64,000 nucleotides of DNA from Rhina ancylostomus (taxonomy: Eukaryota): positions 61,297,876 through 61,361,875 of the forward strand of contig JARFYF010000094.1 of NCBI GenBank assembly GCA_030265395.1. The letters are read 5' to 3'. Each line of letters starts with the position of its first letter. The stretch's first letter is position 1. Made by a program: the position numbers and the translations under genes. Shown in pieces: positions 1 to 64,000 of this stretch. The notes below the pieces were generated by a model, which saw only the letters and a list, made by a program, of their open reading frames with translations, ran no database searches and was not told the DNA's origin.

Positions 1-110
1 ACCCATAGCCCTCTATTTTATTCAGCTCCATGTACCTATCTAACAGTCTATTGAAAGACCCTATTGTATCCACCTCCCCCACCGTTTCCGGCAGCCCATT
101 CCACGCACCC
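1..110 (-). mobile_element. CR1-type LINE 3' fragment
   Basis: Resembles the CR1 3'-end sequences elsewhere in the window (e.g. 17850-18010). Confidence 0.55.
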
Positions 111-2528
111 TTACTGCTATTGTTTAAATTATTGCTGAAAATGGAGAATACATTCTCTTCCTTCTACAGAACATCTTAAGGCCTGGATGTCTCCTTCATG
201 TCATCGTAACATAAATTATATCTTGTGCATCCTGAGCAGGCTCCATAGCGTGTTCACCAGTCTGTTATTATTTGAACTCATCTGATGTGGTGATTTAATC
301 TAATAACCTATTACATTTATTTATTGTCATCTTGTTTCAACAGAAAAAGAGACAAATTAATAAATACAGTAGTCATGCTAAAATCTATCACATAAGTAGA
401 ATACCTGCAAGTTATATTTTTACTTTCAGTATGTTGTACCCAATGTCTGTTAGCTAAGTTGATGTTTCTCAAAGCTAATTCTATCTTTTCTAAGTCCATA
501 GTGCTTGACTCACCCCTTGTAACATCATATAGTTACTATTCATTTTAAATTAACTTAATTCCTGAATACTTATGCACTTCAGAAGCACAAGGTATGCTAA
601 CATAAATCTCAAGGGTATACTCTTGTAGCCCTGCCATGTATTTTCAGATCTTTGTTGACCAGCCTAAATCCATATGGTCACAGGATTTATGTTTGAATTG
701 ATCTTCAGGGAAAAGTTAAACGTTTATAATTTATCTACTGTTATTTTAGAAGGCAGTAGATGAACATGAAGACTCATGTCACTTTTCCATCTTGCATCTT
801 ATTTGTCAGGTACTCACAATATACACGCTGCTCAGCCAGACAGTTCGACGAGTAGTGGCAGGTGCACGATAATGCTACAATTGAAACTCTGATTAAATCA
901 GTGGCTACATCACCAAATGATCCAATTTTACTTCATGATATTTTATAGTTTGATCTGTTTGAATTTGTTTGTACTTGTGTTGTTTAGAGATAATAAGTCC
1001 CTCAGTGGTCCACCCTGAATTACAGCAATTGCTGCTCAGATGGGTGTTACAAATTGTCAGGTTTCTCAAGACTTTCTTTTGACAGTCATGTCATGTTGTT
1101 CCATGATCTACAAGTTGAATATCTGTACAAGTTGAATACAAGTTGAATAGAGAATTAATAATTTAAGCTTTACGTGTAGTAAATTGTTGAAGATAACTAA
1201 ATTTATTGTGATGGAAATTGGAAATCATAACTTCTGCTACTTGAACACTAAACTCCGGAAGTCCCACTCTGAACTGCTCTCCTTGTCCAACTCCCCCTTC
1301 CTCCCCATGAAGCTCTTTCAGACCCGTCCCTTTAACAAAGCTACAAAGCTTCTGATCACCTGTCCAAATATTGACCTTGACACAAAAAATTCTGCAGATG
1401 CTGGAATCTGGAGCAATACACAAAAAGTGCTGGAGGAACTCAGCAGGTCAGGCAGNNNNNNNNNNNNNNNNNNNNNNNNNNNNNNNNNNNNNNNNNNNNN
1501 NNNNNNNNNNNNNNNNNNNNNNNNNNNNNNNNNNNNNNNNNNNNNNNNNNNNNNNCCTGATTTCCTCTTCTGTCCCAAATATATTAGCATAGCGGTCTCT
1601 CAGAAGGATTCTTTTTTTTTTGTTTTCAATTTTAGCCTGATGCATTGAATAACTAACAGAATCTCATTTCTTGTAAGGGGTGCAGGTTATTCTTTGGTGA
1701 ATCAGCATAGGGTTTGGTACTGAGTTTGCAGACCAGAATAATCGTAGCTCAGTATTCATTCTGTACTAGCAGATCTCAGACAGGACAGGAAAAATGACAT
1801 TAGAATTGTTGAAGGGTCCAGCTCTTCTTGTTCTTGACCACTATCCTTTGCACCCCATTGGAAAGTGCATATGTGGATGTCAGACAAGACAATTAGCCTT
1901 ATTTCTAATGTTCTCCATTCAGGAAACTTGTCATTACTATCACAGCTCATGCACGAAGAAAAGCCAATATGTCTATTCAATAACAACAAACAAAGGGACA
2001 TATGATTTTCTCAAGAACTGAATATCATTGCCTTCCCTTGCCTCCCCCAGTACTATTAAACCATGAGTGAAGCAGAAAGAATGGCCAACCAAATTCCTTA
2101 ATACCTTAATTGGTGAATAAGTCCTATCAAGGTATGCATCCTAGAAGTGGGTTTAAATTATGTTGGATTAGTTCACTGTCCTTAAATTAAACTAAATATG
2201 CTTTTGAAGCTTAGCTAAATTTAGATGTACATGACATTTAATGACTTGTTTTATTGAACTCGGGAACTCTTCATAAGTATAATATAGTATATCCATTGTA
2301 TGTACATATGATTTCTTGAGACAGTAAATATTTAATATTGAAATAGGGCATTTTTACTAGGTATTTTATGATGCAACAAATGAAACCTTAACCAAAGGCT
2401 TTTATAGCAGAATGGAGGAAGGACAGAGGGAAGTGGATTTTGGCAAAGATATGTTAGAGTGAATGGTCTAAATACCAACCAATTCCATGGCCAAATCTAT
2501 TTGCTAATACAGTGCTATTCTATTTCAG

Positions 2529-2588
2529 TGAAAAGGAAGAAGCCAGTACTTTCTGATAGTGAGGATGAGAAAGAAGTACAGAATAAAT
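2529..2588 (+). CDS. IWS1: IWS1 internal coding exon (60 bp; VKRKKPVLSDSEDEKEVQNK)
   Basis: tttcag acceptor and gtaagt donor, phase 1-1; both boundaries match junctions in the intronless copy at 5333/5334 and 5393/5394. Confidence 0.85.
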
Positions 2589-2876
2589 GTAAGTATCCAG
2601 CAAGGTACAAGGGTAGCTTTAATGTGTATTATTTTAAATAAGCATTCATCTAAAGGTGATACATGGAGCCATCCATCACTCACTATGGTAACTGCTGCAT
2701 CAAAAGATGAGAAATCAGCTTGTCACTCTTGCAGTGTCATATTTATCTGAAGGATGTGTGTGTGGCTGGCCCATCAAACTATATTTCCAACACTCAGAAC
2801 AAATAAGTGTTTCAAATGGTTAAGAACCTGGCGCAATGTGTAGGACTAGTCTAAATAAGATGTTTTTTTTCCACAG

Positions 2877-5800
2877 CTGTAAAGAAAACTCGCTTGATGT
2901 CGGACAGTGAGGATTCAGACAGTGATGTTGCACCCACCAAGAAAAGTGTTGTTGACTCGGATAGGGAGGAATCAGGTAGTGAAGCTGGTGATGTAAAGAG
3001 AAAGCAGGCTGTCTCAGGAGGCCAGGAATCTGACAGTGAAGCCGATGTTGCTCCAGTGAAGCGTATCGTTTCAGACGATGACGATTCTGACAGCAGTGCT
3101 GACGTCTCAAAAGCCAAGCGTATAGCCTCCGATGACGATGACTCCGACAGTGACTCAAACACTCGTGTGAAAAAGCAGGTTGTTTCTGATGCTGAGGATT
3201 CTGATGGCAACGTGGGTGTTAGGAAAAAACAGGTCTTCTCTGATGGTGATGGTTCAGAGAGTGATTCTGCTCCAAAGGAAAAGCGCATCGTGTCAGACGA
3301 TGAGGACTCCAACTCAGACAGTGATACAGTTGCTAAGAAAAATCGCATTCTTTCCGCTGGTGAGGATTCCGACAGTGATGCTGCACCAGGAAAANNNNNN
3401 NNNNNNNNNNNNNNNNNNNNNNNNNNNNNNNNNNNNNNNNNNNNNNNNNNNNNNNNNNNNNNNNNNNNNNNNNNNNNNNNNNNNNNNNNNNNNNCTCTCT
3501 GTCTCTCTCTGTCTCTCTCTGTCTCTCTCTGTCTCTCTCTGTCTCTCTCTGTTCCAGAACAACTTGATGACGTTCTTTAACTTCTGTTGATGTAAGCACG
3601 CCACACACACTCACACTATCTTAAAGGAACCTCACTAATTGTAACAGGAGGCCATACCTTCAAATATCAAGACCCTAAGCTTATTCCCTAATCCTCTCCC
3701 ACCTCTTAACTGCTTTAAAATGTTCCTTATGACTCACATCTCAGCTCTCTGCAGCCTCTGTGCTGTCAGACTTTCTGTCCAGTGTCCAAAGTCAAGTTTG
3801 AATAACCTTCAGTTCAAAGTCAAAGTTGTACGCAGAAGTACATGTACGCACACATGCAATGAAAAACTTAATTGTGTTGTGGATTGCCGAGATCTGAAAA
3901 TGACCAGGAAACAGAGAGGATTCCCCAAGAAATTAAACTTCTATTTGCAAGCAAAAGCTGTGACAGTCAGACAACCAGTTACCAGTCGCTGCTCCCTCTG
4001 ACTGCCCCTGGGGACAGCTTATGGGGCTTTTCTTATAACTTTTTCATAGCTCGATTACACTTTCACAATTCATCATGTTTTCTCTTTGCAATTCTATCCT
4101 TAAACCATTTGCCTCCTTTCACCATTGTTTTTCTGACTCATTGCCAGTTGTCTTTTGTCACAGTCATTTCCTGACTTAATCACAGGTTGCCTTAATTATT
4201 TGTGGGCATTGGGGGTACTGGTACTAGGCTTTATTAGCTACGAGGCTGTTAGTCACAGAGCTGCTATAGAGTCATTAGTCGCACTCGCACTTACAACCAT
4301 TAGCTACACAATAGATCAATAGTGTCTTTGAGCTAGCTATCTATTTAATGAGCTGCAATAGATCAAAAGTGTCTTCCTAGGAAAATGCTGACCATCTGTT
4401 TAATGGGTTCCTGCACTCGGGTTGGAGATGAAGAAGACCCAGCGGCCATCTTAAGGAGACCAGCGGCCATCTTAGACACAGAGCAGACTATGAATAAGAA
4501 AGTGTACAGCCTCTATTTTCTATATATTCTATATTGCAGCAGCATCACGGGCACATACATACACAACAGATACACAACATTCACAAGAAAACATGAATTA
4601 ATCATACATTATACACATTTTTTTTACAAGAAAGAACACAATTAGAGCCAAAAAAAAGTCAATTGATGAAAAGCACGGTGACGCTGGAGGAACTCAGCAG
4701 GCCAGGCAGCATCCGTGGAGAAAAGCAGGCGGTCAATGTTTCGGGTCAGGACCCATCTTTGGAACCTGGTGGTGTGGGATTTTAGGCTTCTGTACCTCCT
4801 GCCAGAGAGTAGCTGTGAGAAGATGGCCTGGCCTGGATGGTGGGGATATTTGATGATGGATGTTGCCTTCCTGAGGCAGCGCCTCCTGTAGATACTCCCG
4901 ATGGTGGGGAGGGATTGGGCTGAGTCCACAACTTTCTGCAGCTTTTGCATTCCTGCGCATACAAATTTCTGTACCAGACCATGATACATCCAGTCGGGAT
5001 ACTTTCAACAGGATATCTGTAAAAGATTATTGGAATGTTCGGTGAAAAGCCGAATCTCCTTAACCTTCGAAGGAAGTCAGGGTGCTGGCGTGCTTTCCTT
5101 ATGACTGTGTTTATGTGATTAGCCCAGGACAGGTGTGGTTATAGCTGCTGACTCTCTCCACTGTCAATCCCCCAATGTAAACTGGCACATGTTCTCCCTC
5201 CTTCCCCTTCCTGAAGTCAACAAGAGTGTCACCTGAACATCATGCGAGCAGAGGAGCCAGTGGTAATGACAGTCCCTGGCCCTCCCAGGGCTTCCAACAG
5301 TGATGGTGAGCAAGAGGAGAGTGGAAAAAACAGTGAAAAGGAAGAAGCTAGTACTTTCTGATAGTGAGGATGAGAAAGGACTACAGAATAAATCTGCAAA
5401 GAAAACTGGCTTGACGTCGGACAGTGAGGATTCAGACAGTGACGTTGCACCCACCAAGCAAAGTGTCGTTGACTCAGATAGGGAGGAATCAGGTAGTGAA
5501 GCTGGCGATGTAAAGAGAAAGCAGGGCTGTCTCAGGAGGCCAGGAATCTGACAGTGAATCTGGTGTTGCTCCAGTGAAGTGTATCGTTTCAGACGATGAT
5601 GATTCTGACCGCAGTGCTGACATCTCAAAAGCCAAGCGTATAGCCTCCGATGACGATGGCTCCAACAGTGACTCAAACACTCGTGTGAGAAAGCAGGTTG
5701 TTTCTGATGCTGAGGATTCTGATAGCAACGTGGGTGTTAGGAAAAAAAACGGGTCTTCTCTGATGGTGATGGTTCAGAGAGTGATTCTGCTCCAAAGGAA

Positions 5801-7004
5801 AAGCACATTGTGTCAGACGATGAGGACTCCAACTCAGACAGTGATACAGTTACTAAGAAAAATCGCATTCTTTCCACTGGTGAGGATTCCGACAGTGATG
5901 CTGCACCAGGAAAATAAGAGTCCAAGGCCATCTTATCTGACAGTGATGAGGAGAATAAGTAGCCCTCCCAAAAAGCTGAATCTGGTCTCTTTGGCAGTGA
6001 CAGTGACAGTGAATCTGAGGATGAGACTGGTGTCGGAAACTTGATGGCTGAGGCAGGAGTTGACTTGTGCCAAGTACTTCATTGGACATCAGCTTTTGCC
6101 CTTGGCCTTGTGCATACACTTCCATGGCCTCAGCTCTGATTCTGGCCCTGTCTTCTGGCTACCCTCACCCAAGCTGCCGACAAACCCCATGTCTTGGCCG
6201 ATCTTGATCAAAGTTGGTCTGTGCACTCTGAGCGACCGCTGGCTGAAATTCCACTCATTACCAGCCCCCTCCTACACTGGGCGCAATTTACAGTGGGCAG
6301 TTCGTCTGCTAATCAGCACATCCTTGTCATATGGAAAGAAACTGGAGCAGCCTGGTGGAAGCCCATGGAGAGCGTGCCCTGACAGCACCCAAGGTCACAA
6401 GATTCCATAAGACAAAGGAGCAGGAGTCGGCCATTCAGCCTATCGAGTCTGCTCCGCCATTCTATCATGAGCTGATCCATTCTCCCATTTAGCCCCACTC
6501 CCCTGCCTTCTCCCCATAACCTTTGATGCCCTGGCTACTCAGATACCTATCAACCTCTGCTTTAAATACACCCAATGACTTTGCCTCCACAGCCGCCCGT
6601 GGCAACAAATTCCACAGACTCACCGCTCTCTGGCTAAAGAAATTTCTCTGCATCTCTGTTCTGAATGGGCGCCTTCAATCCTGAAGTTGTGCCCTCTTGT
6701 ACTAGACTCCCCTACCATGGGAAACAACTTTGCCACATCTACTCTGTCNNNNNNNNNNNNNNNNNNNNNNNNNNNNNNNNNNNNNNNNNNNNNNNNNNNN
6801 NNNNNNNNNNNNNNNNNNNNNNNNNNNNNNNNNNNNNNNNNNNNNNNNTCGCATTCTTTCCGCTGGTGAGGATTCCGACAGTGATGCTGCACCAGGAAAA
6901 CAAGAGTCCAAGGCCATCTTATCTGACAGTGATGAGGAGAATAAGCAGCCCTCCCAAAAAGCTGAATCTGGTCTCTTTGGCAGTGACAGTGAATCTGAGG
7001 ATGA
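2877..7004 (+). CDS. IWS1: IWS1 large Ser/Asp/Glu-rich exon; true exon is 2877-3394 plus 6901-7004 (622 bp), interrupted in this assembly by two gaps and a foreign contig
   Basis: ccacag acceptor at 2871-2876, gtaagt donor at 7005; 6849-6900 repeats 3343-3394 exactly; the merged length preserves phase into the next exon. Confidence 0.85.
3495..3551. repeat. (CTCTCTGT/CT)n microsatellite at contig edge
   Basis: Direct reading. Confidence 0.95.
4757..5223 (-). mobile_element. Rex1/Babar-type LINE 3' ORF fragment
   Basis: Translation RRCLRKATSIIKYPHHPGQAIFSQLLSGRRYRSLKSHTTRF; related copy at 44480-45050. Confidence 0.7.
5224..6051 (+). pseudogene. Processed (intronless) IWS1 pseudogene fragment
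   Basis: Crosses three exon junctions without introns (5333/4, 5393/4, 6024/5); +1 frameshift near 5524, +2 near 5742, stops TAA 5915 and TAG 5960. Confidence 0.93.
6270..6748 (-). mobile_element. V-SINE fragment (about 6270-6400) followed by a CR1 LINE 3' end (about 6404-6748)
   Basis: ggaaagaaactggagca core; translation DRVDVAKLFPMVGESSTRGH typical of the CR1 ORF2 C-terminus. Confidence 0.7.
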
Positions 7005-9049
7005 GTAAGTGAAAAATGCCCCTAAAGCCAGGATGAAACTACTGTAGGAACATTGCATTATTTCCCCAACTCTCCATTGTAGATTGTTTTGTAATAATTT
7101 TAGTAAATTCTGATAGACCCTTCATAGTATGTTCTGTTGAACCATGAAGAGCACTCAATGCAATAGTCCAGTGCTCAAACCTCTTCAGCTGTGCCATATA
7201 ACAGTGGCTGCAGTCCCAAGGAGTAACACTAAGTTACAGATGTAGTTCTGTATGCCACCAAGATAAGATAGCAGAGCTATTAACCATTTAACACAAGGCT
7301 GAAATGCTGATGGGTATAGATAAACCAGTGCGGGGAACTGGAGAAATTTAAGTCAGGCATCACAGAAGTGATGTATACTACATCAAGATGTTTTGTCTAT
7401 AAGAGAATTTTGTTTCCTTGCTGTCTGTTGACTAACTCATTAGGGGAAAAAACATTATCTAACTCATCTGTGGTAAATCATTATCTGAAACACTCTGGTA
7501 TCAGTACTGCATTTTAATGCTCTTGTAATTTGATGTAAACTGCTTAATTGCTACCAACTAAGTTCGAGTTATGCGTTATTCTATATGTTTATGCATTTTC
7601 TTAACTCATTTATTGAATATGTCTAGCGTCCTTTGGTATCAGTTGTTTTTACCTGCTTATTTCTCTCATCCTCCACTTTTAGACCAAAAAGTTGTCATTC
7701 ATACAGGAGAGCTGATAGAACAGTCTCTTCAGCGTTTCTTTTGTATTTGCCTGATGCCTTATTTGACCACCCCTTACTGTCTGTTAGCCCGTCTCTGCTT
7801 TGTTCTTTTGTTTGTGGTGTGTTCTATCATAACTCTTACAAGAATGCTGTTCATACTTCCTTCTTTGAAGAATATGTCAAAATTCCAATTATTAACTAGT
7901 TTTTAATTTCCTCCATGGATATCCGTCTTGTATCTCCCACACTTCACATTTTTCACCATTTCTATTATGTTGTTACTAATTTGCTATATCTTATCACTGT
8001 TCAGTTAACACCAGTGTAATGTTCCAAGATGTCGGTTGCTCATTGATGGTTAATCATTTGGCATTATGGCATTTGATTTATGGTCAAAAAATGAGACTGG
8101 GTGCATGATACTTGAGTGCCATTAAATTCATCCTCTTCCAGTTCTTAGGTAATATACTGATTTGTAATCTATTTAACTTTCACATAACAAGACAAACTCT
8201 TCATAGCTTCATAATTATTATTCAGCATTCCATTAAGTAAAGACTGGTGTACATTAAGTTTCTAACTTGCTGGGATGATAAAAATGTTGCATTGAAAATA
8301 CTGTATAAACAAAAAGCTGTATTCCTCCTTTCGGAAAGAGGGCAAAGTGTCACTTGATGAAGTCCAGGTCAGGATTCTTTGCTACACTCATTGTACTGTG
8401 TATTAGAGCTAAGGATGTACAATAGTTTTTCTATGCTCGTGTGATAGACATGAGAATGCACGTGGCAATTTGATCTTTCTCCATATCTGTTGGACGTGAA
8501 AAGTTGCACAGATAGAATCAAAGGGAATTTAGTGAATGGGAAGCTAAAATTACAATTCTTTGTTGATTGTTGACATACAGTCCATAATTTTGTATTTTTA
8601 ATAGTATGAAGTATGTTAAAGAGGTATAATGTAAAAGCAGCTGGGGATCACACAGAGTGAGATTAATCTTGGCTCATGAAATATTTGTATGTCCTGATTA
8701 GCACATATGAGATGCTTCTGTGTTGTAAATTTATATGGTTCTGTGGCTTGGTATGAAGCCTTAAACAACAAATGTACAAGAGTTATATACCTTATTAATA
8801 ATATTTCTACAAATGTAATCTATTTAGACTTCAGCCAGCCTTGTGGCCTAATCACTGTGTAGTACCAAAAGAGAGAGAGGTGCAGAAGGCAAGTCAAGTT
8901 GAAAGTTGGCTAAACGAGAGAAGACAACCAATATTTATGAATGGAACTGTTACCATCAAAAATCAGTGATGCAGCTGTTAGTGTTTACTGTGCATATACA
9001 TTATACAGAACTGGGGAACAGAAGCAAGGATGTCTGTCTTTACAGACAA

Positions 9050-9235
9050 CACACAGAATGTTGGAGGAACTCAGCAGGTCAGGCAGCATCTATGAAGGGA
9101 AATAAACAGTCAATGTTTCAGGTTGAGACTCTTCATCAGGACTTACTTCCCTCCATAGATGCTGCCTGACCTGCTGAGTTCCTCCAGGATTTTGCATGTG
9201 TTGCTCCAGATTCTAGCATCTCCAGAATCTCTTGT
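9050..9235. mobile_element. Short palindromic non-autonomous element made of Penelope-like termini
   Basis: About 50-bp inverted arms (ggaggaactcagcaggtcaggcagcatctatg / catagatgctgcctgacctgctgagttcctcc), homologous to the ends of 24435-26699. Confidence 0.75.
9107..9143 (-). ncRNA. Minimal type I hammerhead ribozyme motif
   Basis: Minus strand AGUC-CUGAUGA-agagucucaaccu-GAAA-C-AUU-GACU; stem I pairs and the core is intact. Confidence 0.55.
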
Positions 9236-10669
9236 ATCCCCCTATCTTTACATATGCTGGGAAGTGCATTCAAGCAACATTATTTAGGTCAACTGAGCAC
9301 AAAGGAAAGCAGATAGATGGGTTAATGTGGCAAATTGTATTTATTGTTGGAAAAATACAATACAAGGAGGGGAACTTAACAGCAGAAATATAAAGTATGT
9401 GCAAAAATATGCAGAAGCCAGTCAAAACAGCAAAGAGAGAAAAAACACAGTGACAGTTTTGGTGTTTCCCATTCGTTAGGTGTCTAGGGCTTGCAACTTA
9501 CCCTATTCACTTTAACAAAATGGTTCAGGACCATAGCACCCAACACAGGAGAGTGATCTGGGGGCATTGTGAAAAACTCATTGAAATGAACAGCATTTGG
9601 CATTGAAGCAAACCCAAACAGAAGTTGGACCATACAGCAGGTGGACACAGCATTGAAGTATGGGATGAATTTTCATCATCATAGCTGGATAGATAACTGT
9701 TCCTGTGGATTGAAAGCTTGTTCTTAATCTGCTTCATTTTTAAATCCACCAAAATCAATGGATAATCCACAAGACCAATGTTATATTTAGGTTGTAAATC
9801 TGCCCCAAAGAATTTCTACCAGTCACTGGGCCCAGCTGAAGTATTTGATGCAGTTCTGGTTCCCAAGCTCAAGACTTACCAGCTGTGAGGAGATGCTGAG
9901 AACTTTGAAGTTCCCTTTCATGAGAAAGGATGGCTAGGACCCCAACTAGTATGGTGGATGGTGAATGCCCCTATGTAGAATCAGCTTATATATTCTGTGC
10001 CACCTTGGACCATTGGGTTCCAATTTTATGCCTGTAAAATAGGTAGGTATAATCCAGTTTCTATACTTTGGAATAGGATTTATGACCGTGTCCATTGATG
10101 ATGTTGGGAAAAATTGAAGGATCATTGCATAGGTATTTGATGGTATTGCATTTAGATAGCATCTCAATAATACTTCATAATCAATAAGCCAAAAAAAGTA
10201 TTTCCCCAGATTTTATAGCATAATACGGTGAAATGCTAATTGGAAACACATTTTGAATATAGACTCTAAATAAATGATACATTTTGGCTGCAGGTGAAGA
10301 AAGATAAGTGTGCTACTATCAGTCATTAAGACCTATGCTCTATCCCCAGCTTGTTTCAGTGGGTTGAATGTTGCTGTTCACAGCAAGTAAATATAACCTA
10401 GAAGTGATAGAATCTGGAGAGAATTTATGAGAATCTGGGGAGAATAAAAAATGGGGTTAATGTAGGGTTAGTGTAAGTGGGTGGATGATGTTTGGTGTGG
10501 GCCGAAGGGCCTGTTTCTATGCTATATCACTCTGACTCTAAATACCTCTCTGCAATGATCTGTACCTTATAAAATTATCTACCATTATTTTAATGAAAGC
10601 AGGAAAGAGTTAGCAATTAAGTAACATCTCTTTGCTTCATCAAATTTTCAGTCTTTTGTAAAAAAGGAA

Positions 10670-10985
10670 AGTTTTTATAATGCAGTCATTGTTTTATAGG
10701 CAGCCAACTAAGGTATAAGGTACCGCAAACAGCAGTGAGTAAATTTGCTTTAGTACCTTTGGTAGAAGAATTAATGTTGGCAGTTCAGCAGGAGAACTCC
10801 TAAGTTCATGAGCTGTTTAATGACTGGCCAGAGAAACACACTGGGATTCTGTTTTAAACCAAAGGCACCCAACATCCAATGTAACCCTTCCTCAGCATTG
10901 TATCAGCCAAAATTGTGTTGGTGTATTTGAGTGAAGGTTGAGTCATGGGACTCAGGAGATCAAGATACTGTCAACAGGTGACAGC
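10670..10985 (-). mobile_element. Degenerate Deu-domain SINE-like element
   Basis: Remembered similarity to the AmnSINE/SacSINE consensus (caggagaactcc, ggcacc, ctcagca..agcc, gactcag); highly diverged. Confidence 0.35.
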
Positions 10986-11331
10986 AGGCAATATGGTTTT
11001 CTGCTACCATTTAGACGGATTGCCGCTTTTATATGTGAATTCATAGGGAGCGGAGCTAAATTATTTCCATCCATTTGACCAAATGTGTGCCCAGAATTGT
11101 CAGTTGTCCTAAATTCTAGTGGAGATTAATTTCTGTTGGAGATGTCCCATGTTAAGAGATCTCCATTGGCCACGACAGGTTATGTGCCAATACCCAGTGA
11201 CTTTGCAGCTCATTGGGAGGCACTGCAGTGGAATAAGAGAATAGTCCTTCACATATATGTAATATTTCCTATTGGTAGGATAAATGTCTATGGGTATCCT
11301 GGTAACATTTTCCTCTGCTTCCTCAAAACAG

Positions 11332-11398
11332 GACTGGTGTTGGAAACTTGATAGCTGACATTTTTGGTGAATCGGATGATGAAGGGGAAGAGTTTACA
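11332..11398 (+). CDS. IWS1: IWS1 exon (TGVGNLIADIFGESDDEGEEFT), TND-interacting motif region
   Basis: AG/GT boundaries; matches the NLIADIFGES..EEFTGF segment of vertebrate IWS1. Confidence 0.93.
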
Positions 11399-14300
11399 GT
11401 ACGTATAGAGTTGGTTTGTAAACACTCTGGTTCACCTGATTTATTACACTGAATTAAAAACAAAAAGGCCCTGCTTATTGTTGTAAACTTCCAATGAATC
11501 ATTAAACTCTGTCAAAGAATTTTTGAAAATCATAATGTTAACTTAAGTAGTGAATGTAGTCTATCTGGGGAAAGGTCTTGGGAGGACAACATACAAAATA
11601 CTAATACTGTTTTTACTGTTAAATAACTTTTAGACAGCATTTTCAATTTGACAGTTAGCCTGCTCTGTCAACCAAGTGATATCAATTTACCATAAAAGTT
11701 TACAGAAGGAGATACTTCAGCCTACCTTGTTCTTGTCAACCATAAAAAGAATTCTTTATGCATCGAATTTCTAAACTTTTTTTTATGGCAAATTAAACGC
11801 TATTCCTGGTCCCATTTAAAATATGGTGAGGGTTTTTGCCTTTTATACTTGTTTCAGAATCAAACTCCCATAATTCTAGAGATGAAAAAAACCCTATTCT
11901 TCTACGTAATCCCATATAATAACTCAAAGTTATTCATCCGTTGTTATTGACTTCTTAATCAAGTGGAAAAGTACTTCCTGTTCATTAGTTCCAAGCATTT
12001 TGTAATTTTACACACCTTGATTAGACCCTTTGATAGTTTGTCAGCCATTAACCTTTACCTCCTGTCATTGAACTAATTTTATATCCAACCTATTGCATTC
12101 CTTGGGATACCACAGGCTTTTGGTTTTTGATCATTCTGCCATATAGGTACATCAAATGCAATACCATCATCATCCGTCTTTGACACCTCCTCAAAAAAGA
12201 TCAACTTGACCTTCCCTTAACAAAACTATATCAATAGTTCCTGATCAATCTGTGGCTTTCTGAGTAACAATTTATTCCATTCCTCAGAGTTTTTCTAATA
12301 ATTTGCTTTCCAGGGATGTTAGGCTAATGAGCCTGCATATACTCAGTCTGTCTCTTCCTTTTTGAACAAAAGTAGCACATTAAGTTTTTTTTTCAATCCT
12401 CCTGCACCTGTTCTCTCTCCATGTAATTAAGACAAGATTAATGCCTCCACTGTTTCTTCCCTTGCTTTTTTAATGGCCAGGGATATATTTTCTGGATTTG
12501 TTGGTTTATCTACTTAGAAAGATTCTGAGCCCTTTAATATATAATGTTCTAGTTCTAGTAATTGGGCAGAGGTTTGCTTTTCCAAGTGCCAATAGTCTAG
12601 CACCAATACAACTGAAAACTAATGATCAGGAGTTTCAAAACACTTAGCCAGTGCTAATACTTGGGCTGCAGATTATTTATTTGGGAGATATAGATGAGCT
12701 GGCATTCAGCCAGTGTTTACTTTGTACATCACTGATTATTTCTCAATTCCAGCCATCGCCATATCTTTCTAATTGAGACTTTATTTGGGCTAACTAGGCT
12801 CACCGATGTTTACAATATACCATTTGGCCTATCATACCTATGTTAGCTCTTAAATAAAGAGTTCTAAAATCAAATCTCCTGTATATTCAGTAGCACACAC
12901 TGTGTTTTAGACATATTATGAGCAAGTAAGTTTTATGTTCTCAGTCTGTTTGGATTTATGTCTGACTCTTGTAGATTAAATTCTCAGATCCTGTTGTCCT
13001 ATTGTGGGTTTCCTAATAAACTGAATCTAGTATTTTGCATCCCTCACTTAATTGGGATATCTCACAGTGCTTCACAATCACATATTCAGTCTGCCTGCCA
13101 TGTTATGCACAGACCATTTGTCACATGTGTTGCACAAAAAGCAGTAACGGGTATTTTGGTCTTGTTGGTTGAAGAAAACCAGATGTCTGAGATATTGGAA
13201 GAATCACCCAGCTGAAAGAGCATGCAGCACCACCTCAGTAAAATGATAACGATTACTCCACTGGGTCAGTCCTCATTCCCTGCAAACTGGAATATGACCT
13301 AATGCGCACAATTCAAGGCATTGGAACTGTCACATTTGAGGATTGTTACAGTACTACCACAGAGAGCATTTGGAAACACATTTTCTTTAAGAGGTGTGCT
13401 TTTAAGGTATGGCAAATTCAAGTACCTTTAAAATTCTCTTCACAGCCACATGGCAGAGATTTTTAAACGATAACAAGCCTGGCACTGGAGTTGTGTTCCA
13501 CAATGACTGCGGACAATGGCTAATTATCTGTTTTCAAAATTCCTACAAGCATCTACATCTGTTATTGGGATAGCCCAATTCATTTAGGCTCGGCATGAGG
13601 TAACTGCCAAGATTCCACTCTTGGGTGGTGGGGAGTATTGGAGTGTAGTTTATTTTGTTGACCATGATTTGTTGAACAGAGAAGCAGTTAAGGAACTTAT
13701 TCCCCCNNNNNNNNNNNNNNNNNNNNNNNNNNNNNNNNNNNNNNNNNNNNNNNNNNNNNNNNNNNNNNNNNNNNNNNNNNNNNNNNNNNNNNNNNNNNNN
13801 NNNNNNTTAAGGAAATTATTCCCCCTCTGCCCCCCCCCCCCACCACTGCAAACTTAGCAAAGTCTGGTGCTCGATATAATTAAGAAAATTAGAGGAACGT
13901 GCATTTACATGGTAATAGAGATGTGGAATGGATAGATTTCCTGATGTAATAGTGCTAACTAAACCTAGAAAGAAAATTATTAGTCAGTTTAATTGACAGA
14001 ACGTTAAAAATGAAGCAAGTCCATTAAAAGGGAAAACATAATTTTTTTTGTATTTGTGATTACAAAAGAGTTTTGGCTGATTAGATTAAAGTGAGAGTTG
14101 AATTTGACTTGCTCTTTTTAGTTGCTGTCTGATTTGGTACTACCATCATCTCACAGAATGTCAATACTTTGTCTATTGGCAGATTGGACAAGCACATGAA
14201 AGATGCTTTAGCCTGTTCACTTTGCAAGGGAGTAGCTTAAATGCATGGTTTATGCTGTTGCATGATTAGAAATTGGTAGTGTAGATGCATAAGAAAGAAA

Positions 14301-15106
14301 AGCACATGGGAACGATGTGAGATTTACTAGCACTTCTGAACCCAGGAAAATAATGAGATGTTCCAAGATTTGTAGCAGTGGTATTACCCAATAGTCAAAC
14401 TGACTTCTAACCAAATTGTTATAGTTTTGTTCATCTATTGGATTGGGCAAGTTTTATGCTGGCCAAGCCACACTGAGAAAATCATCAATCAGATCACTAT
14501 TCAATCTCACTATTCAATAGCGTAATTGTCAGCTTATTGGGCCAAAAGTTCTGTCGTATAAACTTTATGAGCAGGTTTGCTTAATGAAGCTGTTTATACC
14601 CCATGCCTTCTCTAACTTGGAGGTGCTTGGTTGATGGTATAGAGGAAGCTATAGTTGGTAACAAGAACTTGACCTAGGAGTTTGATGCTGGTAATGCAAT
14701 ATTTAAAATGAAATAGATCTACTGGTAAGTATGCCATTTAATGTGCAGCCTATCTGATTAGTAGTGTCTCTGAGAAGGTAAGGTATTGACTACACTAACA
14801 TTCAAAGTTGCAATACCCTTCAAACTGTGTTTCCAAATGGATTTTTAGGATTGATCTTATGAGTTATTCATTTTCTCCAGGGTGAGCTTTTAACTTGTTG
14901 CTGTAAGATCATTTCGACTGCATTCATAATATCATAGTTGTACACTATAATACACTTGCAACCAACAAGCATTTAGTATTGAGTAGGGTCTTTTTGGAAA
15001 GAGCATAGAGAGCTTGTTTGAAGCATGCTCCCTCCAGCTGTTGTTTCATTTCAGGCAACATTCTGGTGAAATTATCCATAACTCTAAACTTTATCCTTCT
15101 GCTTAG

Positions 15107-15219
15107 GGTTTTAACCAAGAGGACCTAGATGGTGAAAAGGCTGCACAGGAGGCAGAGAGGAAGAAAATGGTTGCTGAAGAGTCAGACTCAGACAGTGAAG
15201 TCAGAAGAAAGGGGCTAGA
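15107..15219 (+). CDS. IWS1: IWS1 exon (GFNQEDLDGEKAAQEAERKKMVAEESDSDSEVRRKGL)
   Basis: cttag/gtaagt boundaries; GFNQEDL motif; phase consistent. Confidence 0.93.
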
Positions 15220-15761
15220 GTAAGTAGAAGCATTGTCTGAAAATTCATTTCCTACAGCAACAGCTTCTTGTGCTGGGATGTGATTTTGTTGAAGTTTTTG
15301 GAAAGCACAATTATTGTTTTAGTGATCCAGAATTTACAGTAAATTCTAAAATCACTTTGGATGGTAGAAAATGCTGAATGGCATCCCAGCACTCCAGAAA
15401 GGAAAACTTTTGCTTCAGAAGTTCCGGGGTGGAAGAAGGTGAAGCACTTCAGAAAAATGGTGAATTAACAACTCAATCTGGAGTTAAAGAATCCCACTCT
15501 GTAACTTCACTACTGCGCGTTTGGGATGATCTTCCCCATCTGGCAGAGAATTATGGATCAGATGGCCCGATCCACTGCCATAAAGCTTCACAAATAATGG
15601 GAGCGTAAAGTTGCATGCCCCACGTGGTCAGGGGATGTACAGACCCATCCTTGTGTTAACTGGGATTTTAACAGAATTGAATTGGTTGGTGAAAGTGCTC
15701 TCCATCTACTATATCCTGTGTAAGGTAATATTTATGCTTGATGAATTTGTTTCTGTTGCAG

Positions 15762-15912
15762 TTCAGACTTTGTTTCTGATTTTGAAATGATGCTGCAGAA
15801 GAAAAAAGATCAAAACCGGAAGCGGCGACGAAATCGGGATGGTGGCACTTTCATCAGTGATGCAGATGATGTGGTTAGCGCTATGATCACCAAGATGAAT
15901 GAAGCAGCAGAG
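15762..15912 (+). CDS. IWS1: IWS1 exon ([15 protein letters not shown]...[26 protein letters not shown])
   Basis: tgcag/gtgagt boundaries; near-identical to the conserved IWS1 segment. Confidence 0.96.
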
Positions 15913-15974
15913 GTGAGTCACCTAGTTACTGATAGTAAGGCAAGATGGGGATTGGGGAGTTGATCAAAGAGCTC

Positions 15975-16560
15975 AGGAAAATGGAAGCAGGTGTAGGCCA
16001 CCTGCCCTGCCAGTCAATATAACAGTGGCTGATCTACACCAGGCCTCTTTGTCAGATGCCCATAGCTCTCAATCCCCTGATCTTTCAAATATTTATCTAC
16101 CTCCACATTAAGTGCTACTAATGAACTAGCCTCCACAGCCCTCTAGGGGAAAGCTTTCTAAAGATTCACTACCCTCTGCAGGAAGAAATTAACACGTACC
16201 TCAGTTTTGAATTACTGACCCTTATCTTGAAGCTATGTCCCTTCAAAGCTCTTCTACTAATGGTGAAAACTTTTCAACATCTACCTTGCCATGCCCCCTT
16301 AAGATCTTGTATTTCAATAAGGTCACCGTTCATCCTTCTAAACTCCAAAGAATTCATCCTATTTAGCTTCTCTTGATAGGGCAATCCTCTCATCCCAGGA
16401 ATTAGTCTGGTAAATGTCTTTTGGACTGCCTCCATTGTTATTCCTGAGGTAAATGGGACCAAAATTGTGTGTAGTACTCCAGGTGTAGCCTCGCCAACTC
16501 CCTAACAAACTTTCCTATGTCTAAACTCTAACCCTTTACAATAAATATGCAATTTGCCCT
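15975..16560 (-). mobile_element. CR1 LINE 3' fragment
   Basis: Translation EAVQKTFTRLIPGMRGLPYQEKL...LEFRRMNGDLIE. Confidence 0.8.
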
Positions 16561-17736
16561 TTAAGGAAGAACACTTTCTGTTAGAGAGCCTGATCACGTG
16601 TTGGCAGTGATTGGAAATGAAGTCCATTATGATTAGATACTGAATTAGGTCCAATACTAACCCAGTATTATGAAGGTATAGGTTTGAGGAGTGTAATGAA
16701 ATTGGGTCTAAGACTATTAGTCAAATAACTGTAAAGTTGGGGCATCTGGGAGCATTAAAATGTGAAATCTTGGTTGTAAGAGGAATCTATTCAGCTGATT
16801 GGACTGTCCACTCCATTAAAGAACAGTCCAATTTATTCCTCTCCTAAATTTTTTGTGGAATTTGCTTCCATCACTCTTGGATTGTGAAGAACAGGCAGCA
16901 CTATCTAGGACCAAAAAATAGCTCCTAATACGCCATCATTTGGGAGCAGGGATGTCAGCAGCATCTGTTTCCCTATTCTTCCTTTGGAGGTATAGAATGT
17001 TTTGCACTTTAAATTTTGCAATATGTTCAACTCGTGTCAGCCAAGTAGTTGATTGGCAGGCATAGTTTTGGACAGATGATTGCCTTATAAGTAACTAGGT
17101 TGAACAGGAGTGATCACCAACAAAGAAGAGTGAGTGGAATATATTGCAAAATCTAATGCTCAAAACATTCTATATCTCCAAAGGAAGAATAGGGGACATG
17201 AAGGTGCTAAATGAAAATTAAAAATAATTGCAAATGCTGGAAAGTTTAAAAAGAAATACAGAAGATTTTGGAAACATTCAACACTCAACAGGTCAGACAG
17301 CATCTGTGAAAAAGGAAACACAGTTAACAGTTCACTTCAAAGACCTTTCATTGGAGTGTTTCTGGCTTTTCTGTTTACATTACAAACTCATTTGCCAGTA
17401 GCAGTGCAGGGGCAGTGAAGTGCAGTGTAGTGATGGGATTACTAGATTATTGTTTTGCGATTGTTTTCATCATTTGAAGGAAGACGAGCAGAGCCTGAGA
17501 AGGGTATTAAGCAGGTTGAAAACCACGAAAATCAGAAGAGAAAGGTAGATGTATTACTTCAGCAAACTTAAGATAGTTTTGGCAGTTTCAATCCAGGTAT
17601 TGCCTCATTCGGAATTGTCTTATTTCTCATCACAGAAACAAAGTTGAAAGAAGAGTGGGACTAGCAGCTCCACACTTCAATTTTTATTTAGTCTTTTTCT
17701 TTTTTTCTTTGTTTTTGCACACTTGAAACTTCTACA

Positions 17737-18125
17737 CCCTGGAGTGGAGGAGGTTGACGGGTGATTGTTGGTATGTAAAATTATGAAGGGAATAGATGGG
17801 GTAGATAGTAAAAAGTCTTTTTTTTTCCCCATGGTGAGAGTGTCTAAGACAAGAGGACAATGGTTTATAGTGTGAGTTAGGAGGTATAGAGGGGATCTGA
17901 AGGAGAACTTTTTCATACAGAGGGTGGCTGGAGTCTGGAATGCATTGCCTGAAGAGGTGTTGGAGGCTGATAGGACATTTAAGGAGCATCTGGACAAGTA
18001 AATGAATTGCCAAGGCATGCAAGTCTACATACCCAATGCATGCAAATAGGATTAATGTAGCTAGGTATAATGGTCTGCATTGGAATGATGGGCTGAAGGG
18101 TCTGTTTCTTTCTCTGAAACTGAAT
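17737..18125 (+). mobile_element. CR1 LINE 3' fragment
   Basis: CR1 ORF2 C-terminus remnant and gggctgaagggtctgtttct tail. Confidence 0.75.
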
Positions 18126-18201
18126 GACGTTGTTGCTGTGGACCAGATCCAATCGTTGATACCTTTCCAGCCCCTGCTATATTCATTTTTTTTCTTGGCA
18201 G

Positions 18202-18284
18202 GAAGATAGGCAACTCAATGGCCAAAAGAAGCCAGCTTTGAAGAAACTCACCCTTCTCCCCACAGTTGTAATGCATTTGAAAAA
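18202..18284 (+). CDS. IWS1: IWS1 exon ([27 protein letters not shown])
   Basis: ggcag/gtaagt boundaries; conserved sequence. Confidence 0.96.
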
Positions 18285-18924
18285 GTAAGTAGTGATTCAC
18301 CCCTGTTCTTCTCTGAAATTTCAGTGAAACAAGTGCTGAGTTTCTTGTATTAGTTCCCATTAGTAATGCGTCCACTGGTAAGAGATCCAAGCTATAGATA
18401 GAACAGGTACATTCTGATATCTTGCATGTATGCATAATCTACAGCTGCTCAATGACCTTGCCTACCTAAATTGGTAGCTTAGTTGAGCGGTCAGAGTGAA
18501 ACTGAAGAATACAAGCTGATCTTGAGAAAAGTGTTACCATTTTCAGGAAAAGCAAAGAAAAGCATTTTGAGATGAGATGCTTCTCACCACTGACTTGTAT
18601 ACTACTACGTTCTTAATGTTAGGGCAATCCATGACATTGAAGATATTATTTTATAACAAATGCAGATTGGAATTTAATACTTTGAGTACATTTTTCATCA
18701 TATCTACTGCAGTTTACCTTAATTTGTTAGAGAAGTTTTCCAAAGTCACAGATCTCCTTTTAGGAACTATAAAAGATTATGTGCCCAACATGCTCGTATT
18801 TTATGAAAACTGTGATTAGCCAATCTAAATTGCATTTTGACATGAAAATGTTTCAAAAGTCTTTTAAGGAACACGTTTTAAACGTTGGTGATCTAGAACA
18901 CTTGATCATGTGATAATTGTAATA

Positions 18925-19230
18925 TAGATTCATACAGCAGGAAACAAGCTCTTCAGCCCCTCAGGTCCATGCTGATCATCGAGTACTAACTGGTCTAATG
19001 CCATTTTCCCTCTTGCACCCCCAGCAACTCCTCTTTTCTTCATCAATTCTTCTGCCACCCAGCTTTAACAGGGGAACTTTAGAGTAGCCAATTAACTTAG
19101 GAGCCAGCCTATATTTGGCATGTGGGAGAAGACACGGGCATCCGGGAAAACCCACTCAGTCATAGGAAGAATATGTAAACTATACACAGCCAGCTCCCAA
19201 GGTCAGGTTTGAGTCCAGGTCACTGGAGCA
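18925..19230 (-). mobile_element. V-SINE with CR1-type tail (degenerate)
   Basis: tgtgggagaagacac...ggaaaacccac...gtcaggtttgagtccagg core and B-box remnant. Confidence 0.6.
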
Positions 19231-19529
19231 GTTAGAATTTCAGGTTATGAATGTTTAATAATCCTTGGGATACAGAAGATAGCATTAAAAAGCAAAACTT
19301 GCATGCATCACTCTCGTGGGATGTGGAGAGAAAAGACAAGATTTCTGGAGCTAAGTTACCAGAATAAGAGGTTACTGAAACAGCAGCAGTTTAAAGGATT
19401 GTGAAAAGCTTTCAACCTAGAAGAATTCCACTAACTAGTTTCTAGTTGGAGTGAAATATTTGAGAATAATCATGACTAAATTGTCTTGTTTCTTTTTGCT
19501 ATCGCTGACTTTTCTATTGATTCTTGCAG

Positions 19530-19659
19530 ACAGGATTTGAAGGACACTTTTATTGATAGTGGGGTGATGTCTGCTATAAAGGAATGGCTCACCCCATTGC
19601 CAGACAAGAGTTTGCCACATCTCAAGATCCGTGAGGAGTTGCTAAAGATACTACAGGAG
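19530..19659 (+). CDS. IWS1: IWS1 exon ([43 protein letters not shown])
   Basis: tgcag/gtaagc boundaries; EWLxPLPDxSLP hallmark. Confidence 0.97.
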
Positions 19660-20563
19660 GTAAGCAAGAGTGCCTAACCCTATGGTTGAGCATAGGGTTG
19701 TAATGGCTTAAGATCTGTAATTCAACATTTTAACTTATTTTTGAACAGTTTTTTCTCCTCCACTCATAACCCTTCCTCCCGTTGAACAATTTCATCCCAT
19801 TGCTCTTCCAAAGTTATAGTTGATGGAGTTGTATCAAGATTGCTTTCATCACAGATCGCATTCTTTCAAATGAAAAACCTGCTCATTTATATTTTTGCTT
19901 TAATTACCCAAACTATAGAAAAAATTCTGTCCAGTGTGTGATAAGTCTCAGTTCTCCTTGTATGTAAGGAAATCCAATAACCCTTCTTCAGATGCATTTA
20001 TATTCAGTTATATCGATACTACACTGGCCTTACTGGGTTGACAGATGAATTGGCATTTGGGTGAGCTGCCACACAGAGCAAGAATTGGTACCTACAGGGC
20101 AAGAAGGAAAGGATGGCCTCAAAGTGCCTGTGCATATTTGCCCAAGCATTTTACAAAATCATCAGGTAGACCATGTCTTCACTACTTTCTTCAGAGATTG
20201 GTACCGTGAAATTATTGTGCCAATTGCATCTCTACATACATGTAAAAATGGAGAGGTGGATGCATGAAAATTTTCTCTCATCCATTCCTCTCTGAAAACA
20301 GAAATTTACAGGGTTGCAGTTTCATGTGTACCGCATGCCTCAGTACTTCATTCTCTTCTATTGTTAAGAAAGTAATCAAAACCTGTCGATCTTTCCTCAT
20401 AACTTCCTTGGCCTTGGCAACATCCTCATGGATCATCCTTTTATCTTTTCTGGTGCTGTGGTGACTAGTACTGAATACAGTATCCTGTGGTTTAATTCAG
20501 TGGAGTTATCTGCGTAACTTGCCTCAGCGTCATTGAAAGTAATTAGCTGTGTTTTGCTTACAG

Positions 20564-20681
20564 TTGCCCAGTGTGAGTCAGGAGACTCTGAAGCACAGTG
20601 GGATTGGACGTTGTGTTATGTACTTGTATAAACATCCGAAGGAAAATAGAAGCAACAAAGAACTTGCTGGAAAGCTTATCA
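20564..20681 (+). CDS. IWS1: IWS1 exon, TFIIS N-terminal-like domain ([39 protein letters not shown])
   Basis: tacag/gtatgt boundaries; LKxSGIG motif. Confidence 0.97.
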
Positions 20682-21331
20682 GTATGTTTACTTTAATTCT
20701 TACTTTCTTGGTTTGCTTTTATTTGTTTACAACCTTTGTTGGGATATAATACATGAGCTGGTAAACTTCCATTACAGTTCTTCAAAGAAGAGTCTGGATG
20801 GTTATTCATCCAAAGAACCCTTCTTATTCTGGTATCTCCATGTTGTTGTGCAGAGATCAGAGGAATCCATTTATGTGTAATCCAGATAGGCTTATTTGAA
20901 GGCATCGACTCTGCATGTATATAATGGAGTGATAGAATTGCATCTTGGGTTTAGTCAGGGTTGAATATTCAGTGGCATAACACAGATGTAGGATTCAAAA
21001 TCTTAGTACCCCCAATGCTTTTGCCAGTGTTGAAGCCCATACGTTATTTGCAAGGAGGATTATTTTCAACCCCCACTGAAAATGTGTAGTATTTTGCTGA
21101 GGTTTTGTTCCCACTGCTGCTCAGTTCCCATGCTCATTCTTCCCTGTACTCGGTTCAAGGATCTGACTGCTGAGTTTGGCAGCATCGGCAGGCTGAATTA
21201 ATACTGAGTCACAAAGTGTTCTTGCTCTGTGCCACTTTTTTCCAGCAGGCATCACTTTGAGTATCATTGAAAACTGAGCAAAGAGCTCTTAATTTTCTGG
21301 CTAATTGTACAATTGTTCACTTTTCTACCAG

Positions 21332-21443
21332 ATGAGTGGTCGAGACCCATTTTTGGCCTGACGTCAAATTATAAAGGGATGACACGGGAGGAACGAGAGC
21401 AGAGAGACCTTGACCAGATGCCAATGAGGCGGCGTCTGAGCAG
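21332..21443 (+). CDS. IWS1: IWS1 exon ([36 protein letters not shown])
   Basis: accag/gtacgt boundaries; EWSRPIF hallmark. Confidence 0.97.
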
Positions 21444-23384
21444 GTACGTGACCGTGAATTACAATTTAAATATCTACTACTAGAGGACATACCATACACC
21501 TGTCCTATAGTTACCTCATGAGGTGTTGACGAATGAATTTTTTTCTTTTTCTGAAGTCACTCCAGAAAATGTTTAATTCATCCAAAAGTGACTTTGGTGT
21601 CAAAATTCCATTGTTATACCGGAAAAATTGATTACAGTTGGTGAATTGACAGGGAGGAAGAGAGTAGGGTCAATGTGTGAACGGTATTTTACCTGCAGAT
21701 CCAACCTCTGAACTCTCCAAGATTTACCCTTGCACAGGTACATGTACGTAACAGGATTGGTGAATTCAGCAGATTTAAAGAGAATGGGCGTTGTCTGAAA
21801 TGGAAATGAAAATTGAAAGCTTGATGATCTAGACTAACTTGCATGTTTTCAGAAACAATTCATCTTGTTAAGTATTACTTGACCTCAAGTTGATTCATTT
21901 ACTAGATGATGTACCTTTAAAATAATGTCTGCACTACATATCAGTGGATGACTTTAATTCACTTCTATGCTCTGGTGTACCAATCACAGCAGGAGCATAA
22001 AGTTTATTAGAGCATAGTTTTCAAGGTGATGTTTTGTCCAGTGCACTTGGTGTAATGGTGTCCAATGAGGGTTGATGTTTCCAGGCTAGATTGATAAAAT
22101 ATCGACTTTAAGGATCTTGTACGGATTCACAGACTGAGCTGGGGGTAACTGCTACCATTGTTTAGACTGATGTAAGGTTACAGTATGGTTAATTGTAACA
22201 GATCTTATTTATTATATGTTAAGCTTCTCAAATATTCAGGATCTACATAAAAATAGGAAATGCTGACAAAATGGAGTAAAATTATCCTCAATGTCTCATC
22301 AAAAGATTTTTCGGTTTTGGCCTTCCCATTCTGCTATGCAACAACTTTATTCTGTGAAATACTATTGTCATGTTCATTACCCTTTCATCAGACTGTCAAG
22401 CTGACAAATTTCGTAAAAACAGCATTTTGTCTGACGCCATTATGGGTGAAGGGAAAAGTGTTCTGCTTAAGTTTCCCTCCTCCCAATAAAGGCACAGTGC
22501 CTTTTTTAATCTTCCACTGCCTCCTCTATGTCAGCAATCCTATTAGTATGAGGAAATTGAACATCTTTTAAAGAATGGAGAAGGATTTGCTCTCTGTATG
22601 TAACCCCATGTTTCCTGGTATAACACTTTTGAAAAGTTCTACTGCAGGAGGATGTAACACTTTGCCAGATTTCACGTTGGTAGGTAAAAATCACCACCAC
22701 AGCGGTTATATTTTCAGTTGAAATGCTGGTGTCCGGGTGGTTCGTTTGATGACTTTTTCATTTCTTTATACTTGCAAAATGTTTTATGTATTTATTGTTA
22801 ACTTGAATGTCCACTGTTGGGTCTAAAGCACCTTCACAACATTTTAAGGGAAGTTTGCTGCACAAGGTTCTGGTGTTGGGAATTTGTGATTGGTGATCAC
22901 TTGGTACTTTTCTATATCACTGGGAAGTGTGTGAGCATCTGTGTCAAGAGTAATCATGAGGGCTTGTGTTTTTAAAAACCAAATTTCTTCTAATTTTATT
23001 CTGGGAAAGATCACCAATATGGTTGTTAAAATAGGAAGACCAGCTTGCTTACAGCCAAACCCCATATGAAGTGAATAGATCAGCCCTTCTCTACTGGAAG
23101 GGTGTTAAGGAATCCATGATGGACACACATCACTCCCCACTCCATGTCATTTCACCAAACTCATCCTGTCTAGTTTTGAGTTTGTATTAATTCTTGCACT
23201 CTTTCCATCACCTGATTATCTATTTCGGGTTGGTCTTTCTCCACTCTGCCTTGCATTATTTTCATTGCTCTGTGTGAATATCCATGTTGTGGAGCTTCCT
23301 TGCCATTTGCAATCTGTTCTTTTTCTCCAATGTGACTGCCCACCCTGTCCCCTAAATGCTGCCTCATTCATTTCATTTATAAAG

Positions 23385-23456
23385 AGACTCTAGGTATGAA
23401 GACAGTGATGACGACGAAGCTGATGCCTTCTCCAATGATCAAGGACGCTACCCCAG
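23385..23456 (+). CDS. IWS1: Candidate in-frame 72-bp cassette exon of IWS1 (RDSRYEDSDDDEADAFSNDQGRYP)
   Basis: taaag acceptor, weak AG|gtttcc donor, phase 2-2 matching the host intron, open frame, CpG-containing codon-like island in an AT-rich intron. Confidence 0.5.
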
Positions 23457-24434
23457 GTTTCCAATTTAGTGATTTTATTATTCATTATTTTTGTCATTTT
23501 AAAATTTTATGCACTTATTGCTATTTTAAAAAGAGTATTCAAAGTTTCTTGAATAATTAATTAAAAGGTATTTGAACTGTTCTGAACAATTCCAGGTTCC
23601 CCTTTTACTGCCTGTGGTTGAATCCTTGGGAAAAGCTTTTGTCTATTGTTATGGTATAGCCTCATTATCTGTAACTGAACAAAAGCTTTTCACTGTATCT
23701 TGGTATATGTGATAATAATAAACCAATCAAATTCTTGCCCCAAAGTCAGTCTGACTACAGGGCACTTTGAAACTGACTGTACTATGAAATTGGCCTGGCT
23801 AGAGAACGCAGTATTTGATTGGTTCCATAATTTTGTTTTGATGTCCCTTAATTCAAGGCTCTATAATAAGATGCAACATTACTGGTTTGGGGAACCAGGT
23901 TTTATTTATAAAAAGAGCCATTCTTGCAAGTTGTACAATGATAAAACATATTTATTCTACTTTTCAATGTTATCCAGTGGTTTTAAATGGAAAATGAAAG
24001 CAGTTCAGTCTATTAAGTCAATTGAATATGGGAATGAAACAGGAAATGTGTCATCCACTCCTTTGAAGGACACTTAATAACTTTGTGACTTTGATTTAGC
24101 AGGAGATTGACTCCTGTCATGTTTAAATAATTTCCTCTTTTCTTGCTTCACATTAATAATACATTAACCATGTGGCCAGATGGGCAGACATTCAATCAAG
24201 GGTAATTGTACAAGTTTGTGAGCACTTTCGCTGTCTTTGAATTTTTTTTCATGGCTGCTTGATGCAGTAGGTAATACCAGCATTCATTCCTCTTGGAAAG
24301 CCTTGGGTGGCTTTTGTTTCACAACAATAAAAAAGCTATTTACTGCTAATTTGATCTAAAATTTAGAATAAATAAAGGGAAATTTGTGCTTTTGCCGATG
24401 ACATCAGATAAATCTGATCATGCCTTTCCCATCA

Positions 24435-26699
24435 ACACACACAAAATGCTGAAGGAACTCAGCAGGTCAGGCAGCATCTATGGAGGGAAATGGACAGCCA
24501 ACCTTTCGGGCCGAGACCCTTCATCAGGACTGGAAAATAAGAGGGCAGAAGCCAGAATAACGTGAGGGGGAGGAGCATGAGCTGGTGGGTGATAGGTGAG
24601 TCCAGGTGAGAGGAGGAAGGTAGGTAGGTGGGTAATGGGGTAAAAAGGATTGATATNNNNNNNNNNGTGAAAAGCTGGGAGGTGATAGGTAGAAGAGGCA
24701 AAGAGCTGAAGAAGAAGGAGTCTGATAGGAGAGGACAGTAGCCTCCACCACCACCTTCCTCCATCGGGCAGAACTGGTACTCGCCTTCAACAACCTCTCT
24801 TTCAGTTCCTCCCACTTTCTCCAGACCAAAGGTGTAGCCATGGGCACTCGCATGGGTCCCAGCTATGCCTGCCTTTTCGTCGGTTACATGGAGCAATCCC
24901 TGTTCCAAACCTACACCGGTAATGCTCCCCAACTCTTTTCCCGCTACATTGACGACTGCATTGGGGCTGTTTCCTGCACCCGTGTGGAGCTCACCAACTT
25001 CACCTCCTACTTCCACCCCACCATCAAATTCACTTGGTCCTTCTCCAACACCTCTCTCCCTTTTTCTTGATCTCTCTGTCTCCATCTCTGGAGACAGATT
25101 ATCTACTGACATCTTTTACAAACCCACTGACTTCCACAGTTACATTGACCACACCTCTTCCCACCCTGTCACTTGAAAGGACANNNNNNNNNNNNNNNNN
25201 NNNNNNNNNNNNNNNNNNNNNNNNNNNNNNNNNNNNNNNNNNNNNNNNNNNNNNNNNNNNNNNNNNNNNNNNNNNNNNNNNNNGTCTCCATCTCTGGAGA
25301 CAGATTATCTACTGACATCTTTTACAAACCCACTGACTTCCACAGTTACCTTGACCACACCTCTTCCCACCCTGTCACTTGCAAGGACATTATTATTCTC
25401 AGTTCCTCTGTCTCTGCCACATCTGTTCTCATGATGAGGCTTTCCACTCCAGGACATCCGAGATGGACTCGTTTTTTTCAGAAGACCGGGTTTCCCATCC
25501 ACTACTATCAATGCAGCCCTCACCCGCATTTCCTGCATGTCTGCTCTGCCCCCCTCCACCAACAGGGATAGGGTTCCCCTTGTCCTCACCTACCATCCTA
25601 CAAGCCTCTGCGTCCAACACATCATTCTTCACAACTTCTGCCATCTCCAACAGGATGCCACCACCAGACACATCTTCCCCTCTCCGCTTTCCACAGGGAT
25701 CACTCTCTCTGCGACTCCCTTGTCCGCTTGTCCCTCCCCCCCCCCCATCAACCTCCAAGCACTTAACCCTGCAACTATGCAAAATATTACGCCTGCCTCT
25801 ACACCTCCACCCTCACCACTATTCAGAGCCCTAAACACTCCTTCTAGGTGAGGCAGAGCTTCACCTGTGAATCATCGGTGTCATTTATTGCATCTGGTGA
25901 GGCCTCCTCAACATCAATGAGACCCGGCACAGATTGGGGGATTACTTCGTCAAGCACCTTTGCTCCATCCACTGCCACAGCCAGGATCTCCTAATGGCCA
26001 GCACTTTTAGTTCCACTTCCTATTCCCATACTGACATGTCTGTCCACAGCCGCCTCTACTGCCACATTGAGGCCACACACAGGTTGGAGAAACAACACCT
26101 CATATTCAGTCTTGGTAGTCTCCAACCTGACGGCATTAACATNNNNNNNNNNNNNNNNNNNNNNNNNNNNNNNNNNNNNNNNNNNNNNNNNNNNNNNNNN
26201 NNNNNNNNNNNNNNNNNNNNNNNNNNNNNNNNNNNNNNNNNNNNNNNNNNNNNNNNNNNNNNNNNNNNNNNNNNNNNNNNNNNNNNNNNNNNNNNNNNNN
26301 NNNNNNNNNNNNNNNNNNNNNNNNNNNNNNNNNNNNNNNNNNNNNNNNNNNNNNNNNNNNNNNNNNNNNNNNNNNNNNNNNNNNNNNNNNNNNNNNNNNN
26401 NNNNNNNNNNNNNNNNNNNNNNNNNNNNNNNNNNNNNNNNNNNNNNNNNNNNNNNNNNNNNNNNNNNNNNNNNNNNNNNNNNNNNNNNNNNNNNNNNNNN
26501 NNNNNNNNNNNNNNNNNNNNNNNNNNNNNNNNNNNNNNNNNNNNNNNNNNNNNNNNNNNNNNCCCTCCCCCCTGCCCTTTTTTTCTGGCTTCTGCCCTCT
26601 TCCTTTCTAGTCCTGATGAAGGGTCTCAGCCTGAAACATCAACTGTTCATTTCCCTGCATAGATGCTGCTTGATCTGCTGAGTTCCTGCATTTTGTGTG
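24435..26699 (+). mobile_element. Penelope-like retroelement, decayed (RT and GIY-YIG remnants) with inverted terminal segment
   Basis: GVAMGTRMGPSYACLF, YIDD, FYKPTD motifs; endonuclease remnant about 25870-26140; 24435-24560 is an inverted copy of 26580-26699. Confidence 0.85.
26609..26645 (+). ncRNA. Minimal hammerhead ribozyme motif in the Penelope-like 3' terminus (inverted sister copy at 24495-24533)
   Basis: AGUC-CUGAUGA-agggucucagccu-GAAA-C-AUC-AACU. Confidence 0.55.
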
Positions 26700-26702
26700 C
26701 AT

Positions 26703-27394
26703 TGGAGTTCAGGTACATAGTTTCCTGAAAGTGGAGCCACAGGTATAGAGGGTGGTGAAGAATGCTTTTGGTATGCTGGCCTTCATCAATCAGGGCATGG
26801 AATATAGAAGTTGGGAGGTCGTGCAGTGGTTTTACAAGATGTTGGTGAGGCCACACTTGGAGTATTGTGTTCAGTTTTGGCCACCCTACTAGAGGAAAGA
26901 TATTATTAAACTGGAAAGAGTGCAGGAAATATTTACAAGGATGCTTCCAGGACTTGAGGGACTAAGTTAAAGGGAGAGATTGGACAGGCTAGGACTTTTT
27001 TCCTTGGAGCGCAGGAGAGTGAGAGGTGATCTTATTGAGGTGTATAAATTCATGAGGGACATAAATAGGGTCCATGCGCTAGTCTTTTTTCCTAAGGTTG
27101 GGGAATCAATAATTGTGGGCATAGATTTAAGGGGAATTTTAATAAGAACTTGAAGGGCAACTTTTTTGTCTTAGATAGTGATATGTATGTGGAATGAGCT
27201 GCCAGAAGAAGTGATTGAGGCAGATATAATAACAACTTTTAAAAGACAGTTTGACAGGTACGTGGATAGGAAAGGTTTAGAAGGATATGGGCCAAACACA
27301 GACAAATGGGACAAGTTTGGTTGGGGCATCTTGATCAGCGTGGATGAGTTGGGCTGAAGGGCCTGTTTCCATGCTGTATAACTCTGTGATTCTA
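26703..27394 (+). mobile_element. CR1 LINE 3' fragment
   Basis: LVRPHLEYCVQFW-type remnant (ttggtgaggccacacttggagtattgtgttcagttttgg) and CR1 tail. Confidence 0.85.
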
Positions 27395-27571
27395 TCACGT
27401 GCTTTCTGTGAACATTGCCTATCTCAGTTGCTGCAAGCAGTTGTGTTGTCTGGCCTTGAATTTATATTGCTTGACATTTCACGACTTAACTTCTCAGTCA
27501 TAGCCTTTTTTCCCATCCTTCTTTTCAGCTATGATCTATTTTGTGGGTAGAATTTACTCTAAATATATATA

Positions 27572-28116
27572 TGGTGACATGCAAAAGTTTGGGCACCCCT
27601 GGTCAAAATTTCTGTTACTGTGAATGGTTAAATGAGTGGAAGATGAACTAATCTCCAAAAGTCATAAGGTTAAAGATGAAACATTCTTCTCAACATTTTA
27701 AGCAAGATTAGTGTATTATTTTTGTTTTGTACAATTTCAGAATGAAAAAAGGAAAGGAGCACCATGCAAAAGTTTGGGCATCCCAAGAGATTTGAGCTCT
27801 CAGATAACTCGTACCAAGGTCTCNNNNNNNNNNNNNNNNNNNNNNNNNNNNNNNNNNNNNNNNNNNNNNNNNNNNNNNNNNNNNNNNNNNNNNNNNNNNN
27901 NNNNNNNNNNNNNNNNNNNNNNNCAGGCCCTTTTCCTTTTCTGTTATTCTGAGACTGTAAAAGATGGGAATAAAAAAGTAATCTTGCTTAAAATATTAAA
28001 GAAATGTGTCAGCTTTAACTTTTGTGCCTTTTGGAAATCAGGTAATCTTTTACTCGCTTAACTATTCACAGTAACAGAAATGTTGACCGGGGTGCCCAAA
28101 CTTTTGCATACCACTG
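27572..28116. mobile_element. Tc1-family DNA transposon (IR/DR type); interior is in a gap
   Basis: About 200-bp TIRs, TA on both sides, outer motif tgcaaaagtttgggca repeated near 27765. Confidence 0.88.
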
Positions 28117-28940
28117 TAGATTTGTTGTTGGAAGGTCATTAGTTCAAGACTGATATGTCAGCATGGCGTAGGTGGAATCAGCATGGTGTGGATGGAACCC
28201 ATTTGTAAAAGCATTCATTCAAATAGGTTTAGTGGTTTCTCCCTGTATATTGGCTGGCTTGTTCATTCAACAAACATTGCCATGACAGTTTTAATTTGCT
28301 TTGTATTAATTGCTGAATGCAGTTTCTCACTAACAAAATGATGAATTGATGCAAAGCTCTTGAGAGCATTCTATGAATGCCATGAGCATCATGAGAGAAC
28401 AAACCTGTATTTTGCTGAACTTCATTCTCATTACTTTCAATTTGCCAGTTAGCTTAAAAACTCAGTATGGAGTTGCACAATATTTGTGTTTATTTTTTAA
28501 TCTAGGTAAAAGAAATGTGTTTTGTAAAGGTGATGAAAGACATCATGTATATCAAGTAGGACATTGTATGTGCAGAACTACCAACCAGAATGGAGTCACT
28601 ATAAGAGGAGAACTAATGCTGGAGAAAACTGAATTTTGGGAATGGGAATGCAAGCATATACTTCTTATGTTCCTTTACTAGTATCATCATTTTCTACAAA
28701 CTTTCAACTCTAGTCCCTGGGAAATATCTGGATAAGATATTATTCCAAATATTGGTTTTGTTGTGGTATAACTTCTGGTACATAATTCAGCTGTTGTAGC
28801 AATTATTGAAGTCCATTCCATAAAGAGACTTCTCATCTATGTTGGTTTCCCTGAATGCAGTGCATGTATCTATGCCCTACCTCTAAATACCTTTTGTATG
28901 CTGTGAAAGGAATTAAACAACTGTTTTTGTTCTTTTGTAG

Positions 28941-28997
28941 TTCTGGTGGACAGACCCCTCGCAGAGATCTGGAGAAGGTGTTGACAGGAGAGGAGAA
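28941..28997 (+). CDS. IWS1: IWS1 exon (SGGQTPRRDLEKVLTGEE)
   Basis: tgtag/gtaagt boundaries; conserved sequence. Confidence 0.96.
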
Positions 28998-29246
28998 GTA
29001 AGTGATGAACAGATTGAACATTGGAGGAAAGCAATTATTGCATCTTGATTCAAAATTTGGAACTGTCATGTACCCGTCATTGCCGATACTGTTGCTGCTT
29101 TTTAAATAACTGAAATTAGGAAGGAGAATGAGTGTAGATGAAAAATATTTTTAAAAATTCAGTGTAAATCACTATCAAATACACAGATCTTCACAAATCC
29201 TCCACAAATCCTCAACTAACCTATCATTTGCATCTTTGAAATCTAG

Positions 29247-29358
29247 AGCACTTCGACCTGGTGATCCTGGATTCTGTGCAAGAGCCAGAGTACCATTGCC
29301 ATCAAACCGGGATTATGTTGTTAGACCAAAGTGGAATGTAGAAATCGAGGCGAGCAGG
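29247..29358 (+). CDS. IWS1: IWS1 exon ([37 protein letters not shown])
   Basis: tctag/gtgagt boundaries; ARVP and DYVVRP motifs. Confidence 0.97.
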
Positions 29359-32089
29359 GTGAGTAAGGAAGATTTGAGTTGGGTTGGTGATATGACTACC
29401 ATTTTTTTTAAAAAGTGTAAATTCCCAAAGGCAAAATCTTCCAGCAATGACAGTGAGTGTTAATCCACTACTGACTAAAATGGATTGACTTCGATCTTAT
29501 TTTTATATCTCAACTATACCAAATGAATCAATGGTAAGTTCTCTTCTGGACTTAACATGAATGAAAGTAGAAGTGACGATTCTGATTTGCTACCCACTGA
29601 AACTTGAAGTCAGATTGAGAAGGACTCTGTTGAAATCGGTAACATGATCAACTTTTTCAATACTTGTCTGCTGGGGTTGGATACGGAATAGGACTCATCT
29701 TCTTTCAGAACTAACCGTGGAATATATTTTGGCAGGTAATGAGACCAACCACAGGTTGAGCATATAAATAATAAATGTTGTCAGTGAAGGGTACTGGGTG
29801 TTCTGGTGATGTGTTACGTATATCCATAGGTATTACTGTTTTGTAATTTTGTCTGACAATGCCAAATCTATCTCTAGCAGTTTAGATATAAAACTATCCA
29901 AGTTGTCAATGTGCCTATGATGTTATTTGGTTCAAGCTGGCCATTTCACAAGTGCTGGAGAGTCTGGTCTCTGAATCTGCTTCTGGGAGCTTGAATCTCC
30001 AGGCCTTTGTGTCATAATGTACCTGCCAAATGAAAGTTCCAGCAAGAACATCCAGGCCTTTATGTCAGCAGGTACCTGACATGTGGAAGTCCAGTTCCAC
30101 CAGGACTCTTGAGCCACTGGACAGCTACACACTGGGAGGCTACTGACTGAGTGAGCCATTCATAGCTTGGTTTGTGACTCCAGAGAGGGATGGAAGGAAA
30201 TGAAATTTGTAAATGTTGTGTTTGCCTGTTTCATTTGCCCAGAATGCAAGACAATGAGACAATTTGGGCAATTGAATGAAAATAGAAGCTGATACATTTT
30301 TAAAATTCCCTCTTGATCTCAGGTGATTGACAGAAACGCTGGTGATATTTCTCTGCTGTTTTTTATTTATATATGCAGGTGGGTATGAGGCCACTCCGTA
30401 TCCCAAATAGACATGGCCAAGAACAGTAGTACATCATTGATTCCCATGTCAGTTACCTGTGAAACAAAGGAAGTTACATGATCATAATGTGCCAGAGCTG
30501 GTCATTTGGCTTCCCCAGCATGTTGATGATTTAGTGAGTGCTGAACTTGGTGATTCCTGAGTGTCATGTGTTGCAACTGCATTGTGAGCAAAGTCAGATC
30601 AGACAATCTGGCTTTTGTGACGATGGTAGAGTTTGGTTATGGATACTGGGGAGAGCTTTGTTCAATGCTGTGGGATCCAGCGTGTCCATCAGTTTAACTC
30701 TTCATTTAAAGCAAAAAGGAATTTCTTGGAACTGTAAAATTACTTATCCCATTGTATCTGTTGAAGCGGTTTATTTTGCATCATTTTCTCACATCTTTGT
30801 ATATTTTTTCAAGTTGGGATTGAAATATCTTGTCTTCAATCTCTTATAAGACACAATTAATATTGGTGGAGATGAAAGAGATTTTGACCAAGGACATACA
30901 CTCCCTTCTCAAGGTCATTCTTGTACAATTGCAGGATTTGCAACACCTATCTTTTTACCTTCTCCTTTTCCACCATCCAGGGCTCCAAAAATACTTTTCA
31001 TGTGAAACACTAATTCACTTGTACTACAGCCAATTTGTGTAGCCAATATAGGTGCTGCATTGAGAAAACCAAACACAAGTTGGATGACTTGTTTGACTGC
31101 AAGATATGGGATAGCATTTTATTTCAGGAATCTGAATATTGACATGGTTTTTCCACAGATGCTGCCTGACCATCTGAGTATTTCCAGCATTTGCAATATT
31201 TTGTTTTGGCCTCAGTACATTGTTGAGGATGCTGTCTTCCTAAGGAGCCTTCCTGGGGTCCAAGTTCTTCCACTCCTTGAGATGTAAAAGATGTGAATGA
31301 TTTCTTTACATTACTGGTTGTTTATCTTATTTCTGTTCATGACTTGCTATTTTCACAGTAACTTGTTATTTGCATCCTGTTTTGTGGCATCCTCATGATC
31401 ATGTGCTATATAAACTTTTTTCCCCACTCTTGTCTAAATCTTTTACAAAATTGTTATATTCTTTGTCTCAATAGCATTGCACACACATGCAATTAGAATG
31501 ACTACATTCTACTGATGATAATCAAGTCTACTTTATTCCTCAATTTTCATCTGGTAGAAGCAATTCATCAGCTTCTCAACAAAATTACATTTTATGTAAA
31601 CCTTTACTGGATTCTTCCCCTGCAGATGCAAATTCTCTATCTGATTAGCTTCAATATGAGGGTGCACAGGGAAGATAAACAATTAGACTTGTCTTTTGTA
31701 AATTTTGTTCAATTTCTGAAATTCATTCAAAAATGATTGTTTGCCTTTAAAACGGATTTTGTCCTCTGTGTTGTGAGTTCAGAGCTGCAAAAGCTCAGTG
31801 GTATTTGTAAAAAGGAGAGAAGAATCTTGGGAAGAGGTTAGAAATAAAAAGTCAGACTCTGATTCCCTGGCAGGTGTTGGGCTGCTTCCTGGATCTTGCT
31901 GTAGGAGCAGGATTCAAATCTTGAACATTATAGAACTACAAACTGAGCACTGTTGTAGGAAATCCTAGTGTGAGGGGAGAACTAAACTTTCTTACCAAAA
32001 GGAGATGGGAGTTTCCTTTGAGATGTGTACAGAATAAATAACAATAGCTGAGTTATGAAGTCATCAAACATGTTGAGGTGGCTATTTAA

Positions 32090-32850
32090 TGGGCTGTTTT
32101 TTATGAAATATGAATTTTTGGGATCTGGGTGTTACTGGCAGGGCCAGCATTTATTGTCTATCCTTTCCCCAGAGAAGGTGGTTTTGAGCTACCTCTTGAA
32201 TTGCTGCAATCCTTCCTGTGCTGTTAGGGAGGGAGCTCCAGATTTGGACCTGGGGACAATGCAGGATCAGCAACATATTTCCAGCTTGGGATGGTGTATG
32301 ATTTGGAAGGGAAACTGCAGGTGAAGATATTTCCCTGCACCCACTGCCCTTGTCTGTTTTCGTAATAGAGGTTGTGGGTTTGGGAGGTGCTGTCAGAGTA
32401 GCCTAGGTGAGTAATTGCAGAGCACTTTCTAAATGTTGCACACTACAGCCACTGTGCACCCATGGTGGAGGGAATAACTGTTTTGGATGGTTGATGAGGT
32501 ATTCTTCAAGTCGACTGCTTTGTCCTTAATGGTCTTGAGCTTCTTGGAAGTTTTTGAAGCTGCACTCATCCAGGCAAGTCAGCGGTATTCCATTTTGCTC
32601 TGGACTTGTGTCTCATTGATAGTGGAAAGGCTTTGGACTGTTATGTAAGTCACTTGNNNNNNNNNNCTGTGATCTGCTTTTGCAGCCATGGTGTTTAGCT
32701 GATATAATTGAGTTCTGATCAGTAATGACTGCCACATTGATGGTGGGGGGGACTCAGCAATGATAATATCATTGAATGTCAAGGGTGGGTGGATCGACTC
32801 TCCCTTGGCACTTTAGTAAGTGAACGTTACTTACTACTTATAAGCCCATG
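32090..32850 (-). mobile_element. Degenerate LINE 3' fragment
   Basis: Minus-strand ORF remnant (IQTYE..VQS..EY..LAWM-like) followed by a LINE-like tail; clade not determined. Confidence 0.5.
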
Positions 32851-34580
32851 ACTAAATGATTCAAATGCACGTAAGTGTAGTCCCCACTGCTTATGGTAAA
32901 TGGCCTCATGCAAATTAAATTTTGACATTATAAACATCGGGTGCAATAACATGGTAGCAACACATAGCTGAACTAATCATGCTGACAAACCCTAGACCTA
33001 ACCAAGGGCAACAAACACTGCTTCACCAACCTTATGAAAGTCACTGGATAACGTAAAGTAAGCTGCAAATTTTTTTTTCTCGCTCACTATTGATGACTTT
33101 TGATCCTGCAGCCAAGAGACATTTAAGGTATTTAGCTGTTAATGATCCTGAAATCCAGTATGATTAACAATATTATAATTTAAAGCACAATTGAGATACT
33201 TCTGCCCCAAATAAATGAAATGTTTAAGGCTGTAATCAAAAAGTGAAATTGATTAATGTGCATAACCAAGGTTCACCATTTTATGTGCTTTACTGTCCTC
33301 ATTCTGAAATCTGAGTATCTGTACCTGCCACCAGTCCTGGCCTTAATGCAGCTGGTCACACCACACTGGTTGGAGCATCTTAATTTTCTGCCTCAAAATT
33401 CAGACAATCACTTCATGTAGGTCACTCATGCCACTTCTCCCACTGCTTGAACTGTTTATTTCTTGAAGCTGTTGACTCAAATTTATCCTTTGTTTCACAA
33501 GCATCAATCATTCTCTATTATTTTGCGGGTGTTGGCATGCTGTTGAAATGTGATGATCTGGGGAGAGGATATTTCAGTTGAATGAATTTTGTCTTGATGG
33601 GCTGTTTCCAGCAGGTGAGATCAGGAAGCTTGATACAAATTTGGATTTGAACTTAGAAACTTCTTGTTCTATATTGTTCCATACCACGCTGAGCAGTGCA
33701 TTCACTCACTGACTTGAAGAAAGAGAGTTCAAATTTTAATTTACGGTTTAGTTATCAAGGTAGGCTAAGGATCGGAGTCTTTTAGGGAAGTGTAGATGAT
33801 GTGGTGATTTGTTTGAGATTTATAAGATGATTAAGGGAATAAATTGTTTAAATTGACAGTTTGTTCCAATTGAATAAATTAGGATCAGAATGATAATTTT
33901 AAATTGTGTAAGCCTGGATTTGGGTTAGATGATAAATGAAAGTTTCCTTTCCCCAGAGAATAATGGACCAATGGAAGTAACTGTCAGTATATGCACTAGA
34001 TTGCAAGGTTCCTTCATGGAAATTGGATCCATTTCCAGTTGTGGCAGAGAATTCAGAGCCTGAATGACATGGACTGGCTTTGATTGACACAGCTGGGTGG
34101 AAGGAGTGAAGGAGGACTCCCAGACTTTTTTCCAAAAAAATGTCTCCACATTTTTGATCTGACACTTCTCTTGTTGATCATCATATGTTATTAAGTGATC
34201 TGCAGGGTGTATACAGCATTGTAATGCACCCTGATGGTTTACTTATTAGGTCAAGTGGGAAGTTTTTATGCACTACTTGATCTGTAAAATAACTGAAAAT
34301 TTCCTGCATTAGTTGGAATGTTATCATTTTCAAAAAATCTAAAAGAAATTGTGTTCTTTTAAGAACACAGTGAAGCCTTGTTCTGAGACATTTCTTTTGC
34401 TCCAAGATCAGATATTAAGGAAATTTTTATGAAGATTTCCAGTTGTAACACTACAAACATTTCAGGTTGCTTAAGCTTAAAGGAGAGAATTTGATGAAGG
34501 GTCATCAGTATATACGGGGAAATACTGTACTTGTGCAAAGGGAACAGACATTTACTAATTTTCTGACTTGTCCCTCACAG

Positions 34581-34706
34581 GGAGCAGTAAAGAAAACATT
34601 GAATCGTCTTGACAAGCAAATGCGTCGATTTCAAGACATCAAAAAAATGACTAAATCGTCTCGGGCAGTAAAAATCAGCATTGAAGGCAATCGCATGCCT
34701 CTGTGA
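34581..34706 (+). CDS. IWS1: IWS1 last coding exon ([41 protein letters not shown])
   Basis: cacag acceptor; canonical [13 protein letters not shown] C-terminus; TGA stop. Confidence 0.97.
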
Positions 34707-35326
34707 TGTTTATTTATCAGTCACCTGGAGCTGGTGAATGTAGTGCAACAGCTTACGTACACAATTGTGCGCTCCTACCGTCCAGCCCAGTGGAATCAAC
34801 ATACCTCCTCTGCTCTCTTCTGTTTTCAAGCATTCTTTTCAAGTGATTTCTTTTTAAAGTCTTGAAATGGTGAACTAAAGTTATCTGTCATATCTGAGCC
34901 CCAGATATCCAGTCACTGTTTCTGACCACAGCATATTTGATAAACCCAGCCTACATATTAAATGGATGAGTTTACTTCACTGAAGACTGCATGTATAGAG
35001 GTTGAATAAACTCCTGTTACAAAATTACATAGGCGCCCGTGAACACAGCTGTCTGGCATTAAGCCAAGTTGTCCAAATAAGTGGAACCAGGGGAAAAAGG
35101 ACTTCATTAAATATAGACGTGTGCTGTGTTTGAACTTATGGCTTGAATCGTGTGTTGTCTCTGCGAGATCAGCACACATCTGGCATCGTTCTGGTCTTTA
35201 AATCTTTCAGTAAGCTCTCAGTCTGTAGGTCTGTAAGTGGATATCTTGTTAAAGGTTGGGCTNNNNNNNNNNACATAGATTGTGATGAAATATGTGACTG
35301 TAGACACAAGTTGTATTTTTTAAACA

Positions 35327-35332
35327 AATAAA
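35327..35332 (+). promoter_or_regulatory. Probable IWS1 polyadenylation signal
   Basis: AATAAA preceded by TGTA/T-rich sequence and followed by GT-rich sequence; a second AATAAA lies near 35005. Confidence 0.55.
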
Positions 35333-37053
35333 CCCCTCTTTGTAAAGGTTTGCACTTCTCAGGAGTTTGTGGTTAGATGTAGACATCACTGCCCTCACAC
35401 GCTTACTCATTTTTTTTGTGTGGTAATTGAAAATGACCTAATCAGAAAGTTGTCTTAATAGAATCATATCATGTAATCCCATTATTTTTGAAAAGGAGAA
35501 GCTGAGCAGAACTGTCATGACATCCTTGCTTGCCTGTTACAGAGAACTAATGTTCATTATTTCCAAGCATCACTCAAAGGATGCGGTCTTTTATAGGAAG
35601 CTGCAAACTAGGTAAGAAATAATAATGAGATTCTACAAGAGAAAGAAATAAGTAGTACTTAATTAAAAATCAAATTAGAAAGGAAATTATTTTGACTTTT
35701 GAAAGGAAGCAAATGGCACTGTGTTAATGAAGTGGGTAGGAGGGGATAGAATTAGGTTGAAGGCAGGGTGAGAGAGGTTTCTGGCTTCATGCGCAACCAA
35801 TTCTAGTGGGAATAAATGACAGTGGATCAATGGAAGGAGGGTTACAAGTATTTTAAAATGTATAGGTAGACAGTAAGTGTAATTTATAGCAGAGTCTCTC
35901 AGCATAACAGGTTTATTCTCTCAATGATTTGAAAAGATGCAAGATTTTGCCTATTTCAGAAAGTTCATTATAGTAACAAGTTTATTTTTAACCTCTNNNN
36001 NNNNNNAATGGTGTTTAACATGGTAAAGCCCATTTGGTAGGTGTTTTGGGTAAAGGAAGTTACTGCCATCCCATATGAGAAAATTTTTAAGGTGTGGCTG
36101 CCTCGAGGTCCTGGCTTAGAGTGAATGGAGGAGCTACGTCACTTGGAATGTGTGCCTCACGTCAAAGTTTGAACTGCTGGGACCTGTGACTGAGCAAGAT
36201 TGCTGATGTGTGTATTATCTTCCTGGATGTAGACCTATCAACAGTAGGTTGGGGATGATCAACTTATGAGGTGAGAAAATGTTCCTGCTCCCTAATGTTT
36301 GAGCACAGATAAAAGTTAAAAATGACCATTTCAAGAAAGAAATGACCAAAAGGTGATGCAGGAGATCCCAGTAACTAAAAATATATACAACTGAAAAGTT
36401 ACTGAACTTTAGGCATTGTTTTGCCTATCTTATCTAACTTTTGTGTTATGAAGGTGCTGGATTAATAGATGGTGGCTGTCACAACAGGGCAATTCAATTA
36501 TCAGCATTTACAAAGGAGTTTATTTATCAAGTATCCAGAACTGCATAAAATAATTAGTGCCAGATTGTTCACTGCCACATGAACTTCAAATCTATGACTG
36601 AATCAGGTTTTAACCAACAGCATCACTGAAGGCTATCCAACTTTGAGGGAAATTATTAATCAGAATTTATATAACTATTCTTTAATAAAAAGTTCAAATG
36701 TGATGATTGATGATTACTGTTGTGAGCTTCAGCCCTTTCATGCTACTGCTTCAGCCAAATGGTTGTGTTTTGTTTTAATCTATTGGTCATCAGACAACAC
36801 CAAATGAAAATATTGTAGCAATGGAACATTCACCATGAGTAATTTCTAGGCTAGAATATTACGAGCTGAAGCTTCTGTTAAGCAAAACTGCTAGTTTAGT
36901 TTAAGACCAGTTCCACTTAAAATCTTTTAAATTTGCTAATTTATTAGCTATTTGGTTTGGAGATCTGCTGTCCAGTGTCACAATGATTTTTCATTACCAG
37001 AGCTTATTATCCTTTCTCTGATGCGACTGTGGTGGTTGTTATAAATCAGTGTG

Positions 37054-37604
37054 TCAGTCATTGTGCTGTAATAAATTATCATGTATCCATGACAAGTAAC
37101 CTGGCACCCTAGTATATAGTCCATATTTTCCTTCTTTGGCACAGCCCTCGCCCCAACTAATCACGCCAGTCAGATACCACGTCTCTCGATACAAAACTGC
37201 ATACGGTCCCCCACTGTCCCCTCTACAGGAATCCTTGTACTCATCTGTGTAACCAGCACAGAACATATTATCTGTAATTTCCAACTTTGTTGATTTGATG
37301 CAAGTTGCCTGTTCAACGTAAGGAAGCTGCACTCTCCTCAAGAATCGGGAAGCCCGACCTCTTTCCTGGGTTACTCCCCAGCCACTTACCATTCCTACTT
37401 TCCCATCTTGCAGTAGGAGCTTGCCCAGGTTGTGATTGGGCAGGCAAATTGGAGCAACAGTAGAAGTAAAATTCACAGACTGATTCAAATACAAAAGGGC
37501 AATATCATTGTCATATGTTATTGGATCATACTGAGGGTGCGTCAGAATCTTCTTCAATAAAATGTTCTGTTCCCCGATCTCTGTTCGAAGTTTATCAAAT
37601 TCAC
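37054..37604 (-). CDS. Vitamin K-dependent serine protease, last exon (D102 in DNDIALL, S195 in DSCRGDSGGP)
   Basis: Open 551-bp exon, cccag acceptor, phase 1, trypsin-family motifs, TGA stop. Confidence 0.97.
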
Positions 37605-39686
37605 CTGGGAGGATTAAGAGCAAAGGGTCACAACCCAGCTTCTGTCATTTAAGTTCTGCAGTTTTTATAGTCTGAAAACAGATCCTTTCTGAAATATACT
37701 AAGAAGAAGAAATAGATGAATAGGATTAATTAGATCACTCCTTCAAAAAGCTAGAATGGGCACTATTGGTTAGATGGTCTCTTTTGTACTATAATAGACT
37801 CTGATTAAATCTGAAGCAAAGGCATTATTCAAAATTAAATCAACTGCTGAAAATCCAAATAAAAGACTAAAGATACAGGGAATCTGAAATACTCAGCAGG
37901 CCAGGCTGCATCTGCTGAGAGAGAGAGAGAGACGGTGCTTAAAACATCTTAGTTGTTTTCTCTCTCAATCCTAATGAAAGGTCACTGATCTGAAGTGATA
38001 ACTCTCTGACACTGCTGCCTTACCTGTTGAGTATTTCCAACATTTTCTGCTTTCACATTTACATTTGCAGTATTCTATCTTTGGGTGAAAGGTGAGAAAA
38101 GTGAAGAGAAAGAATGGAGGGAAAGATAAGAGCTGAGAAAGGAACAGAAAGGATGAGCAGAAGTTGCCACAGAGAGAGAGAATGAAGTTTGAGATACTTG
38201 GGTGAAGGAGACAGTCACAATTGCAAGAGGAGTTGATGCATACAACTGAAGGCAGGAAAAAAAATGAGCAAGAGAAGAGGATCAAAATGAGGAGAGAGAA
38301 ACATTATAAAAACTGTTCAATGTCTACATTGAATATTTTGGGAAAGGGATGACTCGTACCACAGTACAACTTGTACATAATGTGTTCATGTAATAAAATT
38401 AGGGTTGGTAGAATTCAACATTTATTTTGAAACACCATAGCCGAGAAATTGGATNNNNNNNNNNNNNNNNNNNNNNNNNNNNNNNNNNNNNNNNNNNNNN
38501 NNNNNNNNNNNNNNNNNNNNNNNNNNNNNNNNNNNNNNNNNNNNNNNNNNNNNNTGAAATTGGATCCATTTGCAAACAATTTTTTCATGTGCAAATCACA
38601 CTTGAAAGTAACCTTACTCAGCTTAGATCATACTAGCGATGATTTCTAGTGAAATCATGTTCTCTGGGAAATTAGCCCTGGCACTTCTATAATTTACTTT
38701 TGTACAGCTGATGTTTACACAGGATCGGTTGCCCAGATAGTGATACCACAACTCGCATACTTTATGTTTCCTCTATTGCCAGCATAAATTGGAGCTTTTG
38801 AGGGCAACCTATAACCTTTGATCACTCACAGAAAAGCTAGATGCATATTATGGGATTAACAATAATATATAAATACTGTTAGCTTTCAGTAAAACATGAC
38901 ATATGTTTTATTCATGGCACCTCAGCTCTTAACAGTCAGGGTACCTAAAATCAGTGATGTTCCCTTTATTGTTCATGTAAGAGCAACAATCTCTGCCCCT
39001 CAATCAACCCACACTTCACAGTGGTGTGGATGCACTTGCAACACGCACCTTGATTGGGGCAGATTATCATTTGGGGAGTGCCCAGACACAGATCACCTTG
39101 TACCCCTATCCCACATTTCATTCATTCTTGTCTCTGACAGCAGCTTTTTACATAGCTTTCCTGTGGCTGCCTTGAGGTGAATACACTGCACCCAGAGATC
39201 AAGCAGTTGGCAATGAGAACCTCTCAGATCCCACTATAGCTCATGGTTCTGTGTACAAACTCCCCTAGCACTGTTTCTAATGCATTTTCAACCAATTTCA
39301 CAGATTTTTGTGGAGGATCCAATAGTGCTATACATAGCTCTCCAATTAACACAACAAAGATTGCAATTTTTAGCTACATTTGTTGATGTATTGTTATGTT
39401 CACGTTTTACTCAATGTCACTTGAAGCAATCAAATCATAAAATGATATAGAATAAACAGGATTTCAAAAATTATTTTTTGTTCTGTTGTTGACGTAAGGC
39501 TTTTAGGGGGAAAATTTAAATGTATTTTAAACTGAAGAAAGGTGTTGTCCTAAAGTTAATATCCCCAAAAGAGGAGAATCTATACTTACACATCAGTGTA
39601 ACTACACACTAGATTAATAGTAAATGCTGATTTTTTTTTTGTTGACGGTTAAAACTTTTTCTAAAAAAAACATTATTGCATTTTAC

Positions 39687-39804
39687 CTGCTGTAACTGAG
39701 TGTGGTCGTATTGTATCAAAGCAGTGAGCAGCAGTCACAACCCAACGACTGTTAATCAAAGTTCCGCCACAGAATCCAAAACCAGCATTATTATGTATCA
39801 ATAC
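39687..39804 (-). CDS. Protease exon with His57 ([39 protein letters not shown])
   Basis: 118 bp, phase 0-1, AG/GT boundaries, TAAHC motif. Confidence 0.96.
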
Positions 39805-40714
39805 CTAAGAACAATAAAAGCAATACCTCAGAACTGTGTTATTGTAAAAGATGGTGTCCAGTTTAGAGCCTTTTGCATTACAGCCGCAAAGGTTAAAGCT
39901 GATTTGCCCTATTTTACATTATGCGGTGTCAGTAAGTAATTGTTTCTTTTGCACAGTGAGACGGTATGAGATAGCCTAAATTAAAGATAATTGCAAAAAA
40001 TGAAAGCAGAGAATATGCAGGGGTCTGGAATAAAGTGTAGATTTCTTAAGCTCAAAACATTGTTGAAAAAAACTTAATTCATACAAATAAAATATTTGAT
40101 AATTGTTTTAAAAGGGAGGAATATTAAAGTAAGCGGAGCATAATATTGAACCAAGTGAATTCTGTCCAAAATTCTTGGCAGGCTCAGTCTTTCTGAACTT
40201 GTATCATTTCATGGCCTAGATTTTTATCCATCATGAAGACTTCACTGACCTAATCAGATATTGTTCTCAGCACAAGACCCATTCTTGGATGACAGCTCAA
40301 TACCACCTAAGTGGCAAAGTTTGGGAAGGCAACCATCAAGTGAAATTTAAAACATGTTTTCCATTCAATCCCAATTTGTCTTGCACAGTTTGTACCTTTT
40401 TAATGAGCTGAACACAAGAATGAGCTTCTTTACACCCCTTGTCCTTTCACTCCTGACCTAAGGAAGATGAGAGACCGTTTTCTGTACTTGTTCTCTTTCC
40501 CCTTAAGAAATTCTCATCCAACCAGTTTGAATTTTATAGGATTCCACCAGAATACCTTCACAAGTTCCACTCTAAAGAGTAAATGGCACATATTCACAGG
40601 GAAGAAGTAGTGTTACAAGAATCCCAAAATCTCTATACATTTCATGAGAACAATGCCGTAAATCTACTGTACAGGACATGGGGAAAACTAATGATGGACA
40701 AAAATAGAAAGATA

Positions 40715-40920
40715 CAAGTCCTCCCCAGGTTACAAACGCCCAACTCATGTACAGTCTGTGCATGCGAACAAGCATTTGGGAGACCGGTGGTATGGATTTA
40801 CCGGCTGCAGGCATCTTCTGCCACCTTGAACTCGGTTTATGGCTGCATCGCTGATGCAAACTGTCTGGGTTACAAAATGTTCACAGGAACAGAAACCTGC
40901 CATAATTTGGGGAGGGCCTG
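40715..40920. mobile_element. Tc1/mariner-Tigger-type MITE
   Basis: Imperfect 18-bp TIRs CAAGTCCTCCCCAGGTTA / TAATTTGGGGAGGGCCTG flanked by TA. Confidence 0.6.
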
Positions 40921-42186
40921 TAAATGTAGGATGGTCAGGAAGTTCTTTGAGCAGTTGGAACTAGACATCTAATACAACGTAACCTCATTGTGAATGTATC
41001 ACCTCATAGCTTGCACTGAAAGTGAACTGACTATAAGACACATTGCACCATTTCCATTAGAGACCATTGAGTTTCAAAGCACCAGTCATCAGCAACTCTG
41101 CAGTGGGTCTCATTTCTTCCTCCTCATAAAAGTGGTAAAGAGGAATGCCAAAGCACAGGAAAGTGTAATCTGGTAGAATGGCTGCTAAGTTATATCATTA
41201 GGCAAAAAAATGTTGGAGAAGTAGGGAAAATCTGGTGTCTGAAAGAAGGGTTCCAGAAAGAATTTAATTGCAAGTAGTCTTTTACTGTTCTCTAACTTAT
41301 CTGCAGCTGCAATGATATGAAGCCAGAGCTGAAGTGTAAAGGCAAGACAGTTAACTGACAAATATACTTCGTGATACATCATCTCAATGTGTATATTATT
41401 GAAAGATGTTTGGGGCACTGAAAATATTACCCTCTGAGAGACGGAGACTGAGAGTGTGTGATACTTGACCTTGTACAATCAAACTTCTTCCATTGAAGTT
41501 AGTTTCATGGTACAATGTTGGCGACATCTCATTGGGGAACTTTCATCCAGATCAGATCCCCCTTCTCTACCACTTCCATTCCAACTTCCGTGGCCTTAGC
41601 TTAAAAATAAGTCTAGAGAATCCAGATGCATGGCACCCCTTCCTTCACTGATGGGCCTAATCACTTTCATGGAGGATCAAACATCATTGTCCCCTCTTGG
41701 AACAATCATGCTTTCAGGGCATTGCCACTTAATGAGAAAGGGGTGGGGGTGCTTCTGAAGCGGGTGCCAGTTCAGTGCTGGGGATCAGCAAATCTCACTC
41801 TAATTTGCCTTCACAGGTCATATGTCTTCCCCACGCCCCCCCCCATACTGTGCTGACCCCATCCCTCTCCCAGACATCCCAATGACCCCTCCCAACCCTG
41901 AACTCTGGACACCCCACCAGCCCCAACCAAGCTCAATTTCCAGACACCAACCCTGGACCTCGTGCTGAAGAATTATACAGCAGTAGACCGATGGCAGAGG
42001 TGGTTATTGGTGTTCTTTGAGTGCCAATTTTAGGAAAACATATAATTTAAGTTTCATAAATATTGCAAACCATAACCAGACTTCACATGTTCCAATTCCA
42101 TCTCCACAACGTGGTGCGATTAAACATACTTCAACAGCTTAAGGACTTATGAACCAAATGTGTGAGCACAGCTTTATATGCCTTAC

Positions 42187-42374
42187 CTGCCAAGGACAAA
42201 GGCCTCGTCTGCAAAGGTTTCCACCAATAATTCGTATCCGAGCTTCTGATTCACTGTAATTTAACTTTGTTAGGTAATCAAAGTCTGTATCCGTGTCATT
42301 GAGGGAATATTCTGCCTCATTGAATGCACGAGTTCGTGATCCATACAGAGGTAACCTCCCACATGGGTATTCCT
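42187..42374 (-). CDS. Activation-region exon (EYPCGR...SRTR/AF...ARIR/IIGGNLCRRGLCPWQ)
   Basis: 188 bp, phase 1-0, YPCG interchain cysteine and R-IIGG activation site. Confidence 0.96.
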
Positions 42375-44479
42375 CTGGAGTTAAAGAGAGGAAAGTAACA
42401 AATTCAATGGACTTTGAAGGATGCACAGAGAAACTAATCGGTTAAGTATTATCTAGAAGGTTAATCTAAATAAATGAGCAGAGGTGGATTCGCATTTGAT
42501 AAACTGCAAGTGGCTGAAGATCAAGATTTCTCACAGCCGACCATATGGAAGCAATGAGCCACAAGGAGGAAATTCCACTGCAGCATTAAGTGTCTGACTA
42601 ACAACTGGCATAAACTAGGGGATGTGCTTCCTGAATTTGTTTTTTCCAATTTTCAGAAGTTCAGGAACTGTCATATTCATGAAGTATCATCTTTGGTTAA
42701 TCATATGTGCTGTGAGCTTACAGCCACATCAAGGTTAGAACGACTCATTACAGTATATCGTCCCTGCTTTAAAATGGCAATTTGACATCCTTAGATTTTC
42801 AACCCCCATCATTTTCTTGCGAGACCTTCTTTACCTTCTTCTAACATTAAGAGTTACATCAATTTGTATCTGGTTCTAGATCAATGTGGTCTGCACCTTA
42901 ACAGGATGGGCTGTTTCCCTGGAAGCAATGTAATCTATGTTCCACTTTGTCTCCATCCTAGCATGTCCATGTCGTCTAGAAATTGGATTTCACTTTTGTT
43001 GCTCTAAATGGATATTAGGTTTTTTTCCTGATGGCAAATCAGGGGTCACCAAACTAAAAGTGAGAAATTGCGATATCATCACTCTTGTGGTTTTCTCCCA
43101 TTTACAACCAGTAGAACACAACTTGGATACTCACAGTTGGCAGCTACCACAGATGAGGGAAAGCGTAGAGGGAGTGGAGAAATAGACAGGAAGGAAAAGA
43201 GAAGGGGCAGTTCGAGGGGGGGGGGAAAAGGCTAACAAATGTGATGAGCACCCCATGCTATATAACAGCCCAATCAATCTCCAATCAGGCCATTGTCATA
43301 GTGGCCATATTATGATCATAGATGCAAGTACCTTGCAACAAGGTACACAAGCACTGAAATCTCTATTAGTGATGCCTGCCTCCAAAATGGCAGCACATGG
43401 AAATCAATGTGGAGTCTCAGTACTGATAAAATTGATGTCCCAGTGGGGACCCTTTAAATCGCATACAGTTCCTAACATGCTATGTGGTTTGCTCCTTGTT
43501 TTACAAGTGAGAAACGAAGATCATGGGTCATGACCTTTTATATAATTTCTGCCACGCATGTTGATGGTGATATTATATGCACAAAATACAATGTAAAATG
43601 GCATGTGTGCTTAGGTGAATTAGATAGTGCCTGGTCCAATTTTGCAATGAATGAGACTTCTAGAAAACTGCAAACAATACTTTTGATGCATGATTTGCAC
43701 ATAGAACTTGTAGATATTTACCATAATCCAATTTCTAGGCAAGAATTTCTTAACCAAAAGTTGACATCCAAGTCCCAACATTGGCTTCTTAAAGGTTAAT
43801 TTGGACACTTGGCTAAGATGCTGATAATGGCTTTGAATCAATTGTAACTTTGTGTGCAAGTTACTGGACAACATCAAAGGCTTGAGATATTGTTCTGGAG
43901 ACACCACTTTCAATCTCACCATGGAATTTAAATAAATGGAATTAAATAAATTTGAAANNNNNNNNNNNNNNNNNNNNNNNNNNNNNNNNNNNNNNNNNNN
44001 NNNNNNNNNNNNNNNNNNNNNNNNNNNNNNNNNNNNNNNNNNNNNNNNNNNNNNNNNNNNNNNNNNNNNNNNNNNNNNNNNNNNNNNNNNNNNNNNNNNN
44101 NNNNNNNNNNNNNNNNNNNNNNNNNNNNNNNNNNNNNNNNNNNNNNNNNNNNNNNNNNNNNNNNNNNNNNNNNNNNNNNNNNNNNNNNNNNNNNNNNNNN
44201 NNNNNNNNNNNNNNNNNNNNNNNNNNNNNNNNNNNNNNNNNNNNNNNNNNNNNNNNNNNNNNNNNNNNNNNNNNNNNNNNNNNNNNNNNNNNNNNNNNNN
44301 NNNNNNNNNNNNNNNNNNNNNNNNNNNNNNNNNNNNNNNNNNNNNNNNNNNNNNNNNNNNNNNNNNNNNNNNNNNNNNNNNNNNNNNNNNNNNNNNNNNN
44401 NNNNNNNNNNNNNNNNNNNNNNNNNNNNNNNNNNNNNNNNNNNNNNNNNNNNNNNNCAGCATGGAATCCATGTGCTGGA

Positions 44480-45050
44480 CAACAAGGCATTAAAGGAGCC
44501 AAATGAGGGCCAGAACTCAGAACCATGACAGCATGACAAATGACATAAAATTTACTATAAGTTGCAAAAATAAATAAATAGTGCAAAAGGGGAATAACGA
44601 GACAGTGTTCATGGGGTTCATGGACCATTCAGAAATCTGATGGCGAAGGGGAAGAAGCTGTTCCTGGAACACTGAGTGTGAGTCTCCAGGCTCCTGTACC
44701 TCCTCCCTGATGGTAGTAATGAGAAGAGAGCATGTCCTGGGTGGTGAGGTTCCTTAATATTGGATGCTGCCTTCTTGAGGCACCGCCTCTCAAAGATGTC
44801 CTCGATGGCAGGAAGAGTTGTCTCTGTGATGGAGCTGGCTGAGACTGCAACCCTCTGCAGCCTCTTTCAATCCTGCACATTGGAGCCTCCGTACCAGGTG
44901 GTGATACAACCAGTTAGAATGCTCTCTACCATACATCTATAGAAATTTGCAAGTCTTTGGTGACATACCAAATGTCCCCAAAGTCCTAAAGAAGTAGAGC
45001 TGCTGGCTTGCCTTCTTCATGATTGCTTCAATGTGTTGGGCCCAAGACAG
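44480..45050 (-). mobile_element. Rex1/Babar-type LINE 3' fragment
   Basis: Homologous to 4757-5223 and extends through NSFFP-like end and tail. Confidence 0.72.
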
Positions 45051-47030
45051 GGTGAAACTGACAATGGTAAAGAATGCAGAGCGTAGTAATGGATGACTCT
45101 TCTTTCAGACTAAAGGGAAGTGTGCAGTGGTACCTCTGAGGGGCTAATTTTAGAACCACTGCTCTTTTTTTGACATATTGACTTCAGCATTCAGGACAGA
45201 ATTTAAAAATCTGTTGATAACACAAAACCTGGAGATGGAGGAAACTGAAAAGGTTAGTAACAGGTGCAAGGAGAACATGGATAGACTTGTGAAACAACCT
45301 GATACATGGCAAATTAGCTTTAATGCACAAAAGTGTAAAATGCTACATTTTGAGGCAATATAAACCAAATGGTATAACTTTAAAGAGGGTATGCAAACAG
45401 TCAGATGGGGGTGAAGGTGGCAATATAAGTTGAGAAGGTTTCACAGAAGCACAGAGCACAAAACATTGTGTTAAACTTTCTTGGATAATCTTATAAACCA
45501 TTTGGAGTATTTATGCTAACTGCTAGGCACTGCAATTTAGAAAGGATGTCAAGGCCTTAGAACATAGATAGAATGGTACTAAGGATGTACAAATTTGTTT
45601 CTTGTAGAGAAGAAGGAAGCTGCAGTTATTTTACTTGAAGCAAAAAAGGCTGAGGAGATTTAATGGTATGGTGCCTGAACTGCAGAGAATTTTCAGCATC
45701 TTGTTTTTATTTCAGATTTCCAGTATCTGCAGGTTTTTTTAAAATTTTTCATTTAGTGAAGACTTGAATATCACCAAACTTCATTCTTTTTTAAATATGA
45801 TCCAATATGACACCAGATTTCTGTGACACCTTGCAACACTACAGACACTGTTGCATGAACCGTCGAATTAATTAATTATTTTTTAAAAAGATGGGCCATG
45901 GCAGTGGGTAAAAGAGCAGGAAAAGGTGTATGAATTTCATTAGTGTGTCCCTCCTGGTGCATGACAACACCAGCAATGCACTGAAGTTCCCTTGTGACTC
46001 CTCCACTTATGGCATTGAGATCACAATAAGCCATACCATGCACAATGACCTGGAAAATCTCACTGCTTATGCATTGCCCAATAAAAAAAGTGATAGGAAT
46101 GATGCCTAGATAGAAGAGGAAACATTGGAAAAAAAAACACACTCCCACTTGCTCTCCTGCATTCTTGCTCTCGATCCTTCTCTTTCAGAGCAAATGGCAG
46201 CTGGAGGGAGAACTGTGAAGTTCCATGTTATGGACTGGTTGCTGTTGTCTTTGCTCTGTCCTGCCAGTGAGGACTTGAAAGAGTGGGTCCAAGAATCTGA
46301 GCTGGATAGAGCAGTGTCCATCCTCTCGGTTCAATAGCTGGATGGTGTTGGGGAATTGGGGATTCTGAAGATCTAATCTGGAAAGTGGGGAGGGTTAGGG
46401 TGGGGAGTATCCGAGAGCTGAAAGGACCAACCATGAGTTAGTGATTTCACAGGTCATTAAAATGCTTGGTCACTATCAGCATCTGCATTATCAACAATCC
46501 TCTGAACTCCATATTTTTGCTGGTTAGGTTGCAGATGCACAAGGTAGATATTGCATTATGGACACTTTACAGCTTTAATGTTTGTTGTGAAGTCATTGTA
46601 TATTTCAAGTTATATTTTTTGAAAACTGATTTCTCTTTCATGAGTAATTACTTGAACAGCATTATTATCCATCATTCTGAAATGTCCTGCACAATTTCTA
46701 TCTTAACAAACATAAAACCCCATAAAAAGTATAATATTCACAGGTATGTGTATTTGACTGTGGTCATCTGGCACAAACAGTGGAGCTATCACCTCTAACT
46801 ATCTTCTTTGTGCTTTTGCATGGAGTCTAATGTGCATCCACCAATTCACTGGTGATGTGAGGTGCTGACCCTCTTGCCTAGATGTTGAATAGTAAAAGTT
46901 TCCACAACCCATATGAAAGAAATAGAAAGCAATAAGCCAAATAAACATGCATGCTCACGTGTATCCTGCACAACCAGTGACACACATGAGGAGGGTAAGT
47001 CGGGGCACATTATCAGAAGCAACCACCAAC

Positions 47031-47144
47031 CTGTTTCACAATGCTCTCCTTTCCACAGGGGAGGGCAGAGACAGATATATCTATAGCTGTCGAGTTTACA
47101 CAAACCACCATTCAGGCATGGATTGGATTTACAAGGATCCAAAT
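47031..47144 (-). CDS. EGF1 exon (NLDPCKSNPCLNGGLCKLDSYRYICLCPPLWKGEHCET)
   Basis: 114 bp, phase 1-1, six EGF cysteines. Confidence 0.95.
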
Positions 47145-47224
47145 CTGGGTATGACAGAGATAAAAGCATTCAGAGAAACATTTGAAGAATATGTTCATCA
47201 GGAATTGGCAATGTGATTTAACAG

Positions 47225-47575
47225 ATCTTATAGACTCACACAGTATGGAAACAGACCCAACGAGTCCAAACTGACTAGACTATCAACAACACATTAACAC
47301 TTTCCTACATTAATCCCATTTATTATTCTTTTCCCCGCATTCTCATCAACTCCCCCAAGATTCGACTACTTACATACACACTAGGGACAATTTACAGTGG
47401 ACAATTAATCTGGCAACCCGGATGTGGGAGGAAACTGGAGCACCCAGAGGAAACCCACGTGGTCGCAGGGATAATGTGCGAACTCCACGCAGACAGTACC
47501 TGAAGTTAGGATTGAACCCGGGTCTCTGGCACCATGAGGCAGTAGCTCTACTAGCTGCACCACTGTGCTGCCCTC
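47225..47575 (-). mobile_element. tRNA-derived V-SINE
   Basis: A/B boxes (gtggtgcagc, ggttcaatcc) and core gtgggtttcctctgggtgctccagtttcctcccaca. Confidence 0.85.
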
Positions 47576-48237
47576 TTGTAGAATAGTAATCTCCCAGGAT
47601 TCTGGATAATGGAATTTGGCTTGAGAAGAATTAAATAAATGTCCCTTGGTTTGACCTGCTTTCACTAAATTCCTCTCATTCCTGCAAGAAATTTGATTCC
47701 TTTCCTCCAACCACATCACAATTTTGCTATGTTGATTCTTAATTTGTATCTTCTAGTGCTACAAATAGTGTGCGACTACTTCACATTCAAAAATCACAAG
47801 AATTGTTTTCCCATTGAATAACTATCAATACAAATTTTGTAACTTCAGTGAAGGCTGCAATCAAAATAGATTGTCTGAAGCATTAATTGTTTAACAGGTG
47901 AAGGTCAATATATTGAGATTCAGGCATCTTTGTTATTATGAAATCTTATACCACAATGATGATTAACTGCTTGGTGTATTTATGAAAGATGTAGCCATTA
48001 GCTTCTGTTCCTGTACAGCTGCCCAAGAGACTCCATGCATCCTTGATGGATATTAAAGTCTCTGCTGTGGCTATAGGTTTGATTGCCAGCAATGTCTGAT
48101 ACATGTGGTAACTAGGCAGGAGCACTAATTGGTGATAATCTCTTTCGTGGACAGCTTTATGATCCTAAATCTCACAGAATATAGGAAAGAGTACATCGGA
48201 AATGAATCATCATTCCAAGTGATACAACATCACTTAC

Positions 48238-48262
48238 TTTTGTAGGAAAACCAAAACTCCAT
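48238..48262 (-). CDS. Aromatic-stack mini-exon (MEFWFSYK)
   Basis: 25-bp exon typical of F7/F9/F10/PROC; FWxxY motif; aacag/gtaagt boundaries. Confidence 0.93.
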
Positions 48263-48649
48263 CTGTTGAAACAAAGAAAAATGTTAAGGTTCTATTTATA
48301 GGAGTTGTTAACCAGCCATCACTTCATTCACCTCAGATGAAGCTTTTAACTTCAACTATTACATCCTGCTAATGTTCTCAGCCATGTGGCAACTGAAGTG
48401 GCCACCAATTTCAGTTTATTAATCCTGTTAAAATGAGTTTTACTACCATGGGTTTGATCATGTGAATTGCTACATGAAATTAAGAAAATTTTTTCATGGA
48501 ACTACCTGTGATTTCCACTCCTGACATGTGTTTGAAAATTCAAAAGTAGGATAGATGCCACTATAAACAAATAAAAAATGCGGGTGGGAGGTGTAGCTGG
48601 TGACAGAATTAGCAAAGGGTTAACTGAATTCATTCAAAATAAGTTGGAG

Positions 48650-51420
48650 ATTAATGATTTGGTAAAAGTTAGTAGAGTGGGCCAGGAAAGGAAAAGCTTA
48701 ACGATGGTTATCTGGCATTAATGATTAATGTACCATCAGTGAAATGTGGAAAATGGTTAAAAACAAGTGCGTTAGGTCTGAATGTGTGAAACTTATACCA
48801 CAAGATAGATGAATTAATACTACAGGCAGAAATAGTCATGATAACGTGACCAGAGTTGAGAAATAAATATTCCCAAGAAAAGGGAAACAAAATGGAAAAG
48901 GAAAGGTGGGATGGAATTATCCTGATAATAAAGGATAGGGATGAAAGATAGTGTGCGAGACAAGAAAATCATGAAGTAGAATCAGTTTGGTAGAGCTAAG
49001 AATGATTGCTGAGTGGTGGAGTCGGCTTGAGAGGCTGAGTGACCTACTCCTGCTCTGAATTTTGATATTTCCATGTTTTGAAGGATGTGTTTATAGTGCC
49101 ATAACTGTATTTGGACTTTTGAACAGAGTGAATAGTAGGAAATTTGAGATGTGCACAACAGAGGTAATATGGTAGATAGTGGGTCTTTAATTTTCATAGA
49201 CACTGAACCAACCAAAGTTGCAGTGATGCAATGATGATGGGTTTATTATGTGCATTTAAGATAGATTTTAAAATTAGCTTGTCAAGGAAATAACAGGATT
49301 ACAGGCAATTTTAGATTTAGCATTGCACAATGAGTCAGGGATAATTCATAACGTTGTAATAAATAAATCTTCAGAAAGAAGCAATCATAACATGATATAA
49401 TTGCAGATTGAGCTTAAGAGCGTTTTAGTTGAAGTTAAAACCAAGAACTTAAAATTTAAACAGAGTAGCCAAGGAGTCATATAGCATGGAAATAGGCATT
49501 TTGGCCTATTGAGTCCTAGCCAACCATTAAGCACCATTTATTCTACCCAAGTTACTGGAGTTGAGAGGGAATAAGCTTCACTAGCTGCGTCACCCCAGGA
49601 AGGGATGAAAGGCATTTGCTAAGGTGTTTTGGGAAACTAAACTAAAATATATGATGGTACATAAGCAATGGCAAACATCAAAGTCAATAATTTATACTTC
49701 ACTATAAATGTATAATCCCCAAGACGATCAAAAACCCCTTGAGAAAGACAAGTCCAACCTCTAGATTGGTTAAAGACTGTATTAAATTAAAAGCTTAACA
49801 AGTTCCCAAAAGAGTAACAAGCCTAGTGAGTGAACATTTTAGAATTCAGCAAATGATGACTGATGTGGAGAGAGAGAAAAAAAGAACATGCAAGCCAGAA
49901 TGAAGGTAAAGTCAAAAGATTTAAAATCTTCCGTAGCACAAAAAATATTAGCAAATGTAAATGTATGCTCATGGCAGGCAGAGAAATTTTTGACAGTCTT
50001 AGAGATATACAGCATAGAAATAGGCCATTCAGCCCACCATGCTCCTGCTGTCCTTCAAGTACCAACTATGTTAATCCCATTTACTAGCACTTGGTCTGCA
50101 GCCTCTATGCCCTGGTGATTCAAGTTCTGAAGTCATATCAAGGGTCTCGTGAGAGTGATGACCTTAAAGATATGAGTTCTAATAAAGAAAAGGTATTGGA
50201 CAGATAAATGGGAGTAAAAAATAACAGAACCCCTTGACCTGATGGCCAACATTCTTGGGCATTTTAACAATACCTTTTACAGAGATAGGAAATACATTGG
50301 TTTTCATTTTCTAGAATTCTTTAGGTCATCATAGATTAAAAGGGAGCAGATGTAACCTAGTTATTTATGAAAGAAGGGAGATAGAAACTAGAACTCTGAG
50401 ACAGTTGGTTTAACATCAAGTATAAAAACATGAACAGAAGAACCTAAGAAATGGGAGAAGGAATATGCCATCTGCGCCACTATTTATCAAGGTCATGTCT
50501 GATTGTCTACCTCAGCACAATTTTCCTGCACTATTCTCATATCCCTTGATGCCACTAACATCCAGAAATTTCAACTTCTGTTTGAATGAATTTAATGACT
50601 GCCTCTCCACGGCCCTCTGAGGTAAAGAATTCTAAATATTAATCATCCTCTGAGTGAAGAAATTTCTTCTCATTTCAGTCTTAGTTGTAAAATGCTACAA
50701 TTGTGGAATGTGGTAAAAAGGCAGTCAAAAATTATAATATGATTAAACAAAGTCTGTATGAATTTATGAAAGGAAATTCACATCCGGCAACTCTAACCAA
50801 GTTTCTTGGATTGTAACTAATGGGGTAGTTATAGTAATCAGTGAATGTTGGGTAATAGCTCAGTAGGTTGCCACTCAAAAGGTGAATACACAAACCCAGG
50901 ACTTAAATGGGTCACTTAAGAGAAGAGAGAGAATGGAAGTAATTGGGTTAATTTTGGCTTGGAATATTATAGTGCTGCAAGAATTGGTATTTGAGCCAAT
51001 ATCTTTATCAATGATATGGATGTGGGGTCTGAAAGTAGTGTACCCAGATTTATGAATGATACAAAACCTTTGGAAAAGTAACTTATGAAGAGCTTGTAAA
51101 GATCTACAAAGGAATTTGGACAGGTTAATTAAGTAGGCATGAACATAACAGGGTGACTACAATGTGGAGAAGTTACCTATCTTAGTAGGGAAAATAGAGA
51201 GGCGGGATATTTTGCTTAAAGGATGAGGGATCTGGTATTCAGATGGTGTCAAATGATGGTATTCAGATCAGAGGGATTTGGTGTCATTATCCATCAATTG
51301 CAGAATGTTGGCATGTGGATGTAGCAAGCAATGAGGGTAGAAAATTGTATGTTTGCCTTTATTAAAAAGCATTTGGTGTGCATGAGTAAGAAAACATTTC
51401 TGAAATTATTTTAGGGACTT
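48650..51420 (+). mobile_element. Old fragmented CR1-like LINE with nested short insertions
   Basis: Scattered endonuclease/RT remnants, e.g. tttatcaatgatatggat...tttatgaatgatacaaaa (FINDL/FADDTK-like). Confidence 0.5.
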
Positions 51421-51598
51421 GGAGTGCATATCTTTATCCTGAAAAGCTCATTTGATATACACAATTATATCTTAAGTTAGACTTGCACATATAAACATAC
51501 AAAATGCATGCCTACAGAAGACACAGACATATACATATACAAAATAGGCATGTACACATGCCCACATATCCATATGCATTTATCATAGCACAGCTTAC

Positions 51599-51759
51599 TG
51601 TATTTTCTCTGGATTTATAAATTTCTTGTGCTTCCTCAAATGTACAGGATTCCTCATAGCATTCTCTCTCTAGAGACCCTGGTTTAAGTTCTTCCCAGAA
51701 CCAGTTTGCACGTTTCCGAATTTTCAGCACTCTTGTTGCTTCATTCTTCTGGGAAAACA
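51599..51759 (-). CDS. Propeptide and Gla-domain exon ([54 protein letters not shown])
   Basis: 161 bp, phase 1-0; F-16/A-10/L-6 carboxylase recognition site; LERECxEExC motif. Confidence 0.97.
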
Positions 51760-52679
51760 CTATAAAAACGTTGCAGAGGGTGAGGTGGTGAAGGTGGCAT
51801 GTGGGGAGAGGATTTCAGGGAGGGCTGGCATTTCAAGGTTAAGATCACAATCATTAATTCAGACTGGTTCCAGGCCTGCTCTGGAATCAAATCTTTAATA
51901 AACACAGAACAAGAATCATTGTGTGATGCATGTTGCCCTGCAAGTAGTACTATTCCTGGTTGAAAAATAAACAGAGGAGAATGAAATCCCCCCACTGCTT
52001 CCCTCCCATGAAGTCAATTGCATAGAACTTCATAGAGCACCCCAGATCTTCGCTGTCCTTTCCAAAGGATTCTGTAATGTGCCCAGCAAATTGCCACCAA
52101 TCTCATTGATGTCAGCCTCTCAGCTGATGGAAATATGGATGTGTTTCTAGGCACTATTTTGTTTGGGATAATGTATACCTGTTTGTATTGGGCTCAGCAG
52201 TTGACAGGTTTTTCTGCTAAAATCAGAATTTACTGTTGTAACTTTCTCCAGATTTGCATTTAGAAGGTTCCACATCTAGTATCTGGTAGCCCAGAGCAGC
52301 TCACTTCATCCTTGGTTGCTCTGCCCTCCAGTTTAGTGAACTGGACTATCAAAATAGCCTGGCAATACTGCTGGAGGCACTTCACTGAGAATTGGAGTTG
52401 GAAACCAGCAGCCTGTAAATATCCAGGTCTGAAGCCTCAAAGACCAGAGAAATACACTTTTCACTTTCAGTTTCAACTTGATGCTTCTCCAGCTTGAGGA
52501 GGATTCTCATGTAAATCCCCATTGTCATTTGCAGGATGATGTTGCGTATCAGAGTCTGTTTGGAAATCCAGCTCCCACTGTCTCTCAAGCTTCCCTCTTT
52601 ACAAGCCTAGTTCAAGCCTTTGATTGTGGGCCCAAAAGGAGTGAAAGTGGACTCCTTACAAGGTAATGGAATGTAGATA

Positions 52680-53855
52680 CAGTGGCAGGCAAAAGTTTGG
52701 ACAGCCCTGGTCAAAATGTCTGTTACTATGAATAGCTAAGTGAATAAATGATGACCTGATTTCCAAAAGGCATAAAGTTAAAGCTGACACATTTCTTTAA
52801 TATTTTACGCAAAGTTACTTTTTTAATTCCACCCTTTACAGTTTCAAAATAACAGAAAAGGAAAAGGGCTTAAAGCAAAAGTTTGGACACCCTGCATGGT
52901 CAGTACTTAGTAACACCCCCTTTGGCAAGTATCACAGCTTGTAAACGCTTTCTGTAGTCAGCTAAGAGTCTTTCAATTCTTGTTTGGAAGATTCTTGCCC
53001 ATTCTTCATTGCAAAAGGCTTCTAGTTCTGTGAGATTTTTGGGCCGTCTTGCAGGCAGTGCTCTTTTGAGGTCTATCCACAGATTTTCAATGACGTTTAG
53101 GTCAGGGAACTGTGAGGGCCATGGCAAAACCTTCAGCTTGTGCCTCTTGAGGTAGTTCATTGTGGATTTTGAGATGTATTTAGGATCGTTATCCTGCTGT
53201 AGAAGCCATCCTCTTTCTTTTTCAATCTTTTTTTATTGGTTTCAAATCAATACAAATGGTATATGGCATCAAAGTTTGTACATATCTTANNNNNNNNNNN
53301 NNNNNNNNNNNNNNNNNNNNNNNNNNNNNNNNNNNNNNNNNNNNNNNNNNNNNNNNNNNNNNNNNNNNNNNNNNNNNNNNNNNNNNNNNTGGCTGCAACA
53401 CAAGCCCAAAGCATGATCGATCCACCCCCATGCTTAACAGTTGGGGAGGTGTTCTTTTCATGAAATTCTGCACCCTTTTATCTCCAAACTTTCCTGCATC
53501 CTCACCACAAAATTCAGGGTCAGTAGTTTGCAAAGGAACATCGAAACAAGCCTGATGCCTTTTGGAAACAAGTCCTGTGGACTGATGAAATTAAAGTAGA
53601 ACTTCTTGGCCGCAATGAGCAAAGGTATATTACTAAGTACTGACCATGCAGAGTGCCCAAACTTTTGCTTCTGGCACTTTTTCGTCATTTTGAAACTGTA
53701 AAACTGGAGATAAAAAAATAATCTTGCTTAAAATATTAAAGAAATGTGTCAGCTTTAACTTTATGCCTTTTGGAAATCAGGTAATCTTTTACTCACTTAG
53801 CTATTCACAGTAACAGAAATTTTGACCAGGGTGCCCAATCTTTTGCATGCCACTG
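52680..53855. mobile_element. Tc1 transposon derivative with transposase remnants on both strands
   Basis: CAGTGG...CCACTG termini with TA on both sides; WPSQFPDLNVIENLW...GGVTKY* on the - strand; VLWTDE on the + strand. Confidence 0.92.
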
Positions 53856-54364
53856 TATGTGGAAAAGTTAAATAAAAACTAGATAGATATTTGATAGAAC
53901 AGGATTAAAGATCAAGGACATTAATTTTCAGTAAAGGGAAGATGAAGGTAAACAAAGAAGAGGATGCCAGCAAACAAGGTGGGTTCTAAAAAGGCACGTC
54001 TTTGCAGCAACTTCAAAAAGGTAGGTTTGGCTAATCCACAAGGTCATCAGTGAATGAACACCAAGCAAATGGCTCTTGACTAAAGTGGATTTGATTTGAT
54101 TTGACTTTGTTCCTTGTACTTTACATAGGATTCATCTATTGGGTGATTCTTGGATTAATCTTATTTCTGTTCAAGTGACCTTTCAAATTACCATAACCAA
54201 AATGAACATCTGTATCTGCAGTTTCACGTCATGGGTGATAAGAAGATTCCTGAACTATTCCTTGCAATTTTCTCTTCTTGAAGCAGCAATGTGGTCAGTT
54301 CTATTTCTGAATATAACATTAACATGGGAAGCTTAGGTAGAGTTAATGTGATCTTGGCACCTAC

Positions 54365-54434
54365 CTGAGTTCTCAACACTCACAGCACAGCTAACCAGCA
54401 TCAGTGACGCCAAACACCAGTGACACCCCAGCAT
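54365..54434 (-). CDS. Signal-peptide exon (MLGCHWCLASLMLVSCAVSVENS)
   Basis: 70 coding bp, gtaggt donor in phase 1 joining the Gla exon; hydrophobic core; polypyrimidine/AG acceptor just upstream (about 54460). Confidence 0.85.
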
Positions 54435-55754
54435 TTTCAGGGTCTGAATGCAAATCCGTCTGGGTAAGAGAAAGGGAGGTTAGACAACAGAATCAACCTT
54501 TCAATGAACCCCCTTGGGGCTACTGGTTTCTCTGAACTGCAATCCACAAATGATGACCCCGTAAAACACCTGTTTTCCACTGGAGCAGAACAGGAGTCTC
54601 TTCCTGATGTTTGGTTACATCCATGTTTTGGTGTGAATTGGTTAACAGTCAAGGACATTTATTCTACAGGTAACGAAGGCCAATGCTTCAGTGCATGTAT
54701 CAACCGATGATCTAATTCTGTTATAACAATAATCACAGGGATACAAAACACTGAACCAACTCCTGGTAGTGAATCTACCTTTTGCATTCCAATTTTAAAA
54801 CGTGTTATCCTTGAGCACTGGGAATTCAATTACAAATATTTTTAAACCAACTTTTGATAAATCAATCACCTCAGTGTAAGAAAAACTTTACAAAAAAAGT
54901 TTATTATTAAAATTTGAGCTTCTCTTCAGAATAATATTCTGGGAAGCTCTACCAGTTTAGTGAGTGCAGCCCCCATGTTATATTTCTGGACCTATGCTGA
55001 CTGCCCTTTCCTAGGTACTACCTAAATTCTGGTTAGAACCTCCCACATGCACACCCCCAAGCTTTACATATATCCCATGCTGGTGAAAATCAGACTGGCA
55101 ACAGACTAAACCCAAGATGCAAACAAATTTCAAACTCTAGAATTGCGCACGCTGTCCAACAGGCTTTCCCATATCTGCTAGCTGTCACAATGTCGATCGG
55201 GAGCAAACTCACAGAGAACCCAAATGCAGCACACTGATACAAGACTAGAGTCAGGATACTTCCTCAGGACAAACACANNNNNNNNNNNNNNNNNNNNNNN
55301 NNNNNNNNNNNNNNNNNNNNNNNNNNNNNNNNNNNNNNNNNNNNNNNNNNNNNNNNNNNNNNNNNNNNNNNNNNNNNNNNNNNNNNNNNNNNNNNNNNNN
55401 NNNNNNNNNNNNNNNNNNNNNNNNNNNNNNNNNNNNNNNNNNNNNNNNNNNNNNNNNNNNNNNNNNNNNNNNNNNNNNNNNNNNNNNNNNNNNNNNNNNN
55501 NNNNNNNNNNNNNNNNNNNNNNNNNNNNNNNNNNNNNNNNNNNNNNNNNNNNNNNNNNNNNNNNNNNNNNNNNNNNNNNNNNNNNNNNNNNNNNNNNNNN
55601 NNNNNNTCTAAATTAAATCACATGTTAGATTACAGTGCCTGTTAAATACTCTCAAGATGTCTGAGCAGTTTTACTGCATGCCATCTGCAGTAATTTGGTC
55701 ATCTTTCCAGATGAAGAAGCTCTACTGAATATCCCAAAGAATTTGCTAACCTGT

Positions 55755-56105
55755 CTGGTGATGCAATGGCTGGTGTAGCTTCACACAGCTCCAGTGACCT
55801 GGGTTCAATCCTTAACCCTGCTGCCATCTCAGTGGAGTTTGCATGTTCTCATTCTGACTGCATGGGCTTCCCCTGAGTTCTCTGGTTTCCCCCCACGTCC
55901 CAAATATATGCTGGCTGGTAGTTAATTAGCCACTATAAATTACCCCAAGTATAATGGGTGGTAGGGGAATGAGGCGTGGGGTGTGGAGTTTAATGGGCTG
56001 GTGTGAGAGAACAGTTATAAGGAAAATATCTGGAGGAATGTGATTAATGGGATTGTTTCAGAGACCAGCATAAACCCTCACTGTGCCAAATGGCCACCTC
56101 CTACG
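55755..56105 (+). mobile_element. tRNA-derived V-SINE
   Basis: B box ggttcaatcc and V core. Confidence 0.8.
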
Positions 56106-57028
56106 TTCTAAGGAAATATGAGAGTTAATGAGTTAGAGTTAATGATTCTGCAATTATCTCTGAGCATCTCTTCATGAAGAGATGCCAGCAATTTACTCAA
56201 GGACTTTTTCTCCTTTTTTAAACAAGTTACAGTTAAAACTGCACACAAAGAATGTTCACGAGTGACGACAGCATTTGCTGTCTGGAAATGTGCATTATAT
56301 TCCAAATCCTTGATACAATGGAACCTAGTGATTGTGCCCATACTGGATCATTACCACCCCATGGTCCTTATCAGCAAATGGTGCACCTGGTTCTGCTCTT
56401 TTGACCTTAACTCCTGCAGCTCCAAGGAAGTTAGAAAACTCTGAGGGTGTAGCCAATATGCCACCCCCAATGGTAAGCGAGAAACAATGGAAACAAAAAA
56501 CAAAACAAAATCCAATCTAAAAATCAAGGGAATTAGAGGCTGGGAATTAAATGAAGAAATTAATCATCATAAACTATCTCTGCATGAGATTGAAGATGTA
56601 GGTTTTCAAAGCATGCAGTTTGGTTGTTAAGTGGAATGATCAAACAAGAGCCCCCAATTCCCTAAAATTAGTTCCTCCATTACACCACACAGGCACAACA
56701 AAACCAAGTCAAACACGTAACACGGACACACAAGTAGTCATAATATTTTTAAGTGGTCCTTTGATATTGGAAGCTCTCTGTAAAATGGGAACTCCTTTGG
56801 CTTTCCATATACAACAAATAATAGTCAAGTGATTCATAGGAATAGAAAAAGTCCCCTAAGTTTACTTAATACACCCCCATGTTATTAAAAAAACATTTGT
56901 TTAAACATTTACCTTTTGAAAATATTAAGTGCACTGTATGTTTAATGAAGAAATGTAATTGAATTCTTCAATGAAATAATTTTGATTTTATAACTAAATT
57001 GTTCAAGTTTAAGCTATTATTCACTTAC

Positions 57029-57130
57029 CTTGTCCTTGTCCCTCTGCTAAGTTCCAATTCTTTCAAACAGTACGCTAGTTGTTAACTAACTTATTCCAAA
57101 TATTGACTCAGTTAATCAATCATTTGGAAT
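57029..57130 (-). promoter_or_regulatory. Candidate non-coding exon 1 and liver-type proximal promoter of the protease gene
   Basis: Consensus donor AAG|GTAAGT at 57029/57028; adjacent cluster CAAATATTGACT (FoxA-like), TGACTCA, GTTAATCAATCAT (HNF1/HNF6-like). Confidence 0.55.
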
Positions 57131-59004
57131 TCCTGTTTTTTCCCTATGACTGGACAGCAGACCCAAACCTAAGTGAAACTGGCTCAATGTGCCTCAGGTT
57201 TTATTCCTGGTCTGGTTTGAGTTAACAAATTAGAATCGTAATCAGCTAAAAAAACAGAAGGTTATTCTGCCCATTGTTTTTTGGGCTATTAGGTAAAGAG
57301 CCCACTTCCCAGTCTTGGTTTGTGGCTTTGTAGGTTATGGCATATTAAGGGATAATAAAATATTAATCCATCATTGTCACCTGGTTAAAAATCTGTTCTT
57401 AACTCACTTCTAGCTGTTTTACCAGTTATTTAAATCTACGTCCTGGTATTGATTCCCCTACTCAAGGAAATATGTTCTTCCCATTCACTCTTTCTTGGGC
57501 TCTAATAATGTTACACATTTCATATAAAGTTATCTTCAGCTTCCTCTCTTCTTCAGTAAACAGCCCCAGCATATCCAATCTTTCTTCATAGCTGTAATTC
57601 TCCATTTCTTCACTCTTTAAAGCACAGTCCTATTCTTTGTGTAGTGTGGTGATCAAATCTGCACACTATTGTCATACAGTTTGTGCCTTAGTTAAGAAGG
57701 AAATGTACCCCAAGTGTCTTCTTAATCACCTTAACTATCCCAATACCTTCTGAGATCTGTGAAATACACGCCAAAAGTTCCTTTGCATCTCTGCACCTCT
57801 CACATTCCAACCAGTTATTGTGACCCTTTTCTTGTTTGCCTCCCCCAAGTGCATGAGTTCACAGAATCATAGAACAGTTGGCGCATGGTAGAACGCCATT
57901 CAGTCTGATGAGCTCTATGTAAGAGCAANNNNNNNNNNNNNNNNNNNNNNNNNNNNNNNNNNNNNNNNNNNNNNNNNNNNNNNNNNNNNNNNNNNNNNNN
58001 NNNNNNNNNNNNNNNNNNNNNNNNNNNNNNNNNNNNNNNNNNNNNNNNNNNNNNNNNNNNNNNNNNNNNNNNNNNNNNNNNNNNNNNNNNNNNNNNNNNN
58101 NNNNNNNNNNNNNNNNNNNNNNNNNNNNNNNNNNNNNNNNNNNNNNNNNNNNNNNNNNNNNNNNNNNNNNNNNNNNNNNNNNNNNNNNNNNNNNNNNNNN
58201 NNNNNNNNNNNNNNNNNNNNNNNNNNNNNNNNNNNNNNNNNNNNNNNNNNNNNNNNNNNNNNNNNNNNNNNNNNNNNNNNNNNNNNNNNNNNNNNNNNNN
58301 NNNNNNNNNNNNNNNNNNNNNNNNNNNNNNNNNNNNNNNNNNNNNNNNNNNNNNNNNNNNNNNNNNNNNNNNNNNNNNNNNNNNNNNNNNNNNNNNNNNN
58401 NNNNNNNNNNNNNNNNNNNNNNNNNNNNNNNNNNNNNNNNNNNNNNNNNNNNNNNNNNNNNNNNNNNNNNNNNNNNNNNNNNNNNNNNNNNNNNNNNNNN
58501 NNNNNNNNNNNNNNNNNNNNNNNNNNNNNNNNNNNNNNNNNNNNNNNNNNNNNNGCCCTCACAGAATTCACCAATCTCCACCCAAAAATTTGAGATATGA
58601 AATAAAATTCACCCTCATGGAATTAATTTAAAAAAGTAAATAAATCAAAACTTTTTTTTCAATTCGTGTTTCTTGACGCATGTGCAGATGATGTACCTTT
58701 GTGTATAAGAAAATTGCGATGTGGGCTGCTTTCTTTGAATGCAACACCTCTGTAATGTGTGGGGGGGGGAAATCACCTGTACTAAGCATAAATATCCCAA
58801 CCTCTCTGTACTTGTCCCTCTTTTGGAATTATCTCCTCTAGTTTGCACTGCCCTTTGCCCTTGTATCAAAAATTTTCAAAATTAAATTTCGTCTGAACAG
58901 AGGGACCTCCTTGCACAAGTCCCTAGATCCCTGAAGGTGGCAGCATAAGTAGATAAGGTGGTGAAGGAACTGTACCTGCATTAGACAGAGCACAGAACAG
59001 AAGA

Positions 59005-60350
59005 AACATCAGAAAATGCTGGAAAAACTCAACAGGTCAGGTAGCACCGGTGTAAAGGGAAAACAGTTAAGGTTTCAGGTCCAGAACCCTTCATCAGAAC
59101 TAAGAGAGAAACAAGTTAGTGTAGGTAGCAGAGAAGGTGGGGGAGTACGATGAGTGGAATATAGGAAATTTCTCTGATAAGGTGAAATAATGAGGCTATT
59201 AAGAGGCAGTTAAACCCCTTTGTGTAATGTGTTGCTAATGTTGTGTGGTCTGGTCAACTGGACATGCCTAGCAGGCCAGAATATACAAGTGAAAGAAAAA
59301 GAAAACAGGAGATGGCAGTTCTGTTACAAACAGAAGGAAAGAGCAAGTTACCTCAATTTGGATATTCAGTCCTGCAAGTTGCAATATGCCCAGATGGGAG
59401 ATGAGGTAGTGGTTAGCGTAACCTCATTACGGCGCCAGCGACCCGGATTCAATTCCGGCCACTGTCTGTAAGGAGTTTGTACACTCTCCCTGTGTCTGCA
59501 TGGGTTGCCTCTGGGTGCTCCGGTTTCCTCCCACATTCCAAAGACATACAGGTTAGGAAGTTGTGGGCGTGCTATACTGGCACCGGAAGCATGGTGTCAC
59601 TTGTGGGCTGCCCCCAGAACACTCTACGCAAAGAGATGAATTTCACTGTGTGTTTCAATGTACATGTGACTAATAAAGATATCTTAGGTGTTGTTCCTCA
59701 GGTTTGCATTGGACCTTGTAACACTGCAGGAGGCCACAGACAGAGAGGTCAGAGTAGGATGGTGAATTGAAGTGGCAAGCAATTGAAAGCTCAGAGTTAC
59801 TCCTGCAGACGGAGCACAAGTGCTCTGCAAACTGATCACCCAATCTGTGTTTGGTTTTCCCAGTGCAGAGGAAGCCACATTGTGAACACTGAATGCAGTG
59901 CACTAGATTGGAAGAAGTGCAAGTGAAAACTGCTACACATGGAAAGACTGTTTGGGTCCTGGGATGGTGGGAAGGGAAGAGGTGAAAGGGCAAGTGTTGC
60001 CTCTCACGCAAATGTATGGGGATTTTGGTGCCAAATAACAAGGAGTGGTACGTGGGGAGGGAAGGCTAGACCAGAGTCACAATGGGAGAAATGCCTATGA
60101 AAAGCAGAAAGGGGAAGGAATGGGAATACATGTTTGGTGGTGGAATGGGTTTGTCCCACTCATCACAGTGTCCCATCTTCTCTGTACCGTAGACTAACTT
60201 GTTTTTCTCTTTTTCAGTTCTGTTGAAGGGTCCCAGACTCGAAACATTACCTGTTTTACTTTCTATGGTTGCTGCCTGATTGGCTGAGTTTTGCCAGCAT
60301 TTTCTTTTTATTTCAGATTTCCTGCATCTGCACTGTTGTTTTTATTTTCA
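59005..60350 (-). mobile_element. Penelope-like remnant with inverted termini, interrupted by a V-SINE
   Basis: FTCTSSNLVHCIQCSQCGFLCTGKTKHRLGDQFAEHL (GIY-YIG remnant); hammerhead-like motifs at 59064-59101 (-) and 60215-60253 (+). Confidence 0.72.
59405..59684 (+). mobile_element. V-SINE, same subfamily as 63350-63752
   Basis: V core plus shared tail ...cagaacactctacgca...tgtacatgtgactaataaaga. Confidence 0.85.
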
Positions 60351-60960
60351 CAGAATATAAGAGCAGGGGCGTTATGATACATATTTATAAAACATTACTT
60401 AGGCCATAGCTGGAGTACTGTGTAAGTTGTGATTGCCACATTTTAGGAACGATGTGATTATATTGGAGAGGATGCAGAGGAGATTCACCAGGATGTTGTG
60501 TGGGATGAAGCATTTCAGTTGTAGGCACAGACTGGATGGGTTGGGTTTGTTTTCTTTGAAGTGGAGGAGGGTGAGAGGGACCTGATAAAGATACACAAGT
60601 TATGGGGGGGGGGGGGAGGTTGATAGGGAGACAGTAAGCAACTTTTGCCCTAAGTAGAGGTATCTAAAACTGGAGGACATAGGTTTAAGGTAATGGGTAA
60701 AAGGTTTAAAGAGGATCTGAGGAAGAACTTTATTACCCAGATGGTGTTTGGAATCTGGAACATAGTGCCAGAAAGAGTGGTAGATGTGAATACTCTCACG
60801 ACATTTAATTTCTAGGCAAACACTTAACACTTCATCACCAGTATGTAGAATTCAATGGACCAAGTGCTGGTACTGTATATGGGATTAGTATTGATGGGTG
60901 CCTGATGGTTGGCATGTACCTGGTGGGTCTGCTTCCATGCAGACGCTATGACTCTATGTG
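60351..60960 (+). mobile_element. CR1 LINE 3' fragment
   Basis: LERMQRRFTRM-like remnant and CR1 tail; continues a CR1 piece at about 58890-59000. Confidence 0.75.
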
Positions 60961-61019
60961 ACAATATCTATCCTCCCATTCTGCAAATCTGCCTGTATCC
61001 CCTTGAAGTCTGTGATTTC

Positions 61020-62340
61020 CCCCTCACAGTTTATTTGAAGTTGTATCCTGTATGCCCGTCCAAATCTCTAATAAAGCAGTGGTCCTATCACTGACCCCTG
61101 AGGAATTCTGCTGTACGTTTCCCTTGAGTCTGAGAAACAACCATTCACCACTACATGATTTCCTGTTAATTAGCCAAATTTTTATCCAAGCTGCGATAGC
61201 CTCTTCAATTCCATGACCTTCAGTTTTGATGACATACCTTGTATATGGCACTGCATCAAATGTCTTTTGCAAGTCCATATACCACATCAATCACATTTCA
61301 CTCATTGACCCACTCTATTGCTTTATCAACAGACTCTACAAAGTTAGTTGGATAGATTTTGACTTTAACAAATGTTGGCTTCCTCTAATAGATCCACACT
61401 TGTTCTAGTGACTTCTATTCCAGATTATCATTTCTAGGACTTTCCCACTAAGGTTAAGTTAACTATTATAATTGCTAGGTTTCTCCCTACACTTTTTTGA
61501 ACAAGGTTGTACCATTTGCGATTTTCCAATCTTCAGGCACAACTCCTGCATTTAATGGTGTCTGGAATTTCACAGCCAAGCCTTCTGCAATTTCCTCCAT
61601 TACTTTCCACAGCAACTTGTCAGGATCAAATGGTTGATCCACTTAAAGTCTAGCTGGTGTTTCTAGTGCCTCCTCTTTATCAATTTTTAGCCCATCCAGG
61701 AGTTTAATTACATCTTCCTTTGCTGAAACTTCAGCAGAATTTTCTTTCTTGGTATTCTGAAGTACTGATGTAGTAATGTAGCTATGGGCTCTGACTCCTT
61801 GAGTAAATTTCCTTTTTGGTTTCTGATTGGCCTCACCTCTCATCTCACATCCTGTTCACCTGTCTTTAGAATACTTTTGGATTCCCTTTTAAGTTTGCTG
61901 TCAGTTGCTACTCATGCTTTCTCATTGCTTGTCTTATTTGCTCTCTTAATTCCCCTCTGAACTTCCTGTAACCAGTCAGACATACATTAACAGTGTCTGT
62001 CTTATGGTCTTTCCTTCTGCTCTTTTTTATTCTAACATTTTCATCGAGGGGTCTGACATTAATTTCCATAACCTTCTCACTTATAGGAATCTGCCAGATT
62101 CTGTGCCCTCACTGCCAACTTGAATGTCTGCCCTGTACTGACACCTCAAGCTAGCTGTTTCAGGTCTACTTTGACTAAATCACATCTCAGCTTAATAAAA
62201 TTGGCCTTTTCCCATCTGGGAACTTTCACTCATGTTCGTCTCCTTAACAGTGCGAAACATAACTTTATATTCATGACTGCCACCAAGATGCTTCTCCATA
62301 GAGAACCATCCATCTTCCCAACTTTATTCCCTAAAGTCCA
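61020..62340 (-). mobile_element. Degenerate CR1 LINE (RT region)
   Basis: Translation YMDLQKTFDAVPY...GIE..IAAWIKIWL. Confidence 0.7.
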
Positions 62341-63349
62341 GAACTCTATCCTTTCAGCAGTTAATCCCACCTAAAAGCTGTACTTTTTCCCTCAGGTTTG
62401 GCAAAAGCCAACAGTTTCACACAATGCAGAAGGCATTTACTTTGTAAACACCTGACAGTTTGCTACTCCTGTGTAAGCATCCATAAATGTGGAAGTCCCA
62501 AGGTTCCTTGCGGTTGTTCATCAGTAATGCTGGGCGATCTGTGTCAGGTTAGACCTCATGGTTTAGTGGCTCCATTCATTTCAATGGAGAGGAACAGCTG
62601 CAAGGAGAGAGGTAAGTTTCAGAGTTAGTTTAGGTGCATTCAATTAATTTTGTTTGTTTTCTAGTGTGATCGTGTTATAATTTAGTTTTTTTTAAAAATT
62701 TGGTATAGTTTGAATGTGATTGTTAGAAATACTCACAAACCTTCAAGATGTTTGATAGCTGGTTCAGCTTGGCTGTTGTGGCTTAATTGACTGTCAAAGC
62801 ATATCTGTGAGATTTATGGTCAGACAGACTCTTACCGCAAAGAACTTGCTGGTCAGATTGGATCTAGCTTCAGTCAAGAAGCTCTTGCTGGAAGATTTGC
62901 TCAAAGTAAAAGTGAGTTTAGCTCACAGAGAACTTCAGGTCATTGTGATTTCAATAATATCTGTATTTTCAGCACAAAGAATACCTTATACATTCAGTTT
63001 AAAAAAATGAAGTCATAAAAAAACCTGCAGATTCTGAAAGTCTGAAATAAAAACAGAAAATGCTGAAAACACTTTGCAGGTCAGGCAGTATCTGTGGAAA
63101 GAGAAACAGTTTGAGGTTGAAGACCATTCATTCAAACTTGGAAAGAGAGAAAAGAATTTGGTTTTAAATGCCGAGAGGGCAGATAGCACAAAGACAATAT
63201 CTCTGATAAGGTCGTGTGACCTTTGGGAACTATTGCAGAGACGATCCAGTCCATGGGTGATGGGTGCACTTGGAGAGGTTAATTGAGCCAGCTTCATACT
63301 TCTTTGGGATCTCACTCTCTAACTGCCCTCATTCATGGTTTTTTTTTGA

Positions 63350-63752
63350 AGATAGGATCTCTTTATTAGTCACATGTACATCAAAACACACAGTGAAATG
63401 CATCTTTTTGCGTAGAGTGTTCTGGGGGCAGCCCACAAGTGTCGCCACGCTTCCGGCGCCAACATAGCATGCCCACGACTTCCTAACCCGTACGTCTTTG
63501 GAATGTGGGAGGNNNNNNNNNNNNNNNNNNNNNNNNNNNNNNNNNNNNNNNNNNNNNNNNNNNNNNNNNNNNNNNNNNNNNNNNNNNNNNNNNNNNNNNN
63601 NNNNNNNNNNNNATGTGGGAGGAAACTGGAGCACCCGGAGGAAACCCACGCAGACACGGGGAGAACGTACAAACTCCTCACAGACAGCGATGGGAATTGA
63701 ACCCGGGTCGCTGGCATTGTAATAGTGTTATTAGCTGCTACACTACCGTGCC
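63350..63752 (-). mobile_element. Young V-SINE (contains a spurious gap)
   Basis: A/B boxes, V core with CpGs retained, shared tail with 59405-59684. Confidence 0.88.
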
Positions 63753-64000
63753 TTCCCTTATGTTTCTTTGTTTACATTCTCTGTCTTTAACTGTGCTTAT
63801 GCGGGTGAGGCACTGGAAATATATTTGAGATTACTACCTTTTGAAATCCTGTTCAACAATCTCATTGCTAACTGCTTAAAATCTGCCTACAGGATCACAT
63901 TCTTTTTTTCCGCCCACTCCATTTATACAGTTATGTTCCATGATTTCTGTCTGTACACTTTCCCCACGGAATGTTGCACAACAGCTTTGTGACATGTTTG

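Follow-up and report, generated by a model that had tools for sequence, protein, structure and literature searches.

The minus-strand gene at 37054–54434 of the window (the whole 64,000-nucleotide stretch of Rhina ancylostomus DNA analysed here) is very probably an orthologue of sirtilin, located between PROC and IWS1, with a product likely to be a membrane-binding, Arg-specific and weakly procoagulant plasma protease. Gene structure, clade and neighbours were established directly for the window gene. Sirtilin, the sixth vertebrate gene with a Gla-EGF-EGF-serine-protease layout, belongs to a family that has already been described (Dahms et al. 2019, PMC6850207), hence no new clotting factor is discovered here. 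The terms 'unnamed' and 'uncharacterised' used in the initial annotation must be abandoned, sirtilin having been named and the snake enzyme biochemically characterised in 2019 (PMC6850207). What appears new is limited to the surroundings of the gene and some particulars: the tandem order, the loss of the EGF1 calcium site and a hagfish candidate.

We observed that 17 sirtilin rows formed a single clade (100/99) in a maximum-likelihood tree of 58 protease domains, with PC, F7, F10 and F9 each apart. The same clade was obtained with the light chain only (100/99) and again (100/99) when cyclostomes were added, five rows of the 58-domain tree being replaced by five new ones. Maximum-likelihood trees were built without PROZ (a long branch), thrombin or human rows, and rooted with MASP/C1r/C1s-type domains as outgroup. 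The clade contains the koala (XP_020822846.1, P0308), python (XP_007422034.2, P0365) and chicken (XP_004937006.1, P0349) accessions named as sirtilin in Table S1 of Dahms et al. (PMC6850207). Protease domain identity of the window protein was 62.0% with koala, 57.6% with chicken, 56.8% with python and 58.5% with Protobothrops sirtilin, versus 40.7–45.9% with PC, F7, F9 and F10 (41% with the ray's own PROC, 42–46% with F7/F9/F10). Sirtilin is known from lampreys to marsupials, including the cartilaginous fish Callorhinchus, and not from humans (PMC6850207); its orthologues carry database labels of factor VII, IX, X, protein C or venom prothrombin activator. The presumption of an ancient gene kept in non-mammalian vertebrates was correct, databases giving it factor VII/IX/X-like labels there, although 'non-mammalian' is slightly off because marsupials keep sirtilin.

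The gene is composed of seven exons on the minus strand, all AG/GT-bounded, in phase and without internal stop (1227 coding nt for 408 aa plus stop), encoding in order a signal peptide, a propeptide, a Gla domain with 11 Glu, EGF1 and an activation peptide, followed by a full trypsin-type domain. Exon 1 (54365–54434, 70 nt with a GT donor) carries the ATG at 54434 and the signal peptide, and is 87% identical to the P0004 N-terminus. Exon 2 (51599–51759) encodes the propeptide, ending in VLKIRKR, and the Gla domain; exon 3 (48238–48262) is the 25-nt aromatic-stack exon (MEFWFSYK); exon 4 (47031–47144) encodes an EGF1 in which residue parsing found neither the calcium-site Gln/Glu nor the beta-hydroxylated Asp/Asn. 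Exon 6 (42187–42374) provides the inter-chain Cys (PCG), the activation peptide and the protease start with Cys22-Cys27, exon 7 (39687–39804) His57 (TAAHC), and exon 8 (37054–37604) Y99, D102, D189, S190, R192, S195, S214, Y225 and the TGA stop. The S195 and S214 codons are both AGT, the former at 37215, and the first AATAAA past the stop (36940–36945, minus strand) is a candidate polyadenylation signal. Pfam searches on three single exons returned Gla (E=1.9e-14), EGF (E=3.1e-9) and Trypsin (E=2.7e-45). The activation peptide (SRTR/AF...ARIR/IIGG) is 32 aa long, with two N-glycan sequons and no RRKR furin site. All motifs quoted previously (VLKIRKR, IIGGNLCRRGLCPW, TAAHC, YDNDIAL, DSCRGDSGGPY and WYLTGVISWGEGCA) were found again in the window protein, as were the in-phase stop-free exons, the 11-Glu Gla domain and the catalytic triad. 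Exon-limited spliced contigs from a relative's run, X5, which derives from another organism and is only guessed to be RNA, made joins visible around exons 2–7 only: exon 2 is joined to exon 3, the loose end at 47144 reading exon 3 and then the end of exon 2, and exon 6 lies in an exon-limited contig with spliced ends.

The true PROC is located 19 kb upstream of the sirtilin gene on the same strand; among PDB entries it matches protein C best (E=5.6e-53, the next being 3.4e-39). On the other side, IWS1 occupies 2855–34706 of the plus strand, its start being merely the first acidic exon-like frame seen. One of its exons (20567–20683, plus strand) matches human IWS1 (E=1e-18) and its final coding exon, whose end lies at 34703, corresponds to residues 778–819 of the IWS1 C-terminus; the stop codons of IWS1 and sirtilin are therefore opposed, about 2.3 kb apart, and the tail-to-tail arrangement initially described is confirmed. 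PROC was followed by sirtilin in 13/13 fused gene models, from rays to birds. A weak test for a kinase exon motif upstream of PROC revealed none. No mention of the PROC-sirtilin tandem order was found in the literature searched, the main text of PMC6850207 being silent on synteny. The other paralogues occupy separate loci in the genome, F7-F10-PROZ on C74 and F9 on C112, and the genome's own F7, F9 and F10 rows group in the F7, F9 and F10 clades of the 58-domain tree.

Judging from what is known of the family, the protein would be secreted, probably from liver, gamma-carboxylated at up to 11 Glu and freed of its propeptide at KR/AN, and the Gla domain with calcium would bind phosphatidylserine membranes. 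Cleavage at ARIR/IIGG would activate it and, together with cleavage at SRTR/AF, would free a 32-residue glycosylated peptide, while a PCG-Cys122 disulfide would tether the light chain. The S1 pocket is predicted to be trypsin-like (D189, G216, G226) and the sodium site to be of the Tyr225 type. The snake enzyme suggests slow cutting of prothrombin (mainly at Arg271) and factor X without known cofactor (PMC6850207). FXI is absent from cartilaginous fish (PMC9643190, Table 2), and likely activator candidates in this group are tissue factor-FVIIa, FXa or thrombin. Thamnophis (snake) sirtilin is an Arg-specific protease, slow on prothrombin and factor X, with a thrombin generation turnover of ~1.7 per hour versus 1431 for FXa, as measured with human substrates and a human activator only (PMC6850207). 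Consequently, the true substrate may be something other than prothrombin.

A sirtilin by descent could instead act with its neighbour protein C in regulation, either as an anticoagulant or in PAR signalling, a role that we consider possible but rather unlikely. It would fit the conservation of the tandem in all 13 fused gene models, the protein C-like propeptide end (aliphatic-x-K-R), the very slow thrombin generation by the snake enzyme with its preference for the non-activating Arg271 cut (PMC6850207), and the DPR/IIGG site of some snake sirtilins, which resembles DPR/VVGG of the ray PROC. However, two neighbouring genes need not have a function in common, and activation of both prothrombin and FX was measured for the snake enzyme (PMC6850207). 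Moreover, the 37-loop of the window protein carries no basic residue, and Y/F99 (221/232 sirtilin domains) and Y225 (217/232) are as in F9/F10; two starfish domains (P0040), placed beside the clade in FastTree, were removed before this counting (234 to 232).

The assembled gene, without EGF2, is 45 residues short of the 453-aa Pristis orthologue. No match to an EGF2 exon was detected at the locus by pattern search or by tblastn, in the window with 160 kb flanks or genome-wide; the genome-wide search gave four weak matches (best E=3.3e-4), none at the sirtilin locus. The missing 135-nt exon (exon 5) is most likely hidden in a 499-N assembly gap at 43958–44456, which no piece among the same organism's contigs crosses. 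True loss in this species, which would leave either a gene copy in decay or a protein variant made of Gla, EGF1 and protease domains, appears very unlikely. This would agree with the lack of matches, with a frame that survives EGF2 skipping (the seven exons translate open) and with four database orthologues carrying only 6 light-chain Cys after Gla. Nevertheless, the gap sits in exactly the EGF2 intron, the Pristis orthologue (92% identity in the protease domain) possesses EGF2, and 12 Cys are present in 165/176 parsed orthologues. In addition, the relative's spliced contig holds ~136 letters between the EGF1 and activation-peptide exons, and neither frameshifts nor stops occur elsewhere in the gene.

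That the gene is a second PROC copy or an F9/F10 orthologue, as suggested by automatic labels of relatives (coagulation factor IX, X, VII or protein C) and by the best PDB matches of the window protein (human FIX and FX), is for all practical purposes ruled out by the separate clade at 100/99 from both protein halves, by the presence of all four orthologues (PROC, F7, F9, F10) at their own loci elsewhere in the genome, and by rejection in the AU test of a constraint to PC alone (p-AU 0.0014). The initial annotation, which had set the protein apart from PROC, F7, F9 and F10 and expected a true PROC beside it, was right on both counts: the protein nests in none of these clades, and PROC is next door.

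Comparison with known systems is consistent with the sirtilin assignment. Besides the clade, the window protein shares with sirtilins the Gla-EGF-(EGF)-protease layout (EGF2 not being seen in the present assembly), the R/IIGG activation site, the TR/ site opening the activation peptide, AGY codons for both S195 and S214, and Y225 (PMC6850207). It differs in activation peptide length (32 aa versus ~70 in snake sirtilins), in residue 192 (R versus mostly K) and in its first cut site, SRTR, without the R-x-x-R pattern of snake sirtilins (PMC6850207). Exon phases, domain order and the propeptide end (LKIRKR versus LRIRKR in PROC) are shared with protein C. Protein C is marked by a GDSGGPM motif, a short activation peptide and the absence of Cys22-Cys27 (0/16 PC). 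In the window protein, by contrast, Cys22-Cys27 is present together with Y99 and Y225, the activation peptide is long, and the EGF1 beta-hydroxylation residue is lacking. Y99, Y225, D189 and a long activation peptide are shared with F9/F10, and Cys22-Cys27 with F7 and F10; snake sirtilin substrates in vitro overlap those of factors IX, X (and VII) (PMC6850207). In contrast to F7/F9/F10, from which it is distinct in clade and locus, the window protein has lost the EGF1 calcium-site residues. These were absent in 165/165 parsed sirtilins, the window protein having Leu at the beta-hydroxylation position, whereas the beta-hydroxylated Asp/Asn was present in 9/9 F7, 25/25 F10, 31/34 F9 and 12/12 parsed PC. 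Neither this loss nor a hagfish sirtilin candidate was reported in the literature searched, although figures and supplement 2 of PMC6850207 could show EGF1 or locus details. R192, E192 and the 170-loop were dropped as diagnostics, since they do not tell the paralogues apart beyond mammals: PROC of the ray itself carries K192 rather than E192, its F9 has R192, and the 170-loop insertion is absent from 40/44 F7 domains too. As a lead only, zebrafish f9like, a third 'f9' gene that is reported to be functionally factor X-like and for which a knockout line was made (ISTH 2022, PMC9585388), may be zebrafish sirtilin (XP_001343728.4).

The gene had also been called a tandem paralog of PROC, which is shown for position but not for descent; the best tree does not pair them. 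A sirtilin-PROC grouping received 0.85 in FastTree, while the maximum-likelihood tree gave 89/80 to another grouping; the AU test (p=0.24) and the addition of cyclostomes left the fork open. Sirtilin and F9 as one clade was borderline (AU, p=0.057). A PC-derived N-terminal half was discarded, since the light-chain tree does not unite the window protein with PC.

A more speculative scenario, which we hold to be doubtful, is that a genome duplication early in vertebrate history doubled one ancestral two-gene cassette (a short-activation-peptide gene, then a long-peptide gene, on the same strand), with PROC-sirtilin and F7-F10 as the resulting sister pairs. This would make sirtilin the lost 'factor X partner' of protein C, present from cyclostomes to marsupials, rewired by EGF1 calcium-site loss and dropped only in placental mammals. 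Order and strand are alike in both pairs, and linker medians are 20 for PC, 15 for F7, 122 for sirtilin and 72 for F10. Neither PC+F7 (p=0.22) nor sirtilin+F9+F10 (p=0.20) is rejected by AU tests, both chosen after the tree was seen, but the free tree unites F7+F9+F10 at 97/95.

Sirtilin is still poorly known and is mislabelled in databases. The PROC-sirtilin-IWS1 order offers a simple means to recognise it in any vertebrate genome, helps to seek a sirtilin remnant in placental mammals and guards against confusing sirtilin with F9 in comparative clotting work.

All motifs quoted in the initial annotation were recovered on the minus strand by six-frame translation. Seven AG/GT-bounded exons on this strand carry the signal peptide (54434-54365), propeptide and Gla domain (51759-51599), aromatic stack (48262-48238), EGF1 (47144-47031), activation peptide (42374-42187) and protease domain (39804-39687 and 37604-37054). 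Joined in phase they give 1227 nt and 408 residues with zero internal stops, and the Gla domain indeed holds 11 Glu. S195 and S214 are encoded by AGT codons. The gene's reading frame is open, and none of the catalytic or activation features is missing. Intron 1 also contains a DDE transposase remnant (~52,680-53,850, minus strand; Pfam DDE_3, E=2.8e-7 for 52903-53232), broken by an N gap, which we take to be of Tc1/mariner type.

The gene is real and not protein C (PC), but the proposal of an unnamed paralog did not hold: the family was described in 2019, when Dahms et al. (PMC6850207) gave the class the name sirtilins, and the window gene is almost certainly a member, as an orthologue. That article reports sirtilin from lamprey, elephant shark, zebrafish, snakes, chicken and koala, and not from human. 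In a FastTree analysis of 475 domains the sirtilin clade had 232 members (support 0.993), 211 of which retain the protease-domain calcium pair (acidic residues 70/80). The koala, python and chicken accessions in Table S1 of PMC6850207 (P0308, P0365 and P0349) all fall within this clade, that article's accessions for Protobothrops PC and Callorhinchus FIX group in our PC and F9 clades, and the S184 and I254 sites it cites for Thamnophis are both present in P0357. IQ-TREE with 58 domains placed the window protein in a separate sirtilin clade (branch support 100/99; PC 100/99, F7 98/91, F10 96/84, F9 85/97), again recovered at 100/99 from light chains only. Constraining the window protein with PC was rejected (p-AU 0.0014). 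For deeper groupings, AU tests gave p=0.24 (sirtilin+PC), 0.057 (sirtilin+F9), 0.22 (PC+F7) and 0.20 (sirtilin+F9+F10).

A Pristis protein of 453 aa, whose protease domain is 92% identical, aligns to the full length of the window protein except for one 45-residue block, EGF2. The EGF2 exon was not found in the window, its flanks or genome-wide; a 499-N gap sits inside the 4656-base intron expected to carry it. In a sequencing run from a relative, tentatively taken to be RNA, contigs over exons 6 (activation peptide) and 4 (EGF1) had depths of 916-940, against ~2-15 for intron pieces, and their loose ends matched exon 7 and exons 3 and 2. One contig, 381 letters long, connects exon 6 and exon 4; subtracting 217 and 28 letters leaves ~136 for the stretch separating them, versus 135 expected for EGF2. 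These contigs demonstrate that the relative has a spliced form carrying an insert the size of EGF2; they say nothing of the exon in Rhina itself, or of tissue and expression level.

Searching proteins with the window protein gave 312 matches at E<=1e-40. Among the 120 listed, sharks, rays and a chimaera were 65-94% identical, and bichir, sturgeon, gar, lungfish, coelacanth, amphibians, reptiles, birds and wombat 54-62%. The wombat cluster takes in seven marsupial species; with the wombat query no placental or monotreme protein appeared, by name, among the best 120 of 1295, which is weak evidence of absence. In orthologues the PCG-to-Ile16 linker measures 14-268 residues (median 122), and of those inspected, birds and turtles have the longest. 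Activation sites differ at P3-P1 as well (DSR, DTR, DPR, RTK, RIR), hinting that orthologues may have different activators.

Human FXIa activated refolded snake sirtilin, an enzyme with a preference for Arg at P1 that ranked between FIXa and FXa in catalytic efficiency and used prothrombin (mainly at Arg271) and FX as slow substrates (PMC6850207). Cartilaginous fish are described as lacking FXI in PMC9643190, a paper that makes no mention of sirtilin. A knockout of zebrafish f9like, which may be sirtilin, is reported in an ISTH abstract (PMC9585388). From general family knowledge, the window protein would be secreted, gamma-carboxylated and bound to membranes in a calcium-dependent manner, with an activation cut at ARIR/IIGG, a second cut at SRTR/AF, a trypsin-like S1 pocket and a sodium site at Tyr225. 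By analogy with the snake enzyme it may activate prothrombin or FX weakly, and perhaps without needing a cofactor. A procoagulant role of sirtilin is the reading we moderately favor; a regulatory role beside protein C appears rather doubtful, and roles outside clotting, left with the small remainder, are less probable still.

The true PROC suspected next door lies directly upstream on the same strand (~73,269-104,311 in extended window coordinates, minus; G000:C94:61,371,144-61,402,186, loci L021-L025 of the Rhina genome). Its exons match those of stingray protein C one by one, and among PDB entries human protein C ranks first (E=5.6e-53; next best 3.4e-39). It carries K192 and DPR/VVGG. No 25-nt aromatic-stack exon could be located for it, and the intron concerned holds a 4610-N gap. 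On the other side, IWS1 is plus-strand with its last codon at 34703, so that it and the window gene stand tail-to-tail, as first annotated, and the order is PROC, sirtilin, IWS1. Protein C also comes first in 13/13 two-protease-domain database proteins (rays, sturgeon, gar, amphibians, a turtle, squamates, birds) pairing the sirtilin clade with another clotting factor; these are probably fused gene models, and would therefore be evidence of adjacency and gene order rather than of genuine fusions. Elsewhere in this 2.2 Gb genome, F9 is on contig C112 and F7, F10 and PROZ on C74, where their last exons follow in that order on one strand (58.87-58.99 Mb; L004, L002, L007). Rhina F7 is without the 170-loop insertion. 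The acidic 5′ coding region of IWS1 is doubled (2877-3394 and 5394-5914, plus strand; 94.8% over 521 bases), with a second repeated pair at 5863-6006 and 6849-6992 (97.9% over 144 bases); the doubled region, flanked by N gaps, either arose by local duplication or is an artefact of the assembly.

The PROC-sirtilin-IWS1 order seems to be new: the main text of PMC6850207 uses none of the terms synteny, chromosome, adjacent and locus, and no publication on it was found in the literature searched, subscription papers being outside its coverage. Apparently new as well is the loss of calcium-site residues in sirtilin EGF1. The beta-hydroxylated Asp/Asn was absent in 165/165 sirtilins that could be parsed (from 219 single-domain rows, the other 54 not being parsed) and present in 12/12 PC, 9/9 F7, 25/25 F10 and 31/34 F9, and the Gln ligand position is Pro in most sirtilins. 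Their absence predicts a calcium-independent EGF1 and an altered Gla-EGF1 geometry.

Lamprey P0407 and hagfish P0482 form the sister of the sirtilin clade at 94/78, marginally below the starred support level, and this hagfish sirtilin candidate likewise appears new. P0482 is labelled 'coagulation factor VII' in the database, as is hagfish P0439, which groups with protein C at 100/97; lamprey P0452 is a PC-like protein. Protein C is scored absent in jawless fish in Table 2 of PMC9643190. The locus order, the EGF1 change and the hagfish candidate would be modest additions to a known family.
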